Shown here: one piece after another, positions 1 to 64,000 of the stretch
How the letters are laid out: every line of letters begins with the position of its first letter
How positions within the stretch are numbered: position 1 is the stretch's first letter
Sequence record: PP777464.1
Direction: 5' to 3' (one strand)
DNA: 64,000 bases
From: Escherichia phage fEgEco12
Position numbers and translations under genes: made by a program
Notes under the pieces: generated by a model
Database searches by the model: none
The model's input: only the letters and a program-made list of their open reading frames with translations
Told to the model about the DNA's origin: nothing

Positions 1-57
1 ACAAATAATAAATTTAATATTATTCTTAAAGACGGAACGGTTGTTATCGGAGTATCA

Positions 58-522
58 TTGCTTTCATTTGATGGCGAAAAACTCAAAACTGTTTATAAAT
101 TCACCAATCTTGATGGTGATTACTGGGATACGTCAGATGTATCTAAAATTTGCACACATTATGTATTTGAATCTATTGAAGTTGGTGATGGCTGGGCATT
201 GACCTGTAATGGTAATAAAGTATTTTCTGGTAACATATTTGGGGTAATTTCCAGTAAAGAAATCGTAGACCATCATCTTCATGTTCTCAATAATAACGCC
301 AACACTTATACACCTGATAATATCAAAATTCACGATATTGTAACATATACTGATTATAATGGTTTCAGACATAAAGCAATTGTAACTGAAGTTAAAAAAC
401 CAAAAAATTATTTCGACCACGGTTTAATTGAAGTATATATGGTAGGTGGAGAAAAACAATACTTTGATCATTTCACTTATACTGGTTGGGATAGATTCCT
501 AACCGTTGTTGAGGAATACTAA
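58..522 (+). CDS. hypothetical protein
   Basis: 154-aa ORF, first of co-directional + strand series. Confidence 0.5.
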   Translation: MLSFDGEKLKTVYKFTNLDGDYWDTSDVSKICTHYVFESIEVGDGWALTCNGNKVFSGNIFGVISSKEIVDHHLHVLNNNANTYTPDNIKIHDIVTYTDYNGFRHKAIVTEVKKPKNYFDHGLIEVYMVGGEKQYFDHFTYTGWDRFLTVVEEY

Positions 523-523
523 C

Positions 524-1012
524 ATGCCGATTCGTGGTGTACCAGAACCATTAATGGAAGTTATTAAGCATGTTCGCATTGGAGATCGAGAAGTTAATCT
601 GCGACGTGGTAATATATATTACTTTAAAACTTCAGAAATGAGTTCTGTGCAGATTGTCATTGGTACATCTATTATGATTACTCGCGTACTTGATGGTAGT
701 ACTGACTTCGTTGGATACAATGTACTTACTAATAAAGTAACACATACATATAAATGGAGTGGATATAAAACTATTAAGTACGAGTTTGACTTAGCTAGAA
801 CTGAAGAAGAACGATTTATGCTGAGTACTATCAATCCAGCAAACTATCCAGATCTTGATGCATTTTTGCTAATTTTAAAATTGTATAATGAAGCAAATCA
901 GAAAGCTAAAGAGTATGATAGAATCATGTATGAACGCCGAAAAGAACGTGCACAAAAAAGTTATGATCTGTATGATAGCCCATACGTGAAATATAGTAAG
1001 GGGTCGAAATGA
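524..1012 (+). CDS. hypothetical protein
   Basis: ATG at 524 lies 7 nt after GAGGAA; track start 506 overlaps upstream gene. Confidence 0.5.
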   Translation: MPIRGVPEPLMEVIKHVRIGDREVNLRRGNIYYFKTSEMSSVQIVIGTSIMITRVLDGSTDFVGYNVLTNKVTHTYKWSGYKTIKYEFDLARTEEERFMLSTINPANYPDLDAFLLILKLYNEANQKAKEYDRIMYERRKERAQKSYDLYDSPYVKYSKGSK

Positions 1013-1413
1013 ATAAAGAAGTTCAAATTATCATAACTCCACCTATACAAAGTCTGGATGTATCCATTAGTGATTTTTTGGAAAAATACTATGAATGGTT
1101 TAATGAAGATTCAGTAATTTATAACCATTCATTACCTGATGGTTTCGTTGAGCTTATTGAATTAAATGCCAAATCACTATACTTCTGTGTTGAATACAAT
1201 GATTATATGACAGATGAAGCATATCGTTTTCGTTGTACATTGTATCCTAACCATTTTTCCATTGGTTATAAAGACTATCAGTACTGCACCACAAACTATA
1301 GTGTAGAGGAAGAATTTCAGTACAATTTACTTTATCCTGATTTAGATTATACGATTGCAGTACTGTTGACTAAAATCATGGATTTTTATAAAGATAAATA
1401 TAATGCAGCCTAA
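1009..1413 (+). CDS. hypothetical protein
   Basis: 134-aa ORF, ATGA overlap with upstream stop. Confidence 0.5.
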   Translation: MNKEVQIIITPPIQSLDVSISDFLEKYYEWFNEDSVIYNHSLPDGFVELIELNAKSLYFCVEYNDYMTDEAYRFRCTLYPNHFSIGYKDYQYCTTNYSVEEEFQYNLLYPDLDYTIAVLLTKIMDFYKDKYNAA

Positions 1414-1588
1414 GACATTTGATGAGTGGTTTAATCTACACTATAATATAAATGCAGCAGATATATACTATTTTAAGCTTGAATTGTATATATCATTGCG
1501 TAACCCAATCGAGTACTATAACAACATCATCAATTGTGATGATTTTGGTACATATTTTAGTATAGCAGTCATGGACAAAATAAGATGA
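1403..1588 (+). CDS. hypothetical small protein
   Basis: 61-aa ORF in tiled series. Confidence 0.35.
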   Translation: MQPKTFDEWFNLHYNINAADIYYFKLELYISLRNPIEYYNNIINCDDFGTYFSIAVMDKIR

Positions 1589-1755
1589 CACACAAAGAAT
1601 GGTTAGATGAACTAAAATTTAAACATAATCCTTTTGGTTTTGGTATACGCCAAGGTCATTATGATGTGTTAAAAGATAAACAACTTTTCAAATCATTTGT
1701 ACTTGATGAGGATAGTAATCACTGGTACATCTATGAGCTTGCAATTAGGAAATAG
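1585..1755 (+). CDS. small protein, MTH(K/E)EW family
   Basis: 56-aa ORF starting MTHKEW, paralog of three tandem ORFs at 3089-3575. Confidence 0.4.
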   Translation: MTHKEWLDELKFKHNPFGFGIRQGHYDVLKDKQLFKSFVLDEDSNHWYIYELAIRK

Positions 1756-1765
1756 AAGATATAGT

Positions 1766-2119
<354 letters not shown>

Positions 2120-2127
2120 AATCCAAA

Positions 2128-2325
2128 GTGACTAAAGCAGAACTTGTAGCATTATTGGAATCATATCCCGATGATGCATGTATTGAAGTTGTTCATAGTG
2201 CGAGACATTTTGACATTGAAGATGTAGTACGTTATAATGACAAAGGTGTACTCATCATGGAACTATGTATTGGTGAAATGAAAACTGTACCCGAATCAGA
2301 AAAACGTAAAAATAGTAAACCGTAA
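2128..2325 (+). CDS. hypothetical protein
   Basis: GTG start 7 nt after GAGGA. Confidence 0.45.
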   Translation: MTKAELVALLESYPDDACIEVVHSARHFDIEDVVRYNDKGVLIMELCIGEMKTVPESEKRKNSKP

Positions 2326-2335
2326 GGAAAATAAA

Positions 2336-2554
2336 ATGGAATCTACTCTATTAGAAGTTATTAACTCATTAAACGCTGGTGACAATGTACAAGTACTCCT
2401 TCAGGGATACCGTGTAAAAGGTTCAGTAGTTTTAGTTAATGACACCACTGTTGTTGTAACTGAAACTAACCCGTTTGACAGTAATGAACTTGCTAATATC
2501 CATATTGATATTAAAAGTATTATTGGTGTTGGTGTAACTAAACCACAAGAATAA
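2336..2554 (+). CDS. hypothetical protein
   Basis: 72-aa ORF in tiled series. Confidence 0.5.
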   Translation: MESTLLEVINSLNAGDNVQVLLQGYRVKGSVVLVNDTTVVVTETNPFDSNELANIHIDIKSIIGVGVTKPQE

Positions 2555-2557
2555 CAA

Positions 2558-2848
2558 TTGTTATTGGGGATTACTATGCATTTTGAAAAATTCAATACAA
2601 ATCGTAACACACGCATTGACGTTCTTTATGAAACACAAGACTCAATAAGCATTCGTACACGTAGTGGTGATGTATATCATGACTGTACTATTGGTTGGGA
2701 ACAGGGAAGAACACGTAGTGCAAAATTCGATAACTATCGCTTCTACCAAGGGGACACCACAATCTGGCCTGAAGATGTAGAAGATATTGCGTTTGAAGAT
2801 GAACATAAAGATGAATTTATAAAATTTAATCCCGAAACCGAATCATAA
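2558..2848 (+). CDS. hypothetical protein
   Basis: 96-aa ORF in tiled series. Confidence 0.5.
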   Translation: MLLGITMHFEKFNTNRNTRIDVLYETQDSISIRTRSGDVYHDCTIGWEQGRTRSAKFDNYRFYQGDTTIWPEDVEDIAFEDEHKDEFIKFNPETES

Positions 2849-2865
2849 ATATTGGAACAGACAAT

Positions 2866-2981
<116 letters not shown>

Positions 2982-2985
2982 AAAT

Positions 2986-3071
<86 letters not shown>

Positions 3072-3088
3072 CAATTAAAGGTTAAACC

Positions 3089-3249
<161 letters not shown>

Positions 3250-3253
<4 letters not shown>

Positions 3254-3410
3254 CACATGAAGAATGGATGAATGACATTAATTTTAGATATTCGGGTATC
3301 GGTAAATGGCTAAAGTATCATTGGGAATTCATTTCAGAGCCGCATCTGTATGATAAACTTATCAACGATCCAGCATATGAAATGTACTTAATTGAACTAC
3401 TGGTACGAAT

Positions 3411-3414
<4 letters not shown>
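3250..3414 (+). CDS. small protein, MTHEEW family (copy 2)
   Basis: 54-aa ORF, ATGA overlap with copy 1. Confidence 0.4.
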
Positions 3415-3583
<169 letters not shown>

Positions 3584-3585
3584 AG

Positions 3586-4006
<421 letters not shown>

Positions 4007-4011
<5 letters not shown>

Positions 4012-4027
4012 CTAAATAGTTCAGTAC
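4007..4027 (+). repeat. 21-nt repeat CTTGACTAAATAGTTCAGTAC, copy 2 (no -10 box)
   Basis: identical 21-mer also at 3586, 4078, 4847. Confidence 0.8.
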
Positions 4028-4066
4028 CAAGGAGATTAATATGTTTAAAGATGAACGTCCAGATTT

Positions 4067-4107
<41 letters not shown>

Positions 4108-4109
4108 GA

Positions 4110-4440
4110 ATTCCACAATCAGACGTATATGGTGTAAGTTACGTCGATGCAATCCAGAACAAGATCTCTGGTACTCTAGGAAGTGGTGAATGTTAACCTA
4201 GACGGGTTTGATAATTGGACGATAGGCAATTATTACTTGACTAGCAGGTTTAAACTAGAGGTGACTATCCTTCACCAAACTGGAAAACCGGATGGACTTT
4301 TATTTAAAAGGGTAAGGCGTGGAAATATGTTTACAGTAGTTGCTTTTAGTAGCCTGTACGCCCCACGTCAAGGTAGCCGAAAGGCAAGTTAAAACGGGTG
4401 GTTATAAAGCTTAATTAACAGCGGCGTTTAAAAGCGTCAC
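4110..4440 (+). ncRNA. candidate small stable RNA (promoter-driven, poor coding potential, ends in hairpin plus T-run)
   Basis: locally GC-richer; only a weak GTG-initiated ORF (4183-4392); T-run at 4445-4451. Confidence 0.25.
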
Positions 4441-4469
4441 CATCCATTTTTTTAATTAAAGTTGGTGAT

Positions 4470-5289
<820 letters not shown>

Positions 5290-5302
5290 ATAGGAAATTA
5301 AA

Positions 5303-5488
5303 ATGCAACTTTTAATTCTTTCAATATTGTATATTATTATAATGGTTCCGATATCAATACGTTTAATTACAGTTGAACGATTTTTATCGAAACATGGAAA
5401 TAGATCTATGATCTTTGTACCAATCGGGTTGATATTGTTTGGTATATTTTCATTTATAATGGGAATTAACGCTACATTCATTTCATAG
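5303..5488 (+). CDS. small membrane protein
   Basis: 61 aa, two hydrophobic segments. Confidence 0.45.
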   Translation: MQLLILSILYIIIMVPISIRLITVERFLSKHGNRSMIFVPIGLILFGIFSFIMGINATFIS

Positions 5489-5497
5489 GAAACAAAT

Positions 5498-5755
<258 letters not shown>

Positions 5756-5763
5756 GAATTTAA

Positions 5764-6165
5764 ATGAAAAAGAATGACTTGATCAAAATGCTTCAAGAGA
5801 TTGACGGCAATCCAGAGATTGTTATTTGGAATGGATATGTCGATGATTATATGAACATCGAAAAAGGCTTGACTAAAATCACTCTAGTCAAAGAAACTGA
5901 ACAGTTCCTTCTGGAAGCATTAGTGCACGAATGGTGCAAACGTAACAATACATTCGACATTCCAGAAGATCAACGAACTAAGATTGCAGAACAAGCTAAA
6001 AAACTTCATAAGAAACGTGAATACGATTTCCAGAACCCACATGTTACTGAAGACGAATTCAATCACTGGTACGGTAAAAAGAAATTGACAAAATATGTCA
6101 TTTCACCTAAACTACGTGGTAAGACTTCACTTGGTGTCTTCAACGCCGCTGACTTAAACTACTAG
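5764..6165 (+). CDS. hypothetical protein (N-terminus paralogous to 6178 ORF)
   Basis: MKKNDLIKMLQ versus MKAKDLIKILQ. Confidence 0.55.
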   Translation: MKKNDLIKMLQEIDGNPEIVIWNGYVDDYMNIEKGLTKITLVKETEQFLLEALVHEWCKRNNTFDIPEDQRTKIAEQAKKLHKKREYDFQNPHVTEDEFNHWYGKKKLTKYVISPKLRGKTSLGVFNAADLNY

Positions 6166-6174
6166 CGGGTATTA

Positions 6175-6442
<268 letters not shown>

Positions 6443-6487
6443 GATTCCCGATTCAGTAGCTTATAAAGCAGTTCCGTGTGTGCCTAT

Positions 6488-6540
<53 letters not shown>

Positions 6541-6541
6541 T

Positions 6542-6579
<38 letters not shown>

Positions 6580-6598
6580 AGAGGTACTTCGAGTATGC

Positions 6599-6724
<126 letters not shown>

Positions 6725-6726
6725 TA

Positions 6727-6816
<90 letters not shown>

Positions 6817-6887
6817 TGCCAAACAGCTTGAAGAACTTTGTAGTGCTGCACCTATGCCGACACTTGGCTTAATCAAGTTGATGCGTA

Positions 6888-6929
<42 letters not shown>

Positions 6930-6980
6930 GCCTCCCCTCAATGCGAAAGAGTATAGAGACTTGTTGGTTATCTTACTTCT

Positions 6981-7063
<83 letters not shown>

Positions 7064-7066
7064 TCA

Positions 7067-7139
<73 letters not shown>

Positions 7140-7157
7140 CAAAAATAAAGGCACACT

Positions 7158-7574
7158 ATGACATACAACATTGTTAAAATGGTGAACTACGTATTAAAAA
7201 ACAACGCATGGTCACTGCATGATGTACAATTAGAAGATATTGGTGAAGTTAGAGTTTTTTGCTATGATGACGATTTGAACGAAACCACTGATTTGAGTAA
7301 ATGTTTTAATATTTTTCTTGGTTATGAAAACAATGATCGTTTTTATTCATTTGATGTGTATTTTGAACGAGTTAAAATCAGAATTGCTAATGTAAATAGT
7401 GATTATTATGACACTGGAATTGAATTGAATTTTGACGATATAGATACTGAAGAAAAATTCTTCCAGTACTGTCTCGTAAACGATCTAAATGGATTGACAT
7501 TTGAGGACATTAGTGCTATCCTTAAAGTTAAAAGATTGATTCCAGAAGAGGTTCCAAATCCGTTTAATGACTAG
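7158..7574 (+). CDS. hypothetical protein, FQY[SC] motif family
   Basis: C-terminal FFQYCLVNDL; paralog of 7567, 23329, 43600 ORFs. Confidence 0.55.
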   Translation: MTYNIVKMVNYVLKNNAWSLHDVQLEDIGEVRVFCYDDDLNETTDLSKCFNIFLGYENNDRFYSFDVYFERVKIRIANVNSDYYDTGIELNFDDIDTEEKFFQYCLVNDLNGLTFEDISAILKVKRLIPEEVPNPFND

Positions 7575-7926
7575 TTTAATAACTCGTATAATGCAAGATG
7601 TTCGTAAGAATCTTTATACTGGTAATTTTGATGATCCTAACATAAAAATATTATGTTATGATGTATTCACACTGGTACACCCATCTGAATCTAATAATAT
7701 ATACATAGCATATACTTCTCCTAATATTTTGTATCAATTTGATTTATATAGTACAATGGCTAAGATAACATTAGATGTTTCTAAGGAGCCATTTTTTATA
7801 GCAGTACATGATTTTGAGTACACAGAAGAGTCATTATTCCAGTACTCAATGATAAATGACATTGGTGACTTGACATTAGAAGAGATAAATGTTATAGTTG
7901 GTATGTGTCGTTTGATTAATCCATAA
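7567..7926 (+). CDS. hypothetical protein, FQY[SC] motif family
   Basis: C-terminal LFQYSMINDI. Confidence 0.55.
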   Translation: MTSLITRIMQDVRKNLYTGNFDDPNIKILCYDVFTLVHPSESNNIYIAYTSPNILYQFDLYSTMAKITLDVSKEPFFIAVHDFEYTEESLFQYSMINDIGDLTLEEINVIVGMCRLINP

Positions 7927-7939
7927 CTCGGAGCTTAAT

Positions 7940-8131
7940 ATGTTTTTGAATTTGTTATGCTTATTTGGTCGTACATTGGTTCTTGCTATTATTCATACAC
8001 CTGGTATTCGTAATTATGTTTCTTATGAATTTAAGAAAAATTACCACAACAACACTGAAGTTCGTGTAACTAAGATGTGCAAAGACTTCAATGGAGATGT
8101 TCAACCATTCAAGAAGTACGAGGATGAATAA
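7940..8131 (+). CDS. hypothetical small protein
   Basis: 63-aa ORF. Confidence 0.4.
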   Translation: MFLNLLCLFGRTLVLAIIHTPGIRNYVSYEFKKNYHNNTEVRVTKMCKDFNGDVQPFKKYEDE

Positions 8132-8415
8132 TGGAATTTATTGTTGCACCTGATGAACTAAAAACATTCACGTTCCGAGACAATAACAATTATCCTTATA
8201 CAAATCATTCATTGAATTCATTGCATGTTATTTCAATCATTGCATCTGAATACAGAGACAATCCATGTATTGATTTTAAAACCACTGATGGTGAATATAC
8301 ATGGGTAGTTCCGAACGATAAATACAGTTATCAGGGTGCAGTAGAGATCCGCGACTCGATTCTAAAGCAAATCGAAGATGGACATACTCATCCTAAACTA
8401 AACATTCAGTACTGA
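8131..8415 (+). CDS. hypothetical protein
   Basis: 94-aa ORF. Confidence 0.5.
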   Translation: MEFIVAPDELKTFTFRDNNNYPYTNHSLNSLHVISIIASEYRDNPCIDFKTTDGEYTWVVPNDKYSYQGAVEIRDSILKQIEDGHTHPKLNIQY

Positions 8416-8428
8416 AATCGTTTAACCG

Positions 8429-8477
8429 GATAGCTTCTAGTCGGTACTGAATTCCTCCTTTTGTCTAGAAGCTATCA
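8429..8477. repeat. 12-bp inverted repeat (GATAGCTTCTAG / CTAGAAGCTATC) around a 25-nt spacer
   Basis: read directly from sequence. Confidence 0.7.
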
Positions 8478-8654
8478 CTCTTTTAAAGTATAATGATATC
8501 ACCCTCATGGTTCATTATATTCGTTACCCTCTAACAGTATCTTTTTATTCCTCTTTGATACTGTATTTTAGAAGTTGACATTTTTACTTCTACTGTGTTA
8601 TACTTAAGGCTGATTCATTATGAATCGGCCTTTTTTCTTGTGGGGATTAATGTA

Positions 8655-9071
8655 ATGAATAAAGAAGTTATTAGTTTAATGGATGAGTATATCAACCAAA
8701 CATATCGTTTTATATTTTTTAATGCATTTGAGTCCAGAACAACGTATTATTCTGGTGAATATGAGATAATAACTGGATCATTTCTTAACGGATACATGGA
8801 GTTTTTAGAACAAAGCGATAATGTGTTCATTTCCATATCTGAAAAACATGGTAATGATTATGTTATTGATATGTGGCCTAATAAAGTAGAGATTGATACT
8901 ACAAAGAAAATTGTAATTGATGTGGACGAATCATTGTATGATTTAACTGAAGATATGTACATGCAACTAAATTTCGTATACGATCTAACTAACATAAGTT
9001 ATTCTAATCTAAGTAAATTATTTTATATTTGTGGTGTACTACATAAAAACGTACAACAAAATAAAGGATAA
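8655..9071 (+). CDS. hypothetical protein
   Basis: internal ATG of track ORF 8595. Confidence 0.5.
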   Translation: MNKEVISLMDEYINQTYRFIFFNAFESRTTYYSGEYEIITGSFLNGYMEFLEQSDNVFISISEKHGNDYVIDMWPNKVEIDTTKKIVIDVDESLYDLTEDMYMQLNFVYDLTNISYSNLSKLFYICGVLHKNVQQNKG

Positions 9072-9143
9072 ACATTTAAATGTTGACAATTGACAACATA
9101 AATGGTATCTTTGAAATTGCCAGAACCCTACGAGGAAGATGAT

Positions 9144-9551
9144 ATGGTCAAAATTTTAAGTGACAATGCAGTTGATATTGTCATTGATGTACTTGAAAAC
9201 AGTAATACATTTGAGAAGAAACACAGTACTGTATACTTCGGTAAAGATTGCTGGTTGAGCTATATATCTGATAAATCGTTTGTAATTCGTGTTGAAACGG
9301 GTGATATTGGATTTACGGTACATGCGGCACATACCAAAACTGATAAACAAATCACTGTTATTGCTGACACGCCAAGTATCTGGGATAGAATTGATGATTG
9401 TGAACACTACACGTCAACATTCTATGATACAGAAGAAGAACATTTCATGGATAGTACTGTTAAAGAATTAGCTATTCCATTTAAACTTATGAAAGCAGCA
9501 AGAGATTTTATTTTAAAATACAAAAAAATAGGAGTTGATGATGCAATTTAA
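9144..9551 (+). CDS. hypothetical protein
   Basis: ATG preceded by GAGGAAG; track start 9102 possible. Confidence 0.5.
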   Translation: MVKILSDNAVDIVIDVLENSNTFEKKHSTVYFGKDCWLSYISDKSFVIRVETGDIGFTVHAAHTKTDKQITVIADTPSIWDRIDDCEHYTSTFYDTEEEHFMDSTVKELAIPFKLMKAARDFILKYKKIGVDDAI

Positions 9552-9987
9552 TGGTAAGGTTTCTAAAGTAGGTTTAGTTTTTGAAAATTGTGAGTTCATT
9601 GAGATTGATGTAAAGAATGTTTTATGGATGCATATTGCTGACGAGAAAACTCTTTGTAGTCGTTTTTCCAACGGTCTAACTATTAGTACTGGTATTGGTG
9701 AGTTCGGTATTGCATTGCGTAGTGATACACCATCGGATTTCATGGATAACTCTACACTGTTAGACCGTTTAAAAATGCGTGATGTTACACACGTTTATCT
9801 TTATGATACTAATGGTGTTGAACAGCGTTATGTAGTTGAATGGGCTAATTATAACCTTAGTGATCAATATTCAGTAAACCAGCGTATTCAACTCACCCCT
9901 GGTGGTAATATTGTGTTTGTTAGTTCAACTGGTAAATTAATCAGTGTAGATGATGAAAGTATTGATCTATTCACTTCATATAACTAA
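9538..9987 (+). CDS. hypothetical protein
   Basis: ATG after AGGAG. Confidence 0.5.
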   Translation: MMQFNGKVSKVGLVFENCEFIEIDVKNVLWMHIADEKTLCSRFSNGLTISTGIGEFGIALRSDTPSDFMDNSTLLDRLKMRDVTHVYLYDTNGVEQRYVVEWANYNLSDQYSVNQRIQLTPGGNIVFVSSTGKLISVDDESIDLFTSYN

Positions 9988-9998
9988 TACGAGATAAT

Positions 9999-10418
9999 AT
10001 GAAAACAATCAAAACACATTTCAAAGATACATGGACAGAAGTAAGTACTGGTAATATTCAAGATATTTTATACAGTACTGAAACTATTCATGTCTATGAC
10101 GAAGAGACAGCAGCGGAGCAGTTAAAGGTATTGCATCGTAGTGTAGGTGAACACACCGAGTACGGTGTTAAACATACTCGTGAATTGGTAAGTACTGATC
10201 ATATTGACACCTGTACTGTAAATCTATCAAAAGAAGAAATGTTTGATTTTATTCTAAACAATACTTTAGCAATTCAACCAGATGGATCACTATACAGTAA
10301 AACAGATGGTACACAAGTTCGTAAAAAGTACAATGTGACCATCAATGATACGGTGATGTCTGGATATGATTTAGTTGATGCAATCAACGAGTACGTTTCT
10401 ATGCAGAGGTTGAAATGA
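9999..10418 (+). CDS. hypothetical protein
   Basis: 139-aa ORF. Confidence 0.55.
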   Translation: MKTIKTHFKDTWTEVSTGNIQDILYSTETIHVYDEETAAEQLKVLHRSVGEHTEYGVKHTRELVSTDHIDTCTVNLSKEEMFDFILNNTLAIQPDGSLYSKTDGTQVRKKYNVTINDTVMSGYDLVDAINEYVSMQRLK

Positions 10419-10780
10419 TTAATCTGATATATTTTACAATTATTTGTTGCATTACTATTGTACTTTGTCGTCTAATTCATGTATACTCATATCATAAAGC
10501 GTTGAGAATCGAACAAGAGATTTACAACGAAAACCGTGAGCCAGAGCCAGAGAAGCTACCCCGCTCACCATATGCATTGAAGCGTGAGATGCATTCCGAG
10601 AGTAAGAAGTGGGGTTATGCAATAACCAAGCATGGTTATATCTACACTGCTGCAAATGGCTATTTTCAAATTCACCATGATCTTTCAGTTGCGATTGGAA
10701 TTTTATGGGAAATGGAGGATATAGGTGGTTATGAGCGTACTAAATTTCCAAACTTACAAAATGATCCAGGAACTTCATGA
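10415..10780 (+). CDS. hypothetical protein with N-terminal TM segment
   Basis: 121-aa ORF, ATGA overlap. Confidence 0.5.
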   Translation: MINLIYFTIICCITIVLCRLIHVYSYHKALRIEQEIYNENREPEPEKLPRSPYALKREMHSESKKWGYAITKHGYIYTAANGYFQIHHDLSVAIGILWEMEDIGGYERTKFPNLQNDPGTS

Positions 10781-10934
10781 AGAACATGATATAATTGTAG
10801 ATGTAGAAAAGAAGGAAGTTGTTATGAAGAAGCAAGCATACCGCATCTTAGACAACTTCTATCTTAAGGCATTTATAATGAAGTTCTGTGCAGACGAGCA
10901 CTTAACAGGACGTGTTATACGCAAGGAGTCGTAG

Positions 10935-11276
10935 ATGGACATGAGTTCAACAATTCAGTACTTGAGCGAGAATTTTGTCAAAATCATTTCACGTGGTGGT
11001 ATGATTGTGCATCCTGAAACTGAAGATATGTATATCATTCGTTTTGATGCAAATTCTTATGATCAAGTACTTGTTGTTTCGAAATTAGTAGGTTATAATG
11101 AAGTCGTTCAGTTCTGCTGTACCGAGTTCGGTATCTATATTAAAGATGCAGAAACCAATGAGATTTCACATTATTTTTATCACACACTGATGGGTACTAA
11201 AGATTTTGGATTGAAATTCAATGATTTAGTACAATGTCACTATATGTTTAAAACATACCCAGCATCTGGGAAATAA
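10935..11276 (+). CDS. hypothetical protein
   Basis: 113-aa ORF. Confidence 0.5.
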   Translation: MDMSSTIQYLSENFVKIISRGGMIVHPETEDMYIIRFDANSYDQVLVVSKLVGYNEVVQFCCTEFGIYIKDAETNEISHYFYHTLMGTKDFGLKFNDLVQCHYMFKTYPASGK

Positions 11277-11287
11277 GGAGTAACAAT

Positions 11288-12103
11288 ATGAGCAACATTT
11301 TCTTCAAAACCATTTCCTTCAAAAAAGAATCTTACTCTTACGCTTATGTAGATGGTAAAGTACTCAATATCGTTCTAGATGGTGTTGATGTGCCTGTTCA
11401 ATTTACCAGTCATCAAGAAGCGATTGAGGGTGCTCAAGAGCTTAACAGCTTACTAAATGGTATTGAGAAGAAACCTGAAGTTAAATCTGACCTTGATTTA
11501 TTGGTTGACAAAATTAAAAGTGGTGAACTATTATCAATTCTAGACCAGTGTAATGAAAAATTACGTGGTGTTGTTGGTGATGTACGTACTACAGTTCAAG
11601 ATCGTCTACTTGAGCAAGCATTCAAAGAAGTTACTAAGAAAACTGAAGAACGTGTTGAAGGTATGATTAAAAACATTGATGACGTTCTCACTCATATGTT
11701 CACCAAGCCATACGAATCAAGTACTGATTCTGAAGAGAAACAAGAAGAACCAGTAGAACGCACCAAGCCATCTATTGTTACTAAAGTTAAACATAGTTTT
11801 GGTTCACTGGATGATGTATTTGGCTTTACAAATGTACGTGTTAGTACTGATGAAAAGCCAGAAGTTGATGAAATGCTAATTGGTGACATGACAACTGGTC
11901 AACTCAAAAAAGAGATTGATACCTTTGTTAATGAACTAATTAGTTCTGAACGTGCTGAAAATATGTTTAGCAGTATTTCAGCTAACTTCGGTAAAGAAGC
12001 AACTGAGCAAGCAGTACAGGCATTCAAAGATTTGATTTACACTGTTGCAATTGCTAATCCAGAACAAACACTGGAAGAAGTTCTACGTAAAAACTTCAAA
12101 TAA
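11288..12103 (+). CDS. hypothetical protein (acidic, likely helical)
   Basis: 271-aa ORF after AAGGAG. Confidence 0.6.
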   Translation: MSNIFFKTISFKKESYSYAYVDGKVLNIVLDGVDVPVQFTSHQEAIEGAQELNSLLNGIEKKPEVKSDLDLLVDKIKSGELLSILDQCNEKLRGVVGDVRTTVQDRLLEQAFKEVTKKTEERVEGMIKNIDDVLTHMFTKPYESSTDSEEKQEEPVERTKPSIVTKVKHSFGSLDDVFGFTNVRVSTDEKPEVDEMLIGDMTTGQLKKEIDTFVNELISSERAENMFSSISANFGKEATEQAVQAFKDLIYTVAIANPEQTLEEVLRKNFK

Positions 12104-12118
12104 GATATAGATAAAAGA

Positions 12119-12147
12119 AAAGCCACTACATTGTAGTGGCTTTTTTG
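12119..12147. terminator. bidirectional hairpin terminator between convergent genes
   Basis: AGCCACTACA-TTG-TAGTGGCT flanked by A-run and T-run. Confidence 0.65.
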
Positions 12148-13305
12148 TTATGCGTTATAACCAACAATGACTACAGTACAGCCAAATGGTTCAACAACTT
12201 TTAATACAACATTATCATCGGCATCTAGTTCAACTTCACTTAGTACAACGTGATTGTCTTCAGCATAGACTTGAACTTGTGGGAGGATTTTACCATGTTC
12301 ACTGGCAGGAATGGACAGTGTGTACATAGAATCACCATCATCTACCCAATCACTATCAGTATACGTGTTGTGATATGGAGTGGTGTGTAAGGTTTTACCA
12401 ATAATACTCAATGAGATTGGAGCATCATCAGTTTGGTACACAGTAATATTACCGCTAGGATCTACAATGAGGTCTACTCCAATTTGGAATAAATCACCAC
12501 TGTATGCTTGTAGAGCAAGATACTCACCACGTTCATGCACAGTAGCTGGTACAGTTGCCATGTACATACCATCGGACGTGTACTCAAACTGAGATAGAAG
12601 TACTGAAGTAACGAAGTCAATATCTTCGCCGCTTTCTAGTATATCAAATTCAATAGTTTTGGTATTATATATGTCAGAAGTGAGTATGATGGTTCCTTTA
12701 CCGGATTGAGTAATTGGATCAACTGGAATACTAAAAACATCATCAATTATTTCAGTTGTGAAGTACTCGGTTCCGTCAGGAAGTATAACGGTAATACGCA
12801 TTCCAGTTGTATCAATGGCTGAACCTGCGTTGAATAGGCGACCACCTACCAAATCATCACCTACGAACGTTGGGAACATAAGGATGTTGTCTATATCTCT
12901 ATCTATAATCCCGCATTCAGGGGTGTACATATTATATAGTGTTTGTGAACTACCTAGAATTGTTTTGTGCAAAAGAAACTTATAAACAAACCCAGTAGGA
13001 TCTGATTCAAGTTTAGCATCTGAGTATCCTCTTACGAAAAAAGAGTTCTTTCTTATTTCACTTAGGATTTGGTCATTAGTTTTGTTGTAGTTTAATTGAT
13101 ATCCTTGTATATCCTTTGTTGTAATTTGTACTTTACGATAAATTACATTACTTACAGGATCAAGTAAATCATATAATCTATGGCTTCTCTGACGATAGAT
13201 TCGAACATTTTTGAGTTTAGTCCCATCGTTGAGAATTGCACCATCGACTACATATCCACATTCACCGAACTTATATTGTCCAGCAGCAGCAATCGATCTT
13301 GACAT
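12148..13305 (-). CDS. hypothetical protein (only minus-strand gene outside the cassette array)
   Basis: 385-aa ORF, GGAGGG RBS, TATAAT-containing AT box upstream. Confidence 0.65.
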   Translation of the reverse strand: MSRSIAAAGQYKFGECGYVVDGAILNDGTKLKNVRIYRQRSHRLYDLLDPVSNVIYRKVQITTKDIQGYQLNYNKTNDQILSEIRKNSFFVRGYSDAKLESDPTGFVYKFLLHKTILGSSQTLYNMYTPECGIIDRDIDNILMFPTFVGDDLVGGRLFNAGSAIDTTGMRITVILPDGTEYFTTEIIDDVFSIPVDPITQSGKGTIILTSDIYNTKTIEFDILESGEDIDFVTSVLLSQFEYTSDGMYMATVPATVHERGEYLALQAYSGDLFQIGVDLIVDPSGNITVYQTDDAPISLSIIGKTLHTTPYHNTYTDSDWVDDGDSMYTLSIPASEHGKILPQVQVYAEDNHVVLSEVELDADDNVVLKVVEPFGCTVVIVGYNA

Positions 13306-13421
13306 TCATCCCTCCATTGGTATAATTATTATAACGTATTTATTCTAGATAGGTAAAAAAGCACCTTGACTGAGTTGTGTTTTTGACGTATACTTAAATG
13401 GAATATCAATAAGGGGATTTT

Positions 13422-14006
13422 ATGAGTGTTGTAGAAAAACGTTTAGTACTGAAAAATGGTAAAATGACTGTTAAGCTATACAAAGATGAAGCTGATTCTT
13501 TTATGGCTAAAGCAATTGAGAAATCCGAACGATATAAAATTCTTGCACCTGCAAGTAAATCGCCGTATGGGTTTAATCACGCTCACAGTCATTTTGTTGG
13601 TATGGTATGTGAACATGCTTCATTTGTACTTTTTAATGAAATTGAAAACTATTCAGGTATTGCACTTAACATCGATCCAGCGTTCCAAAGTGATGGACGT
13701 GATGGGGAATGTGATATCAAAGTAAACAACTTAAGAATTGAAGTGAAAGGTATCAAGTACAAATCGTGGACCGACTTTGGACCATGTGTTAGTACTCGAC
13801 AGTTAAAAAATATACAGAAAAAAGCTGACGTTATTCTGTGGGTATTGTATAATGAGAAAAAGCAAGAATTCACATTTGAGGGATTCAACTATGTAAAAGA
13901 CATTAGTTCGATTCCAGTTGTGCTAACAGGTGTACCAGGGCGACCAATGATTGAAAATCACCCAGTACTGAGTATTATTAAACCACTTCAGGAGTTACCA
14001 TTATGA
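13422..14006 (+). CDS. hypothetical protein, possible PD-(D/E)xK-like nuclease
   Basis: 194-aa ORF; DGRDGECDIKV motif is only suggestive. Confidence 0.5.
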   Translation: MSVVEKRLVLKNGKMTVKLYKDEADSFMAKAIEKSERYKILAPASKSPYGFNHAHSHFVGMVCEHASFVLFNEIENYSGIALNIDPAFQSDGRDGECDIKVNNLRIEVKGIKYKSWTDFGPCVSTRQLKNIQKKADVILWVLYNEKKQEFTFEGFNYVKDISSIPVVLTGVPGRPMIENHPVLSIIKPLQELPL

Positions 14007-14230
14007 TTCAGGCAACTGTATATCAAGATATTAATGAAGAATTTAATTCTAAAATTGCATTTTTATCCTTTCCCGTATTGCCAGCTATTGGTGCTACGTT
14101 GAATCTTACAATCTGTGGCTTTGAAAAATACTATGAAGTACTAGATATTGAGTACTGTGCAGATGTTTATTCATGCAACAGTGAGATTGCTATTCCTGTG
14201 CAAATCGACATTATTGTAAAAGAGGTTTGA
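14003..14230 (+). CDS. hypothetical small protein
   Basis: 75-aa ORF, ATGA overlap. Confidence 0.45.
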   Translation: MIQATVYQDINEEFNSKIAFLSFPVLPAIGATLNLTICGFEKYYEVLDIEYCADVYSCNSEIAIPVQIDIIVKEV

Positions 14231-14691
14231 TTATGTTTAAACACTTTCTAGTAATCACTGCTGTTGTATTCAGTACTTCCTGCTTTGTAGCACCAGTACA
14301 TGCGGAAGACCAGCGTCAAACAATCAAGACGATTGGAACAGGGAAAGCCCAACCAAAACGTACTGCTGAAGAATACATGCCTGAGATGCGTGAACGTTAC
14401 CGCCAGCAATACCGTGAAAAACATGCTAATGATAAGCCTATCAAAAAGCATAAATGGAATGTAGTCAAATCGCCATCGTTCTGTGCTGGGTATGCTAAGG
14501 TTAAGGATGAACAGCACAACAAACAGTACTATAAAGATATGTACACATTCTATGATTCGAGGATCTCGGATGATGACATGATGGCTGCTAAGGTTGATAA
14601 AGAAGAATTTCTTCAGGGTTATGACATGACCGATGATGACAAGATCATGGAATGTGTTGAAGTATATGAAAAATACAGAGGTTTTGAATGA
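14227..14691 (+). CDS. secreted protein (signal peptide)
   Basis: hydrophobic N-terminus ending VHA-EDQ. Confidence 0.55.
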   Translation: MIMFKHFLVITAVVFSTSCFVAPVHAEDQRQTIKTIGTGKAQPKRTAEEYMPEMRERYRQQYREKHANDKPIKKHKWNVVKSPSFCAGYAKVKDEQHNKQYYKDMYTFYDSRISDDDMMAAKVDKEEFLQGYDMTDDDKIMECVEVYEKYRGFE

Positions 14692-15131
14692 CACTTTTGC
14701 TGATTCTAGGTTTATTAGTGTCATATTTCATTTTTCTTAACATCTTCTCTGATGCATCACATTTTGCATATGCTTCAGCTATTGCAAAACACGAAGGGAT
14801 AAAGAAGTATATTCCTGCATTGTTATTCTCATATATGTACCATCCAAGGTACTTTACACTAGGTGTGTTTGACAAGTATGTATACGACGAAAAAGCACTC
14901 AATGAAATTGAATACTTTGTAAGAACTCATGCTAATAACAATACAAAATCATTAATTAACTTTACTGATAATCGTAAACGTGTTAGTATTAGAAGTGACT
15001 TGTATCCTACCAGTCACTTTCATCTAGGCGATTGTAGTGTGTACAGGGTTAGATACGAAAACTTACTGTTACCACCATCACATATAAGATACATAGAAAA
15101 ATACTTGTTGAAATGTGTTGACTCCAAATAG
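14688..15131 (+). CDS. hypothetical membrane-anchored protein
   Basis: 147 aa, N-terminal hydrophobic helix. Confidence 0.5.
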   Translation: MTLLLILGLLVSYFIFLNIFSDASHFAYASAIAKHEGIKKYIPALLFSYMYHPRYFTLGVFDKYVYDEKALNEIEYFVRTHANNNTKSLINFTDNRKRVSIRSDLYPTSHFHLGDCSVYRVRYENLLLPPSHIRYIEKYLLKCVDSK

Positions 15132-15184
15132 TAAATGGCAGTATAATAGCTTCGTACCGCAATAACTGACAAGAGGATTTAACG

Positions 15185-15643
15185 ATGGACGTATTAGCTA
15201 CTCAATTCAAACGCAACGCAGAAGAACGCGAAGGTTACCTAAGTATCAGTGAAGTGGTTGAAGATGGATTCAAGCAGTACATTTTCAACAGTGCAATTAA
15301 ACTGAAGCCAACAAAAGATTCACCGGATCGCAGCTTCACAAAGTGGATTGCATTCTGGGAAGAGTCACCAATTGCAATCGAAATGACTGTCATTACTACA
15401 GTACTGGAAACTGGTTACATCAAAGCAATTGTAGTTGATAAGAAAGTTCGTACTCTTGATGAAATCGGGACATATCCAGCACGTAACTCTAAAGTATTTG
15501 GGTGTTTAGTTGATGGTAAGTTTATGATTGAAAAAGATGCTAAGAACTATGTAATTGATAAACTACAAACCAGTGCTACTAAACAGGAAGTCGTAGACCA
15601 GAACGCAGTGGATGCTATTAAAAAGGCATGGGGACTGAAATAA
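15185..15643 (+). CDS. hypothetical protein
   Basis: 152-aa ORF. Confidence 0.55.
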   Translation: MDVLATQFKRNAEEREGYLSISEVVEDGFKQYIFNSAIKLKPTKDSPDRSFTKWIAFWEESPIAIEMTVITTVLETGYIKAIVVDKKVRTLDEIGTYPARNSKVFGCLVDGKFMIEKDAKNYVIDKLQTSATKQEVVDQNAVDAIKKAWGLK

Positions 15644-16065
15644 TGTTCACACTTAGCAATGCAAAGTATCTATTTCTTATTGCTATTATTGGTTGGGTTA
15701 TGGCTCCAGTGCTTAATGCACTGGGGTTTCTAGACGGACATAAACTTGTAAATGTTTCAGGTGTAATCCAGGGCATTTCATGGTATTCATTGATTATATT
15801 TTCTATATGTATTCATACATTTGCACGTGATTACCGCCGTCTGCTTTTTGTTAAAGTATTCGGTACTAAGAGATATAGTTTTGTGTTTACATTTATTTTA
15901 ATACCATGTATTATCTATGCTTTTGTATTTGATTACTATACTTATCTGTGGGTGTGTGGTTCTATGTTTGTTATGTTGGAATATACAAGAACTGTTCAAA
16001 ACTCATATGCTGATGAGTATTATGATCTTGAAGTTAAACGAAAATTAACGGAGCTAAACAAATGA
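15643..16065 (+). CDS. integral membrane protein
   Basis: multiple hydrophobic segments; internal ATG of track ORF 15628. Confidence 0.5.
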   Translation: MFTLSNAKYLFLIAIIGWVMAPVLNALGFLDGHKLVNVSGVIQGISWYSLIIFSICIHTFARDYRRLLFVKVFGTKRYSFVFTFILIPCIIYAFVFDYYTYLWVCGSMFVMLEYTRTVQNSYADEYYDLEVKRKLTELNK

Positions 16066-16487
16066 GGGGATACAATAAGATTTGTATTTTTGTATTTTTA
16101 GTTTGTGCAATCAATACATTTGGATATTACTGTACTGAAAACAACATTTCATATGGTTTAAATCCTTTGTGGTTTACAATTGCCAATGTAGCACAAATTG
16201 GTATTGCTGTTATGTCTGCACTTATGTTCTGTCCAATTGTCACTATGGATACTGATCATGAAAGGCTTGGATTTATCCGTGATACTGGAGACGAACCTTA
16301 CAGTAGATTGATTGTGTTGTATCCATTTATTGTTATTTTAGGTACTAACATCCAACTTGGGTCTTTATCTAATAGTGTTACTTCAGCAGCCATTACAGTC
16401 TTTGCATTCACATTTTTTATGGTACACAAATCAGTACTCAAATGGCACATCACCAAAATGGCAGAGAAAGGTACGGAAAACAGTTGA
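16062..16487 (+). CDS. integral membrane protein
   Basis: 141 aa, multiple hydrophobic segments. Confidence 0.5.
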   Translation: MRGYNKICIFVFLVCAINTFGYYCTENNISYGLNPLWFTIANVAQIGIAVMSALMFCPIVTMDTDHERLGFIRDTGDEPYSRLIVLYPFIVILGTNIQLGSLSNSVTSAAITVFAFTFFMVHKSVLKWHITKMAEKGTENS

Positions 16488-16546
16488 CGTGAGTTATTGA
16501 GTCATATATAATTATTACATCAAAACGGGGAAATGGTAAGGAACTT

Positions 16547-16798
16547 ATGAACATCGATAAGGTCAAAGAACTTAGTGAAGCACTAATTAAGAACGAAGAA
16601 GCTTGTGAAGAACTTCGCAGTACTATCAAAGTTGAGTACGCACGTCTTCAAGCTATGCTTCAGGAATCCGAATGGGTTGTAACTAAATCCATCGAAGCTA
16701 TCTATAAGGATATCGAATCCCTTTTCAATAAGAAAAGTAAGTTTGAATCTGATTCATATAACAAGCGTAAAGAATTGAATTCAGTACTCGGTATCTAA
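16547..16798 (+). CDS. hypothetical protein
   Basis: 83-aa ORF. Confidence 0.5.
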   Translation: MNIDKVKELSEALIKNEEACEELRSTIKVEYARLQAMLQESEWVVTKSIEAIYKDIESLFNKKSKFESDSYNKRKELNSVLGI

Positions 16799-16872
16799 AA
16801 GTATTTGACTTAAACAATAACATGGAGTACAATGTGCTCCTAATTTAATTATCAGCTAAAAAGGAAAACATT

Positions 16873-17133
16873 ATGAAATCTATTCTCGTTGCAGTTAACC
16901 TGGTTGCTTCCCCATCTTTTAACTTCAAACAAGTTGTTGCTGATAATCTGAAGAAGATCTGTCCAAACGCTGAATTGACTTTCTGTGTGTTTGATTCAGA
17001 AAAAGTAACTAAAGTTGATCTAAACTATCTTTTGAACGAAGTACAAAGTATTTCTGGTGAAAGTAATTTGAAAGTACTGAATACGGTTGCTGATGACTAT
17101 GATGATACACTGGTAATTTCGGAGAAATTCTAA
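16873..17133 (+). CDS. hypothetical protein
   Basis: 86-aa ORF after AAGGAAA. Confidence 0.5.
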   Translation: MKSILVAVNLVASPSFNFKQVVADNLKKICPNAELTFCVFDSEKVTKVDLNYLLNEVQSISGESNLKVLNTVADDYDDTLVISEKF

Positions 17134-17138
17134 ATCCA

Positions 17139-17558
17139 ATGCTTAGATTTATACATTACTTAATCAGTAAGTTCTTTGGTTATTATACTATTGAAGGTAA
17201 AGCTACGCTTGCACATAAAATCTTTGTAGCATTATGTGTGGGTGATTATGACGTATTGAATAAGTACTGTAAATCTAAAGCATGTATTGACATAATGGCA
17301 CTTCGTATCTATGAGTGTCAGTTCAATAGATATAATTTTTACCAGTACAGGTATGATAAAGATGATTTTGATAGCATTGAAATGCTAAAGAATTTATGTA
17401 ATAATAAAAAGAATATGCATATATCTGAATTTGTTGCATTGTATTTTTATTTAAAAAGTTCATTATACATGAATACACTACAACGCTTCGATACTAGAAT
17501 TAATGTATTCAACGATAAAGAATTTTATATCTATGATAAATTTTTAGATAAGGTTTAA
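17139..17558 (+). CDS. hypothetical protein
   Basis: 139-aa ORF. Confidence 0.5.
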   Translation: MLRFIHYLISKFFGYYTIEGKATLAHKIFVALCVGDYDVLNKYCKSKACIDIMALRIYECQFNRYNFYQYRYDKDDFDSIEMLKNLCNNKKNMHISEFVALYFYLKSSLYMNTLQRFDTRINVFNDKEFYIYDKFLDKV

Positions 17559-17559
17559 T

Positions 17560-18057
17560 ATGACAACTGTTTATATTGATAAACGCTTGGGAGTATTACT
17601 TACTGATTCAAAAGTGACATCAACTGAGCAACGTTCATTTTTGAACCTATTCCCGTTGAAACCAAAACTTAGTTATGGTGTAGTTTCACAAAAAACATTG
17701 TATGTACACGACCGACTGTTTAGTGCTTGCGGTGAAGTTAGTGAAATTAACAAAGTACTGAGATACTTGATTTCACAAGAGACTGTGATACCAGACCGCA
17801 AGGCGAGTTGTCACTGTGTTCTTGTGTCAAAAGATTACATCATTCACTTAATCGTTAATAAGGGTAAGTTTGCCAAGAAGATTGATTATCTACATAATGA
17901 TTATACATTCTTTATGGGTAGTGGTGGTGAATACATGCTTGATGCAGCAGTACATGAAGAGTATAATACTCTTCTTGATAAGGTATTTGATACCTTCATG
18001 GATGTTCATAACCATGATATCTATACCGATGATAATATTAATGTATACCGTTTTTGA
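17560..18057 (+). CDS. hypothetical protein
   Basis: 165-aa ORF. Confidence 0.55.
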   Translation: MTTVYIDKRLGVLLTDSKVTSTEQRSFLNLFPLKPKLSYGVVSQKTLYVHDRLFSACGEVSEINKVLRYLISQETVIPDRKASCHCVLVSKDYIIHLIVNKGKFAKKIDYLHNDYTFFMGSGGEYMLDAAVHEEYNTLLDKVFDTFMDVHNHDIYTDDNINVYRF

Positions 18058-18079
18058 TTTCATTCATTAGGAGAAGTAA

Positions 18080-19048
18080 GTGAAAAAGCTTGATTTAAAT
18101 GCAATTTCTGAAGAAGTACTGGATGAGTGTTTTGCTAGTGAAGAAGTCAACGTATTAGAGGCTCTTGATTCCGTCGAAGAAGAAGAAGAACATGACGGTC
18201 ACAAGTTTGAGAAACCAAAAACAGGTATCAGCTTAACTCGCCCTAAAGGGATAACGAATGAAATGCTCATCCAAGCAGTGCGTGATGGTATTGACGTTGA
18301 AAAGAACATTGACCTTTTGGTTCGCTACAACTATCCAATGGTAGTAAGTGTTGCACGTAAGTGTACATGTTTTATCCCATTTGAAGATAAGATTTCTTAT
18401 GGTGTTGAAGGTTTAATGCGAGCAATTCATACGTTCGACACTACCAAAAATGTTAAGTTCATTACATATGCAACAACAACTGTGTACATGACAATCTATA
18501 ACGAAAGTGCAGATGCTAATTATCTAGTGCATTTCCCACGTTATATGAGTGTTAATAACATTTATGTGAAACGTTGTGTAGAAGAGTATCAAAGGAAACA
18601 TGGTAAATACCCAACTCCTGAGATGGTGTCAAAAGAGACTGGTATTGAGATTCAACACGTTAAGAATTGTCTAACTTACAATAACACTTATGTAGCATTG
18701 AATATGAAAATGAGTAATGATTCAGAAAGTACATTATCTGACATTGTTACTTCAGTTGAACCTGATTACAACTTAGGCGTAGAAACTGTCAGTACCCCAC
18801 TGGTACAAAGTATTGCAGAAATGATGAGTAACCTATCTGCCAAAGACCGTGAATTGATTGAACGTGTACATGGTATTGGTTCTTATTCTGAACCAGAAAC
18901 GCTACGAGAAATCATTGAGAGTGGTTTTGAAGATGAGAAGGGTAAGGTCATGACTGCTCGTTCTTCATTGCACCGTAAGTACTCTGAAGCAATGGAACGA
19001 CTGCGTAAGATGGTTAAGACAAAAGGTTATGAGTTCGAAGATTTTTAA
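18080..19048 (+). CDS. sigma-70-family RNA polymerase sigma factor-like protein
   Basis: GTG start after AGGAG; region-2-like GVEGLMRAIHTFD...FITYATT; region-4-like C-terminal HTH. Confidence 0.55.
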   Translation: MKKLDLNAISEEVLDECFASEEVNVLEALDSVEEEEEHDGHKFEKPKTGISLTRPKGITNEMLIQAVRDGIDVEKNIDLLVRYNYPMVVSVARKCTCFIPFEDKISYGVEGLMRAIHTFDTTKNVKFITYATTTVYMTIYNESADANYLVHFPRYMSVNNIYVKRCVEEYQRKHGKYPTPEMVSKETGIEIQHVKNCLTYNNTYVALNMKMSNDSESTLSDIVTSVEPDYNLGVETVSTPLVQSIAEMMSNLSAKDRELIERVHGIGSYSEPETLREIIESGFEDEKGKVMTARSSLHRKYSEAMERLRKMVKTKGYEFEDF

Positions 19049-19055
19049 GATTAAA

Positions 19056-19081
19056 GGGTTGACTTCGGTCAGCCTTTTTTT
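19056..19081 (+). terminator. rho-independent terminator, UUCG tetraloop hairpin plus T-run
   Basis: GGGTTGAC-TTCG-GTCAGCC then TTTTTTT. Confidence 0.75.
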
Positions 19082-19089
19082 ATGGGACA

Positions 19090-19610
19090 AATTTATTAAT
19101 GGTGATACAATGATCTATGTACAATCACAATGACAGTACTGGTACTGACAATCTTCCCCTACTTCACTTGAAAATGTAAAGGATAGATGAGCTTTTCATT
19201 GTAGCGAACAGCAAAAGAAACCCGTTAGATGTGGGCATAGTTTGAACCCCTCACGGCAATGCGGCTGTATAAAGAACCACGTTAGGATAGCTGGTGGTTC
19301 CTCGATAGACATATAAGGATAACACCTTACGAATTATCTAAGGGAGAGTTATCGAATTTTGTACAGGAAAGTTGCGTCCAAAATTTGAGTACTCACATTA
19401 AGTATTTGATTGCATAGATACTTAATGAAGATACACTATGTTTAAAAGTGTAGACCGTCATATGAAACTGAAGTAGAGAGAAACAGGATGACCCGCTTTC
19501 GCACTCGTTATGAGTAATCTTCAATGCAATAGCTCTGATACCATCAGCGTCAAATTTCCCTCCGTGCGGGGGGGAAGAAAAATCCCTTCCTCAAATCCCG
19601 TCAATATTAA
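19090..19610 (+). ncRNA. candidate structured noncoding region (no ORF of 60 aa or more, several hairpins, locally GC-richer)
   Basis: for example GAACCAC-13 nt-GTGGTTC at 19274-19300 and a CCCTCC...GGGGGGG element near 19555. Confidence 0.3.
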
Positions 19611-19615
19611 AAGTC

Positions 19616-19644
19616 CTTGACAGTTATGATTCATTCGCGTAGAA
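19616..19644 (+). promoter_or_regulatory. sigma-70-like promoter TTGACA-N17-TAGAAT
   Basis: TTGACA 19616-19621, TAGAAT 19639-19644. Confidence 0.5.
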
Positions 19645-19709
19645 TACGTAGTATTAGAAGCGAACAGACATCTCGAAGAGATGGATGATTAACCACTAAG
19701 GAATATCTA

Positions 19710-19919
19710 ATGAATTCAGTAATCTTTTTAATTATTGCTCTTTCACCACAATCTGGTGTACAAATCACCCCAATGAATTCAATGAATCAATGCATTGCAG
19801 TACGTGACAGTACGTATGAACAAGTAAACAGCGTTTCACTTAGAACAGTTGGTGAAGAATTAATGTGGTGTTACAATAGTAATACTAAAGAAAAACTAAT
19901 TGTTGGACAAACAGAATGA
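19710..19919 (+). CDS. small protein with N-terminal hydrophobic segment
   Basis: 69-aa ORF. Confidence 0.5.
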   Translation: MNSVIFLIIALSPQSGVQITPMNSMNQCIAVRDSTYEQVNSVSLRTVGEELMWCYNSNTKEKLIVGQTE

Positions 19920-20143
19920 GTTATGGTGTTCGTTTTGAGATTCGTTCTATTGTTATCAATGACGAGAAACAAGCATCGTTGGATGGCGATATACGAGAAC
20001 TATATCTATCATGTATCCGTGCGAAATCTGAAGCAGATGCATTATCACAAATGATTGGTTTTAATTTCTTTCATGGATACTATTTGGTACGAGTTATCGA
20101 AGTTAAAAAAGTCACTTTTGAGTGTCTTGCTGGAGAAATATAA
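19916..20143 (+). CDS. hypothetical protein
   Basis: 75-aa ORF. Confidence 0.5.
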   Translation: MSYGVRFEIRSIVINDEKQASLDGDIRELYLSCIRAKSEADALSQMIGFNFFHGYYLVRVIEVKKVTFECLAGEI

Positions 20144-20145
20144 AA

Positions 20146-20939
20146 TGAGCACTATAGATGAATTGATTCGCCGGAATTCAAAATACTACGACCCATCAGA
20201 AATTGTCGGCAACATTACTAAATCTGAGTTCGGACCAAATACTCGAAAACTCATTCATGTAATGTCACGTGATGGCTTTAAATGTGATTGTTGTGGTGAA
20301 TCCAATGTGGTATTCACTTTACATAAGCACAGTACTAAAGACCGTTATAAATTCAGACCTTATGTACTTAAAGGGAAACGCCTTGTACGCATGACGTTAG
20401 ACCATAATGTACTGGACTGTCTTCAGGGCGGTAATGATAAAGAGAACATGACTGCATTGTGTGAGGATTGTAACGCATTACGCCAGCATAAGTTTGCTGA
20501 GTACAGTGAGTTTAAGCACTGGTATCATAACGCTGATCGTTCTATCGAGCCTGACGTTAACTACTGCTTCATTGAGTATATTAAGAATGCTAAAGATACA
20601 TACATTCTTAAATCAATGTCACCTATTACAGTGTTCCCTGAGAATCTATTCAGTACTATGCAGCGTGATTTTAAACGTGGTATCATTAATGCATTCAAAC
20701 ATTTAGACAAAGGTATCAAGCACTTTGAGGTGCAATGCTTAAATGAAGGAATGAATCGTTTAGTACAAATTTACATGAAATCATTTATAGGTGTTGACAC
20801 CGCACGTCTACCAGTATATAATTACTTTATTGAAAGCGAAGAAGGTGAATCTCTTCGTGATTATGGTGAAAGATTTAATAACAAAGTCTTCGCTGCAATA
20901 TCAAACGAGATTCATTACTATAAACCATATGTAATTTAA
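20146..20939 (+). CDS. HNH endonuclease-like protein
   Basis: CDCCG...LDHNVLDCLQGGNDKENMTALCEDCNALRQH; start moved to ATG 20146. Confidence 0.55.
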
Positions 20940-20953
20940 TTAGAGGATATATC

Positions 20954-21136
20954 ATGCAAATCATCATTCTTATCGTAGGTATCATTCTTGGTGTATATGG
21001 TCACTCCTGGATGAACGAGAAGTTCCCTAATACCCGTCCTGAGTATTGCAGTACTAATGTATTCCAGAATGGTGAGAAACCAAAGGATAGTATTGGTAAG
21101 AAACTGGACAAAGTACTTGACGTAATCAACGAATAA
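20954..21136 (+). CDS. small membrane-anchored protein
   Basis: 60-aa ORF. Confidence 0.45.
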   Translation: MQIIILIVGIILGVYGHSWMNEKFPNTRPEYCSTNVFQNGEKPKDSIGKKLDKVLDVINE

Positions 21137-21145
21137 GGGTAAAGT

Positions 21146-21346
21146 ATGTTTAAATCAAATACAAATGTTGGTAAGAAGGTTCAATTACTTGAGGATGTAT
21201 CCACCTTGAGTGGAATTTTCCCAAGAGGTCACATCATGACTATTATTGCCGAAACATCCCGTGGGTGGGATTTGGAAGATGCTGATGGTAATCGCATCCT
21301 TGAGGCTGGATTCAATGGTCATCGTGAATATAAAATCATTGATTAA
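21146..21346 (+). CDS. hypothetical protein
   Basis: 66-aa ORF. Confidence 0.5.
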   Translation: MFKSNTNVGKKVQLLEDVSTLSGIFPRGHIMTIIAETSRGWDLEDADGNRILEAGFNGHREYKIID

Positions 21347-21442
21347 GGATGCAACATGACTTTAGAGATTGTCTTTGGTATTGTTAGCTTAGTCGTCTGT
21401 GTGGGTTGGTTTGGGTATCTGATGATTTTTGGTGATTAATAC

Positions 21443-21470
21443 TTGACATAAGATATCAGTACTGTATAAT
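21443..21470 (+). promoter_or_regulatory. early promoter TTGACA-N16-TATAAT with extended -10 TG
   Basis: TTGACA 21443-21448, TGTATAAT 21463-21470. Confidence 0.6.
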
Positions 21471-21563
21471 GTTTATATCAAAGGGAATGCAGTGAAAGGA
21501 AAGACAGCATAATCGTACTCGTCACTGCGTTTCCACCCTTTTAAATTAAATGAGGAATTAACT

Positions 21564-21872
21564 ATGTTTCAAACTAACACTCAAGGTTTTGTAATCATCG
21601 ATTTGAACCAAAACAGCGGTTATTGGATGAAACCTACTGACGCATGTATGCAGTTTGATTTTTTAGGTTACAGGATTAGTGTAAGTACTGGTGCTTCTGT
21701 ACTGCGTGGTGGTTGTATCGTTGAACATCTGGTAACTGATCCAGAAGGTCGTGAGTATGAAATCGCAGGTTCAGTACAAGATGCCATTATGTTTGTATGT
21801 CAGCGTGAAATGAATAGTTCGAATTCAAATGCACTGACTCATGCTCTTTCTCAAGAAGTGGAGGTTCGTTAA
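21564..21872 (+). CDS. hypothetical protein
   Basis: 102-aa ORF. Confidence 0.55.
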   Translation: MFQTNTQGFVIIDLNQNSGYWMKPTDACMQFDFLGYRISVSTGASVLRGGCIVEHLVTDPEGREYEIAGSVQDAIMFVCQREMNSSNSNALTHALSQEVEVR

Positions 21873-22123
21873 TGAAATATATCGTAGCAGTACTCGTTGC
21901 ATTTTTACTCACTGCATGTGACGCTTCAACAAAAGAACGCACAAGTGATTTTATTCTCCCTATTGAATTACAAGAAGCAGGATGTAAGATTTATCGTATG
22001 CAAAAGGACGGTGCTGGTGTAACCTTGTATACAGTTTATTGCCCTAATGCAAATACCAGTACTGGATACAGCAGCGGTAAAACACGAATCAATACTTCAG
22101 TGATTAATGGAGTACAACAATGA
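21872..22123 (+). CDS. putative lipoprotein
   Basis: signal peptide with lipobox LTAC. Confidence 0.55.
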   Translation: MKYIVAVLVAFLLTACDASTKERTSDFILPIELQEAGCKIYRMQKDGAGVTLYTVYCPNANTSTGYSSGKTRINTSVINGVQQ

Positions 22124-22488
22124 GCCTTGATACAACCCGTGCAACAGATTTATTAACTCGTATGAATAATGAAGAATTTCTTGCTGAAATAAAGTACAAG
22201 CTTGAAAAACTGGCACGAAGTGCTGAAGTAATTGAAGTTGAAGGTCACTTACCAATGGACCAATTCCATACGTTCAACGAAGATATGGTTTATTATCCAA
22301 ATGAAATTTGGATTGAGTGGGAGTCATGGACTAACAAAACTCTACGCATTGAAGGTTATTGTGTGAATTATGAATCTGAACCTGGTGATGTTACAAAAAC
22401 TCTCTCCATTTGGTGTACAAAAACACATGAACTCGTTGAGGTGAATTTGAATTATATGAAAGGTTTCCGTTGGGGTGATGTTCAATGA
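22120..22488 (+). CDS. hypothetical protein
   Basis: 122-aa ORF. Confidence 0.55.
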   Translation: MSLDTTRATDLLTRMNNEEFLAEIKYKLEKLARSAEVIEVEGHLPMDQFHTFNEDMVYYPNEIWIEWESWTNKTLRIEGYCVNYESEPGDVTKTLSIWCTKTHELVEVNLNYMKGFRWGDVQ

Positions 22489-22760
22489 TTAAAAAACTAT
22501 TGACAGTTGTCTTTGTATTCTGTACAATGTTTCTTACAGCATGTAATGATGACGGCAGGTTTAGTGCAAAAGACTTAGTTCGTCAGGATTGTACATTCAC
22601 AGGTAAGTCTTTTATTAACGAGTATGAAATATGTACACAATCAGGTCGTATCTGTGGTGGTTGGGAAAAACGTCAGGAGCGATTGTATGTATATGAATGC
22701 CCTGGTCATCTCAACAAAGTACTAAGCACACACAAACTTGTTTATGATAAGGTTGAATAA
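22485..22760 (+). CDS. putative lipoprotein
   Basis: signal peptide with lipobox LTAC. Confidence 0.55.
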   Translation: MIKKLLTVVFVFCTMFLTACNDDGRFSAKDLVRQDCTFTGKSFINEYEICTQSGRICGGWEKRQERLYVYECPGHLNKVLSTHKLVYDKVE

Positions 22761-22975
22761 TGACTACCAATGAAATGATGCAGGTTATTTGGGATAAAGG
22801 TTGCGATCTTAAAATCACCAGTACTGATGTTCGTGTATTCAAAACTGAATATATGGAGTACTTGGACCTTGATACTTATAATAATATTGTATCAATTGAA
22901 CACAAAGGTGCAGTACTGGAAACAATTGACGTAGTACTGAAGAAAGCTACCGACCTATTAGGAGCGGCAGTGTGA
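22760..22975 (+). CDS. hypothetical protein
   Basis: 71-aa ORF. Confidence 0.5.
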   Translation: MTTNEMMQVIWDKGCDLKITSTDVRVFKTEYMEYLDLDTYNNIVSIEHKGAVLETIDVVLKKATDLLGAAV

Positions 22976-23128
22976 ATAACAAAGAGTGGGAAGAGTACCG
23001 TAAGAAGTGCAGGGAGTTTGATAAAGAACTAACTGGTACAGTGAATGCAGTAATGTGGGTATCTGTAATTATTGCAGTTCTTGCGTTGGGTGCTATTATT
23101 ATTAATAAATTATTCTAAGGCGAATATC

Positions 23129-23329
23129 ATGTTTACTTTATATCTCGCAGTAGTTCTCACCAATGGTGAAATCACTCGTACTATTGGTGAAGGTGTATAT
23201 AAAACACCAGACCAGTGCTACTCTGCTACTCATTGGCCTCGCGATAGTGGGGATGAAACACGCACTGAATTCAAATGCATGAAAGTAAAAGGTGATTTTG
23301 TTAACCTTAAGGTTATCGAGGCGAAATAA
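23129..23329 (+). CDS. small secreted or membrane protein
   Basis: internal ATG of track ORF 23072. Confidence 0.45.
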   Translation: MFTLYLAVVLTNGEITRTIGEGVYKTPDQCYSATHWPRDSGDETRTEFKCMKVKGDFVNLKVIEAK

Positions 23330-23844
23330 TGGATATTAATGAGTTGTTGATCTTATTGTTTAATCGTGGAAATGATGTAAGACGTTCTGAATATCAAGAC
23401 AAAATTCACATTGAAACTGATAAATGTTATGGTAAAACAACTCATGAGATTTTGAAGCCAAATGGCAAACGATATGCCGATGTATGTTTTCATGAACGAA
23501 GTGATGGTAGTGAAATAATCAGTACTGAAATTGTGTTTTATGATAGATCCTCGGCAGGTTCGTATGAAATAGAACTTATATATTGTCCTGGTTCAGAAAC
23601 ACACAATAAACGTCAGATATTATATGATGTTTATTCACCTCCAGGTGTAGCTGAATATTTTGTTATTGATTACAGTACTGAAGAAAGTGTGTTTCAACAG
23701 AGCTTGATTCATAACTTCCAGTTGAATGATCCAAATGTACCAAAGTTGTTCAAACTACTCGATACTATCGATGTTGATTTTGAATTTGTTATGTGCATTA
23801 GAACTTCCTTGATCGATGAATTTATGGAACTACTTAATATATGA
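23329..23844 (+). CDS. hypothetical protein, FQ[YQ]S motif family
   Basis: VFQQSLIHNF motif. Confidence 0.55.
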   Translation: MDINELLILLFNRGNDVRRSEYQDKIHIETDKCYGKTTHEILKPNGKRYADVCFHERSDGSEIISTEIVFYDRSSAGSYEIELIYCPGSETHNKRQILYDVYSPPGVAEYFVIDYSTEESVFQQSLIHNFQLNDPNVPKLFKLLDTIDVDFEFVMCIRTSLIDEFMELLNI

Positions 23845-24062
23845 ATCGTTACTACATTGTGTATGAGCATGTATCTGAGTTTAATAATGTACGTGGTTAT
23901 AAGAAAGAAGTACAGAAGATTGATGTATTTGTTCGTGCATTAAGTCCAACACATGCACTATTTAAATTGTTTGATGAAGTAACTAAGTACAACACACCAA
24001 AAACACAACGCTATATTGAAACAGTACATAGTGTAATACTCACTGAATATGATGGAGAATGA
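23841..24062 (+). CDS. hypothetical protein
   Basis: 73-aa ORF. Confidence 0.5.
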   Translation: MNRYYIVYEHVSEFNNVRGYKKEVQKIDVFVRALSPTHALFKLFDEVTKYNTPKTQRYIETVHSVILTEYDGE

Positions 24063-24065
24063 CAA

Positions 24066-24284
24066 ATGAATTTATATCTAGTTGAAGGGTCAGTACAAGT
24101 ATCCAAGCAAGACGGAGAAGGGTATCGTTTTTCACATGTAGAATATTTTAAGTACGTAGTAAAGGCCGATGGTCAGTACGACGCAGAAATTCAGGTTGAA
24201 GAATCATTCCGTAAGAAGAATGATATTGGTAAATTTGAATACCAAGACTTACAATTCACTGTATGGCCTAGCATTAATGACTAA
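24066..24284 (+). CDS. hypothetical protein
   Basis: 72-aa ORF. Confidence 0.5.
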   Translation: MNLYLVEGSVQVSKQDGEGYRFSHVEYFKYVVKADGQYDAEIQVEESFRKKNDIGKFEYQDLQFTVWPSIND

Positions 24285-24285
24285 G

Positions 24286-24492
24286 ATGTGGTGGTGTCAT
24301 GGTGTCTACAATGTCTATGAATATGGTAGATTCAAAATGAGCAGTACCTATGCCAGACGTGTTAATGCGAAAACCCAAGTTGATGCTGCTTGTGAGATTG
24401 TAGAGTGGTATGCAGAGTTCAATGCAATTGAATATATGTACGAAATAGTTACAATAAATGTTGTACAAATTGACACGTCTTTGATACAATAA
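24286..24492 (+). CDS. hypothetical protein
   Basis: ATG just after upstream stop. Confidence 0.4.
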   Translation: MWWCHGVYNVYEYGRFKMSSTYARRVNAKTQVDAACEIVEWYAEFNAIEYMYEIVTINVVQIDTSLIQ

Positions 24493-24525
24493 CTACATCA
24501 AAAAACAACTGCAACTGAGGATACT

Positions 24526-25188
24526 ATGTTAGTAAATCTTAATTTCATCACTTCTCCTGATTGGGCATTGCGTGGTGTTTCTTTGAACTTTAAAGAAACT
24601 AATTTCGACTACATTGGTGATTGTACTTTAGTTAATGCTACATTTGATCCTCATCATCCTTTTTGGGCTGAAATTCATGATCCTAATGTAAACAATAGTA
24701 CATCTGTTATGACTATTGTACAGACGAAACATACAGGTATCCTCGCAGGTTACAGACCAGGACATGCGATTGAACACTTCACTGATTATGATGTAGTAGA
24801 TGAGTATCCAATGATCCATGAAGATGGAAGTTTATACACGTCAGAAGACTTCCGTGCTATCTTTAATAGTACTGATGACATTCTACCAAGTGGTCGTCCA
24901 CGCCCTGAGTCTTATCTTATGCACCCGTCTTATGGTGTAGCAGATACGCTTGAACAGATTTTGACGAAGTACAAGAACCTTATTGAAGGTCCAGAAGAAA
25001 TTGTCTTGTGCTATCATCCAGTACTGAAGTCTGACCAACCAGAGAGTGGTGGGTGGCGTTGGCATAAGAATGGTGAGTACATCGGTACTAAGCGTAGTAA
25101 AGAACGCTTTGAGTACTTGTATGATGAGCCAGATGTTGAGGTTGTTTTATGTTATAATTTTCTTAAGGTGAAAAAGAAATGTATCTAG
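24526..25188 (+). CDS. hypothetical protein
   Basis: 220-aa ORF. Confidence 0.6.
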   Translation: MLVNLNFITSPDWALRGVSLNFKETNFDYIGDCTLVNATFDPHHPFWAEIHDPNVNNSTSVMTIVQTKHTGILAGYRPGHAIEHFTDYDVVDEYPMIHEDGSLYTSEDFRAIFNSTDDILPSGRPRPESYLMHPSYGVADTLEQILTKYKNLIEGPEEIVLCYHPVLKSDQPESGGWRWHKNGEYIGTKRSKERFEYLYDEPDVEVVLCYNFLKVKKKCI

Positions 25189-25421
25189 TATTGAGTTTTG
25201 TAGTTGCATTATTGTTTATGTTCTACCCTACACTAGTAGCAGTAGCCACTAAACGAAAGCTGGTGGATATCACTACTGTATTCTTGCTAAACGTGGCACT
25301 CGTTCTAGTGTCTATTATCATTCCCGTGAGCTTTACGGTTATTGATATGGCATCTGTATTACTATTCGTCTTCAGTTATCTTATGCTTATTGAAGAAAAA
25401 CCTGTTGACAAACGTTTGTAG
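25179..25421 (+). CDS. small membrane protein
   Basis: 80 aa, two hydrophobic segments. Confidence 0.5.
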   Translation: MYLVLSFVVALLFMFYPTLVAVATKRKLVDITTVFLLNVALVLVSIIIPVSFTVIDMASVLLFVFSYLMLIEEKPVDKRL

Positions 25422-25432
25422 TACTGTATAAT
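25405..25432 (+). promoter_or_regulatory. early promoter TTGACA-N16-TATAAT with extended -10 TG
   Basis: TTGACA 25405-25410, TGTATAAT 25425-25432. Confidence 0.55.
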
Positions 25433-25479
25433 GGTTCTTGTAGTCTGAAACTTAACACTTAAACTTGAGGATATAAAAC

Positions 25480-25806
25480 ATGTTATCAGTTCTAATTTCA
25501 ATTCCTGCTCTAATTCTTTTATGGGTTATGGTTTTCGAATTCTTCATTAAAGACGAAACCGAGCGTGATGAGTTTCGTGAGTTGTTTATGTTAGACTCAC
25601 CCATTGCACGAATCTTCTTCGTTGTAGTACTTATTTCAGTACTGTCATGGTTAGTAAGTTTTGTATTACCAATTGGACCATTTGTTTCAATTATGAATTT
25701 AGTTGAGAACATTGTTGGTATTGTGTGGTTTACTAATGCATTGTTTGCTGGTAAAGTTTCCATTTGGTTTGATATCTTGAAAGATAAACTAACTAGTAAG
25801 AAGTAA
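25480..25806 (+). CDS. membrane protein
   Basis: 108 aa, three hydrophobic segments. Confidence 0.5.
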   Translation: MLSVLISIPALILLWVMVFEFFIKDETERDEFRELFMLDSPIARIFFVVVLISVLSWLVSFVLPIGPFVSIMNLVENIVGIVWFTNALFAGKVSIWFDILKDKLTSKK

Positions 25807-25884
25807 CGTTCAAAAAGTCTCTAATAGTATTAAATACTTCTGTACAAATAATATGTGCAGAAGTATTACTCGTTAGAGGTTATA

Positions 25885-26250
25885 ATGAAAAAATATATAA
25901 GAATGATAATGGTGTTTGTAGTATTCATGCTTTATTCAAGGTTCAGTACAGCCGTACCTGCTTACCTTGATTGTATGGGAAACGATGGAACATGGCATGT
26001 ACTTTCTAATGACCCACAAAATGGAAACAATATTGTCGTAGATAATGAGGTTTACCGTTTCAGGGCCGAGAGTTTGATTGGGAATAAAAAGGTATCGACA
26101 TATAAATCAGATGCTGGTATAATAGCAAATGTAATATTGATAGTGGACCCCAAGACAAAGGATGGGGATATTTACATAGTCATTTATCAAGATTCGTCGA
26201 ACAAACGCGATCAGGATATTGATAAATTGAATATTCATTGTGAACTTTAA
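25885..26250 (+). CDS. secreted protein (signal peptide)
   Basis: internal ATG; hydrophobic N-terminus. Confidence 0.5.
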   Translation: MKKYIRMIMVFVVFMLYSRFSTAVPAYLDCMGNDGTWHVLSNDPQNGNNIVVDNEVYRFRAESLIGNKKVSTYKSDAGIIANVILIVDPKTKDGDIYIVIYQDSSNKRDQDIDKLNIHCEL

Positions 26251-26260
26251 GGTATAACAA

Positions 26261-26644
26261 ATGATAAACGATGTAATGCTTTATGTATTAATTACTCCGA
26301 TTCTTATTAACTCAGTAATAACTATTTCAATGGCATTATTTGGTATAGTAGCAATTGTTTATGCTGTTAGTACTGGGAAGTATACTTTAATTAGTAAGGT
26401 TGATTCATGGTTCGCATCTGATAGTGTACCATATTCAGCTAGTATGATTACGATTGGTATTCTAATCGTTGCATTTACACTGCACTGTATTGGTTTTATT
26501 AATACAAGTATTTTTTCAGTTTTTATTGGTCTATCATTATATCCATCACTTTGGTACTTGATTTATGTAATCGATGTTTGGTATAATAACTACAAGCAGT
26601 ACAAAGTGAAGAAATCCATTTTATCCAAAGGAAACAAATCATGA
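26261..26644 (+). CDS. membrane protein
   Basis: 127 aa, multiple hydrophobic segments. Confidence 0.5.
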   Translation: MINDVMLYVLITPILINSVITISMALFGIVAIVYAVSTGKYTLISKVDSWFASDSVPYSASMITIGILIVAFTLHCIGFINTSIFSVFIGLSLYPSLWYLIYVIDVWYNNYKQYKVKKSILSKGNKS

Positions 26645-26991
26645 AAGTAATTTTGTTTTTTGTTTGTATGATTATATGTGGTATGTCTTATGCAGAACCA
26701 TTACCTGGACTAGTCTGTACTGAAGGTGATATTAAACACATTTACCAAGGTGATAGCGATGACCATACTATCGTTTATATCGATGGTGAAGTGTATAATT
26801 TTGTTAAAGAACATACTGTAGGTGACATTAGTTTTACGCAGTACTCGAATGATACTGATCCCAATATGCTTGCATTTCTTCAAGTTGATGTATATGAAGA
26901 AAGTAATGGCGAACAGTATGTTAAACTTGTGATGATGCGTAAGGCAGCAAAACAGGCAACATTCGGTGGCTTGTGTAAATATGAGGACTAA
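26641..26991 (+). CDS. secreted protein (signal peptide)
   Basis: 116 aa, N-terminal hydrophobic stretch then YAEP. Confidence 0.5.
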   Translation: MKVILFFVCMIICGMSYAEPLPGLVCTEGDIKHIYQGDSDDHTIVYIDGEVYNFVKEHTVGDISFTQYSNDTDPNMLAFLQVDVYEESNGEQYVKLVMMRKAAKQATFGGLCKYED

Positions 26992-26995
26992 ACAT

Positions 26996-27187
26996 ATGTT
27001 GATTTATCAATGTGGTAACATTCGTGTTATGCAGCATCCCTACTTACAAATCTTTGATGTGCAGCAGTATATGGAAGGTGATGATCCAAGAACCTATGGT
27101 CGTAAGTATGATTACTTCACTGTAAAGCAGTGTCATAACATCAAAGAAGTACGACAATTAGTTCAAGAACTTCAAAATAAAGGTTGA
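26996..27187 (+). CDS. hypothetical small protein
   Basis: internal ATG of track ORF 26966. Confidence 0.4.
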   Translation: MLIYQCGNIRVMQHPYLQIFDVQQYMEGDDPRTYGRKYDYFTVKQCHNIKEVRQLVQELQNKG

Positions 27188-27213
27188 CTTCGGTCAACCT
27201 TTTTTGTTATAAT
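27181..27213 (+). promoter_or_regulatory. fused terminator hairpin plus early promoter (PeSL-like cassette)
   Basis: AGGTTGAC-TTCG-GTCAACCT then T-run; TTGACT inside stem, TATAAT 18 nt downstream. Confidence 0.65.
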
Positions 27214-27242
27214 TATTTCATCAACTACTGGGGATTTTAATT

Positions 27243-27683
27243 ATGTACGTATATCGTTTTGAACTTAAATTCAGTTATATTGAACCTAACTTAGATCCAG
27301 CAAAAACAGTAGGGCCGTTCGCACGGTACTCTTCACGATACAGTACTAAAAATGGATTTGACCGTTTGTGCATGACCACGCCTTCGCAATTCCAACCAGA
27401 ACCAACTGAAGATGGAATCTATTCAATCAAACGTGGCTGGGCATTTGGCTGTCAGAGTTTGAATGATTTGTTTAAGTTCTTTACTATGGACTTGGGTAAA
27501 TTACATCGTGCAGGGTTTGCTGTATCAGTATATGAAGTTCCTGATAATCATGTTGACATTGGTCGTAGTCAAGTTCAGTACTATTGTGGTAGTGCCAATC
27601 TGGTTCGTATCATGTCAGTGAGAGAAGCAAAGGATGAGTACCGCCAAAGTAAAAGAGTAATACATGAGGCTGTATATGGATAA
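27243..27683 (+). CDS. hypothetical protein
   Basis: 146-aa ORF. Confidence 0.55.
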   Translation: MYVYRFELKFSYIEPNLDPAKTVGPFARYSSRYSTKNGFDRLCMTTPSQFQPEPTEDGIYSIKRGWAFGCQSLNDLFKFFTMDLGKLHRAGFAVSVYEVPDNHVDIGRSQVQYYCGSANLVRIMSVREAKDEYRQSKRVIHEAVYG

Positions 27684-28020
27684 GACACAAATAGAATTAA
27701 AAAAATTTGTATCGTTTTATCTACCCAATGACCCACGTTGTACACAATATGATGTTGCATATTACAATGCATTGACTACACAGTTAATGAAGAAATTCAA
27801 ACAGTGTTTGACTGTATTCAATGATGATGGTAGACGTAGATATAGAATCATTCCAATGAATGATGAAAACGATAACTACTTTGACTTTGATGTTGTTTTT
27901 CGAGCATACAATGATGATAGAATAAAATTAAATTATGAGCAAATAATGCTTGACCTGAGTGTTATCTGTGTTATAATTACTCACATAGCCGAACTTGATG
28001 GTTTAAAAGAATGGTATTAA
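27676..28020 (+). CDS. hypothetical protein
   Basis: internal ATG of track ORF 27664. Confidence 0.5.
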   Translation: MDKTQIELKKFVSFYLPNDPRCTQYDVAYYNALTTQLMKKFKQCLTVFNDDGRRRYRIIPMNDENDNYFDFDVVFRAYNDDRIKLNYEQIMLDLSVICVIITHIAELDGLKEWY

Positions 28021-28034
28021 CTTAGAGGATAATC

Positions 28035-28301
28035 ATGAAGCTTAAATTACAATACAATGGTTTTACTTTGCGTAACGACACTGAGTTTGTCAATCGTTCA
28101 CCAGGTGCTGAGTTGTTTTTGCGAGAGATGAACATTCCTTTCGTCATCACTACTGTTGGTGACCGTGAAGTGCTACAATACGCAGAGCATCCAGTTATTG
28201 ATGTTCCGTGGTATTCTGAGCATATGTATATGGATATGGCCCGTCGCTACGACTGTAAGTTCGTAGTTGAAGGTGATAAAATTACAGTCCAATTCAAATA
28301 A
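28035..28301 (+). CDS. hypothetical protein
   Basis: 88-aa ORF. Confidence 0.5.
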   Translation: MKLKLQYNGFTLRNDTEFVNRSPGAELFLREMNIPFVITTVGDREVLQYAEHPVIDVPWYSEHMYMDMARRYDCKFVVEGDKITVQFK

Positions 28302-28312
28302 GGTAACTTAAA

Positions 28313-28606
28313 ATGATCAGTACTTCAGTAAATGCAAGCATCGTGGCAGACGTAGAAATGGTTAAAGAATGTACAGACGAAACCCTTCGCAACATGTACA
28401 TCAATGATTTGATTTCAGAGTACGGAAGTCGTGGTGTTCATGAGTTTGTTCGCCTAAGCGGTGAATTGATGAAGAATCGCATTCGTATGAAGCTTAATGT
28501 GCATCCAAAAGCATGGGCGTTTACAATGAAGTACGCTGAAGATATTGTTGAGTTGCGTCGCAATGATGTGTATAATCGTTTACACAATGGTACATTAAAG
28601 GACTAA
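28313..28606 (+). CDS. hypothetical protein
   Basis: 97-aa ORF. Confidence 0.5.
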   Translation: MISTSVNASIVADVEMVKECTDETLRNMYINDLISEYGSRGVHEFVRLSGELMKNRIRMKLNVHPKAWAFTMKYAEDIVELRRNDVYNRLHNGTLKD

Positions 28607-28656
28607 ATTATAGGAATCCGTAAAAGGATTCCTGTTCTTGTTTGTAAGGTAATAAA

Positions 28657-28881
28657 ATGAAATATCTAGTACTAGTACTGCTATTCTTGAGTACTGTTGT
28701 ATGTGCTAAACCAAAGTATCATGTAGTGTGTATCAACGAGATGGAAGGATATACTGAAACATATAAGAACCATATTGTTGAAGTTGCAGCCCAAGGTTCC
28801 TATGGGACCATCATCTTCCTTAAGAACAATGTGATTGTTCAGTACAAAAAAGATTCAAATTGTAAAGTGACTAAAAATTGA
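28657..28881 (+). CDS. secreted protein (signal peptide)
   Basis: 74 aa, hydrophobic N-terminus. Confidence 0.5.
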   Translation: MKYLVLVLLFLSTVVCAKPKYHVVCINEMEGYTETYKNHIVEVAAQGSYGTIIFLKNNVIVQYKKDSNCKVTKN

Positions 28882-28951
28882 TCTAGATCATTTTTTCAGA
28901 TATTCTCTGTAAATAATAGCAGTACAGAACATTATTTTACGGAGGTGTAAT

Positions 28952-29188
28952 ATGGAAACTATAATCATCATATGTGCGTTGTTTGCATTTTTGGTAATGT
29001 GGTCACCAACATTCATTGCATATAAAATGAAAAATAAAAATGCAGAAGCAATTATGTACGTAAACTTATGTTGCATACTAACTTATGGAATACTTTTATT
29101 CTTTACTGAATTTACATTAATCCCAGTAGTAGTTTGTTCATCAATGTTTATTTGGTTGTTTCTGCTTTATGAATCTATTAAAAAATAA
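28952..29188 (+). CDS. small membrane protein
   Basis: 78 aa, three hydrophobic segments. Confidence 0.45.
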   Translation: METIIIICALFAFLVMWSPTFIAYKMKNKNAEAIMYVNLCCILTYGILLFFTEFTLIPVVVCSSMFIWLFLLYESIKK

Positions 29189-29242
29189 AAGATATAGGGT
29201 TGGTAATATGCCATCCCTTTTACTTTATGTGGGGTTTAATTA

Positions 29243-29815
29243 ATGAATAGAAAAGGTAAGTTCAAAGTATCAAAGAAGAACAAAAGTTCTAGATTTAGAC
29301 CTATAACTTTAACTTTTAAGGCTAAAGAAGAATTAACTGCACTTAGTAAAAAGATAATTTCATCTAAGATTAAAGTATCATACGTAAATTCGTTAAAATT
29401 TCAGAAGGTTAAACCACAAGACAAACTCATTTCACTTATATTTGAACGTAATGATTTTGAGATATTAGTAGATGATTATAGAGCCTATAATGCTGGATTC
29501 ATCCATGTCACTTGTAATACCGAACTAACTGAGTTGGAACATTTGACATGTATCATAAGTGTAGATAACGGTGTGGTGAAGTACAAATTTTTACATTTTA
29601 CCAATATCAATAATGGAATGGGTGTACAATCCAGAACTATAGTACCTACATGTGATGTGACTAATTTAGCAAAGCTCAATGAAGAAGAATATTTTCAAGA
29701 AAGCATTGTAACTGAGCATTTAGATGCTATAATAGCAACTTACAAAGAATGCATATGGGTTTTGAATGCGATAAAGCCCAAATTGTGTTTAATGAATGTC
29801 GTTCGTGATTTATAA
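29243..29815 (+). CDS. hypothetical protein
   Basis: 190-aa ORF. Confidence 0.55.
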   Translation: MNRKGKFKVSKKNKSSRFRPITLTFKAKEELTALSKKIISSKIKVSYVNSLKFQKVKPQDKLISLIFERNDFEILVDDYRAYNAGFIHVTCNTELTELEHLTCIISVDNGVVKYKFLHFTNINNGMGVQSRTIVPTCDVTNLAKLNEEEYFQESIVTEHLDAIIATYKECIWVLNAIKPKLCLMNVVRDL

Positions 29816-29828
29816 CTGGAGATGTAGT

Positions 29829-30272
29829 ATGGGTTGGATTAACGTTAATAGCATTGAGCTAAATGAGCAAGACATATTTGCCTTTGTTAATTTGGTAGAG
29901 AACATTGCTATTAAAGGTCGTCTGTTTAGTTCATCGGACGGTAAAAAATGGATCTCTCTTATGAACGACAATGGCGAGATTTATGACGTTATGCAACTAC
30001 CTCATTGGGCTTATAAGAATACATCTGATGATGTGATGGCTGCTGTTATGCGTGAGTTTGAGAAGCTGCCAGGTGGTGATATTAAGAACATCGTATTCAA
30101 TGCAGAACGCATGAACTACACACCAGAGCAGCTTCAACAGTTGGCAATTGCTGCCTATCAAGCTGCCATTAAGAAACCTGAATGTGTGATATTAAAGTAC
30201 ACACCGGACTTGAAGTTAACACTAGAAGATATGGATTCCTTTATCTTCAGTTCAGAACTTAAACAGTACTGA
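29829..30272 (+). CDS. hypothetical protein
   Basis: internal ATG after GGAG. Confidence 0.5.
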   Translation: MGWINVNSIELNEQDIFAFVNLVENIAIKGRLFSSSDGKKWISLMNDNGEIYDVMQLPHWAYKNTSDDVMAAVMREFEKLPGGDIKNIVFNAERMNYTPEQLQQLAIAAYQAAIKKPECVILKYTPDLKLTLEDMDSFIFSSELKQY

Positions 30273-30383
30273 TTTGACTTTGGGACAACCATTTCTTACG
30301 TGATATAATCTTAAGTGTCTGTAGAAATAAACAGCACATGAAGTATAAATATTAAAGTAATTTATCTCTTTAAGGAGTATGAA

Positions 30384-30767
30384 ATGGTTGATAAATGGAA
30401 TAAGAAAGATCCATCGCATGATGTGGATATTTCTGGAATTGATAATGCACATAAGCATAAGTATCTTGATTCACTAGGTCTACTAAAGCCTGACCAAAGT
30501 CTTGCACATGATCGTCCTTCACGTGAAAAAGCTTTCAGTCTAGAATCACTAGGTCATGAATTGAATCGTGTATTTGAAGATCATCCAATTTATGTACGTG
30601 ATATCATTGAGAAACTTAAAGTGACTCCTAAAGAGCACTTCAAGGCAACAGTACACGCAGCATTCCGTGCACTACATGAAGCACTAAAGAAAACTCATAA
30701 CCTTCGTAAGATTCATGATGATATCGTGAACTCTATTGAAGGTGAAAAACATAAGTTTAAAAAATAA
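30384..30767 (+). CDS. hypothetical protein
   Basis: 127 aa; shares SLGLL motif with 31615 ORF. Confidence 0.55.
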   Translation: MVDKWNKKDPSHDVDISGIDNAHKHKYLDSLGLLKPDQSLAHDRPSREKAFSLESLGHELNRVFEDHPIYVRDIIEKLKVTPKEHFKATVHAAFRALHEALKKTHNLRKIHDDIVNSIEGEKHKFKK

Positions 30768-30773
30768 TTAAAA

Positions 30774-30807
30774 GGGGTTGACTTCAGTCAGCCCTTTGTC
30801 GTATAAT
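30774..30807 (+). promoter_or_regulatory. fused terminator hairpin plus early promoter (PeSL-like cassette)
   Basis: GGGGTTGAC-TTCA-GTCAGCCC; TATAAT 30802-30807. Confidence 0.6.
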
Positions 30808-30976
30808 ATTTTCATCAAGTGATACAAAATACAAACAACGTGAGGTATTAAATTATGCAAGGTACTAAATTCATCATCGCTGCCCTAATCGCTGCTGTTG
30901 TAGTGGGTACAGTATGTTATTCAATTGACACCTATATCAATACACCTAGTGTTGAACAAACCAAATAAGGGATATC

Positions 30977-31240
30977 ATGGCTGAAACATTATCACTATAT
31001 GCGTTAGTACTGTTATTTGTCGGATTTCTTCCCGCACTCATTACAGCCATTCGTGTTGTTAAACATGAAGCTGCATTGATTGTATGTAGTATTGGGTCGA
31101 ACATTCTATTGTATTTCTTTTTGACAAATACTATTGTACTGTTTGCTTTCTTTATCATGATTCTGTGGGTACTTGTAATTCTCGGATTCTTCATTTGGTC
31201 ATTGGTTGATCCTAAGAAAAAAACAGGAGAAGTGAAATGA
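30977..31240 (+). CDS. membrane protein
   Basis: 87 aa, three hydrophobic segments. Confidence 0.5.
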   Translation: MAETLSLYALVLLFVGFLPALITAIRVVKHEAALIVCSIGSNILLYFFLTNTIVLFAFFIMILWVLVILGFFIWSLVDPKKKTGEVK

Positions 31241-31533
31241 AATTAATTATTGTAATGATGATGTGTTTGGCTTTCCCAGTACTGGCTACTCCTAATCTGG
31301 ACTGCACACTGTTGCGTTCAGATGGTGACACACTTGAAATCAACACATATGAACTCTTTGGTCCAAGTGTAGTGGAGAATGAAACCACCTACAATTTCAA
31401 AGCTATTGACTTTGAAGGTAATGTTCCAGTACTAACTACAATGACTATTGACAAAACTACTTTGCTCGGACGAATCACCACACAACGCGGAGAAAGTAAA
31501 ACATTCACAGCGAAAGCTGACTGTAACTACTAA
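31237..31533 (+). CDS. secreted protein (signal peptide)
   Basis: 98 aa, hydrophobic N-terminus then LATP. Confidence 0.5.
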   Translation: MKLIIVMMMCLAFPVLATPNLDCTLLRSDGDTLEINTYELFGPSVVENETTYNFKAIDFEGNVPVLTTMTIDKTTLLGRITTQRGESKTFTAKADCNY

Positions 31534-31555
31534 TGGTATAGTACAGTGAAAATAG

Positions 31556-31586
31556 GGTTGACTTCGGTCAACCTTTTCTTTATACT
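31556..31586 (+). promoter_or_regulatory. fused terminator hairpin plus promoter (PeSL-like), -10 TATACT
   Basis: GGGTTGAC-TTCG-GTCAACC. Confidence 0.55.
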
Positions 31587-31614
31587 ATAAATATAGTCAT
31601 AGAGAATAAACAAT

Positions 31615-33126
31615 ATGAAATCTATGGAGAGAAATCAAATGCCAGGTCAATTTACTGATAAAAATGGCGGGAACATGGCAGGTCACTCTGATAAATGGAG
31701 TGAACGCAATCGTCGTCAAAATAGCTACCAAGCAGGACAGGGGTCACGTGGTTCACGTAATCAAGGGACAGGTTTAGCTGGTAAGGCAAACGCAGAAGCA
31801 GGTGAAGTTAAGAGTACTGAGAACATGACTGAGCTAGAAAAGCTACGTTATGTTAACTCATTAGGTCTTCTTAACGCAACACAGAAACAACGCCTTGCTG
31901 ATATGGAACGTGCTGAGAAAGAACAAGCAGTTCCTAAAGAAGAACCAAAACCAGAAGCTCCTAAAGCAGCTAACCCTGTTAAAGAGTTATCTGATAACTT
32001 AGGTAAGATCTTTGCTAACAAACCACAGTTGATTCAGGGTATTGTCAAAGCACTACAGGCAGTTCCTAAAGAAGAACTCAAAGGTAAAGCACAAGCTGTA
32101 CTTGATGCAATGAAAGGTAATAAGAGCACTGAACCTACTGAAGTATTCAGTACTATCATGCGTGCACTTGAAGGTACACACAAAGAAGATTCGAAAGAAC
32201 CTGAACAGGGTGAAGCAAGTCTTGATGGTATTCTTAAAACTTTTGATAGTATTGGTAAAGCAGACCGTGCTAATGCCCAGCAAGTCAAGAATGTACTGGC
32301 TAAACTTGAAAACCGTTTAGAAGGTAAAGACGATAAGGTTAAGCTCGTATCAGATGCAGTTAACAGTGCACTTAAATCTTATGTACAAGGTGAGAAAAGT
32401 CGCTTCGTAACAGCTATGGATGCTGCATTCAACACTATGAAAAAGTATGAAGCAGAACATGGTGAGAAAGTGACACCTGATGGATATCTACTACGTAAAG
32501 ATGAAGAAGGTGCAGTTGAACAGAAAGATGTTGAGCCTGAGCAAGAAGATCTACCTGATACCGTTGATATGGATGGATACATTCATCGTCCTGAGATGGA
32601 AGAGTTTGGGTCAGATAAAGAAGGTTTTGAACATGCAATGGCAGTATATAAAGCATTAGTTAAAAATCCAGATTATGCTAACCGTTTTGTTGACGAGTTT
32701 GATAGTGCATGGAATAACTATAAAGACAAAGGTTATGACTTCCCTGCTGAAGCTGCATTCTTTGAACTTGGTAAACTATTAGCTAAACATGGAATTGACG
32801 TTGGTTCATCTGATTCTGATGGTATGGAAGAAGAACATCTTGAAATGACTGATAAATCAATTCATGAACTTCAAAAGTTAATGATGTGGATATCCGAGAT
32901 TGGTAAAAAAGCAGGTGCTGATAGTAAAAGTATCAACAAAAATATTAGTTGGATTAAAGATAATGTTGGTAACAATGCTCGTAAACTTCAAAAGGCTTGG
33001 GCTGATTTAGTAAATGGTGCAGATGATGTTGACATTGAATCACCAGAAGCATATGAGTATGCACTAACTACACTTGATAACTCATTCAAAGAGTACGACC
33101 GTGGTGTTGGAAAGGATAAAAAATAA
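31615..33126 (+). CDS. hypothetical protein, 503 aa, K/E-rich
   Basis: largest + strand ORF in window. Confidence 0.65.
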   Translation: MKSMERNQMPGQFTDKNGGNMAGHSDKWSERNRRQNSYQAGQGSRGSRNQGTGLAGKANAEAGEVKSTENMTELEKLRYVNSLGLLNATQKQRLADMERAEKEQAVPKEEPKPEAPKAANPVKELSDNLGKIFANKPQLIQGIVKALQAVPKEELKGKAQAVLDAMKGNKSTEPTEVFSTIMRALEGTHKEDSKEPEQGEASLDGILKTFDSIGKADRANAQQVKNVLAKLENRLEGKDDKVKLVSDAVNSALKSYVQGEKSRFVTAMDAAFNTMKKYEAEHGEKVTPDGYLLRKDEEGAVEQKDVEPEQEDLPDTVDMDGYIHRPEMEEFGSDKEGFEHAMAVYKALVKNPDYANRFVDEFDSAWNNYKDKGYDFPAEAAFFELGKLLAKHGIDVGSSDSDGMEEEHLEMTDKSIHELQKLMMWISEIGKKAGADSKSINKNISWIKDNVGNNARKLQKAWADLVNGADDVDIESPEAYEYALTTLDNSFKEYDRGVGKDKK

Positions 33127-33135
33127 ACATTTAAA

Positions 33136-33162
33136 AGGTTGACTTCGGTCAACCTTTTTTTG
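33136..33162 (+). terminator. UUCG-tetraloop terminator (PeSL-like hairpin, weak -10)
   Basis: AAGGTTGAC-TTCG-GTCAACCTT then T7. Confidence 0.7.
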
Positions 33163-33197
33163 TAAATATTGTAGAGGGTTTTATAAGAGGTAATGCA

Positions 33198-33449
33198 ATG
33201 TTTAAATATGTTTTATTTTCACTTGTATTGTTTACTGATATAGTTTATAGTACTGAATACCAGTGCTCCATTGCTAGACAGGAGTTTAGAAACGGTGAGT
33301 TCTATACCAAGTCTTACACTAGAGGATTGGTACATGACAATAATAAAACTATAGGGTTCAATGCATTTGATAACAAAGATCGATATACGTCTGGAATACT
33401 ATCTGAACGTAAGTCGGATGTAATAGGTATCGAGCATGAATTCCGGTGA
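33198..33449 (+). CDS. secreted protein (signal peptide)
   Basis: 83 aa, hydrophobic N-terminus. Confidence 0.5.
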   Translation: MFKYVLFSLVLFTDIVYSTEYQCSIARQEFRNGEFYTKSYTRGLVHDNNKTIGFNAFDNKDRYTSGILSERKSDVIGIEHEFR

Positions 33450-33810
33450 CACAGTTGCAATGTGTAATGATATTGAGAGTACTAAGAAAGTATATACTAA
33501 TGGTGAAACTACCTTTAGATTCCACAATCTTACTACTAATGAAAGTTTATACTTCTACAACTGTAAAGAGTTCATTAAACCTGTGGATAACTCATGTGAT
33601 ATGCCGGAGCCAAAAGCTGCTGTATGTGAGGAACCACAATCCAAAGCTGACAAAGATTCAAAAGATAAGAAAGACAAAGCTGACAAATCGGATAAAAAAG
33701 AAAACAAAAAGAAAGCTAAAGATGATAAAGATAAAAAGTCCCCTAAGCCAAATCCATTTGAAAAGCCAAAGAATGAAAAGCCAAAACCAGACATGACATG
33801 TAAAATATAA
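33436..33810 (+). CDS. hypothetical protein with K/D-rich low-complexity tail
   Basis: 124 aa; overlapping frame 33446-33796 not preferred. Confidence 0.45.
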   Translation: MNSGDTVAMCNDIESTKKVYTNGETTFRFHNLTTNESLYFYNCKEFIKPVDNSCDMPEPKAAVCEEPQSKADKDSKDKKDKADKSDKKENKKKAKDDKDKKSPKPNPFEKPKNEKPKPDMTCKI

Positions 33811-33816
33811 AAGAAA

Positions 33817-33850
33817 AGGGTTGACTTCGGTCGGCCCTTTTTGCTATAAT
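33817..33850 (+). promoter_or_regulatory. fused terminator hairpin plus early promoter (PeSL-like cassette)
   Basis: AGGGTTGAC-TTCG-GTCGGCCCTT then TTTTTGCTATAAT. Confidence 0.65.
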
Positions 33851-33876
33851 CATTTCATCAACTACTGGAGGCAAAC

Positions 33877-34290
33877 ATGTTAAAAGTTATTTTCCGTTCT
33901 ATCAGTTCATTACTTCTTATGATTAGTTCAGTTTGTTATGCAAATGAAGTATCTGATTTATTTGAGAAGAATTACCCAACTGCACAAGAGATGGGTGTTT
34001 TAAAATGCAAGCTAACTTCGTACAACATCATCGGCAGTAAACTTGTACTGGAACATGAACGTAGTACACCAATCCCTCTAGTGGAAGAAGGTAGTACCTT
34101 TAGCTTCAAGTACGGGGTGAATGTAACATCTGGTGTAATGAACAATGTTGATGCAGAGACTGGTTCAACATGGAGTACTAGCGGTAAAGATGTGTTTCAT
34201 CGTATGCGTGAAAATGGTAAACTGAAGTACGTATATGAAAGTTCATTCATGAAACGTGTATTCATTATAAAAAATTGTGTACCAGCATAA
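33877..34290 (+). CDS. secreted protein (signal peptide)
   Basis: 137 aa. Confidence 0.55.
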   Translation: MLKVIFRSISSLLLMISSVCYANEVSDLFEKNYPTAQEMGVLKCKLTSYNIIGSKLVLEHERSTPIPLVEEGSTFSFKYGVNVTSGVMNNVDAETGSTWSTSGKDVFHRMRENGKLKYVYESSFMKRVFIIKNCVPA

Positions 34291-34301
34291 GGAACAACAT
34301 C

Positions 34302-34577
34302 ATGCGTTCATTTGAAAACTTAATCGGTAAACTTCGCTTACAAGAAATTGAAGCTGATGTGAAGGAATTATCTGAAACTAAGAGTTACATTCATTTAGAT
34401 GAACTGTTTATTAAGTACGGTGAGATTGGTTTTAAGTCATTATTTGTGTTTGTCATGAAGGTGCATAGTTTAAAGTACTTTGATTTGAGTTCAAAAGACG
34501 GACAACCAAATCTGTATTACATGTATTATCTTAAGAACATAGACGAAGCTAATACATTATTCTTAGAATATATGTAG
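34302..34577 (+). CDS. hypothetical protein
   Basis: internal ATG of track ORF 34275. Confidence 0.45.
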   Translation: MRSFENLIGKLRLQEIEADVKELSETKSYIHLDELFIKYGEIGFKSLFVFVMKVHSLKYFDLSSKDGQPNLYYMYYLKNIDEANTLFLEYM

Positions 34578-34586
34578 GGGTAAAAA

Positions 34587-34925
34587 ATGGAACAACATTT
34601 TGAATTAATTAATAAGGTATCATTTTATGTAGTATCGTTAATTTGGGTGTATTACATGTTTTGTTACATTATTGCATTCTTCCGATACACGACCTTGTAT
34701 CAACGCATATACTACGATGCACCAATTTCATTTTTGATGTTCAGTGCATGTACGTGGGGGATAATTGAAGCACTGGCATGTGGATATAGTACGGACGAAT
34801 TAAATCTCGTATCGGTGTTGACATTACTAACAATTGCTACTATGATAGCTACAGTTCCGATATTTTTGCTCTTTAAACTGCTTCATCGCATCGATGAGTG
34901 GCGTAATAAAATCCCTGAAAAGTAA
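34587..34925 (+). CDS. small 3-TM membrane protein, family member A1
   Basis: 112 aa; C-terminal RIDEWRNKIPEK. Confidence 0.6.
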   Translation: MEQHFELINKVSFYVVSLIWVYYMFCYIIAFFRYTTLYQRIYYDAPISFLMFSACTWGIIEALACGYSTDELNLVSVLTLLTIATMIATVPIFLLFKLLHRIDEWRNKIPEK

Positions 34926-34934
34926 GGATTGATA

Positions 34935-35276
34935 ATGATTTTTTACACTAATGCGTTTGCTTATGCCGTTGCATCAATCTACATTGTGTACTTCTTATTT
35001 GGTGGAGTACTGTACTTCTTTAAGTACAAAACATTGTTTAACCGAATGTATCCAAATCATCCAATTGTAGTAGTACTTTTGATTATTTCTGTTGCTCACA
35101 TCATTGTAGAAACAATAATGGGTATTAGTGCAGTACATTACAGTCTAGGTACTATTGTGATTATTACTATGATCATCGCATACATTTTAGTAATGGGTTC
35201 TGGTTTATTTGGGAATGTAGCAATGAAATTGTATAATCGAATTAAAACCTTACGTGATAATCTACCGGAGCGTTGA
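34935..35276 (+). CDS. small 3-TM membrane protein, family member A2
   Basis: ATG 34935 preferred over TTG 34929; C-terminal LRDNLPER. Confidence 0.6.
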   Translation: MIFYTNAFAYAVASIYIVYFLFGGVLYFFKYKTLFNRMYPNHPIVVVLLIISVAHIIVETIMGISAVHYSLGTIVIITMIIAYILVMGSGLFGNVAMKLYNRIKTLRDNLPER

Positions 35277-35277
35277 G

Positions 35278-35622
35278 ATGTATAATTTAAATTTAATCTC
35301 ATATATCATAACAACACTGTTTACTTTCTATACCTTTGTTGGTATACTCCTACTGTACTTTAAATTTTATAAACTCTTTGACCGTTTATATCCATCATTG
35401 GAACATGAATTCTTATTGGTGATGTACATCTGTTTAACGTGTATGTCTACATTTTTCACTGTATTTGATGGTATCATCGGTATTAAAGCTGAAGATCCAA
35501 ATGGTAGTACACTTGTTGCCTTTATCCTGGTAGGATTCTTCGGTACTTATATCACTTTCATTTCAACATGGTCTGTGGTTGATTATCTCATTAGATTACG
35601 AGATAAAATGCCAAATCGATAG
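35278..35622 (+). CDS. small 3-TM membrane protein, family member A3
   Basis: ATG overlaps upstream stop; C-terminal LRDKMPNR. Confidence 0.6.
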   Translation: MYNLNLISYIITTLFTFYTFVGILLLYFKFYKLFDRLYPSLEHEFLLVMYICLTCMSTFFTVFDGIIGIKAEDPNGSTLVAFILVGFFGTYITFISTWSVVDYLIRLRDKMPNR

Positions 35623-35631
35623 GGGGTTGCT

Positions 35632-35889
35632 ATGTTTGCATTGCGTAATAAAAATACAAAAGAGATTCTATGTATCTCAACAGTATGGGATTGTGCAGGA
35701 AGTGAAATGATTCTCGAAGAAGGTTCAGGTGATTGTGTTTATGTTGTTCAGGATCGTCGCGAACTGGAATCATTACTTGACGAATTTAATGCTGGTGGAA
35801 ATCCTAAAAGTACTCAATTCCCTGAGATCAGGAATCCAGCACCACCAGGCTCTTATGAAATTCTACAACTGTGGGAGATGGATAAGTAA
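35632..35889 (+). CDS. hypothetical protein
   Basis: 85-aa ORF. Confidence 0.5.
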   Translation: MFALRNKNTKEILCISTVWDCAGSEMILEEGSGDCVYVVQDRRELESLLDEFNAGGNPKSTQFPEIRNPAPPGSYEILQLWEMDK

Positions 35890-36269
35890 TGCGTCAAATG
35901 CACAAAGTAACCGAGCTAAACAAGCGTCTGATTAAACAATCAATGTTTGAGGATAAAGAGTCTTACTATAACTTCAAACGTGCTGTAGAGGCTGCTATCC
36001 ACATTCAGAAGCTTAAAGATAGTGGATGTATTATTCTCGAAAATGGTTCTGACGTTGTTACTGATGACTTCAGTGTAGCGTTTGATGTTTCACCTGATGG
36101 TTCGCTATCAATGCCACGCTTAGGGACTGGTGACATGACTGTGTGGGTAGGTTTCACTATGGGGAATGTACCAGGTACGGTGTATGTAGATGATGCTGAG
36201 TTGAAAGAAAGCTTCAAAAACTTATCGCATCTTGAACCACAATACGCACATGAAATGAATTTATTTTGA
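35889..36269 (+). CDS. hypothetical protein
   Basis: 126-aa ORF. Confidence 0.55.
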   Translation: MRQMHKVTELNKRLIKQSMFEDKESYYNFKRAVEAAIHIQKLKDSGCIILENGSDVVTDDFSVAFDVSPDGSLSMPRLGTGDMTVWVGFTMGNVPGTVYVDDAELKESFKNLSHLEPQYAHEMNLF

Positions 36270-36271
36270 GT

Positions 36272-36299
36272 TGACAAACTCATTCAGTACTGTATAATG
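36272..36299 (+). promoter_or_regulatory. early promoter TTGACA-N16-TATAAT with extended -10 TG
   Basis: TTGACA 36272-36277, TGTATAAT 36292-36299. Confidence 0.6.
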
Positions 36300-36345
36300 T
36301 TTATCAAGGGGATGAACTTCTCATCCCCACAATCGAGGAATTGTC

Positions 36346-36900
36346 ATGATTACTTTTAAGAAAACTGCTAACCACATCCATGAGATCTACATTAACGGTC
36401 ACAAAGCTGGCCTTCTTCGTTTACTCGCCCATCATCCGAATATTACCGTATCTGATAATGAACCTAAAGATTGGCGTGTATTTTTCTTTGGAAAGTACAG
36501 TGATTTTCAAGTATCAAACCTGAAGAACATTCGTTCAGTATGCACGTTAACTGAAATTAAAGAAAAGTTAACCAAAGCATTGAAAACTAATCCAGATAGT
36601 GTTCTTCCACCTGATAACTTTGTAGAGAAAGGATATGCCTTAGCTCATTTCAAAGATGGTACTATTCAATCTATCAGTACTGAATATGAATATCAATGGA
36701 CTGAGTACTTCACTTATGGATCGCGTAATACATTGATGGCTTCACGTAGTAAATTGGAAGAAGTACTGACTCGTATGAATGAACGCGAGCGTCAATTTTA
36801 TGACAAACCAGAAATGTGGAGTTCAACTTACATTGACCGTATTGACTATGTTATTATGACTCCAATCTTTGACACTGCTTACTATGATTCTTTGAAATAA
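36346..36900 (+). CDS. hypothetical protein
   Basis: 184-aa ORF. Confidence 0.6.
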   Translation: MITFKKTANHIHEIYINGHKAGLLRLLAHHPNITVSDNEPKDWRVFFFGKYSDFQVSNLKNIRSVCTLTEIKEKLTKALKTNPDSVLPPDNFVEKGYALAHFKDGTIQSISTEYEYQWTEYFTYGSRNTLMASRSKLEEVLTRMNERERQFYDKPEMWSSTYIDRIDYVIMTPIFDTAYYDSLK

Positions 36901-36911
36901 GGATAACTTAT

Positions 36912-37088
36912 ATGAAACTACGTACTCGTAATCGACTGATGGATGCACTGTACCATGAACAGCTTTCACTGAATGAAGTGAAGCGACAGTTAATGTACAC
37001 ATATCTGTTACCCGCTCGCATTGCAAAACAACGTGCTAAAGAATTGCTGAAAGAAGCAATCGAGTACTGGGAATCTGATTCGTACTAA
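36912..37088 (+). CDS. hypothetical small basic protein
   Basis: 58-aa ORF, hand-translated. Confidence 0.4.
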   Translation: MKLRTRNRLMDALYHEQLSLNEVKRQLMYTYLLPARIAKQRAKELLKEAIEYWESDSY

Positions 37089-37116
37089 TTGTCACGTTAA
37101 TTAAGTGAGGCGATAA

Positions 37117-37368
37117 ATGAAAATTTTATTAGTTCTAATACTACTAATTGTTTTACCATTTACGTTAGTATCCCCTGAACTTGCATGGAATGTGTTTGTG
37201 TACTTACTATGTACTATTGTAGTAAATGGTATCTTGTTCTTAGTTCTATTCATAAATGGAATAGGACACGGTGGAGGATGGACCAGTACTGCTGATATTG
37301 TACATAAAACCACTATGTCTTTATTTGTAGTGTGGAATTTATTCTGGACTTGGTTTGTGTTCTTCTAA
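37117..37368 (+). CDS. small membrane protein
   Basis: 83 aa, three hydrophobic segments. Confidence 0.5.
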   Translation: MKILLVLILLIVLPFTLVSPELAWNVFVYLLCTIVVNGILFLVLFINGIGHGGGWTSTADIVHKTTMSLFVVWNLFWTWFVFF

Positions 37369-37377
37369 TTAAAAAAT

Positions 37378-37749
37378 ATGAATATAGATTTGAAAGGTGC
37401 AACACGAACTGTCATACTCATTGGGGAATATGCTATCAAGATTCCAACCTTTAAAAGTTGGAAGCTATTCTTAACAGGGATGATAGCTAACCTCAATGAA
37501 CGTTCGTGGATGCAGTACTCCAAGCGTAGTAATAGTGGTATCTGCCCTACGTTGTGGTCATCATGTACTGGACTAGTAACTGTACAGAAGCGTTGTAAGC
37601 CAGTGCAACATAGGGGTTTATTTTGGGTGGAGTTGTGTGCTTTAGCATTGGATTCAGAGTTAAGTACTGACTTCTTCTATTCAGATGCGAAGCCAGAAAA
37701 CTTTGGGTATCTGTGTGGTAAGTTGGTTAAACTTGATTATGGAGATTAA
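37378..37749 (+). CDS. protein-kinase-like mini ORF (Gly-rich loop/AIK ... DAKPEN ... DYG spacing)
   Basis: K21, D103-x-K-P-E-N, D120-Y-G at kinase-like spacings of 82 and 17 residues. Confidence 0.4.
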   Translation: MNIDLKGATRTVILIGEYAIKIPTFKSWKLFLTGMIANLNERSWMQYSKRSNSGICPTLWSSCTGLVTVQKRCKPVQHRGLFWVELCALALDSELSTDFFYSDAKPENFGYLCGKLVKLDYGD

Positions 37750-37750
37750 T

Positions 37751-38020
37751 ATGTACGCATTGTATAATAAAGAAAAGAAACGATTTGCTAAGGTTGAAAT
37801 TTCGATTGATACATTTGACATGTTGGAGTACTGTATTGTAACGGATTTATATGCTAACTTGTATTACGTTCTTGATGACGTATCAGTACTGCAACGATTG
37901 CTTGAGAATTCCAAAAGTCAATGCCAGGGCATCCATGATGGTTCATCTTATGAAACACCTGAGTGTTCCTACGGCTATCTGGACGGGTATGAGATTGTGA
38001 AGTTGGGGATTGTTGAATAA
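37751..38020 (+). CDS. hypothetical protein
   Basis: ATG after GGAG; track start 37685 overlaps upstream gene. Confidence 0.45.
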   Translation: MYALYNKEKKRFAKVEISIDTFDMLEYCIVTDLYANLYYVLDDVSVLQRLLENSKSQCQGIHDGSSYETPECSYGYLDGYEIVKLGIVE

Positions 38021-38032
38021 ATGGATTAAACA

Positions 38033-38446
38033 ATGAAGAAGTGTATCACGTGTAATATTGAAAAAGACATTAGTGAATTTGGTATAAGAAAAGATACTGG
38101 GAAACATAGAAATACATGCAAAGGTTGTAGTAATATTACCAGTAAGAAAACCAGAAATAAAAAAACTGATGTCAAAAAACTTGAAGAAATCAAAAGAAAA
38201 AATAAAGATTTCATGACCAGAGTTAAATCATTTTATGGTTGTAGTATTTGCATGATGAAGTATCCAGAATGTTTAGACTTTCACCATCTTGATCCTAATA
38301 CCAAAGAACATACACCAAGTTCTATGTTCAGTAAAAGTCGAGAATCTATCAAAGATGAAATTCGAAAGTGTATGATTCTTTGTTCTAATCACCATCGCAT
38401 GGTACATTCTGGTAGACTATGTTTGATTGAAAGAAAAAAGGGTTGA
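38033..38446 (+). CDS. HNH endonuclease-like protein with Cys-rich N-terminus
   Basis: CITCN...CKGC; HHLDP...N...CSNHH motif. Confidence 0.55.
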   Translation: MKKCITCNIEKDISEFGIRKDTGKHRNTCKGCSNITSKKTRNKKTDVKKLEEIKRKNKDFMTRVKSFYGCSICMMKYPECLDFHHLDPNTKEHTPSSMFSKSRESIKDEIRKCMILCSNHHRMVHSGRLCLIERKKG

Positions 38447-38472
38447 CTTCGGTCAGCCCTTTTTGCTATAAT
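38441..38472 (+). promoter_or_regulatory. fused terminator hairpin plus early promoter (PeSL-like) overlapping HNH stop codon
   Basis: GGGTTGAC-TTCG-GTCAGCCC then TTTTTGCTATAAT. Confidence 0.65.
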
Positions 38473-38500
38473 CATTTCATCGAAACGAGAGGATGAATAC

Positions 38501-39016
38501 ATGACACGCATTAACTTAGTACACGTTAAAGAACTTGCTGACCAACATCTGATGGCTGAATATCGTGAACTCCCACGTGTGTTTGGTGCTGTACAAAAAC
38601 ATGTTCAAGCACGTAAGCGAGTCCGTGATTTCAAAATTAACAGTACTTATCTGTTAGGTTCAGGTCATGTAACATTCTTCTACGACAAGTTATTGTACTT
38701 ACAGAAGCGTCATATTGAAATTGTTAACGAATGTTTGCGTCGTGGGATGAAGATTCAAAACACTGAAGTAAACGACATTAGCGGCATCCCTGCTGAGTTT
38801 TGTAATGACTACGCACCATCGGAGTCAGAGATTAAAATGTCTCGTGAGCGTTTGATTGAGAAGCTCCAGATGAAGCCTACTTGGTATAAATTTACTGACG
38901 TTGAACGCCCAGAGTACGTTAAAGATATGCAGGACGTAAGTAGTAATATAGAATCTAGTACTGATATGTTCGACGAAATTGAAGAACAAATCAAAGATGA
39001 AATGAATAATTATTAA
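38501..39016 (+). CDS. denV: pyrimidine dimer DNA glycosylase/AP lyase (T4 endonuclease V homolog) with C-terminal extension
   Basis: N-terminal MTRINL...[21 protein letters not shown]...KRVRDFKI...[10 protein letters not shown] matches T4 DenV from memory. Confidence 0.9.
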
Positions 39017-39022
39017 AGGAAA

Positions 39023-39055
39023 GGGTTGACTTCGGTCAGCCCTTTTTGCTATAAT
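39023..39055 (+). promoter_or_regulatory. fused terminator hairpin plus early promoter (PeSL-like cassette)
   Basis: GGGTTGAC-TTCG-GTCAGCCC; TTGACT 39026-39031; TATAAT 39050-39055. Confidence 0.65.
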
Positions 39056-39083
39056 TATTTCATCAACTGATGAGGATAACGAA

Positions 39084-39854
39084 ATGACCAGAGAAGCACG
39101 TAGCATTCAAATCCAGAAAAACTTCAACTCCATGATGGTTGCTCTTGAGTGTTTGCTCGACGATAGCAGTACTGTAAAAAGTATGGTTGTCAGCGGTGCA
39201 CCTGGTGTTGGTAAGACTTACACCCTGTCACAACGCCTCCAGAAAGCTCATGACGCAGCAGAATGGAACGTAGCCACTATCAGTGGTAAGATGACTACTC
39301 TTGCTCTGTATGAAGTTCTGTACAAGAATCGTCACAGCACTAATGTATTAGTACTGGATGATATGGACAGCATCTTTGATTCAGAAGACGGTATGAACCT
39401 GCTCAAAGCAGTACTGGACAGTGGTAAACGTACTGTGTCTTACATGACTAGCTCTAAGTACTTAACTACCAACGGTATCCCTAACAGCTTTGATTTTAAC
39501 GGTCGTATCGTATTCATTACTAACAAAGATTTAGCACTGAATGCTAAAGCTAAAACCAAAATGTCTGCTCACTATGCTGCTCTTATGTCTCGCTCTGTGT
39601 ATGTTGACTTACAGATCCAGACTAAAAGCGATATCATGATTCACATTGAAAACGTAATGAACAAGACCAACATCCTGTCAACTAAAGGTGTTAATAGTAA
39701 TGGTAGCAAAGCAATCCTGAATTGGATGCTGAAACATGAAGATGCACTTCGTGCTCCTTCACTGCGTATGCCTCTGTTGATTTCAGCAGTATACAACAAC
39801 AACCCGTATGATTGGGAAGAGCAGTGCGAAAACTTGTTCCTTGAGAAAATTTAA
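39084..39854 (+). CDS. P-loop NTPase (Walker A GAPGVGKT)
   Basis: SGAPGVGKT at residues 37-45; hydrophobic stretch then DD consistent with Walker B. Confidence 0.6.
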   Translation: MTREARSIQIQKNFNSMMVALECLLDDSSTVKSMVVSGAPGVGKTYTLSQRLQKAHDAAEWNVATISGKMTTLALYEVLYKNRHSTNVLVLDDMDSIFDSEDGMNLLKAVLDSGKRTVSYMTSSKYLTTNGIPNSFDFNGRIVFITNKDLALNAKAKTKMSAHYAALMSRSVYVDLQIQTKSDIMIHIENVMNKTNILSTKGVNSNGSKAILNWMLKHEDALRAPSLRMPLLISAVYNNNPYDWEEQCENLFLEKI

Positions 39855-39921
39855 TTACATGTATTGACAGTACTACCATAGTGTAGTACTATAACTTAAT
39901 ATTCACCACCGGAGATACGAT

Positions 39922-40260
39922 ATGCTTGAGTTTTTTAATTCAGATACAATGCTTAGTATTACTTTGATTTATCTATTTGGTTTTTTCTTTTATCATGCAC
40001 TAGTTGTAGTACTATGGTATTTTAAAAAGAAAATCGTTTTCAAACTGTATCCTGATGGAAACATTTCACTACTTCTTTTCACTATTATCCAAGGTATGTT
40101 TGCAATTGTTGGTCTTATCGCACACTTAATTTATTGTGCTAATCCACAGTTGAACTCAATATCACAATATATTGTATTCCTTGGATTACTAATTTGGGTG
40201 CTGATATACTTGTTTAATCTCATTATTAATGGTAGAGCAAAAATTCGTGGGGACTTCTAA
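39922..40260 (+). CDS. small 3-TM membrane protein, family member B1
   Basis: 112 aa; basic C-terminus. Confidence 0.6.
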   Translation: MLEFFNSDTMLSITLIYLFGFFFYHALVVVLWYFKKKIVFKLYPDGNISLLLFTIIQGMFAIVGLIAHLIYCANPQLNSISQYIVFLGLLIWVLIYLFNLIINGRAKIRGDF

Positions 40261-40607
40261 TGTTTGAATCTTATCTTGAGTTTTTAAAGAGTAGTTCTGT
40301 TGCACATTCAATTGCAGGGATTATTCTAACAGGTTATGTAACATTTTGGGTGGTTATGTTTCTAGGATGGTATTTTAAACGACAATTCTATAAGCGTAAT
40401 GGTGAAGATTTTATGAATTCTGTTATTAATCAATCGTTGTTTGCATCAACATTGATAGCATGTATTGTAGCAACACTCACAGGAAAGGTACTGCCAGCAT
40501 TCTCCGCAGTTTACGGTACATTGGGTATGATATGTGTAGTTTTTTACTTGACCATTAAACTTTGTTGTGTTATGATTGACCTTCGAAACAAGATACCGGA
40601 GGAATGA
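40260..40607 (+). CDS. small 3-TM membrane protein, family member B2
   Basis: C-terminal DLRNKIPEE; overlapping stop/start. Confidence 0.6.
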   Translation: MFESYLEFLKSSSVAHSIAGIILTGYVTFWVVMFLGWYFKRQFYKRNGEDFMNSVINQSLFASTLIACIVATLTGKVLPAFSAVYGTLGMICVVFYLTIKLCCVMIDLRNKIPEE

Positions 40608-40942
40608 TGGAATATTTTTTACACTTACTGCCGTGGTATATGAAAGTTAGTACTATGTACTATATTCTTAGTGCTGGATTCTACTTTCTGATGTGGTTCT
40701 TCAAACGACCAATTTCAGTATTCATCTCTGATAACATGCTGCAATTAAAATTACACGCATGGTTTTTTATGGCGATGTTTATGCCTATTATTCACTACTC
40801 AATGATTAGTAGAGGTTTACGTTCTAATGGTGAACCAATTATATTAGTATTCTATTGGGGTTCAACTATTGCATATGTAAGTTTGTTGTTGATCCCAGCC
40901 GTTCATAAATTACGTGCTAAAGTTCCTGATGCGAGGTACTAA
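40604..40942 (+). CDS. small 3-TM membrane protein, family member B3
   Basis: C-terminal LRAKVPDARY. Confidence 0.6.
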   Translation: MMEYFLHLLPWYMKVSTMYYILSAGFYFLMWFFKRPISVFISDNMLQLKLHAWFFMAMFMPIIHYSMISRGLRSNGEPIILVFYWGSTIAYVSLLLIPAVHKLRAKVPDARY

Positions 40943-41256
40943 TGGATATCGTAACATTGATTTACACGCTTTATTCATTCTATTTTATTATGTGTTGGGT
41001 TGGATTTTTATTTGTATTGAAGATGTTTGATTATGTTGAAAAACAGATAAAAGAATTTTGTATTCCTTTTATTGGGTCAACCATAATTAGTATTACTTGT
41101 TTGTATTATTTGGTATGTGATCCACCTGTTAATACAGCAATGATTGACTTCATGTTATTACCAACAACTGTTATTTTTTTATGTAGTCTGATGCCACCGA
41201 TTAGTCGTGGGCTAACCGAATTTAGACGCAATCAAAAGCGTAAACGAGGGATGTGA
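40942..41256 (+). CDS. small 3-TM membrane protein, family member B4
   Basis: C-terminal FRRNQKRKRGM. Confidence 0.6.
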   Translation: MDIVTLIYTLYSFYFIMCWVGFLFVLKMFDYVEKQIKEFCIPFIGSTIISITCLYYLVCDPPVNTAMIDFMLLPTTVIFLCSLMPPISRGLTEFRRNQKRKRGM

Positions 41257-41624
41257 TGGAAATTGCACTTATTATATTAACTGCTATGTTGTTTATTAGT
41301 ACAATTGTTATTATTGGCAAGTTCTTCTGTGTATCCTTCTTGGAAACCGTATACGATGAAATTGCTGATGATTATGAATTACATGCGGGATTTTTTACTA
41401 CGTATTGGATTAGTTTATTACTACTTATCACTGTATGGATTTTACATATATTCAAATGGGGTATGGTAGATGGTGATCCAGTACTGGCAATTATCTGTGT
41501 AGTGTTTGGTCTACTCGGTGGTGCTGTCCATAATCTGATGGTAATTTGGCAAACCGTACAATATGTATTAGTTCCACATTTTCAGAGAATGCACCAAAGC
41601 ATCAAATACCGCAAACGAGGATAA
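41253..41624 (+). CDS. small 3-TM membrane protein, family member B5
   Basis: C-terminal IKYRKRG. Confidence 0.6.
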   Translation: MMEIALIILTAMLFISTIVIIGKFFCVSFLETVYDEIADDYELHAGFFTTYWISLLLLITVWILHIFKWGMVDGDPVLAIICVVFGLLGGAVHNLMVIWQTVQYVLVPHFQRMHQSIKYRKRG

Positions 41625-41625
41625 C

Positions 41626-41988
41626 ATGAATAATATTGAATTATCTTTTATTGGTCAATTAATGGTAATGGCGTATACATTTATCTTCTCACTGAATGCA
41701 TTCGTGTGCATTGGGAAGTACTTCCATAAGCGACCATTATCAAATATATATGATGTAATACAAAGGAGATATAGTCCAGCATATACTGTGTTGAGTACAG
41801 CATTCAATTTTGGTTTTATTCTAATGCTGGTTGCATTATTAACATCGAGTTCGAATTTTATAACATTTGGTATTATGGTATGTTCACTAACACTGTGTGT
41901 GGTTATTCTCTGTGCATCCGTTGAGTTGCTGGCATGGATGTATAATAAGATTTCCGAAATCCATGAGCGTTTAGGTAAGAGGAACTAA
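41626..41988 (+). CDS. small 3-TM membrane protein, family member B6
   Basis: C-terminal HERLGKRN. Confidence 0.6.
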   Translation: MNNIELSFIGQLMVMAYTFIFSLNAFVCIGKYFHKRPLSNIYDVIQRRYSPAYTVLSTAFNFGFILMLVALLTSSSNFITFGIMVCSLTLCVVILCASVELLAWMYNKISEIHERLGKRN

Positions 41989-41989
41989 A

Positions 41990-42361
41990 ATGAGTTATCG
42001 TGAAATATTTTCGATCATTACTATTATTGTGTTTAGTTTAGGTTCTTTGATTTGGTTATTGTATTACTTCTGTGTAACCCCAGTATATAATATGCTAAAT
42101 TCAGTTCGCTCTGATGTTGGTATTGTTTCTTTTATTATCTTCATGACATATTATATGCTAAGTATCACAGGTTTGGTTTTGGTTGTTATCTTTGACCTTG
42201 GACCGAATCAAGATGGCATGGAGATGTGGGAATTGATAACGATGTTTGCATGTATGATACCTGCATTTGGTGTATGTGCTGGTGTATTTTATGGGTTGTG
42301 TAAAGGTGTGAACTACTTAAAAAATATCCACAATACTATTCGTAAAAAACGTATGTTATAA
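41990..42361 (+). CDS. small 3-TM membrane protein, family member B7
   Basis: C-terminal IRKKRML. Confidence 0.6.
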   Translation: MSYREIFSIITIIVFSLGSLIWLLYYFCVTPVYNMLNSVRSDVGIVSFIIFMTYYMLSITGLVLVVIFDLGPNQDGMEMWELITMFACMIPAFGVCAGVFYGLCKGVNYLKNIHNTIRKKRML

Positions 42362-42367
42362 TAAAAA

Positions 42368-42392
42368 ATCCAGTACTATAATAGTACTGGAT
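42368..42392. terminator. bidirectional hairpin between convergent membrane-protein and cassette arrays
   Basis: TCCAGTACT-ATAAT-AGTACTGGA. Confidence 0.65.
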
Positions 42393-42397
42393 TAATT

Positions 42398-43522
42398 TTA
42401 ATTATCTAAGCCACCAATTACACTGAACTGTGTGGTAACGTCTGAACTATTATCTATGTAAGTTCTTCTACCAACATAATATAGTTGTCCTTTTGCTTGA
42501 ATAAAAGTTACGGTCCCTGTATTGAATGTTATAATATCATTGTATGTAATGTCAGGTGGTAGTGCTGCTGATAACGCAGTAACTTTACTTAATGCAGCAC
42601 TAGTACTACCATTTATACCAGCAGCAATACTACCAGTACCATAGAACTTATTATCTTTACCAATGAATACGTTGGCTGATGCTTGTGTAGCTGATGTTAT
42701 TGCCTTACCAATTTGGAATGCGGTTCCTATGGTGTATGGTGTGCTCCTGGCTGCGTCTATGCTTTGTGTATATCCATCCCCTAGCTGACCATTAACTTTG
42801 TCACCACATGAGTATAGAGTACCATTGAGGCTGTATATGATCCCACGGTTAGAGAAGCTAACAGCTTCTGCATTAGTCCATACTGGTGCGGTGTATGAGT
42901 TTACACGACTAGCGGTAGTTCCTAGACCTAGTATACCATATGTGTTATCACCACATCCAAACCATTGTCCAGAACTGTTTTGATAGAACACTGAACGTTC
43001 TGTTGATTCCATGCGTACAGCATCCACAGCACCACTTTTAACGAACGAAGTTGATGAGGATGTAGTACCAGTACCCAATGCACCATAAGTGTTTGTACCA
43101 ATCGCATAGATTGATCCTAGTGGTGTCATAACACGTATGCAGTTATATCCCAATTGAACTTTACATTCAAATAGGTTGTCCCATATTTCAGGAACAGCAG
43201 AAAATAAATTTGTAATTTCGAACCATGATGTTGTCGAATCAGTTAATCCAATACTGCTTTTGTTTCCTAAAATGAAAACAGTTTTGTCCTTCTTAATTAT
43301 CCATGATGATAGGAAACCTATCTCACAGCTATGAACATTTGATTCTATTTGGGTAATATAATACTTAACTGTGTTATCACCCATGAATGCCGCAGCACCG
43401 GATGCAAAAAGGTTTCCAGTTTGTTTATTTAAAATGTAGTTATTGTTTCCATATACACTAACATCATAAGAACTTTCTTGTTTTTCGTTCCCATAATCAA
43501 ATAACAATACGAAAGGTAACAT
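42398..43522 (-). CDS. cassette protein 15 (last in array): RCC1-like repeat beta-propeller, variant N-terminus MLPFVLLFDYGN
   Basis: GTNTYGALGTG, GDNTYGILGLG, GDKVNGQLGDG repeats. Confidence 0.75.
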   Translation of the reverse strand: MLPFVLLFDYGNEKQESSYDVSVYGNNNYILNKQTGNLFASGAAAFMGDNTVKYYITQIESNVHSCEIGFLSSWIIKKDKTVFILGNKSSIGLTDSTTSWFEITNLFSAVPEIWDNLFECKVQLGYNCIRVMTPLGSIYAIGTNTYGALGTGTTSSSTSFVKSGAVDAVRMESTERSVFYQNSSGQWFGCGDNTYGILGLGTTASRVNSYTAPVWTNAEAVSFSNRGIIYSLNGTLYSCGDKVNGQLGDGYTQSIDAARSTPYTIGTAFQIGKAITSATQASANVFIGKDNKFYGTGSIAAGINGSTSAALSKVTALSAALPPDITYNDIITFNTGTVTFIQAKGQLYYVGRRTYIDNSSDVTTQFSVIGGLDN

Positions 43523-43599
43523 GATAAAATCTCCTTGTGTTATACTTTATTTAATCATTTTATAATGTACAATTTTACAGCGATTTAATTGAGGTACTC

Positions 43600-44250
43600 A
43601 TGAATAAAAGAAGTAAGTTCTATCAAGAATATTTCACTAAACAGAAACGATTCACAAAAAAATACTTTACATCATCCCACCGACCAGTTGCAAGTTACAA
43701 ACGTCCTAATACTAACTATCTTACTGGTGGCAAGTTTAGTGCAAAGTTCGAATTACTTATGCGTGAAAAGAATATCAAGATGCATTACGCAGAGACGAGA
43801 AAAAACTCATCAATTATTTGTTCTGATTTTCTTGAGTACGGTTGTTTAACTTATAAATTCAACGATGTATATTTGTATATTGATGTTGATTGTAACAGTA
43901 CTCGTATGTTTGAGATTTCAATTCACCCAAATCACAACCGTTATATAAACATTAACTTGGTTGATAAAGTACTGATTGGTATATCTAGTACTGATGGTGG
44001 TGGATTTGAATTTATTGCTTCAAAATATGATGAGGACTTTGTACTGTTCCCAGTACTTGATGATGTGAAAGATATTCTCAATTCATTAAAAGGAAGTCAA
44101 TACAAATTATCTGAAGAACAGCTATTTCAGTACTCACTTATTCATGATGATATCGAGATATACTTAGAGTGTGCGAGAATATTGGAGTATCTTTATAATG
44201 AACTAACAACAACTGGTAAAGTGACAGCATTCACATTATATAATATGTAA
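43600..44250 (+). CDS. hypothetical protein, FQYS motif family, embedded on opposite strand inside the cassette array
   Basis: 216 aa; LFQYSLIHDD motif. Confidence 0.6.
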   Translation: MNKRSKFYQEYFTKQKRFTKKYFTSSHRPVASYKRPNTNYLTGGKFSAKFELLMREKNIKMHYAETRKNSSIICSDFLEYGCLTYKFNDVYLYIDVDCNSTRMFEISIHPNHNRYININLVDKVLIGISSTDGGGFEFIASKYDEDFVLFPVLDDVKDILNSLKGSQYKLSEEQLFQYSLIHDDIEIYLECARILEYLYNELTTTGKVTAFTLYNM

Positions 44251-44257
44251 AAGAAAA

Positions 44258-44276
44258 GCCAGTACATAGTACTGGC
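44258..44276. terminator. GCCAGTAC...TACTGGC hairpin
   Basis: GCCAGTAC-ATAG-TACTGGC. Confidence 0.6.
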
Positions 44277-44282
44277 ATTATA

Positions 44283-45419
44283 TTAAACTGGTGGAGAATT
44301 ATATGGCTCAAATTTATAAGTTGTCGTAGCAGTACCAGCAATGGCGTTGTTAGCTAGTATGTACATAGTCCTGTAGTCGATTACCACTACAGTAATACTA
44401 CCACCAAAAGCATAGTCTGTTATGTTATTAGTGTTGAATGGTAAATTAGATGAACTGGTCCATGTATTAGCTGTTGTGCTATTTGTACCATTGGAATAAC
44501 CTACACTAGATGCACCAGTTGTCCATAAGTTTCCATCATTGAACAAGGAGACATGGTTAGTTGTATATGATTTATTAGGTATAGAACTATCAATTGGTGT
44601 ATTCCAAACTTTAGTAACCCATGTTGTAACTGCTGTATTATTAGTAACGCCATTACCTAATGAACCATTTATTGGTATACCTCTTATATAAGAAGTGTTA
44701 GTACTAGGGTCAACATATCCAAATGTATATGTATCAAATGCAAATTGAAAACAATCAGAACTCGGTAATGTGTACAGTAATGTATATGAAGACGTGTTTA
44801 TTGATGAATTTGTACCGTTCACGCCTTGGTATAAAATACCACTAGCCAATATTTGATTATTATTTTTTGTTATAGTGTTCATTGATGGATATGTTTTCAC
44901 ATCACGCACATCATTAGTCACATATGTTTGTGTTGATAATGCAACGTTACTACCATTACCTATAACCCCTGTATTTGCACCACTCCCATAAAGTGAACCA
45001 TCATTCAAAAGAACCATTGTAACATTACCATTTCCCGTAATTGTTTTAATATTACTAACATCCACCGCAGCAAATACAGTTGATGTTAAATCAGTGAAAC
45101 GTGTATAATGTGATGTTGTGCCATTGATTGGTGTCGCAAAACCAGAATACAAAATTCTATTTTCTTTGGTAATAAGGAATGTGCCAGTAACACCATTTGA
45201 ATGGATATCAACAATATTATCGCCCATTAATACCCAATCACTTACGAATGTTGTTGTACCAGTACCCAACCCATATGTCGTATTGTATCCACGTCCATAC
45301 ACTCTACCATCACTGAGTAATGTTACCACACATTGACCACCACCACCAAGGATAACTTTTTGGATAGTACTCTTTACTTTTATATTCCCGTACTTAACCA
45401 TTCTTGCAAAAGGTAACAT
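44283..45419 (-). CDS. cassette protein 14: RCC1-like beta-propeller, N-terminus MLPFARMVKYGN
   Basis: 378 aa; RGYNTTYGLGTG; no hairpin between it and cassette 13. Confidence 0.75.
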   Translation of the reverse strand: MLPFARMVKYGNIKVKSTIQKVILGGGGQCVVTLLSDGRVYGRGYNTTYGLGTGTTTFVSDWVLMGDNIVDIHSNGVTGTFLITKENRILYSGFATPINGTTSHYTRFTDLTSTVFAAVDVSNIKTITGNGNVTMVLLNDGSLYGSGANTGVIGNGSNVALSTQTYVTNDVRDVKTYPSMNTITKNNNQILASGILYQGVNGTNSSINTSSYTLLYTLPSSDCFQFAFDTYTFGYVDPSTNTSYIRGIPINGSLGNGVTNNTAVTTWVTKVWNTPIDSSIPNKSYTTNHVSLFNDGNLWTTGASSVGYSNGTNSTTANTWTSSSNLPFNTNNITDYAFGGSITVVVIDYRTMYILANNAIAGTATTTYKFEPYNSPPV

Positions 45420-45433
45420 TCTTTTTCTCCTTG

Positions 45434-46582
45434 TTATATTGATGGCATATCCAACACATATGAGTTGCTAGTGATTGATGAATATGTAGAATTTAAACCT
45501 GTACTATAAACATAATCACCTGCCCATAAGAATGTTCTATCCAATGTTGTATGTATTTCAATATCATCATATGATGATAATGATATTTGTGCCAGTGTAT
45601 ATGTAGTAGCATCAATGTTTGAACCAATACCCAAAGTACCATTGTATTGTGATTGGGAGTTTTGACCAGTTGCATATATACCAGATTTGGTTATTAAATG
45701 CTGATTGTACATTGACGTACCTTTAAACAATTTAATTAAATTAGAGTTGGGTGTTGTTATTTGTGCAGGAGCAAGTATTGTTGTTGTAGTGCCACCATCA
45801 CCCAATTGACCATATCGTTGGTAACCACCAGCGTATACCTGTTTAACTCCAGCAGTAGTTTCTATAATAAAGAATGAACCATAGCCAGTAGTATTAAAGT
45901 CTATTATTTTATTTGTACTCAAACCAACATTATATCTAGTAAATGTTGTTGCATTTGCTGAACCACCAGCATTCCCACCGACCATTTGACCACTATAATA
46001 AAATGCACCAGTACTGTCAGTATAAGCCATACAGTTTTCACTACCATATATTTTCACTGGTGTACTGGGGAAACTAGAGGTTATATTCACACATGTATTA
46101 TATTTTGCAGTAGTTCCAGTAATTTCACCATTGTTGTTTTGACCAATGACCCAAACTGTGTCATCTGAACGTATAGCCATTGAGCTATAAAACGAGGATA
46201 CAAATTGTTTAATAAAGGAACCAGGGAGAGAAGTAAGCATACTATTGATTTGTGCACTCACATTGGTCCATGTATTCACAACTGAATTGACACCTGCTGC
46301 TGCACCGGAACCAGAACTCCACCATGATTCATCATTCTTTTTAATCAATGTACCGTTAGCAGAGCAATAAACATCAGCAACTGAACTATTAACTAATATC
46401 CATTCCCTCGCTGCTGTTGTATTACCAGTACCTAGCTGTCCTGCTGCATTACTACCCTTAGCATATAAATCGCCATTCTGCGTTAAAAGCATAGTATGTT
46501 GGTATCCAGTTGACAATTTCTTTATTTTTGGTAATGCTGGTGCTTCATTTCCATAATCAAACATTCTAACAAAAGGTAACAT
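45434..46582 (-). CDS. cassette protein 13: RCC1-like beta-propeller, N-terminus MLPFVRMFDYGN
   Basis: 382 aa; GSNAAGQLGTGN, YGQLGDGGTT. Confidence 0.8.
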   Translation of the reverse strand: MLPFVRMFDYGNEAPALPKIKKLSTGYQHTMLLTQNGDLYAKGSNAAGQLGTGNTTAAREWILVNSSVADVYCSANGTLIKKNDESWWSSGSGAAAGVNSVVNTWTNVSAQINSMLTSLPGSFIKQFVSSFYSSMAIRSDDTVWVIGQNNNGEITGTTAKYNTCVNITSSFPSTPVKIYGSENCMAYTDSTGAFYYSGQMVGGNAGGSANATTFTRYNVGLSTNKIIDFNTTGYGSFFIIETTAGVKQVYAGGYQRYGQLGDGGTTTTILAPAQITTPNSNLIKLFKGTSMYNQHLITKSGIYATGQNSQSQYNGTLGIGSNIDATTYTLAQISLSSYDDIEIHTTLDRTFLWAGDYVYSTGLNSTYSSITSNSYVLDMPSI

Positions 46583-46659
46583 AATTCCCTCCTTTATTCA
46601 TTATACTATATTTAATCAAAAAGAAAAGCCAGCACTCTGTACTGGCATAGTATTAAGGT

Positions 46660-47790
46660 TTAAATATTTTTATAATTAATTTCTACATAGTTACGTTGTG
46701 TTCCAGTATATCCTGGAACATTACCTATATTTCCATTACCTGCACCAAACAGACGTTCTCCGACTGCAAAATATGTCCCATAGAAACAACCATCAAACAC
46801 AGGAACATCATTATAATTTGATATGTAATTATCCATAGAATCCATTCTAGTGTATACTGTCAGAGCTACATTCGTACCCATACCATATGCACCATACGGG
46901 TTAGTACCAGCAACATAATACCCAGTGGGTGTACATATTACTGGTGAATTTGCCCCTGATCTCGTGTGGATAAATCTAAATGTACCTTCAGGTACTGGTG
47001 CTTCTTTACTGAATAATGTTGTAGCTACTACTGGGTAATCAATACCATAACTATTACCACTCAACCACGTTTTACCATCACTATCTTTGAATAATGAACA
47101 GGATTGTGTGCATCCGAACAGATTCAAATTGGTTACATTTGGAAATTTACTAATTTGTGTATATACCAGAACTGTGGTTGCGGCAGCACTACCAAGTTGT
47201 CCACGACCATTATCACCCGCACTGTACATGTACCCATCGGTCTTTAATATTATACTAGCGTTTCCTAAAATATCAAAATCAACAACATCCGTTTGTGTTA
47301 ATGTAGCTATAGGATAACGAAAATTCACTGCCTCACCAGTACCAAATTGACAATTGGTGTTTGCCCCACATCCATATAAGTTGCCGTTTTGCATTAATAT
47401 AAACAAACCTGTTGTCATTTTAATTTTCTTAATATTAAGAATATCTATATCTTGGAATATGTGTGTTACATTTACAAATGTGGTTGAGTTAACAGCACTT
47501 GAACCATAATAAGAACCGTTCCCGCTGCCAAAGAATTCATCGCCTTTTCTGTACATTGCACATAGACTACCACCCCATACATCATCAACCCCAGTGTCAA
47601 TTTGAATAACAGAAGTAACACTAGTTGTTGTACCAGTGCCAAGTTCACCACCTGAATTGTATCCAAAACCATACAAATCCCCACTTTCTGTTAGCACCAA
47701 AACACTGTTATTGGTTGTGCATGAAATCTTTTTGATATTATTAGATGGTCTTTTATTTCCGTACTTAACCATTCTTGCAAAAGGTAACAT
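46660..47790 (-). CDS. cassette protein 12: RCC1-like beta-propeller, N-terminus MLPFARMVKYGN
   Basis: 376 aa; GYNSGGELGTG, GDNGRGQLGSA. Confidence 0.8.
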   Translation of the reverse strand: MLPFARMVKYGNKRPSNNIKKISCTTNNSVLVLTESGDLYGFGYNSGGELGTGTTTSVTSVIQIDTGVDDVWGGSLCAMYRKGDEFFGSGNGSYYGSSAVNSTTFVNVTHIFQDIDILNIKKIKMTTGLFILMQNGNLYGCGANTNCQFGTGEAVNFRYPIATLTQTDVVDFDILGNASIILKTDGYMYSAGDNGRGQLGSAAATTVLVYTQISKFPNVTNLNLFGCTQSCSLFKDSDGKTWLSGNSYGIDYPVVATTLFSKEAPVPEGTFRFIHTRSGANSPVICTPTGYYVAGTNPYGAYGMGTNVALTVYTRMDSMDNYISNYNDVPVFDGCFYGTYFAVGERLFGAGNGNIGNVPGYTGTQRNYVEINYKNI

Positions 47791-47835
47791 ATTTCCCTCC
47801 TTTATTCATTATACTATATTTAATACAAAAAGAAA

Positions 47836-47856
47836 TGCCAGTATCAAGTACTGGCA
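47836..47856 (-). terminator. inter-cassette hairpin TGCCAGTA-TCAAG-TACTGGCA plus T-run on minus strand
   Basis: same hairpin at 49835, 51099, 59557. Confidence 0.65.
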
Positions 47857-47869
47857 TAGTTTTATAGTA

Positions 47870-48979
47870 TCATTTCGGCATTGTAATTGCAGACCATGAG
47901 TTCGTGGTAATAGGACCTGGCACATACAAAAAAGAACCACAAGCATAAATTTGATTATTACCATCAAATACTATACTAAAATGTGCACATGTGTATAATG
48001 CTGATTTTTCTGGGTTGTAATTATCTAAAGTTAGTGTATTGGTGAATCTACTCAAACCACCACCAGAACCATTTCTACCAAATTCACCAGTACTATATAT
48101 CTTTCCTTCGGTTGTTGCGTACATATTAACATATGAAGTTGCACTTGATTTTGATATTTTATGTATCTTACTATCAATAGTAGTGGAGTTAAATGCAAAT
48201 GGATATACTTGTGTGTTCGTTGTAATACCGTTACCAAGTTGACCAACATACTGCCAACCTGCGTTGTATATATTGCTGGCTGAATAAGCAAGAGTACCAG
48301 TACTGTTACCACCAAACAGTTTAACACTGGTTAACCTGCTTACTAGTGTAGTATACTGTCCTGGACTTACGCCAAGTGAACCATACCCACTACTCCCACA
48401 ACCGAGAAGTTCACCATTTGATGTTAATATTAATGTGTTATTCTGTGTACCCAATATATCAAGGACTGTATTAGCTCCGGTATTAATAACTGAAACAAAA
48501 GTACTCTGAGCCGTGGAATACCCAGCACCGAGTGAATAGTTACCATTCATGCCTCTACCATAAACAATCGAACCACTAGCATCAACGTAGTGCATTGTAT
48601 CTACACCAATTGATATCATTTTAATATTAGATATATGTGGAAATGAAGAAGTAACATTCAAACCACCCAACTGAATCGTAGTATTTCCTGTGCCTAATTG
48701 TGTGGTAACTCCATGCATTATGAATTCTTCACCCTTGAGATAAAGAATATTGTACGCCCCAGCCCATGCATCAGTAACACCTTCTGAAATTAATATCCAA
48801 GTATTTCTTGTTGCTGTATTTTCAACGTTTAACTGAAAATAAGTATTAACCCCACAACCATAAAGTGAGCCATCGCCATAGAGGACGTACAAATTATCAA
48901 GACCGCACAGTACTTTCTTTATCTTTGGATCTTCAGGTGCAATATTCCCGTAATCAAACATTCTAACAAAAGGTAACAT
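47870..48979 (-). CDS. cassette protein 11: RCC1-like beta-propeller, N-terminus MLPFVRMFDYGN
   Basis: start at MLPF ATG 48979 after GGAGG; track upstream extension discounted; close paralog of cassette 2. Confidence 0.8.
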   Translation of the reverse strand: MLPFVRMFDYGNIAPEDPKIKKVLCGLDNLYVLYGDGSLYGCGVNTYFQLNVENTATRNTWILISEGVTDAWAGAYNILYLKGEEFIMHGVTTQLGTGNTTIQLGGLNVTSSFPHISNIKMISIGVDTMHYVDASGSIVYGRGMNGNYSLGAGYSTAQSTFVSVINTGANTVLDILGTQNNTLILTSNGELLGCGSSGYGSLGVSPGQYTTLVSRLTSVKLFGGNSTGTLAYSASNIYNAGWQYVGQLGNGITTNTQVYPFAFNSTTIDSKIHKISKSSATSYVNMYATTEGKIYSTGEFGRNGSGGGLSRFTNTLTLDNYNPEKSALYTCAHFSIVFDGNNQIYACGSFLYVPGPITTNSWSAITMPK

Positions 48980-49051
48980 ATTTCCTCCTTTATTCATTAT
49001 ACTATATTTAATACAAAAAGAAAAGCCAGTACTCAAGTACTGGCCTATATT

Positions 49052-49789
49052 TTAGACTGAATTGTTAGGATAATATCTCCCACGTCCCCATATTATTCGC
49101 ACAGCACCACCACCAGCAGCAGTATAAGAAGAATTATCCCATATACTACCACCACCACCATACCTCTTACCAGCACCACCACTACCAGCACCACCATTAT
49201 ATGAACCACCGTAGCTACCACCAATACCATTAGCACCTTGAACAATGATACCAGTACCACCACCCGTACCAATGAACGAGGTACTATAGAATGTACCACC
49301 CCCACCGCCGCCGCCAGCACCATTTTCACCAGTGATTGCATCTCCGTTACCACCTTTACCAGTGTAGCCACCAGCACCACCACCAATGACTGCACCACCA
49401 CTTACACCAGTGTTGCCACCATTACCACCACCATCATTAATAGCGTTAGCAGCTTTTCCACCTAGTCCACCAACCGTATATGCACCAGTGAAGCTAACAC
49501 ATAGTTTTTCAGTTCCACGGTATAAACCGTTTTCAACTGCTGTAGTAGTGTTGGAATGTGTAAGAGAAACACTTAAGTACTCACCACCAGAAACTGGAAT
49601 ATTATTACGCCACGATAAGCCGCCACCAGCACCACGTTGACCACCCGGTGAAATAACACATACTGATATTTCGGTAACGCCAGCAGGAACTGTAAATTGT
49701 GTTGTTCCTATTGCCGTGATTAATTGTTCACCATGTGGCTTATATTCAATTTTATTCCCGTACTTAACCATTCTTGCAAAAGGTAACAT
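49052..49789 (-). CDS. cassette protein 10: glycine-rich protein with the same N-terminal module (MLPFARMVKYGN)
   Basis: 245 aa; irregular GGxGG runs, no collagen GXY periodicity. Confidence 0.75.
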   Translation of the reverse strand: MLPFARMVKYGNKIEYKPHGEQLITAIGTTQFTVPAGVTEISVCVISPGGQRGAGGGLSWRNNIPVSGGEYLSVSLTHSNTTTAVENGLYRGTEKLCVSFTGAYTVGGLGGKAANAINDGGGNGGNTGVSGGAVIGGGAGGYTGKGGNGDAITGENGAGGGGGGGTFYSTSFIGTGGGTGIIVQGANGIGGSYGGSYNGGAGSGGAGKRYGGGGSIWDNSSYTAAGGGAVRIIWGRGRYYPNNSV

Positions 49790-49861
49790 AATTCCCTCCT
49801 TTATTCATTATACTATATTTAATACAAATAATAATGCCAGTATCAAGTACTGGCATTATTA

Positions 49862-51052
49862 TTACAATTGTCTAGGTGTATCCAGAACATATCTATTTGT
49901 TTTAGGACCACCATCATCATAAGTTCCGGTTGAATATATATTTTTCATATCAGCAGTCAGGAAAGTACGCAACGAACCGCGATATATTTTTATTTTATCA
50001 TACATAGAATATGTTATTTCTGACGGCAATGGACATGCAGTAAATTTACCAATGGTAGCATCATAACCAACACCCAATGTGCCAGCATAACTACTCGCAT
50101 TTAAACCAGTTGCATATACACCTGTACTCGTAACTAGTATACTAGATTGTGCTGGGTATCCAGTATGGATTGAATAATAAGTACCGGGTGGTAATGTAGC
50201 ACTATTATTTCCTAAAACTCCATTAACAGTGCTAGATGTAGTTTTATTTCCCCATGCTCCATTATTAGCTAATCCACCAACTAGAAACTGACGTGCTCCT
50301 GTATTTGGATTCTCCACTAAAGCACTGACAGCACCAAATGAACAAACAGTATATTGTAATGTTTTTGTATATGTGGTACTTGGCTTATACAAAGTATATT
50401 CATTAAATGGTGTCCATGTGGTACTAGTACTTATGCCAGATGTACTACCACCAATATATAAATTATTTTGTGTATCATAAAACATTACACAGCTATTTGT
50501 TGACTGTATTCGTGCAATATCAACATTAGGCGTGACAGCTTTTACAAATGAACCATCTGATATTTGATAAGTAGTTCCTGTACCATCTGCGAATTGTCTA
50601 GCACTATTCCACCCTGTACTCCATATTGTATTATTATCCATTAAGAAAGTAAACCACGTAGTACCTGCATACATCTGTTTAATTGAAGTACTTGAACTTT
50701 GTGTGTACAAATTTTCAATATATTGGTTATAACTTAAAAATGATGTAGTACTAGTTTCTAAACCAATATGACTACCATATCCACAATAAAAATAATTTAA
50801 GTCCTTATCTTGAACTAACAAAGTTCCTTGTGTCATCCAGCAATCTTTGACATTTTCTCTAATTAATGTCCACGACCTTACTGCATTATTATTTCCTCTA
50901 CCAAACTTCCCATAACTATTACTACCTCGTGCGTATAGTTGACCGTCGGTATAAAGTACAACAACCTCAGTATCAGTTGGTATTATTTTCTTAATTTGAA
51001 GAGGTTCAGGTGTGATATTCCCATAATCAAACATTCTAACAAAAGGTAACAT
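49862..51052 (-). CDS. cassette protein 9: RCC1-like beta-propeller, N-terminus MLPFVRMFDYGN
   Basis: 396 aa; RGSNSYGKFGRG. Confidence 0.8.
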   Translation of the reverse strand: MLPFVRMFDYGNITPEPLQIKKIIPTDTEVVVLYTDGQLYARGSNSYGKFGRGNNNAVRSWTLIRENVKDCWMTQGTLLVQDKDLNYFYCGYGSHIGLETSTTSFLSYNQYIENLYTQSSSTSIKQMYAGTTWFTFLMDNNTIWSTGWNSARQFADGTGTTYQISDGSFVKAVTPNVDIARIQSTNSCVMFYDTQNNLYIGGSTSGISTSTTWTPFNEYTLYKPSTTYTKTLQYTVCSFGAVSALVENPNTGARQFLVGGLANNGAWGNKTTSSTVNGVLGNNSATLPPGTYYSIHTGYPAQSSILVTSTGVYATGLNASSYAGTLGVGYDATIGKFTACPLPSEITYSMYDKIKIYRGSLRTFLTADMKNIYSTGTYDDGGPKTNRYVLDTPRQL

Positions 51053-51123
51053 AATTCCCTCCTTTATTCATTATACTATATTTAATCAAAAAAGAAAAGC
51101 CAGTATCAAGTACTGGCGTAATG

Positions 51124-52266
51124 TCAATAAGTATCCCAAGGTAATGGTGTCTTCCTAAATCCATACCTGGTTGTGCTCGCACCATCACCAGCAATGTATC
51201 TACCTATACCACATTGGTATAACTCTGTACTACTACATATAGCACCACCAATAGTACCACTACTCCACTGAATTATATTAGAATATGTTATTGGTAAATC
51301 ACTACATTTAGTATATATTCCAACAGTAGCACCACCACTAATACCACCAAACATACTTCGGTTAGCACCAGTGTAATATATACCATCTGGACTCATAAAT
51401 GCAGAGGTGTAAGTTGTACTGCAATCCACTGGACTTCTTATTGTATTAAGATCGCCTGGGTATGTCCTGACACCAAAGGTGTATACATTACCATCAGTTG
51501 TAATACCATTACCTAACTGCCCACTGTTTTGTCCACCACATGTAAGCAACAATGCAGAACCAGAAACAATTGCAGTAGCATTATACGAAGTACCCATTGC
51601 AATAGAAGCACCAGACAATAGTTTTGGAGTAACAATAGCTGTTGTATTACCCTGGCCTAATTCACCATTGATATTTCGTCCCCATGCGTATATAGAAGTC
51701 GTGTCCAATCGACATAGTACTGAACCATAACTAAACGTATATCGCATGTCAATTACCGCATTAGGCAAATTAACCTTAGTTGCAACACTAATAACACCAC
51801 CAGTAACACCACTGTTTGCGTTCATGTTACGACCATATGCATATAAAGAACCATCTGAAGTTTTAATATGCATCATACCATCTGTACAATATAATGCATC
51901 TATACTCTCCACCGCAACCGGACCCATACTGGTAGTTATATCGGTCCACCCAAGAGAGGTAGTACTAGAAATTAAGTTATTTCCGGCGTATAGTATTCTA
52001 TTATTATTAGTAACTACAACTGTATATCTGGTAGTAACACCAATTAATCGAACATCAGTATATATCTTAGACCACGCACCTAATGAATTGGTGTTTGCAT
52101 CCAAAAAGCCCAACTGCCCATCTGTATTGTATCCAATACCCCATACATCACCTGCACTGTCCAATAACACTTCATGTGAAAATCCAATCTTAAAATCTTT
52201 TATTGTAGGAACTACCGGAACTGGTGCAATATTCCCGTACTTAACCATTCTAGCAAAAGGTAACAT
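51124..52266 (-). CDS. cassette protein 8: RCC1-like beta-propeller, N-terminus MLPFARMVKYGN
   Basis: 380 aa; GYNTDGQLGF, GQNSGQLGNG, GRNINGELGQG. Confidence 0.8.
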   Translation of the reverse strand: MLPFARMVKYGNIAPVPVVPTIKDFKIGFSHEVLLDSAGDVWGIGYNTDGQLGFLDANTNSLGAWSKIYTDVRLIGVTTRYTVVVTNNNRILYAGNNLISSTTSLGWTDITTSMGPVAVESIDALYCTDGMMHIKTSDGSLYAYGRNMNANSGVTGGVISVATKVNLPNAVIDMRYTFSYGSVLCRLDTTSIYAWGRNINGELGQGNTTAIVTPKLLSGASIAMGTSYNATAIVSGSALLLTCGGQNSGQLGNGITTDGNVYTFGVRTYPGDLNTIRSPVDCSTTYTSAFMSPDGIYYTGANRSMFGGISGGATVGIYTKCSDLPITYSNIIQWSSGTIGGAICSSTELYQCGIGRYIAGDGASTTRYGFRKTPLPWDTY

Positions 52267-52340
52267 AATTCCCTCCTTTATTCATTATACTATATTTAAT
52301 ACAAATAAGAATGCCAGTACTCTGTACTGGCATTTTAATT

Positions 52341-53495
52341 TTAACTCGGTGTAACTATTTTTTTAAATAATCCTGTATTTCCGGCATTTTCTTCTTCATA
52401 CGGAATTGTACCCATACCAGCAGTTCTACTACCATTCCCTGAACCATATAATTCACCGTTTTTTAACATGAATGTTATCATATAACCATGTGTCATTTTA
52501 TCATATGGAACTGGTTCAGTTATATTAGTACATGCACGCCATGTTTTAATAACATTAGAGTTCGTTATTCCATCTCCAGAAGCGTTTCCACGCCCAGCGA
52601 AATACCATATACCACCTGCTCTAACGTGTGCTTCATAATTAGAACCACCTATGTAATCAATCGCAGTACTAGGAATACTAGAAGCTGGTATCTTTGTGAT
52701 TGTTCTAAGACTGTTAATAGTGCCATCAGTGCCATCACCCAACTGTCCATCTATTTGTGAACCGAATACATATAGCCCATCACTCTTTAATACGTAATTA
52801 GCACTATATGCATTTTCTGAATTTATCTGTAATACTCCAGTAGTAACAGTAGTCAATGTGGTAGTTGTACTAGTCGTACCAGTCGAACCAATACTAGATT
52901 TATTCCCACTGTACTTTAATGTCCCATCATTGTATAATACAAATGAAGCATTATTCGCGGTTACACCAATATCTTTAACATCAACTTCAGGTGTCAATGT
53001 CAGTACTGATACTCTTTGTCCAACAGCCCCAGTAAAAACTTCACCGTTGTTATTGTCACCCATCTTATATAATTTATTATCTATTGTTAATAATAATGTA
53101 ACGCCGTTTCCTATAACTATTTTACTATATGTGTCATTCACATTATTAAAAATACCAAGTATTTCTGTCCATACACGATAAGTAGTATTAACACCACGAT
53201 AGATTTGAGTACCAGTACTCCACCATGTGCCATCATTTTTACGTACTAATATTCCTTGTGTATCACCAGTAGTCCAAAATTCCTTTACATCAGTTAAACA
53301 TAAAACCCACTCTTCAACTATAGTAGGAGAACTACTACCAGTACCTAATTGATAGTAAAAATTATGCCCTCTGCCATATAATCTTCCGTCTTCTAATAAA
53401 ATAAACACATTATTCTGTAAAACTTTTACCATCTTTATACCAACTGGCACAGGTGCTTCATTCCCATAATCAAACATTCTAACAAAAGGTAACAT
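52341..53495 (-). CDS. cassette protein 7: RCC1-like beta-propeller, N-terminus MLPFVRMFDYGN
   Basis: 384 aa; GHNFYYQLGTG, GSQIDGQLGDG. Confidence 0.8.
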   Translation of the reverse strand: MLPFVRMFDYGNEAPVPVGIKMVKVLQNNVFILLEDGRLYGRGHNFYYQLGTGSSSPTIVEEWVLCLTDVKEFWTTGDTQGILVRKNDGTWWSTGTQIYRGVNTTYRVWTEILGIFNNVNDTYSKIVIGNGVTLLLTIDNKLYKMGDNNNGEVFTGAVGQRVSVLTLTPEVDVKDIGVTANNASFVLYNDGTLKYSGNKSSIGSTGTTSTTTTLTTVTTGVLQINSENAYSANYVLKSDGLYVFGSQIDGQLGDGTDGTINSLRTITKIPASSIPSTAIDYIGGSNYEAHVRAGGIWYFAGRGNASGDGITNSNVIKTWRACTNITEPVPYDKMTHGYMITFMLKNGELYGSGNGSRTAGMGTIPYEEENAGNTGLFKKIVTPS

Positions 53496-53565
53496 ATTTC
53501 CCTCCTTTATTCATTATACTATATTTAATCAAAAAGAATGCCAGTACTTGAGTACTGGCATTATG

Positions 53566-54675
53566 TTATTTTGGTAAATCAATTTTAGCAAAGACTGCAA
53601 CATCTGCACTTGCACCTGGAATGGCGTAATACGATCCAGTACTATATACATTCCCGTCTTTGGTTAATAATGATGTTAATCCGTCACTAAAAGCAACATC
53701 ACTAATCTCACTAACTTCTACAGGTAATTGTAAATTAGCAGCACTATAGATAGCACCCGTTTGAGAATTGTTTAATCCCAAACCACGGTTTCCCCCAATA
53801 CCTTTCTGATATGCACTAGTTAATATAATTTGCGTAGCCGTGCTTGTTGCCTCTGAATTTGTCATAAACAAAGGTGAATTATTAGGTAAAGTACTTACAG
53901 GAACTGCTTTGAATGTAGTTGAATCTGAACTAAGAAAGTTTGGAGTTGTACCACATGTGAAATATGATGTACCATTATAGTAATTGAGTGTATGTCCACC
54001 AATAGCTGCATCTATTACACCAGAACTACGCAGTCCCCAAATGTTAACTTGTGTTCTGTTCCCTGTGCCATGTAATCCACGGTCATTCCACCCTGAACTA
54101 TATAACTTATTATCTATGCTAATATACATACTATCATTAGGAGTAGACATAACTTTACGCACATTAGAAGCACATAGTGTTAATGTATATATTGATGAAG
54201 AACCAATCCCCAATACACCACGGTATCCATTAGCCCCAGCACCATAGAGTACTGAACTTGAACTGAGTACAAATATTACACCACCATTGCATACAATATT
54301 AGCAATTTGATTCACAGGAATTGTATTTGTAAACCACTCCGTTCTATCAACTAATGTAGTACTGTAAGAAGTTGTTGTTGATGATGTGAACCAATATGTT
54401 TCACCTGATGTCCATATCGTATTGTCATTTTTAATAATAACAAGTGTTCGTCCTCCAGTGAAAAAATTAGAAACATCTGCACTTACTAATGTCCAAGAAG
54501 ATACCGTGTTTTTATTACCATTTCCAGATTCACCACCTTGATTTCTGCCTATGTAATATAATTCATGTGAATCAGTCAATACGAATTGACCTTGTGTAGA
54601 AGCACCAACTTTTATTATATTTTTAGGACCAGGTGTAATATTCCCATAATCAAATAGTCTTACAAAAGGTAACAT
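53566..54675 (-). CDS. cassette protein 6: RCC1-like beta-propeller, N-terminus MLPFVRLFDYGN
   Basis: start at MLPF ATG 54675; GRNQGGESGNG. Confidence 0.8.
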   Translation of the reverse strand: MLPFVRLFDYGNITPGPKNIIKVGASTQGQFVLTDSHELYYIGRNQGGESGNGNKNTVSSWTLVSADVSNFFTGGRTLVIIKNDNTIWTSGETYWFTSSTTTSYSTTLVDRTEWFTNTIPVNQIANIVCNGGVIFVLSSSSVLYGAGANGYRGVLGIGSSSIYTLTLCASNVRKVMSTPNDSMYISIDNKLYSSGWNDRGLHGTGNRTQVNIWGLRSSGVIDAAIGGHTLNYYNGTSYFTCGTTPNFLSSDSTTFKAVPVSTLPNNSPLFMTNSEATSTATQIILTSAYQKGIGGNRGLGLNNSQTGAIYSAANLQLPVEVSEISDVAFSDGLTSLLTKDGNVYSTGSYYAIPGASADVAVFAKIDLPK

Positions 54676-54683
54676 AATTCCTC

Positions 54684-55877
54684 CTATTGTTGCCATAACT
54701 GCGTTGGCATTAATGTTAATGTTTTAATTAAGTAAGTACCATCCGGTAATTTACTACCTGAACCGTTAAAGCCCCCACATGCATATAATTTATAATCTTT
54801 AGTTATAATTATTGTTCTGGACCAGTCTTTGGATGCCATAAGAACATTGTCATATCCACCCTGTATCGCACTTAAAGAAAACGCCCCCCACGAAGTAATT
54901 ATTGTTGTATTTCCCGTCCCTTCTTGACCATATGTATTGATGCCTGCACTCCTGACATATGATGGGTATTGAGCCATAGGTGCACCAATTGTTGAGTTAC
55001 CCATATTACTAGGACACAGGAAACCATCACTAATATTCACTATAACCTGTGAATTCTGAACTGTAGTTAATTGGTTTGTAGTTGAAGTAGTACCATTCCC
55101 AGCTTGTCCAGAATTGTTTCTACCACTCCAGTACACCCTACCGGCAGTAAACCACCAGGTAACATCATAAGTAGTACTTATATAATCGACGTTGGTTCGT
55201 ATTAATTTATTAGTAAAAACGTATGAGCTAGTCCCACCACCACTTTCACCAAAGTTATCCTTACCACAAAACCATGCTTCTTTATTTGTTTTGAGATAGT
55301 GCGTACCCTGTAATGAACACGCCAATTGAGAAACTTCACCCATACCAGTAACAACTGTTAGTACTGGAATGGGATTTTGGTTACCTGTTCCACATTCGGC
55401 ATTTGCATTTTTACCACAAACAACGACTCTTCCATCGTGTAGTAATATTCTAGTACTTTCACCTATATGTACACTCTTGATTAAATTAGCGTGTATATTT
55501 ATTTTGTTAAATGCGGCAGTAACATCAGTCCATGTTCTAAAATAACCATTAACTGGAGTTGCATCTCCATAATCGGGGAATGCTACTGTATTCCCTGTGA
55601 AATATATTCTATTATCCAAGTCAATCATCAATGATCCATGAACGCCTAACCAAAAGGCTGCACAGTGCGTTGCCAGTACTGTAAAAGTTGAAACTGCCGA
55701 TTGATTCCCTAGACCTAATTGGCTCAAGTTATTACCACCATAACCGTATAGTGTATTCGTGGGCTTATGTAGATACATAGCATTAGTATAATGTTGCTGT
55801 AAAACATCAGTGAACTCAACTGGTTCAGGAATAGGCAGTTTATTCCCGTACTTAACCATTCTTGCAAAAGGTAACAT
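54684..55877 (-). CDS. cassette protein 5: RCC1-like beta-propeller, N-terminus MLPFARMVKYGN
   Basis: start at MLPF ATG 55877; YGGNNLSQLGLG. Confidence 0.8.
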   Translation of the reverse strand: MLPFARMVKYGNKLPIPEPVEFTDVLQQHYTNAMYLHKPTNTLYGYGGNNLSQLGLGNQSAVSTFTVLATHCAAFWLGVHGSLMIDLDNRIYFTGNTVAFPDYGDATPVNGYFRTWTDVTAAFNKINIHANLIKSVHIGESTRILLHDGRVVVCGKNANAECGTGNQNPIPVLTVVTGMGEVSQLACSLQGTHYLKTNKEAWFCGKDNFGESGGGTSSYVFTNKLIRTNVDYISTTYDVTWWFTAGRVYWSGRNNSGQAGNGTTSTTNQLTTVQNSQVIVNISDGFLCPSNMGNSTIGAPMAQYPSYVRSAGINTYGQEGTGNTTIITSWGAFSLSAIQGGYDNVLMASKDWSRTIIITKDYKLYACGGFNGSGSKLPDGTYLIKTLTLMPTQLWQQ

Positions 55878-55952
55878 AACTAAAATCTCCATATAATAAT
55901 TATAATGTATTTACAAAAAAATACCAGTACGTATTTCAGTACTGGTATAATG

Positions 55953-57134
55953 TTATGGTAAAATAATAGCTTGTAACGAACTCATACCCAATGTTGGAAC
56001 ACTCGCCTGTGGTGCTGGTGCATTCACTTTTGGTGATGAAACCGCATATGTCATTCCTGAACCCAAATCTGGATCAAAAACTACAGCACAATAATTCCCA
56101 CTATATATAAGTCCATTCTTGTATCCTTGTGCACTTTGAATGCATTTCGTGAACGTCCCAATATCTGTAGTGGCATTTATTAAGTTCCTCCCACGATAAC
56201 CGCAGGTGTATATGAAATTATCATCGCCTATGTACATACTAGAATCCCCAGCAGAACTACATAGATACGACATATAAGCACGCATGTTTTTAGGAGCAAC
56301 TGACAATGTACCAGCATAGAATTTATTATTCGAACCCGAAATATCACCATCACCCAAAGCACCAAAACTCCCCCAACCAGTACCATAATATCTCTTATCA
56401 CTCAAGAATATAATACAGTTGTTATTACACATCTTGACTTGATATATCAATGAAGGATCAACCCCAGGGAATGATTCAGTGTATGTTAGAACAGCCAGAT
56501 CAGTACTAGCATTACATTGATGATATGTATTAGTACCAGAGGACAATATTGTACCATCAACTAATAGAATCCTCGAAGTGCCAGTACCAGCAGTACAAGC
56601 AACTGCACTTCCTGCACTTCCGGTGTATATTTGTCTGAAAGTAAAGAAACCAACAGTCTTACTCCCTTGTCCACTCCAACCAGTATTATCAACACCACAC
56701 GCCCATACTGAACCATCTTCCATGATCATCATTACACCATAACGTTCTATTGAAATATAAACAATCTTTTTAGTATCAACTGCACTAAATCTAGAAGTTA
56801 TATCCGTCCAAACCTTTACACTTACCGCCGTCGCACTGGAAGTAGGATCTTCACCTGCTATCATTATCCTACCATTGTTAGTCAGATACATTGTCTGACT
56901 ATAACCAGTACTACAAAACTTAACACTATCAGTCTCTGGAACTTTTAACCACTCGTTGTAACGTGTTACGTTAGTGTTATTACCTAACTGATAATAGTTA
57001 TTCATCCCAGATACATATAACACACCATCCTTTATTAAACTATAAGTCGCACTATAGTCACTACAGGTATAACGTGTACCCACAGGTGGCTCAACGACGT
57101 TCCCATAATCAAACATTCTAACAAAAGGTAACAT
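55953..57134 (-). CDS. cassette protein 4: RCC1-like beta-propeller, N-terminus MLPFVRMFDYGN
   Basis: 393 aa; GMNNYYQLGNN. Confidence 0.8.
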   Translation of the reverse strand: MLPFVRMFDYGNVVEPPVGTRYTCSDYSATYSLIKDGVLYVSGMNNYYQLGNNTNVTRYNEWLKVPETDSVKFCSTGYSQTMYLTNNGRIMIAGEDPTSSATAVSVKVWTDITSRFSAVDTKKIVYISIERYGVMMIMEDGSVWACGVDNTGWSGQGSKTVGFFTFRQIYTGSAGSAVACTAGTGTSRILLVDGTILSSGTNTYHQCNASTDLAVLTYTESFPGVDPSLIYQVKMCNNNCIIFLSDKRYYGTGWGSFGALGDGDISGSNNKFYAGTLSVAPKNMRAYMSYLCSSAGDSSMYIGDDNFIYTCGYRGRNLINATTDIGTFTKCIQSAQGYKNGLIYSGNYCAVVFDPDLGSGMTYAVSSPKVNAPAPQASVPTLGMSSLQAIILP

Positions 57135-57207
57135 AATAAAATCTCCGTAATTAAATTATATAGTATTTACAAAAAATACCAGTACATATTTCAGTACTGA
57201 CCTATTA

Positions 57208-58329
57208 TTAAAAGGGCAACGGTAACTCAGTAAAAGTACTTACGTCCGGTAAACCATACATTGAATTAGCATCACCACAGTAATACCACTTCGTAGAATC
57301 ATGTACCACCGATAAACGCTGTGCACATAACACTTCCTGTATGTCATTAAACACCATCGGGACTAACTCATATGTATCCGCAAATGAAGATACACCACCA
57401 CTCGCATGAAAAGTATTCGTCCCAGCATAAAATAACTGATTAGTGTTCTTACCCACAGCAAATGTCATCAATATCCCATCATTCTCCCATAAAGAAGAAA
57501 ACTTATCAACACTACCAGAAAGCTCTGTGTAAGTACTCGTAATGGCACTCGCAGCCGCCGCATTACCCATCTGTTTATTCAAGTTCTGTCCAGCAATAAA
57601 ATATCTCGTTCGTGCACTAGAATCAGTATATAATAACCCAGTGTTCGTAGTCATCATACCAATGTCCTTAATCGTCATACCAGTCTGTGAATAACTTAGA
57701 TACGAAGTTAAATTAACATTATTACCCAACGAACCGTTATCACTCATGCCACAACGATGTAATATACCACTTGTATCAACGTAGATTGTACTAACTAAAC
57801 TCGTATACAACTCTTGTACATTATTCGCAATAAACACAGCAGTCGCCTTATTACTAACCCCACCAAATGATAGGTTATTATCAAATCCCTTAGCGTATAA
57901 TTGATTATTAGTAGTCAATAATCCAATCGTGAAATAAGACATTTTCATATCCCTTACTGTACTCAAATCTACTGCCCCAAATTGGTGCGTAACATCTGTC
58001 CATGTGAAAATCTGTGCACTACCAACACCACCCGTTTCAAACCATTTGTCACCACAGTACAATATGCGATTACCCTTAGTAAAGATAACTGTTACCAATC
58101 CACTACCACACGCAAACTTTACATCACTTCTAACCTTCGTCCAATCAAGTACATAGGTAGTGGTGTTATTACCTATACCTAACTTGCCATAACGGTTATA
58201 ACCACGCACCCACAAATCACCACTCTTAGTAATTAATAGTAATGCGTCTCCTGTACTTATTATTCGAAATCCCGAACTAGGATCAGGTACTTCATTTCCA
58301 TAATCAAACATTCTAACAAAAGGTAACAT
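57208..58329 (-). CDS. cassette protein 3: RCC1-like beta-propeller, N-terminus MLPFVRMFDYGN
   Basis: 373 aa; GYNRYGKLGIG. Confidence 0.8.
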   Translation of the reverse strand: MLPFVRMFDYGNEVPDPSSGFRIISTGDALLLITKSGDLWVRGYNRYGKLGIGNNTTTYVLDWTKVRSDVKFACGSGLVTVIFTKGNRILYCGDKWFETGGVGSAQIFTWTDVTHQFGAVDLSTVRDMKMSYFTIGLLTTNNQLYAKGFDNNLSFGGVSNKATAVFIANNVQELYTSLVSTIYVDTSGILHRCGMSDNGSLGNNVNLTSYLSYSQTGMTIKDIGMMTTNTGLLYTDSSARTRYFIAGQNLNKQMGNAAAASAITSTYTELSGSVDKFSSLWENDGILMTFAVGKNTNQLFYAGTNTFHASGGVSSFADTYELVPMVFNDIQEVLCAQRLSVVHDSTKWYYCGDANSMYGLPDVSTFTELPLPF

Positions 58330-58401
58330 ATTTCCCTCCTTTATTCATTATAATATATTTAATACAAAAAAGAAAAGCCAGTACAGAGTACTGGCATAGT
58401 A

Positions 58402-59511
58402 TTACTTGGGTAATGGAATTGTAGTCCATCTATTAGCGGCAACGCCCCCTGGTACATATGTAGGACTACCACTTACAGCAATAGTTTCATTACCATCATA
58501 CACAACACTGAAGTTTGTGCACGTATACAACGAGGCGGTATCTGGATTGTAATTTATAAGTGTTAATGTATTGGTGAACAAATTCAATGCAGTAGTTGAC
58601 CCGTTTTTACCAAACGAACCTGTCGTATATATCTTTCCTTCTGTTGTTGAGTACATGTTAACATATGACCCAGATGATGATTTGGCAATTTTATCTATCT
58701 TGCTATCTATCGTTTTAGAGTTAAATTGAAATGGATATACCTGTACGTTAGTATCTAAACCATTTCCTAGTTCCCCATTTAACTGCCACCCTGAGTGGTA
58801 CATTCCCGAATTTGTATATGCAAGCGTACTATACCCATTACCACCCATTATTTTAGTGCCAGATAATTTTAAACCAAACGATGTCCACTTACCAGTTTCA
58901 TTTCCTATAGAACCATAAGCACTTGTCCCACATGCTCGAAGCTCACCATTCGATGTTAGAAGCACTGTATTATTAACGTTACCAAATATATCAATAACCT
59001 GATTAGTTCCATTATTCAGTACTGAAGTGAAAGTACTCTGTGAGTAAGTACTACCTGAACCAACAGAACCATTTGTGTTCATACCTCTTCCATATACAGT
59101 TGTACCATCAGCACTAACATAGTGCATTGAATCAAAACCAATGGATATCATTTTAATATTAGAGATATCTGGGAATGAAGAAGTTACATCTACTCCACCT
59201 AATGGAATTGTAGTATTTCCTAAACCTAATGAGACATTAGTTCCGTGCATTATAAATTTATCTTCTTTCAAATATAAAATATTGTATCCACCAGCCCATG
59301 CATTACTAACACCATTGGTAATTAGTACCCAATTATTTTGTGTAGCAGTTCCATCAATATTTAACTGTTGATAGTTATTGATTCCACAACCATATAGCGA
59401 ACCATCACCATATAGTACATATAAATTATCATATCCTGCTATAACTTTCTTTATTTTTTTCGGTACTGGTGCAATATTCCCGTACTTAACCATTCTTACA
59501 AAAGGTAACAT
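58402..59511 (-). CDS. cassette protein 2: RCC1-like beta-propeller, hybrid N-terminus MLPFVRMVKYGN
   Basis: start at MLPF ATG 59511; close paralog of cassette 11. Confidence 0.8.
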   Translation of the reverse strand: MLPFVRMVKYGNIAPVPKKIKKVIAGYDNLYVLYGDGSLYGCGINNYQQLNIDGTATQNNWVLITNGVSNAWAGGYNILYLKEDKFIMHGTNVSLGLGNTTIPLGGVDVTSSFPDISNIKMISIGFDSMHYVSADGTTVYGRGMNTNGSVGSGSTYSQSTFTSVLNNGTNQVIDIFGNVNNTVLLTSNGELRACGTSAYGSIGNETGKWTSFGLKLSGTKIMGGNGYSTLAYTNSGMYHSGWQLNGELGNGLDTNVQVYPFQFNSKTIDSKIDKIAKSSSGSYVNMYSTTEGKIYTTGSFGKNGSTTALNLFTNTLTLINYNPDTASLYTCTNFSVVYDGNETIAVSGSPTYVPGGVAANRWTTIPLPK

Positions 59512-59556
59512 ATTTCCTCCTTTATTCATTATACTATATTTAATACAAAAAGAAAA

Positions 59557-59575
59557 GCCAGTATCAAGTACTGGC
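59557..59575 (-). terminator. inter-cassette hairpin GCCAGTA-TCAAG-TACTGGC
   Basis: read directly. Confidence 0.65.
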
Positions 59576-59583
59576 ATATTAAA

Positions 59584-60732
59584 TCACTGCCAAAATGACA
59601 TATCAACTTCTGTGAAATTAAGCACGCTCTGCGTAGAAAGACCACCCATTGCTACCATCGCAATTCCACAATAATATAACTTCCCTTTGTCATTGAGTAA
59701 CAATGTCCCAGATGGTGTTGTTACTAAATTGCACGAAGTATTAAAAGAAGTATATGAAGGAGTATAGTAGTACTGATTAATGGTATTACCTACACCTAAT
59801 TTTCCATACCCATTTTCTCCAGATGCGTAAAGTACTTCATCACCTTTAGCAATATGTGATGCCATGTTACTAACACACGTGTATACAGCTCTAACTCCTG
59901 TACTCAATAATGTAGGAGTCTTGTATTGGATATCAGTACTAGTAGATGTCCCACCTGTACCAAATTCATTACCGTATTGTGCACCGTATTGTTTACCACA
60001 AGCGTACAAATTATTATCCGATTTGATAAAAAATGTACTCTGATAACTTACATTAAAATCTATAACATCCGAAGAAATCATCGTCACCCCAGTAATAGAA
60101 GTTTGATTACCCGTGCCCAACTGGTAGTAATAGTTAAAACCACAACCCCATAAAGTATTATCTTCTCGCAAATAAATGTTACCAACTGCCTTTTTAACCG
60201 AAGTTATAGTATCTACTCTTTTGAATGTGTTAAAAGAATTAATGTTTGTGCCATCACCAAATGATGATATGTTCGATATATTGTTAGTTCCACAACAATA
60301 CAATGTACCATCGTTTGTTATCAAATTCACCTTCATATCATAAAAACTACTCATGTATTTTATATCAGAAACATTAATACCACTTGATGTTATCCACGTA
60401 GTACAGTCCGTCCACAAAGTTTTTCTATCAGTTACACCAGTGAATGCCTTCGTGTTACCAGTGATAAAAACTTTTCCAGTACCTTTCTCTTCATACAATT
60501 GACAATCACTACTGTTATCTTCCAATAGAACTCGTTTAACATTCTCCGCACAAAGAATAAATTTACTCGATGCTACACCTGTACCAGTACCCCAATTCGT
60601 CGCAGAAGATGCATACAACTTGTCAGTATAAGTATCATGAAGATACATAGAATCACTGGAATATATTTTATAACGACCAGAGTTGGTAGGAGCTTCATTC
60701 CCATAATCAAACATTCTAACAAAAGGTAACAT
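59584..60732 (-). CDS. cassette protein 1 (first in array): beta-propeller-like, N-terminus MLPFVRMFDYGN
   Basis: start at MLPF ATG 60732; same upstream TATAATGAATAAAGGAGG module. Confidence 0.75.
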   Translation of the reverse strand: MLPFVRMFDYGNEAPTNSGRYKIYSSDSMYLHDTYTDKLYASSATNWGTGTGVASSKFILCAENVKRVLLEDNSSDCQLYEEKGTGKVFITGNTKAFTGVTDRKTLWTDCTTWITSSGINVSDIKYMSSFYDMKVNLITNDGTLYCCGTNNISNISSFGDGTNINSFNTFKRVDTITSVKKAVGNIYLREDNTLWGCGFNYYYQLGTGNQTSITGVTMISSDVIDFNVSYQSTFFIKSDNNLYACGKQYGAQYGNEFGTGGTSTSTDIQYKTPTLLSTGVRAVYTCVSNMASHIAKGDEVLYASGENGYGKLGVGNTINQYYYTPSYTSFNTSCNLVTTPSGTLLLNDKGKLYYCGIAMVAMGGLSTQSVLNFTEVDMSFWQ

Positions 60733-60780
60733 ATTTCCTCCTTTATTCATTATATCATATTTACCCCAAAAAGAAAACCC

Positions 60781-60809
60781 TTGACAACCTTTCAGTACTG
60801 GTGTACTAT
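60781..60809 (+). promoter_or_regulatory. sigma-70-like promoter TTGACA-N17-TACTAT in divergent region
   Basis: TTGACA 60781-60786; drives the + strand small-ORF array. Confidence 0.45.
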
Positions 60810-60834
60810 AGAAGGAATATAAGGAGAACTGTAC

Positions 60835-61062
60835 ATGACAACTACACTTAAGTACTACATTAATACTCTAACTGAACTAGAGTACGCGAAGTTTCTCGCG
60901 GATAGTTCGTGGCTAATTGAGCTAAAAACACATAACAGTACTGGATGTAACCTTATGCTGAACAATGCACTTGATACCCTTGTAGTGAGTATTTTACACA
61001 GCAACATCTGCGGGAATAGCAATAAACAATTATCAAAAATCTTAGTACTGGTAGCTCTATGA
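60835..61062 (+). CDS. small protein, family with C-terminal aromatic-x-x-[VI]L-x-L[IV] motif
   Basis: 75 aa, ends KILVLVAL. Confidence 0.5.
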   Translation: MTTTLKYYINTLTELEYAKFLADSSWLIELKTHNSTGCNLMLNNALDTLVVSILHSNICGNSNKQLSKILVLVAL

Positions 61063-61271
61063 ACACTATGAACATTGAACAGTACTACATCGATGCACTA
61101 CCAACAAAAGGTCTACGAGAAAGCCTACTGTATACACAAAATAATTATATAAACTTCAAACATTGTCCTAAACTCTTGAACTCGTACAGGAATAATAAAA
61201 TAAGAAATGCTGTACAAGGGGTAGAAAGTATGCAATACTATTACATCCTAACCCTTTTAATCGAGCACTAA
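61059..61271 (+). CDS. small protein, same family
   Basis: MNTMNIEQYYIDALP ... YYYILTLLIEH. Confidence 0.5.
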   Translation: MNTMNIEQYYIDALPTKGLRESLLYTQNNYINFKHCPKLLNSYRNNKIRNAVQGVESMQYYYILTLLIEH

Positions 61272-61272
61272 T

Positions 61273-61458
61273 ATGTATAAAGAATTCTACTGTAGTAAGC
61301 TGCACAAACAATACAGAGATTCATTTCCCAATGAACCTATGGATATGAATAGTCCCTTTTATAAATTTGACTTCAGACTGGAGACACGTTATGCAATAGA
61401 ACATCAATTTCCTGAAACTAAGTACTTATCTATCATGAACCTCATCTTTAAGTTCTAA
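61273..61458 (+). CDS. small protein, MYKEFY subfamily
   Basis: 61 aa. Confidence 0.45.
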   Translation: MYKEFYCSKLHKQYRDSFPNEPMDMNSPFYKFDFRLETRYAIEHQFPETKYLSIMNLIFKF

Positions 61459-61469
61459 AAGAGTACTAT

Positions 61470-61682
61470 ATGAAAACTATGAACATACACCAGTACTACT
61501 TAGATATTCTCCCTAAAGATGTACAGTTCATCCTTAAACAAGAATACAGTACTTTAAAAAACCTTAAAAGAACCGCACCGAATGTATTAATCCTGCACCA
61601 AGAAAATGTAGTTGATAATATTCTACAAGGTGTACCAGGGACCGAGTACTTTAACATAATAAGGCTAATTACATTACCATGA
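61470..61682 (+). CDS. small protein, same family
   Basis: MKTMNIHQYYLDILP ... FNIIRLITLP. Confidence 0.5.
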   Translation: MKTMNIHQYYLDILPKDVQFILKQEYSTLKNLKRTAPNVLILHQENVVDNILQGVPGTEYFNIIRLITLP

Positions 61683-61864
61683 ATCATATATTATACTATT
61701 ACCTAAATCTATCCGACAGGGACAAGTACACCCACAACTCCAATGTATGGTACTACAAACGCGGTAGTATAAGAGACAAACAACATTACTTCTGTATTGC
61801 TATAAAAGAAGCACTAACAACTAAGTACACGTACAGAGCAGTACTGAAACTTATTGATATGTAA
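61679..61864 (+). CDS. small protein, same family
   Basis: ends YTYRAVLKLIDM. Confidence 0.5.
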   Translation: MNHILYYYLNLSDRDKYTHNSNVWYYKRGSIRDKQHYFCIAIKEALTTKYTYRAVLKLIDM

Positions 61865-61874
61865 AGAGAATACT

Positions 61875-62057
61875 ATGAGCATTGAATTGTACTTAAGTAA
61901 ATTACAGCCTGGCGATAGATTCATCTACAATAAGTTCGAATTCAACTACAAGAACGGGAGCAACAAATATCGTCGAGGATACCTATATACAAGCACAAGA
62001 GATGCACAAAACGAAAAGTACACATACAGAGAAGTACTTAAACTAATCTCTATTTGA
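61875..62057 (+). CDS. small protein, same family
   Basis: internal ATG; ends EKYTYREVLKLISI. Confidence 0.5.
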   Translation: MSIELYLSKLQPGDRFIYNKFEFNYKNGSNKYRRGYLYTSTRDAQNEKYTYREVLKLISI

Positions 62058-62065
62058 GGTAATAT

Positions 62066-62251
62066 ATGAATACATTTGAGTACTATACAAATAAACTATC
62101 TATGCCTGAAAGATCTCATCTCTATGTGTGGAGAAATGCGTATAAAAGCGGCAATAAACTTATACAAAGAAATTCCCTTACAGTGTGTACAAATTTAATT
62201 AAAGCAGAGTACCGCACATATATTGAAGTACTCAAACTGATAGCAATATAA
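62066..62251 (+). CDS. small protein, same family
   Basis: MNTFEYYTNKL ... YIEVLKLIAI. Confidence 0.5.
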   Translation: MNTFEYYTNKLSMPERSHLYVWRNAYKSGNKLIQRNSLTVCTNLIKAEYRTYIEVLKLIAI

Positions 62252-62259
62252 GGTACTCT

Positions 62260-62439
62260 ATGCAAGAATTCTATATCTATAACCTCCAGCACAAAGATAG
62301 ATACAACTATAATAAATTCCAAAGGTACTACACAGTCGGGAACAAAAGAGATAAAAAACGATACCTACTATCATGTACAGTAGAAGCACAAAACGAAAAG
62401 TACACGTACAGAGAAGTACTTAAACTAATCTTAATCTAA
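62260..62439 (+). CDS. small protein, same family
   Basis: 59-aa ORF hand-translated; ends EKYTYREVLKLILI. Confidence 0.45.
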   Translation: MQEFYIYNLQHKDRYNYNKFQRYYTVGNKRDKKRYLLSCTVEAQNEKYTYREVLKLILI

Positions 62440-62446
62440 GGTAGAC

Positions 62447-62635
62447 ATGAACACTTTTGAGTACTACTTCAATAAACTAAACCACATAGAACAAAGTATG
62501 CACAACTCATTTATTCAGCACCATCAATCATCTGCACATGGAATTAAAAATATATCGATTGAGATTATCACTACCCGTGTACTGTCATCTGAACGTTATA
62601 TGTATATTGATGTACTGAAACTCATCTCTATGTAA
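62447..62635 (+). CDS. small protein, same family
   Basis: MNTFEYYFNKL ... YIDVLKLISM. Confidence 0.5.
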   Translation: MNTFEYYFNKLNHIEQSMHNSFIQHHQSSAHGIKNISIEIITTRVLSSERYMYIDVLKLISM

Positions 62636-62643
62636 GGAATAAT

Positions 62644-62823
62644 ATGCAAGAATACTATATAGAACACATAAGCATTAAAGACCGTTTCATGTACGACACC
62701 TTCGTGAAGTACTACAACCTGGCAACTAATAGTACTAAAAATATTAATCTCAATAGCTGCATTCATCACGCACTAACAAAAGATAATCCCTTCAGGGAAA
62801 TCCTCGCTCTCGCATCTGTATAA
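62644..62823 (+). CDS. small protein, same family
   Basis: 59-aa ORF hand-translated; MQEYYIEHIS ... FREILALASV. Confidence 0.45.
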   Translation: MQEYYIEHISIKDRFMYDTFVKYYNLATNSTKNINLNSCIHHALTKDNPFREILALASV

Positions 62824-62833
62824 AGGAAACCAA

Positions 62834-63493
62834 ATGAAACTTAATGCACACAGCAAACAATACCTTAAGCACTTTAAATACCTCAACAGTATTCAAGCAG
62901 AATCTTTTACACCAGCATATACTTACGACCCGTGTGTACTAAAGAAACGAAATAAAAAGAAAAAATCCAGAAATGTTCTCGTATCTAAGAACCTCAAATC
63001 GTACTTGAAGAAAAATAATATAGCTCTTGCTTTTATTAATATCTATAATACTGATTTAAAAGTATTGAGTACTAATACCAGCACAAAAGCACTAAAGAAT
63101 GCATCTATCTATATACACATGGATAATATCCCGTGCACTATAATTCTATCTTTCGGGAATGTATACTTCTTCGGGAATTGTAATAGCACCCATGATATCA
63201 GTACTGCACAATTCCAAATCGGCGATATGTACTGCATGGGTTCAGAAAAAATACACGATAACATGCACTTCTTCCAAAAGCAACGTACTAACGAAACTGA
63301 TACAGTACTGCAATTCCTCAAAGAACTAGAACACAAAGAATTATCCGAGGAAGAAGAATTCATGTACAGTACTGTAATCGATAATCCAGGACTCTATAAA
63401 AACGCGTACAAACTAACAAAACATGTACAGGAACTTATCAGTACTGATAAGAAATTTCATCACCTCATTACGTATATTTCAAACTATGTATAA
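62834..63493 (+). CDS. hypothetical protein
   Basis: 219-aa ORF. Confidence 0.55.
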   Translation: MKLNAHSKQYLKHFKYLNSIQAESFTPAYTYDPCVLKKRNKKKKSRNVLVSKNLKSYLKKNNIALAFINIYNTDLKVLSTNTSTKALKNASIYIHMDNIPCTIILSFGNVYFFGNCNSTHDISTAQFQIGDMYCMGSEKIHDNMHFFQKQRTNETDTVLQFLKELEHKELSEEEEFMYSTVIDNPGLYKNAYKLTKHVQELISTDKKFHHLITYISNYV

Positions 63494-63659
63494 AGAATTC
63501 TACCTCTCGTACCTTAATTCCGATATAGTAACATCCAATACATTCAGTACTAAAATTATCTATAATGAAGTAATGAAAGAATGTATTAAAGGTGCTATTA
63601 ACCCTAAAGATACGTATGACTTGTACTATGCAGTACTAACCCTTGTTTTCACGAAATAA
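63486..63659 (+). CDS. small protein, MYKEFY subfamily
   Basis: internal ATG; ends YYAVLTLVFTK. Confidence 0.4.
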   Translation: MYKEFYLSYLNSDIVTSNTFSTKIIYNEVMKECIKGAINPKDTYDLYYAVLTLVFTK

Positions 63660-63667
63660 CACATAAT

Positions 63668-63859
63668 ATGAATAACCACAAAGAATACTACATAGAGAAA
63701 CTCCCAATGTATCTCCAACACCTTCTACCAACAGAACCATTGGGTATAGAAAAAAACTACGAAAAAGACTACTTCATTCAGTGCACTAAATCCTCGATAT
63801 ATATTGAAGACTATAATCGAGTACTGTATCACATCCTTTTACTAATATATAGGTACTAA
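63668..63859 (+). CDS. small protein, same family
   Basis: MNNHKEYYIEKLP ... HILLLIYRY. Confidence 0.45.
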   Translation: MNNHKEYYIEKLPMYLQHLLPTEPLGIEKNYEKDYFIQCTKSSIYIEDYNRVLYHILLLIYRY

Positions 63860-63860
63860 T

Positions 63861-64000
63861 ATGCACAAAGAATACTACACACAATTTCTCCCCAGTATAT
63901 TTGAACACTACGCCAGATATAAAGTCCCCCTGGATAACGATTTGGCAGTACTGGGATTCAATAATTGCATAGAACGCAGTATAGAAAATAGTAGTAGCTA
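63861..64000 (+). CDS. small protein, same family (3' partial, runs off window)
   Basis: MHKEYYTQFLP... Confidence 0.4.
   Translation, partial: MHKEYYTQFLPSIFEHYARYKVPLDNDLAVLGFNNCIERSIENSSS

Follow-up and report, generated by a model that had tools for sequence, protein, structure and literature searches.

At positions 60781–64000, the window, i.e. the whole analysed stretch of 64,000 nucleotides from Escherichia phage fEgEco12 (PP777464.1), carries the promoter and the first 14 genes, about two-thirds, of a tightly packed operon of ca. 21 genes. Apart from the first (75 aa) and one of 219 aa, all genes of the operon encode diverged copies of a protein of about 60 residues, a single family that expanded by tandem duplication, including duplication of a two-gene unit, and whose copies turn over between phages. 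The anatomy of the array and the family relationships are near certain. The function proposed for the products, early non-virion binders serving host takeover or anti-defence, is tentative and somewhat short of an even chance. The explanation as a whole, combining operon anatomy, family and early host-directed binders, is assigned a probability of about 0.5.

Genomic setting and gene order

Judged by sequence matches, the source of the window is an Asteriusvirus-type jumbo coliphage. Matches to the array region were found in 35 records, every one of them an Escherichia or Salmonella jumbo phage, and Escherichia phage WPEC5 was 99.2% identical to the window over 3.3 kb. The operon is placed between a divergent array of RCC1-repeat cassettes and the inner edge of a direct terminal repeat of ca. 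21.5 kb. The repeat was taken from the annotation of OQ718158, its start sequence mapping to position 357,049, and in six genomes 263–395 nt separated the end of the array from that start sequence. An 85-bp divergent control region was common to the small-ORF array and the RCC1 array in every genome examined, including a distant metagenomic relative. Rfam searches gave no match in positions 60000–64000 of the window, nor in the ORF-poor stretch that follows the array in WPEC5.

Two claims of the initial sequence-only reading, that the array diverges from the cassette array and that it runs past the window edge, were both borne out: the RCC1 genes are transcribed in the opposite direction, and the array of WPEC5, like that of five other phages, extends 7–8 genes beyond the equivalent of the window edge. 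Family copies per phage were 16, 18, 19, 19, 20 and 21 in six genomes, and several window members had no orthologue at 60% identity or more in G17 or slurp01. Seven genomes had the array ORFs unbroken and tiled, even where identity of the embedded gene W11 fell to about 65%.

On the plus strand, positions 60835–64000 contain 12 complete small ORFs of 57–75 aa, one ORF of 219 aa and a 13th small ORF cut at the window edge; positions, sizes and end motifs agree with those first read from the sequence. The first gene of the operon, W01 (60835–61062, 75 aa), is kept in all relatives, with a dN/dS of 0.57. It is followed by W02 (61059–61271, 70 aa; family HMM 9e-13), a family member of subgroup C with a long insert ahead of its last helix, which by phmmer matched W04 at 1e-10 and X21 at 6e-6 (1e-5 in the reciprocal search). 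W03 (61273–61458, 61 aa; HMM 4e-21) belongs to subfamily B, and W04 (61470–61682, 70 aa; HMM 2e-11, phmmer to W02 2e-10) again to subgroup C.

The next genes are all of subfamily A: W05 (61679–61864, 61 aa, pI 9.4; phmmer to W08 9e-13), W06 (61875–62057, 60 aa counted from ATG; phmmer to W08 6e-17), W07 (62066–62251, 61 aa, MNTFEYY type; phmmer to W09 1e-9), W08 (62260–62439, 59 aa) and W09 (62447–62635, 62 aa, MNTFEYY type), both recognized by phmmer and the family HMM, and W10 (62644–62823, 59 aa; phmmer to W08 1e-10). An alternative upstream TTG start for W06 appears at 61854 in the ORF listing, and the ATG start agrees with the WPEC5 annotation. W06–W07 and W08–W09 are copies of a two-gene repeat unit of 382 bp, the DNA of W06 and W08 being 71% identical over 178 nt. 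In every relative, W11 (62834–63493, 219 aa) separates the A block from the B block. Beyond it lie the subfamily-B genes W12 (63486–63659, 57 aa; HMM 7e-12), whose first 8 nt lie within W11 and whose start is the one annotated in WPEC5, W13 (63668–63859, 63 aa), and the window-cut W14 (63861–64000; HMM 4e-13), represented by its first 46 codons and 60 aa long in WPEC5 (L001 15166–15348). Intergenic gaps range from -8 to +11 nt, four starts overlap, and a scan revealed no terminator-like sites within the array.

Unity, divergence and predicted fold of the family

The sequence-only reading had counted at least 13 tandem paralogues. The tandem array stood, and HMM and hhalign comparisons united 11 complete ORFs and the truncated W14 in one family with subfamilies A (W05–W10), B (W03, W12–W14) and C (W02, W04). 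Most members were interlinked by pairwise phmmer. Comparison by hhalign of subfamily A (51 non-redundant sequences) with B/C (81 sequences) gave a probability of 96% and an E-value of 4.8e-9 over 55 colinear columns. The family HMM was searched against a background of 1066 six-frame ORFs (at least 35 aa) from the window and 27 kb of a relative. Array members alone were matched, with E-values of 1e-11 to 1e-24, all background ORFs giving E-values of 0.1 or higher, and the suspicion that the relationship might be one of composition only was thereby not upheld. With the B/C HMM, three A members outranked all background in the same set of 1066 ORFs, the best being W07 (E 1.5e-4).

The count of 13 overstated the demonstrable members by including W01. 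Its end motifs resemble those of the family and, in hhalign with six W01 orthologues, it aligned colinearly from end to end, but with P of 0.005–0.03 and a probability of at most 6%; the HMM E-value was about 1–2. A match of the W01 orthologue P0056 to the family profile was discounted as circular, because the query alignment included W01. Since W01 showed no significant relationship, the demonstrable paralogues are 11 complete and one truncated, not 13. The 219-aa ORF had been read as interrupting the array, and W11 matched a PHROG of its own, phrog_29152, with an E-value of 3e-113, and gave no significant match to any of the family HMMs (E 0.2–4.8). By these profile comparisons, W11 is a separate family, unrelated to the small paralogues. 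Its homologues were confined to this phage clade, and it had no Pfam, NCBIfam or PDB match. An AlphaFold model built with 21 homologues was unusable (pLDDT 37.5), so that W11 provided no functional clue.

The paralogues are strongly diverged, with a median identity of 21%. Among the 19 paralogues of one genome, Tyr8 was invariant, position 7 was always aromatic or hydrophobic, Leu12 was present in 16, and a C-terminal Y-x-x-[IV]-L-x-L-I was strongly conserved. The positions kept in the alignment were hydrophobic and the remaining ones of high entropy. The proteins are very rich in Tyr, Asn and Ile and poor in Gly. Four subfamily-A members are basic (pI 9.4–9.6, charge +4.5 to +5.6), and the others have pI values of 5.4–8.8. 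Comparison of orthologues with three phages gave pooled dN/dS values of 0.45, 0.46 and 0.41, with pN below pS in nearly all pairs, which points to moderate purifying selection on the family. As a dN/dS of about 0.45 is the same as that of neighbouring W11, there is no overall arms-race signature.

The hexanucleotide AGTACT was nine-fold over-represented across the whole window, its density peaking in and around the array region; no description of this excess was found in the literature. An origin of the EYY and xVL protein motifs as a by-product of this word (GAG TAC TAC; GAA GTA CTN) was considered and rejected as the main cause, because the word occupies those sites in only about half the family, while Tyr8 never varies and every member has the C-terminal pattern.

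A common small fold had been suggested as a check on the family, and AlphaFold2 returned a confident four-helix model for W13 (pLDDT 87, pTM 0.73), with helices at residues 3–10, 14–17, 29–45 and 49–60. The fold predicted for the family is a four-helix bundle whose core of aromatic and aliphatic residues is conserved. No informative structural neighbour of the model was found. Scans of ten array proteins against Pfam, NCBIfam and PADLOC gave nothing meaningful, there was no match to a helix-turn-helix or any other DNA-binding fold, and a PDB sequence search with the family profile gave no match. Three subfamily-B members matched phrog_11711, each over positions 1–62 of 62 (W03 2e-15, W12 4.8e-7, W13 6.9e-28); this PHROG and phrog_29152 are both labelled "unknown function". 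In the PHROG scan of subfamily A, W05, W07 and W10 gave no match and W08 only a weak one to phrog_34342 (E 0.076). Subfamily A, and subgroup C as scanned with W02, are without a PHROG, Pfam or NCBIfam model.

Exhaustive profile searching of 1.84 billion proteins recovered 15 cluster representatives at E-values of 1e-3 or lower, and a word-index search 50 matches, all from this phage clade. The same proteins have been deposited as 'hypothetical protein' in Asteriusvirus genomes, for example under 121Q_249-265, phAPEC6 gp542c/gp545c and G17_00054-00069, and phrog_11711 takes in those of subfamily B alone. A literature search found no paper describing the array, or the family and its unity, and no Asteriusvirus transcriptome.

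Promoter and expression signals

A sigma-70-type promoter was recognized by consensus match at positions 60781–60809 (plus strand; TTGACA, 17-nt spacer, TACTAT) as the top-scoring site of the scan (10/12), followed by a ribosome-binding site, AAGGAG, at 60821–60826, 8 nt ahead of the first ATG. Both hexamers (-35 and -10) and the greater part of the 85-bp intergenic region were identical in four phages, whereas coding DNA differed by up to 13%, and the promoter was also conserved in the more distant metagenomic relative. This near invariance compares with pS values of 0.2–0.5 in the flanking genes. Of the TTGAC[AT]-N16-18-TAnnnT sites in the window, 31 out of 32 were on the plus strand and none stood ahead of an RCC1 gene; each RCC1 gene has its own cassette of terminator, promoter and RBS. 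The T4-type late promoter TATAAATA was depleted overall, with two copies in the window and none near the array.

Codon usage in the array is not host-like: AGA/AGG account for 63–72% of Arg codons and ATA for 32–58% of Ile codons, and CTA/CTC are used for Leu. In this it is closer to the virion-associated, probably late, RCC1 genes than to other sigma-70-driven genes or to terminal-repeat genes, which use CGT/CGC and in which ATA is scarce. This speaks somewhat against early transcription. The third-position strand skew of the array was the reverse of that seen in all the window's other gene classes.

Proposed function and its alternatives

In the mechanism proposed, host RNA polymerase would transcribe the operon early in infection from the single conserved sigma-70-type promoter, the early timing being suggested by the consensus promoter and by analogy. 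Translation would be coupled along the operon mRNA, and the small products would remain in the cell and not be incorporated in the virion. Each paralogue would act stoichiometrically, binding its own host macromolecule or else a variant of a shared one, the binding serving host takeover or neutralizing defences. The range of specificities would arise as copies were duplicated and their surface residues diverged. The virion proteome of phAPEC6 lists the RCC1 proteins gp549 and gp551 and no small protein of the gp53x–54x series, although small proteins are easily missed by mass spectrometry (PMC7247149).

Precedents exist for several of these features. T7 Gp2, T4 AsiA, and anti-CRISPR and other anti-defence proteins are small phage inhibitors of host proteins that are normally encoded in single copy. 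The array proteins are like them in size (50–90 aa), compact fold and lack of enzymatic motifs, and would resemble them in staying outside the virion and in having a promoter that is probably early, but they form a 20-member family; no sequence or fold match to small phage inhibitors was found. The Bacillus phage SPO1 carries its host-takeover module of 24 small genes, gp37–gp60, inside the terminal redundancy. Short hypothetical genes of CBB form a block marked by RpoD-like promoters, read as early host-takeover genes and possibly reaching into the downstream terminal repeat (PMC5259590), and PA5oct relies on host RNA polymerase, with most uncharacterized genes within its long terminal repeat highly transcribed early (PMC7318152). 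In the blocks of SPO1 and of the Rak2-like phages CBB and PA5oct, as in the array, small genes without an assigned function run at or beside a long terminal repeat. Those blocks are driven from host-sigma-type promoters, and early expression has been proposed or shown for them; the promoter of the array is host-sigma-type by consensus match. By contrast, the array genes are nearly all mutual paralogues under a single promoter, and they lie about 260–400 bp outside the repeat, not inside it.

A different role would make the small proteins assembly factors, chaperones or adaptors of the adjacent RCC1-repeat virion proteins, the two arrays having co-evolved as partners. The shared control region joining the two arrays in every genome examined, the multi-copy and variable nature of both, and their similar use of the rare codons AGA and ATA fit such a partnership. 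It agrees poorly with the promoter types, which oppose per-gene cassettes in the RCC1 array to one common sigma-70-type promoter for the small genes, and with unequal copy numbers, 11 RCC1-like genes being reported in phAPEC6 and about 15 present in the window, versus 16–21 small genes. Moreover, fibre chaperones are usually encoded downstream and co-oriented, whereas the small genes are divergent, and there was no Pfam or NCBIfam match to any chaperone family. This partnership is considered improbable.

Slightly less credence still is given to the idea that the small proteins bind DNA or associate with the nucleoid, acting either on AGTACT or on phage DNA close to the genome end, where they would help in terminus recognition, packaging or replication. 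In all genomes the array lies next to the terminal-repeat boundary, AGTACT density is highest in and around it, and the four basic subfamily-A members would suit DNA binding; against this, the other members are acidic or neutral, no DNA-binding fold was matched, and a single sequence-specific function would not call for twenty diverged copies. That the ORFs are evolutionary debris, functionless neutral duplications or alike in composition only might be argued from their biased composition and from the lack of an assigned function or known domain, but this view is already contradicted by the evidence for selection, by the intact, tiled frames, by the confident AlphaFold model, and by an HMM that sets members more than 10 orders of magnitude apart from background ORFs of the same composition. 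The host-directed binders described above are preferred to each of these alternatives.

The MGF110/360/505 families of African swine fever virus and the terminal host-range families of poxviruses consist of tandem paralogues near the genome ends, whose copy number depends on the isolate. The array likewise consists of tandem paralogues near the end of a very large dsDNA virus genome, varying in copy number by gain and loss; its proteins are unrelated to those families and much smaller, and the host is bacterial; the likeness is one of analogy only. A bolder reading, speculative and on balance unlikely, would make the array the phage counterpart of these eukaryotic-virus families, a birth-and-death library of about 20 early four-helix binders, each neutralizing a separate defence or takeover target of the host, whose repertoire helps to set which E. 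coli strains can be infected.

No function is known for about 80% of the genes of these 350-kb phages, and this 20-member family, with its roughly 4.5 kb beside the genome end, ranks among the largest coherent parts of that uncharacterized fraction. For annotators, it supplies one family definition, a single profile spanning subfamilies that current libraries split or miss, and the corrected gene count is useful because several deposited genomes annotate only half the members. If host-directed binding is their role, the paralogues would constitute a ready set of small inhibitors directed at E. coli proteins or defences, and could partly explain differences in host range among the Asteriusvirus isolates now proposed for therapy.

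Membership and distribution of the small-protein family

The small ORFs that begin at 60835 on the + strand proved to be as described in the sequence-only reading: twelve complete ORFs of 57-75 aa (W01-W10, W12 and W13), an interrupting 219-aa ORF, W11, and a last small ORF, W14, the thirteenth, which the window end truncates. The starts of W06 (ATG 61875) and W12 (ATG 63486) agree with the annotation of Escherichia phage WPEC5, which is 99.2% identical over the 3.3 kb surrounding the array. All-against-all phmmer comparison delineated two tight groups, A (W05-W10) and B (W03, W13 and WPEC5 members beyond the window), with the pair W02/W04 (subgroup C) connecting to B; W12 was assigned to B via PHROG 11711 (E 4.8e-7). 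When family profiles were enlarged with orthologues of six phages and protein database sequences, A (51 non-redundant sequences) matched B/C (81) in profile-profile comparison with 96% probability (E 4.8e-9, 55 colinear columns). Run against the full set of 1066 six-frame ORFs (35 aa or longer) from the window and 27 kb of WPEC5, family HMMs matched array members only, background E values being at least 0.1; the similarity therefore reflects homology and not composition, upholding the proposed family relationship. The database representative P0052, which joins a B-type N-terminus to an A-type C-terminus, fits a single family. Judged from their sequences, A, B and C are thus newly demonstrated to belong to a single family with about 20 copies in tandem.

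The shared end motifs and paralogy claimed for the array hold for members of A, B and C, and W01 is at most a possible member. The ends of W01 resemble the family (LKYYINTL...ILVLVAL), and none of the tests run supports its membership; the W01 orthologue P0056, a seeming family match in the exhaustive database search, was discarded as circular because W01 sat in the query alignment. W11 shows no relationship to the small proteins.

Searches of Pfam, NCBIfam, PADLOC and PDB gave no significant match for the array proteins. In PHROGs, subfamily B corresponds to phrog_11711 and W11 to phrog_29152, both labelled 'unknown function', and subfamily A had no significant match. A word-index search matched 50 cluster representatives and an exhaustive HMM search, covering 1.84 billion representatives, matched 15 at E <= 1e-3, all limited to this phage clade or to short metagenome contigs with the same genes. 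The genes were already known as deposited hypothetical proteins, half of the family being clustered in PHROGs, and a literature search for the small-protein family found no description. Besides the unity of the family, its predicted fold, operon structure, fixed position relative to the terminal repeat and copy-number turnover are new.

Conservation, predicted fold and selection

Paralogues within one genome share 11-60% identity (median 21%). Conserved positions (W13 numbering) are Glu6, an aromatic residue at 7, Tyr8 (19/19), Leu12, Phe36, Cys39, Thr40, Ala/Ile43-44, Tyr53, Ile56, Leu57, Leu59 and Ile60, entropy being high at almost all others. AlphaFold2 predicted for W13, from a 44-sequence alignment, helices at 3-10, 14-17, 29-45 and 49-60 (pLDDT 87, pTM 0.73). 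The conserved residues, mostly hydrophobic, lie nearly all within or beside the predicted helices, as would be expected for a core. The model of W11 was uninformative (pLDDT 37.5). Array proteins have an unusually high Tyr content (11.1% vs 5.6% in the rest of the window) and a low Gly content (1.9% vs 4.7%).

Pooled orthologue dN/dS values of 0.45, 0.46 and 0.41 show purifying selection on real coding sequence; those of W11 are comparable (0.45-0.47). W06 and W08 are 71% identical in DNA over 178 nt, and a 382-bp spacing indicates that a two-gene unit was duplicated (W06-W07, W08-W09).

Operon anatomy and position beside the terminal repeat

Consecutive array genes are spaced by -8 to +11 nt; four start codons overlap the preceding gene, most remaining starts have short GG-containing motifs upstream, and no terminator-like hairpin was found within the array. 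The sole strong promoter match, TTGACA-17 nt-TACTAT at 60781-60809 (+), has AAGGAG and then the first ATG downstream. It lies in an 85-bp intergenic region that is near-invariant across phages, with synonymous divergence of 0.2-0.5 in the adjoining genes, and is retained in a distant metagenomic relative. Of the 32 TTGAC[AT]-N16-18-TAnnnT promoters in the window, 31 are on the + strand, mostly immediately upstream of genes of the 1-42 kb block; none precedes the RCC1-repeat genes within the window. A search for T4-type late promoters was a dead end, and Rfam searches gave no informative result.

The window comprises a + strand block (1-42.4 kb) containing six tRNA genes (at 2892-7140), about 15 RCC1-repeat paralogues of 373-402 aa on the - strand (42398-60750) and the + strand small ORFs. 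The first block also holds some 30 near-consensus sigma-70 promoters (1-42361), several with a common downstream word TTTCATCAAC, and runs of like-sized ORFs, such as eight of 104-123 aa at 39922-42361, which are probably the other paralogue arrays alluded to in the sequence-only reading. Most RCC1 genes form a self-contained cassette with a terminator hairpin CCAGTACT...AGTACTGG (gCCAGTACT..AGTACTGGc with a T-run), an A/T-rich promoter-like box and AAAGGAGG; after the hairpin come ATTAAATATAGTATAATGAATAAAGGAGGGAAnn and then ATG. RCC1 genes next to the array vary strongly from phage to phage (at the same position the window and G17 share 25% aa identity), and two phAPEC6 homologues of window RCC1 genes are virion proteins.

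Every one of the 35 phage records that the array region matched is an Escherichia or Salmonella jumbo phage (320-386 kb) of the genus Asteriusvirus, the set including PBECO4, 121Q, phAPEC6, G17 and slurp01. As anticipated, the array runs past the window edge, WPEC5 having seven further complete genes after the truncated W14. Counted without the W01-type gene, arrays contain 19 family members in WPEC5, 21 in vB_Ec-M-J, 16 in G17, 19 in slurp01, 20 in JP4 and 18 in a distant metagenomic phage, whose W11 homologue is 65% identical. The order is invariant in the genomes compared: the RCC1 genes and the divergent promoter region are followed by the W01-type gene, a few B/C members and the A block, and then by W11 and the B block. 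Members are often missing from deposited annotations and metagenome gene calls, among them those of slurp01 and Turkey3 (10/21 annotated in vB_Ec-M-J, 2/18 called in metagenomic contig L008 and 8/18 in L009); the gene counts of these phages are accordingly too low.

The array is transcribed towards the terminal repeat. In vB_Ec-M-J the annotated direct terminal repeat is 21,525 bp and its first bases reappear at 357,049, 274 nt past the last array gene; the repeat has been reported together with that of fEgEco12, whose length of 20,993 bp was confirmed by experiment (PMC13070987). The remaining five genomes have this terminal sequence 263-395 nt beyond the array, which makes the array the final transcription unit of the genome's unique part. 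A ~2-kb ORF-poor stretch follows in WPEC5 (locus L001, 16741-18700, ~1.7-3.7 kb past the window end), straddling the inner boundary of the repeat, as at the same place in L003-L008; it had no Rfam match. The repeat, that is, the physical genome end, starts with a hairpin AGTAGGCAGAGGAAGTCTGCC and tandem AAAGTAATC-like repeats, and strong sigma-70-type promoters face both directions at ~17.4 and 18.4 kb of L001.

Composition and possible functions

The palindrome AGTACT is the commonest hexamer in the window (202 copies vs 22.6 +/- 4.4 in dinucleotide shuffles), is often lengthened to CAGTACTG (47 copies), and accompanies an excess of GTAC (583 vs ~208 expected by base composition), GGTACC and CGTACG being absent. 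It exceeds synonymous-codon shuffles in the array (21 vs 6.0), other + genes (57 vs 15.4) and RCC1 genes (36 vs 13.3), and is in excess in non-coding DNA as well, so selection for AGTACT acts on the DNA itself. Its density, 3.2/kb across the window, reaches ~8/kb in the array (the maximum being at 60794-64000), 6.5/kb in the terminal repeat of WPEC5 and ~5/kb in the distant metagenomic relative; loci L001-L009 also show the excess. A phage protein may bind or modify AGTACT, or hairpin terminators may be built from it; a literature search found no paper on the excess.

Third-codon-position skews of the array and the unrelated W11 (61059-63859) run opposite to those of all other gene classes: GC3 -0.32/-0.34 and AT3 +0.12/+0.01 (array/W11), against GC3/AT3 of +0.06/-0.18 for other + strand genes and +0.14/-0.21 for RCC1 genes on their own strand. 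Codon preference is likewise unusual (TAC, CAC and TTC at 62-68%; GTA for 79% of Val; CTA/CTC, AGA/AGG and ATA frequent). Negative GC skew on the + strand extends from 42.4 kb to exactly the array end (~16.5 kb in L001), so the array skew tracks its neighbourhood and not its own transcription direction; it could be a replication-linked bias switching near the terminal-repeat boundary.

Two less favoured readings are that the array proteins are partners of the adjacent RCC1 proteins, or that they bind DNA, either close to the genome end or at AGTACT; specific evidence counts against each. With pI 9.4-9.6, four of the A members are basic, and the remaining members are neutral or acidic. Small accessory genes in tandem families are already known from near the ends of phage genomes; that the array is the phage counterpart to the terminal multigene families found in large DNA viruses of eukaryotes seems unlikely.

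The anatomy points to small non-enzymatic proteins encoded in one operon that host RNA polymerase would transcribe. The related phage PA5oct depends on host RNA polymerase, and most uncharacterised genes of its long terminal repeat are highly transcribed early (PMC7318152). Phage CBB has a block of short hypothetical genes marked by RpoD-like promoters, possibly extending into the terminal repeat downstream, whose describers read them as genes for early host takeover (PMC5259590). In phAPEC6, the virion proteome includes the RCC1 proteins gp549 and gp551 and none of the small proteins encoded beside them (PMC7247149). Array codon usage (AGA/AGG, ATA, CTA/CTC, GTA), unlike that of other sigma-70-driven and terminal-repeat genes and nearer that of RCC1 genes, sits badly, as do the reversed skews, with early expression of intracellular binders. 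The two phage comparisons, the virion proteome and the operon anatomy nevertheless favour this reading, tentatively and with a probability of about 35-40%: the family would consist of early-expressed intracellular binders, diversified by duplication, that may serve in host takeover or anti-defence.
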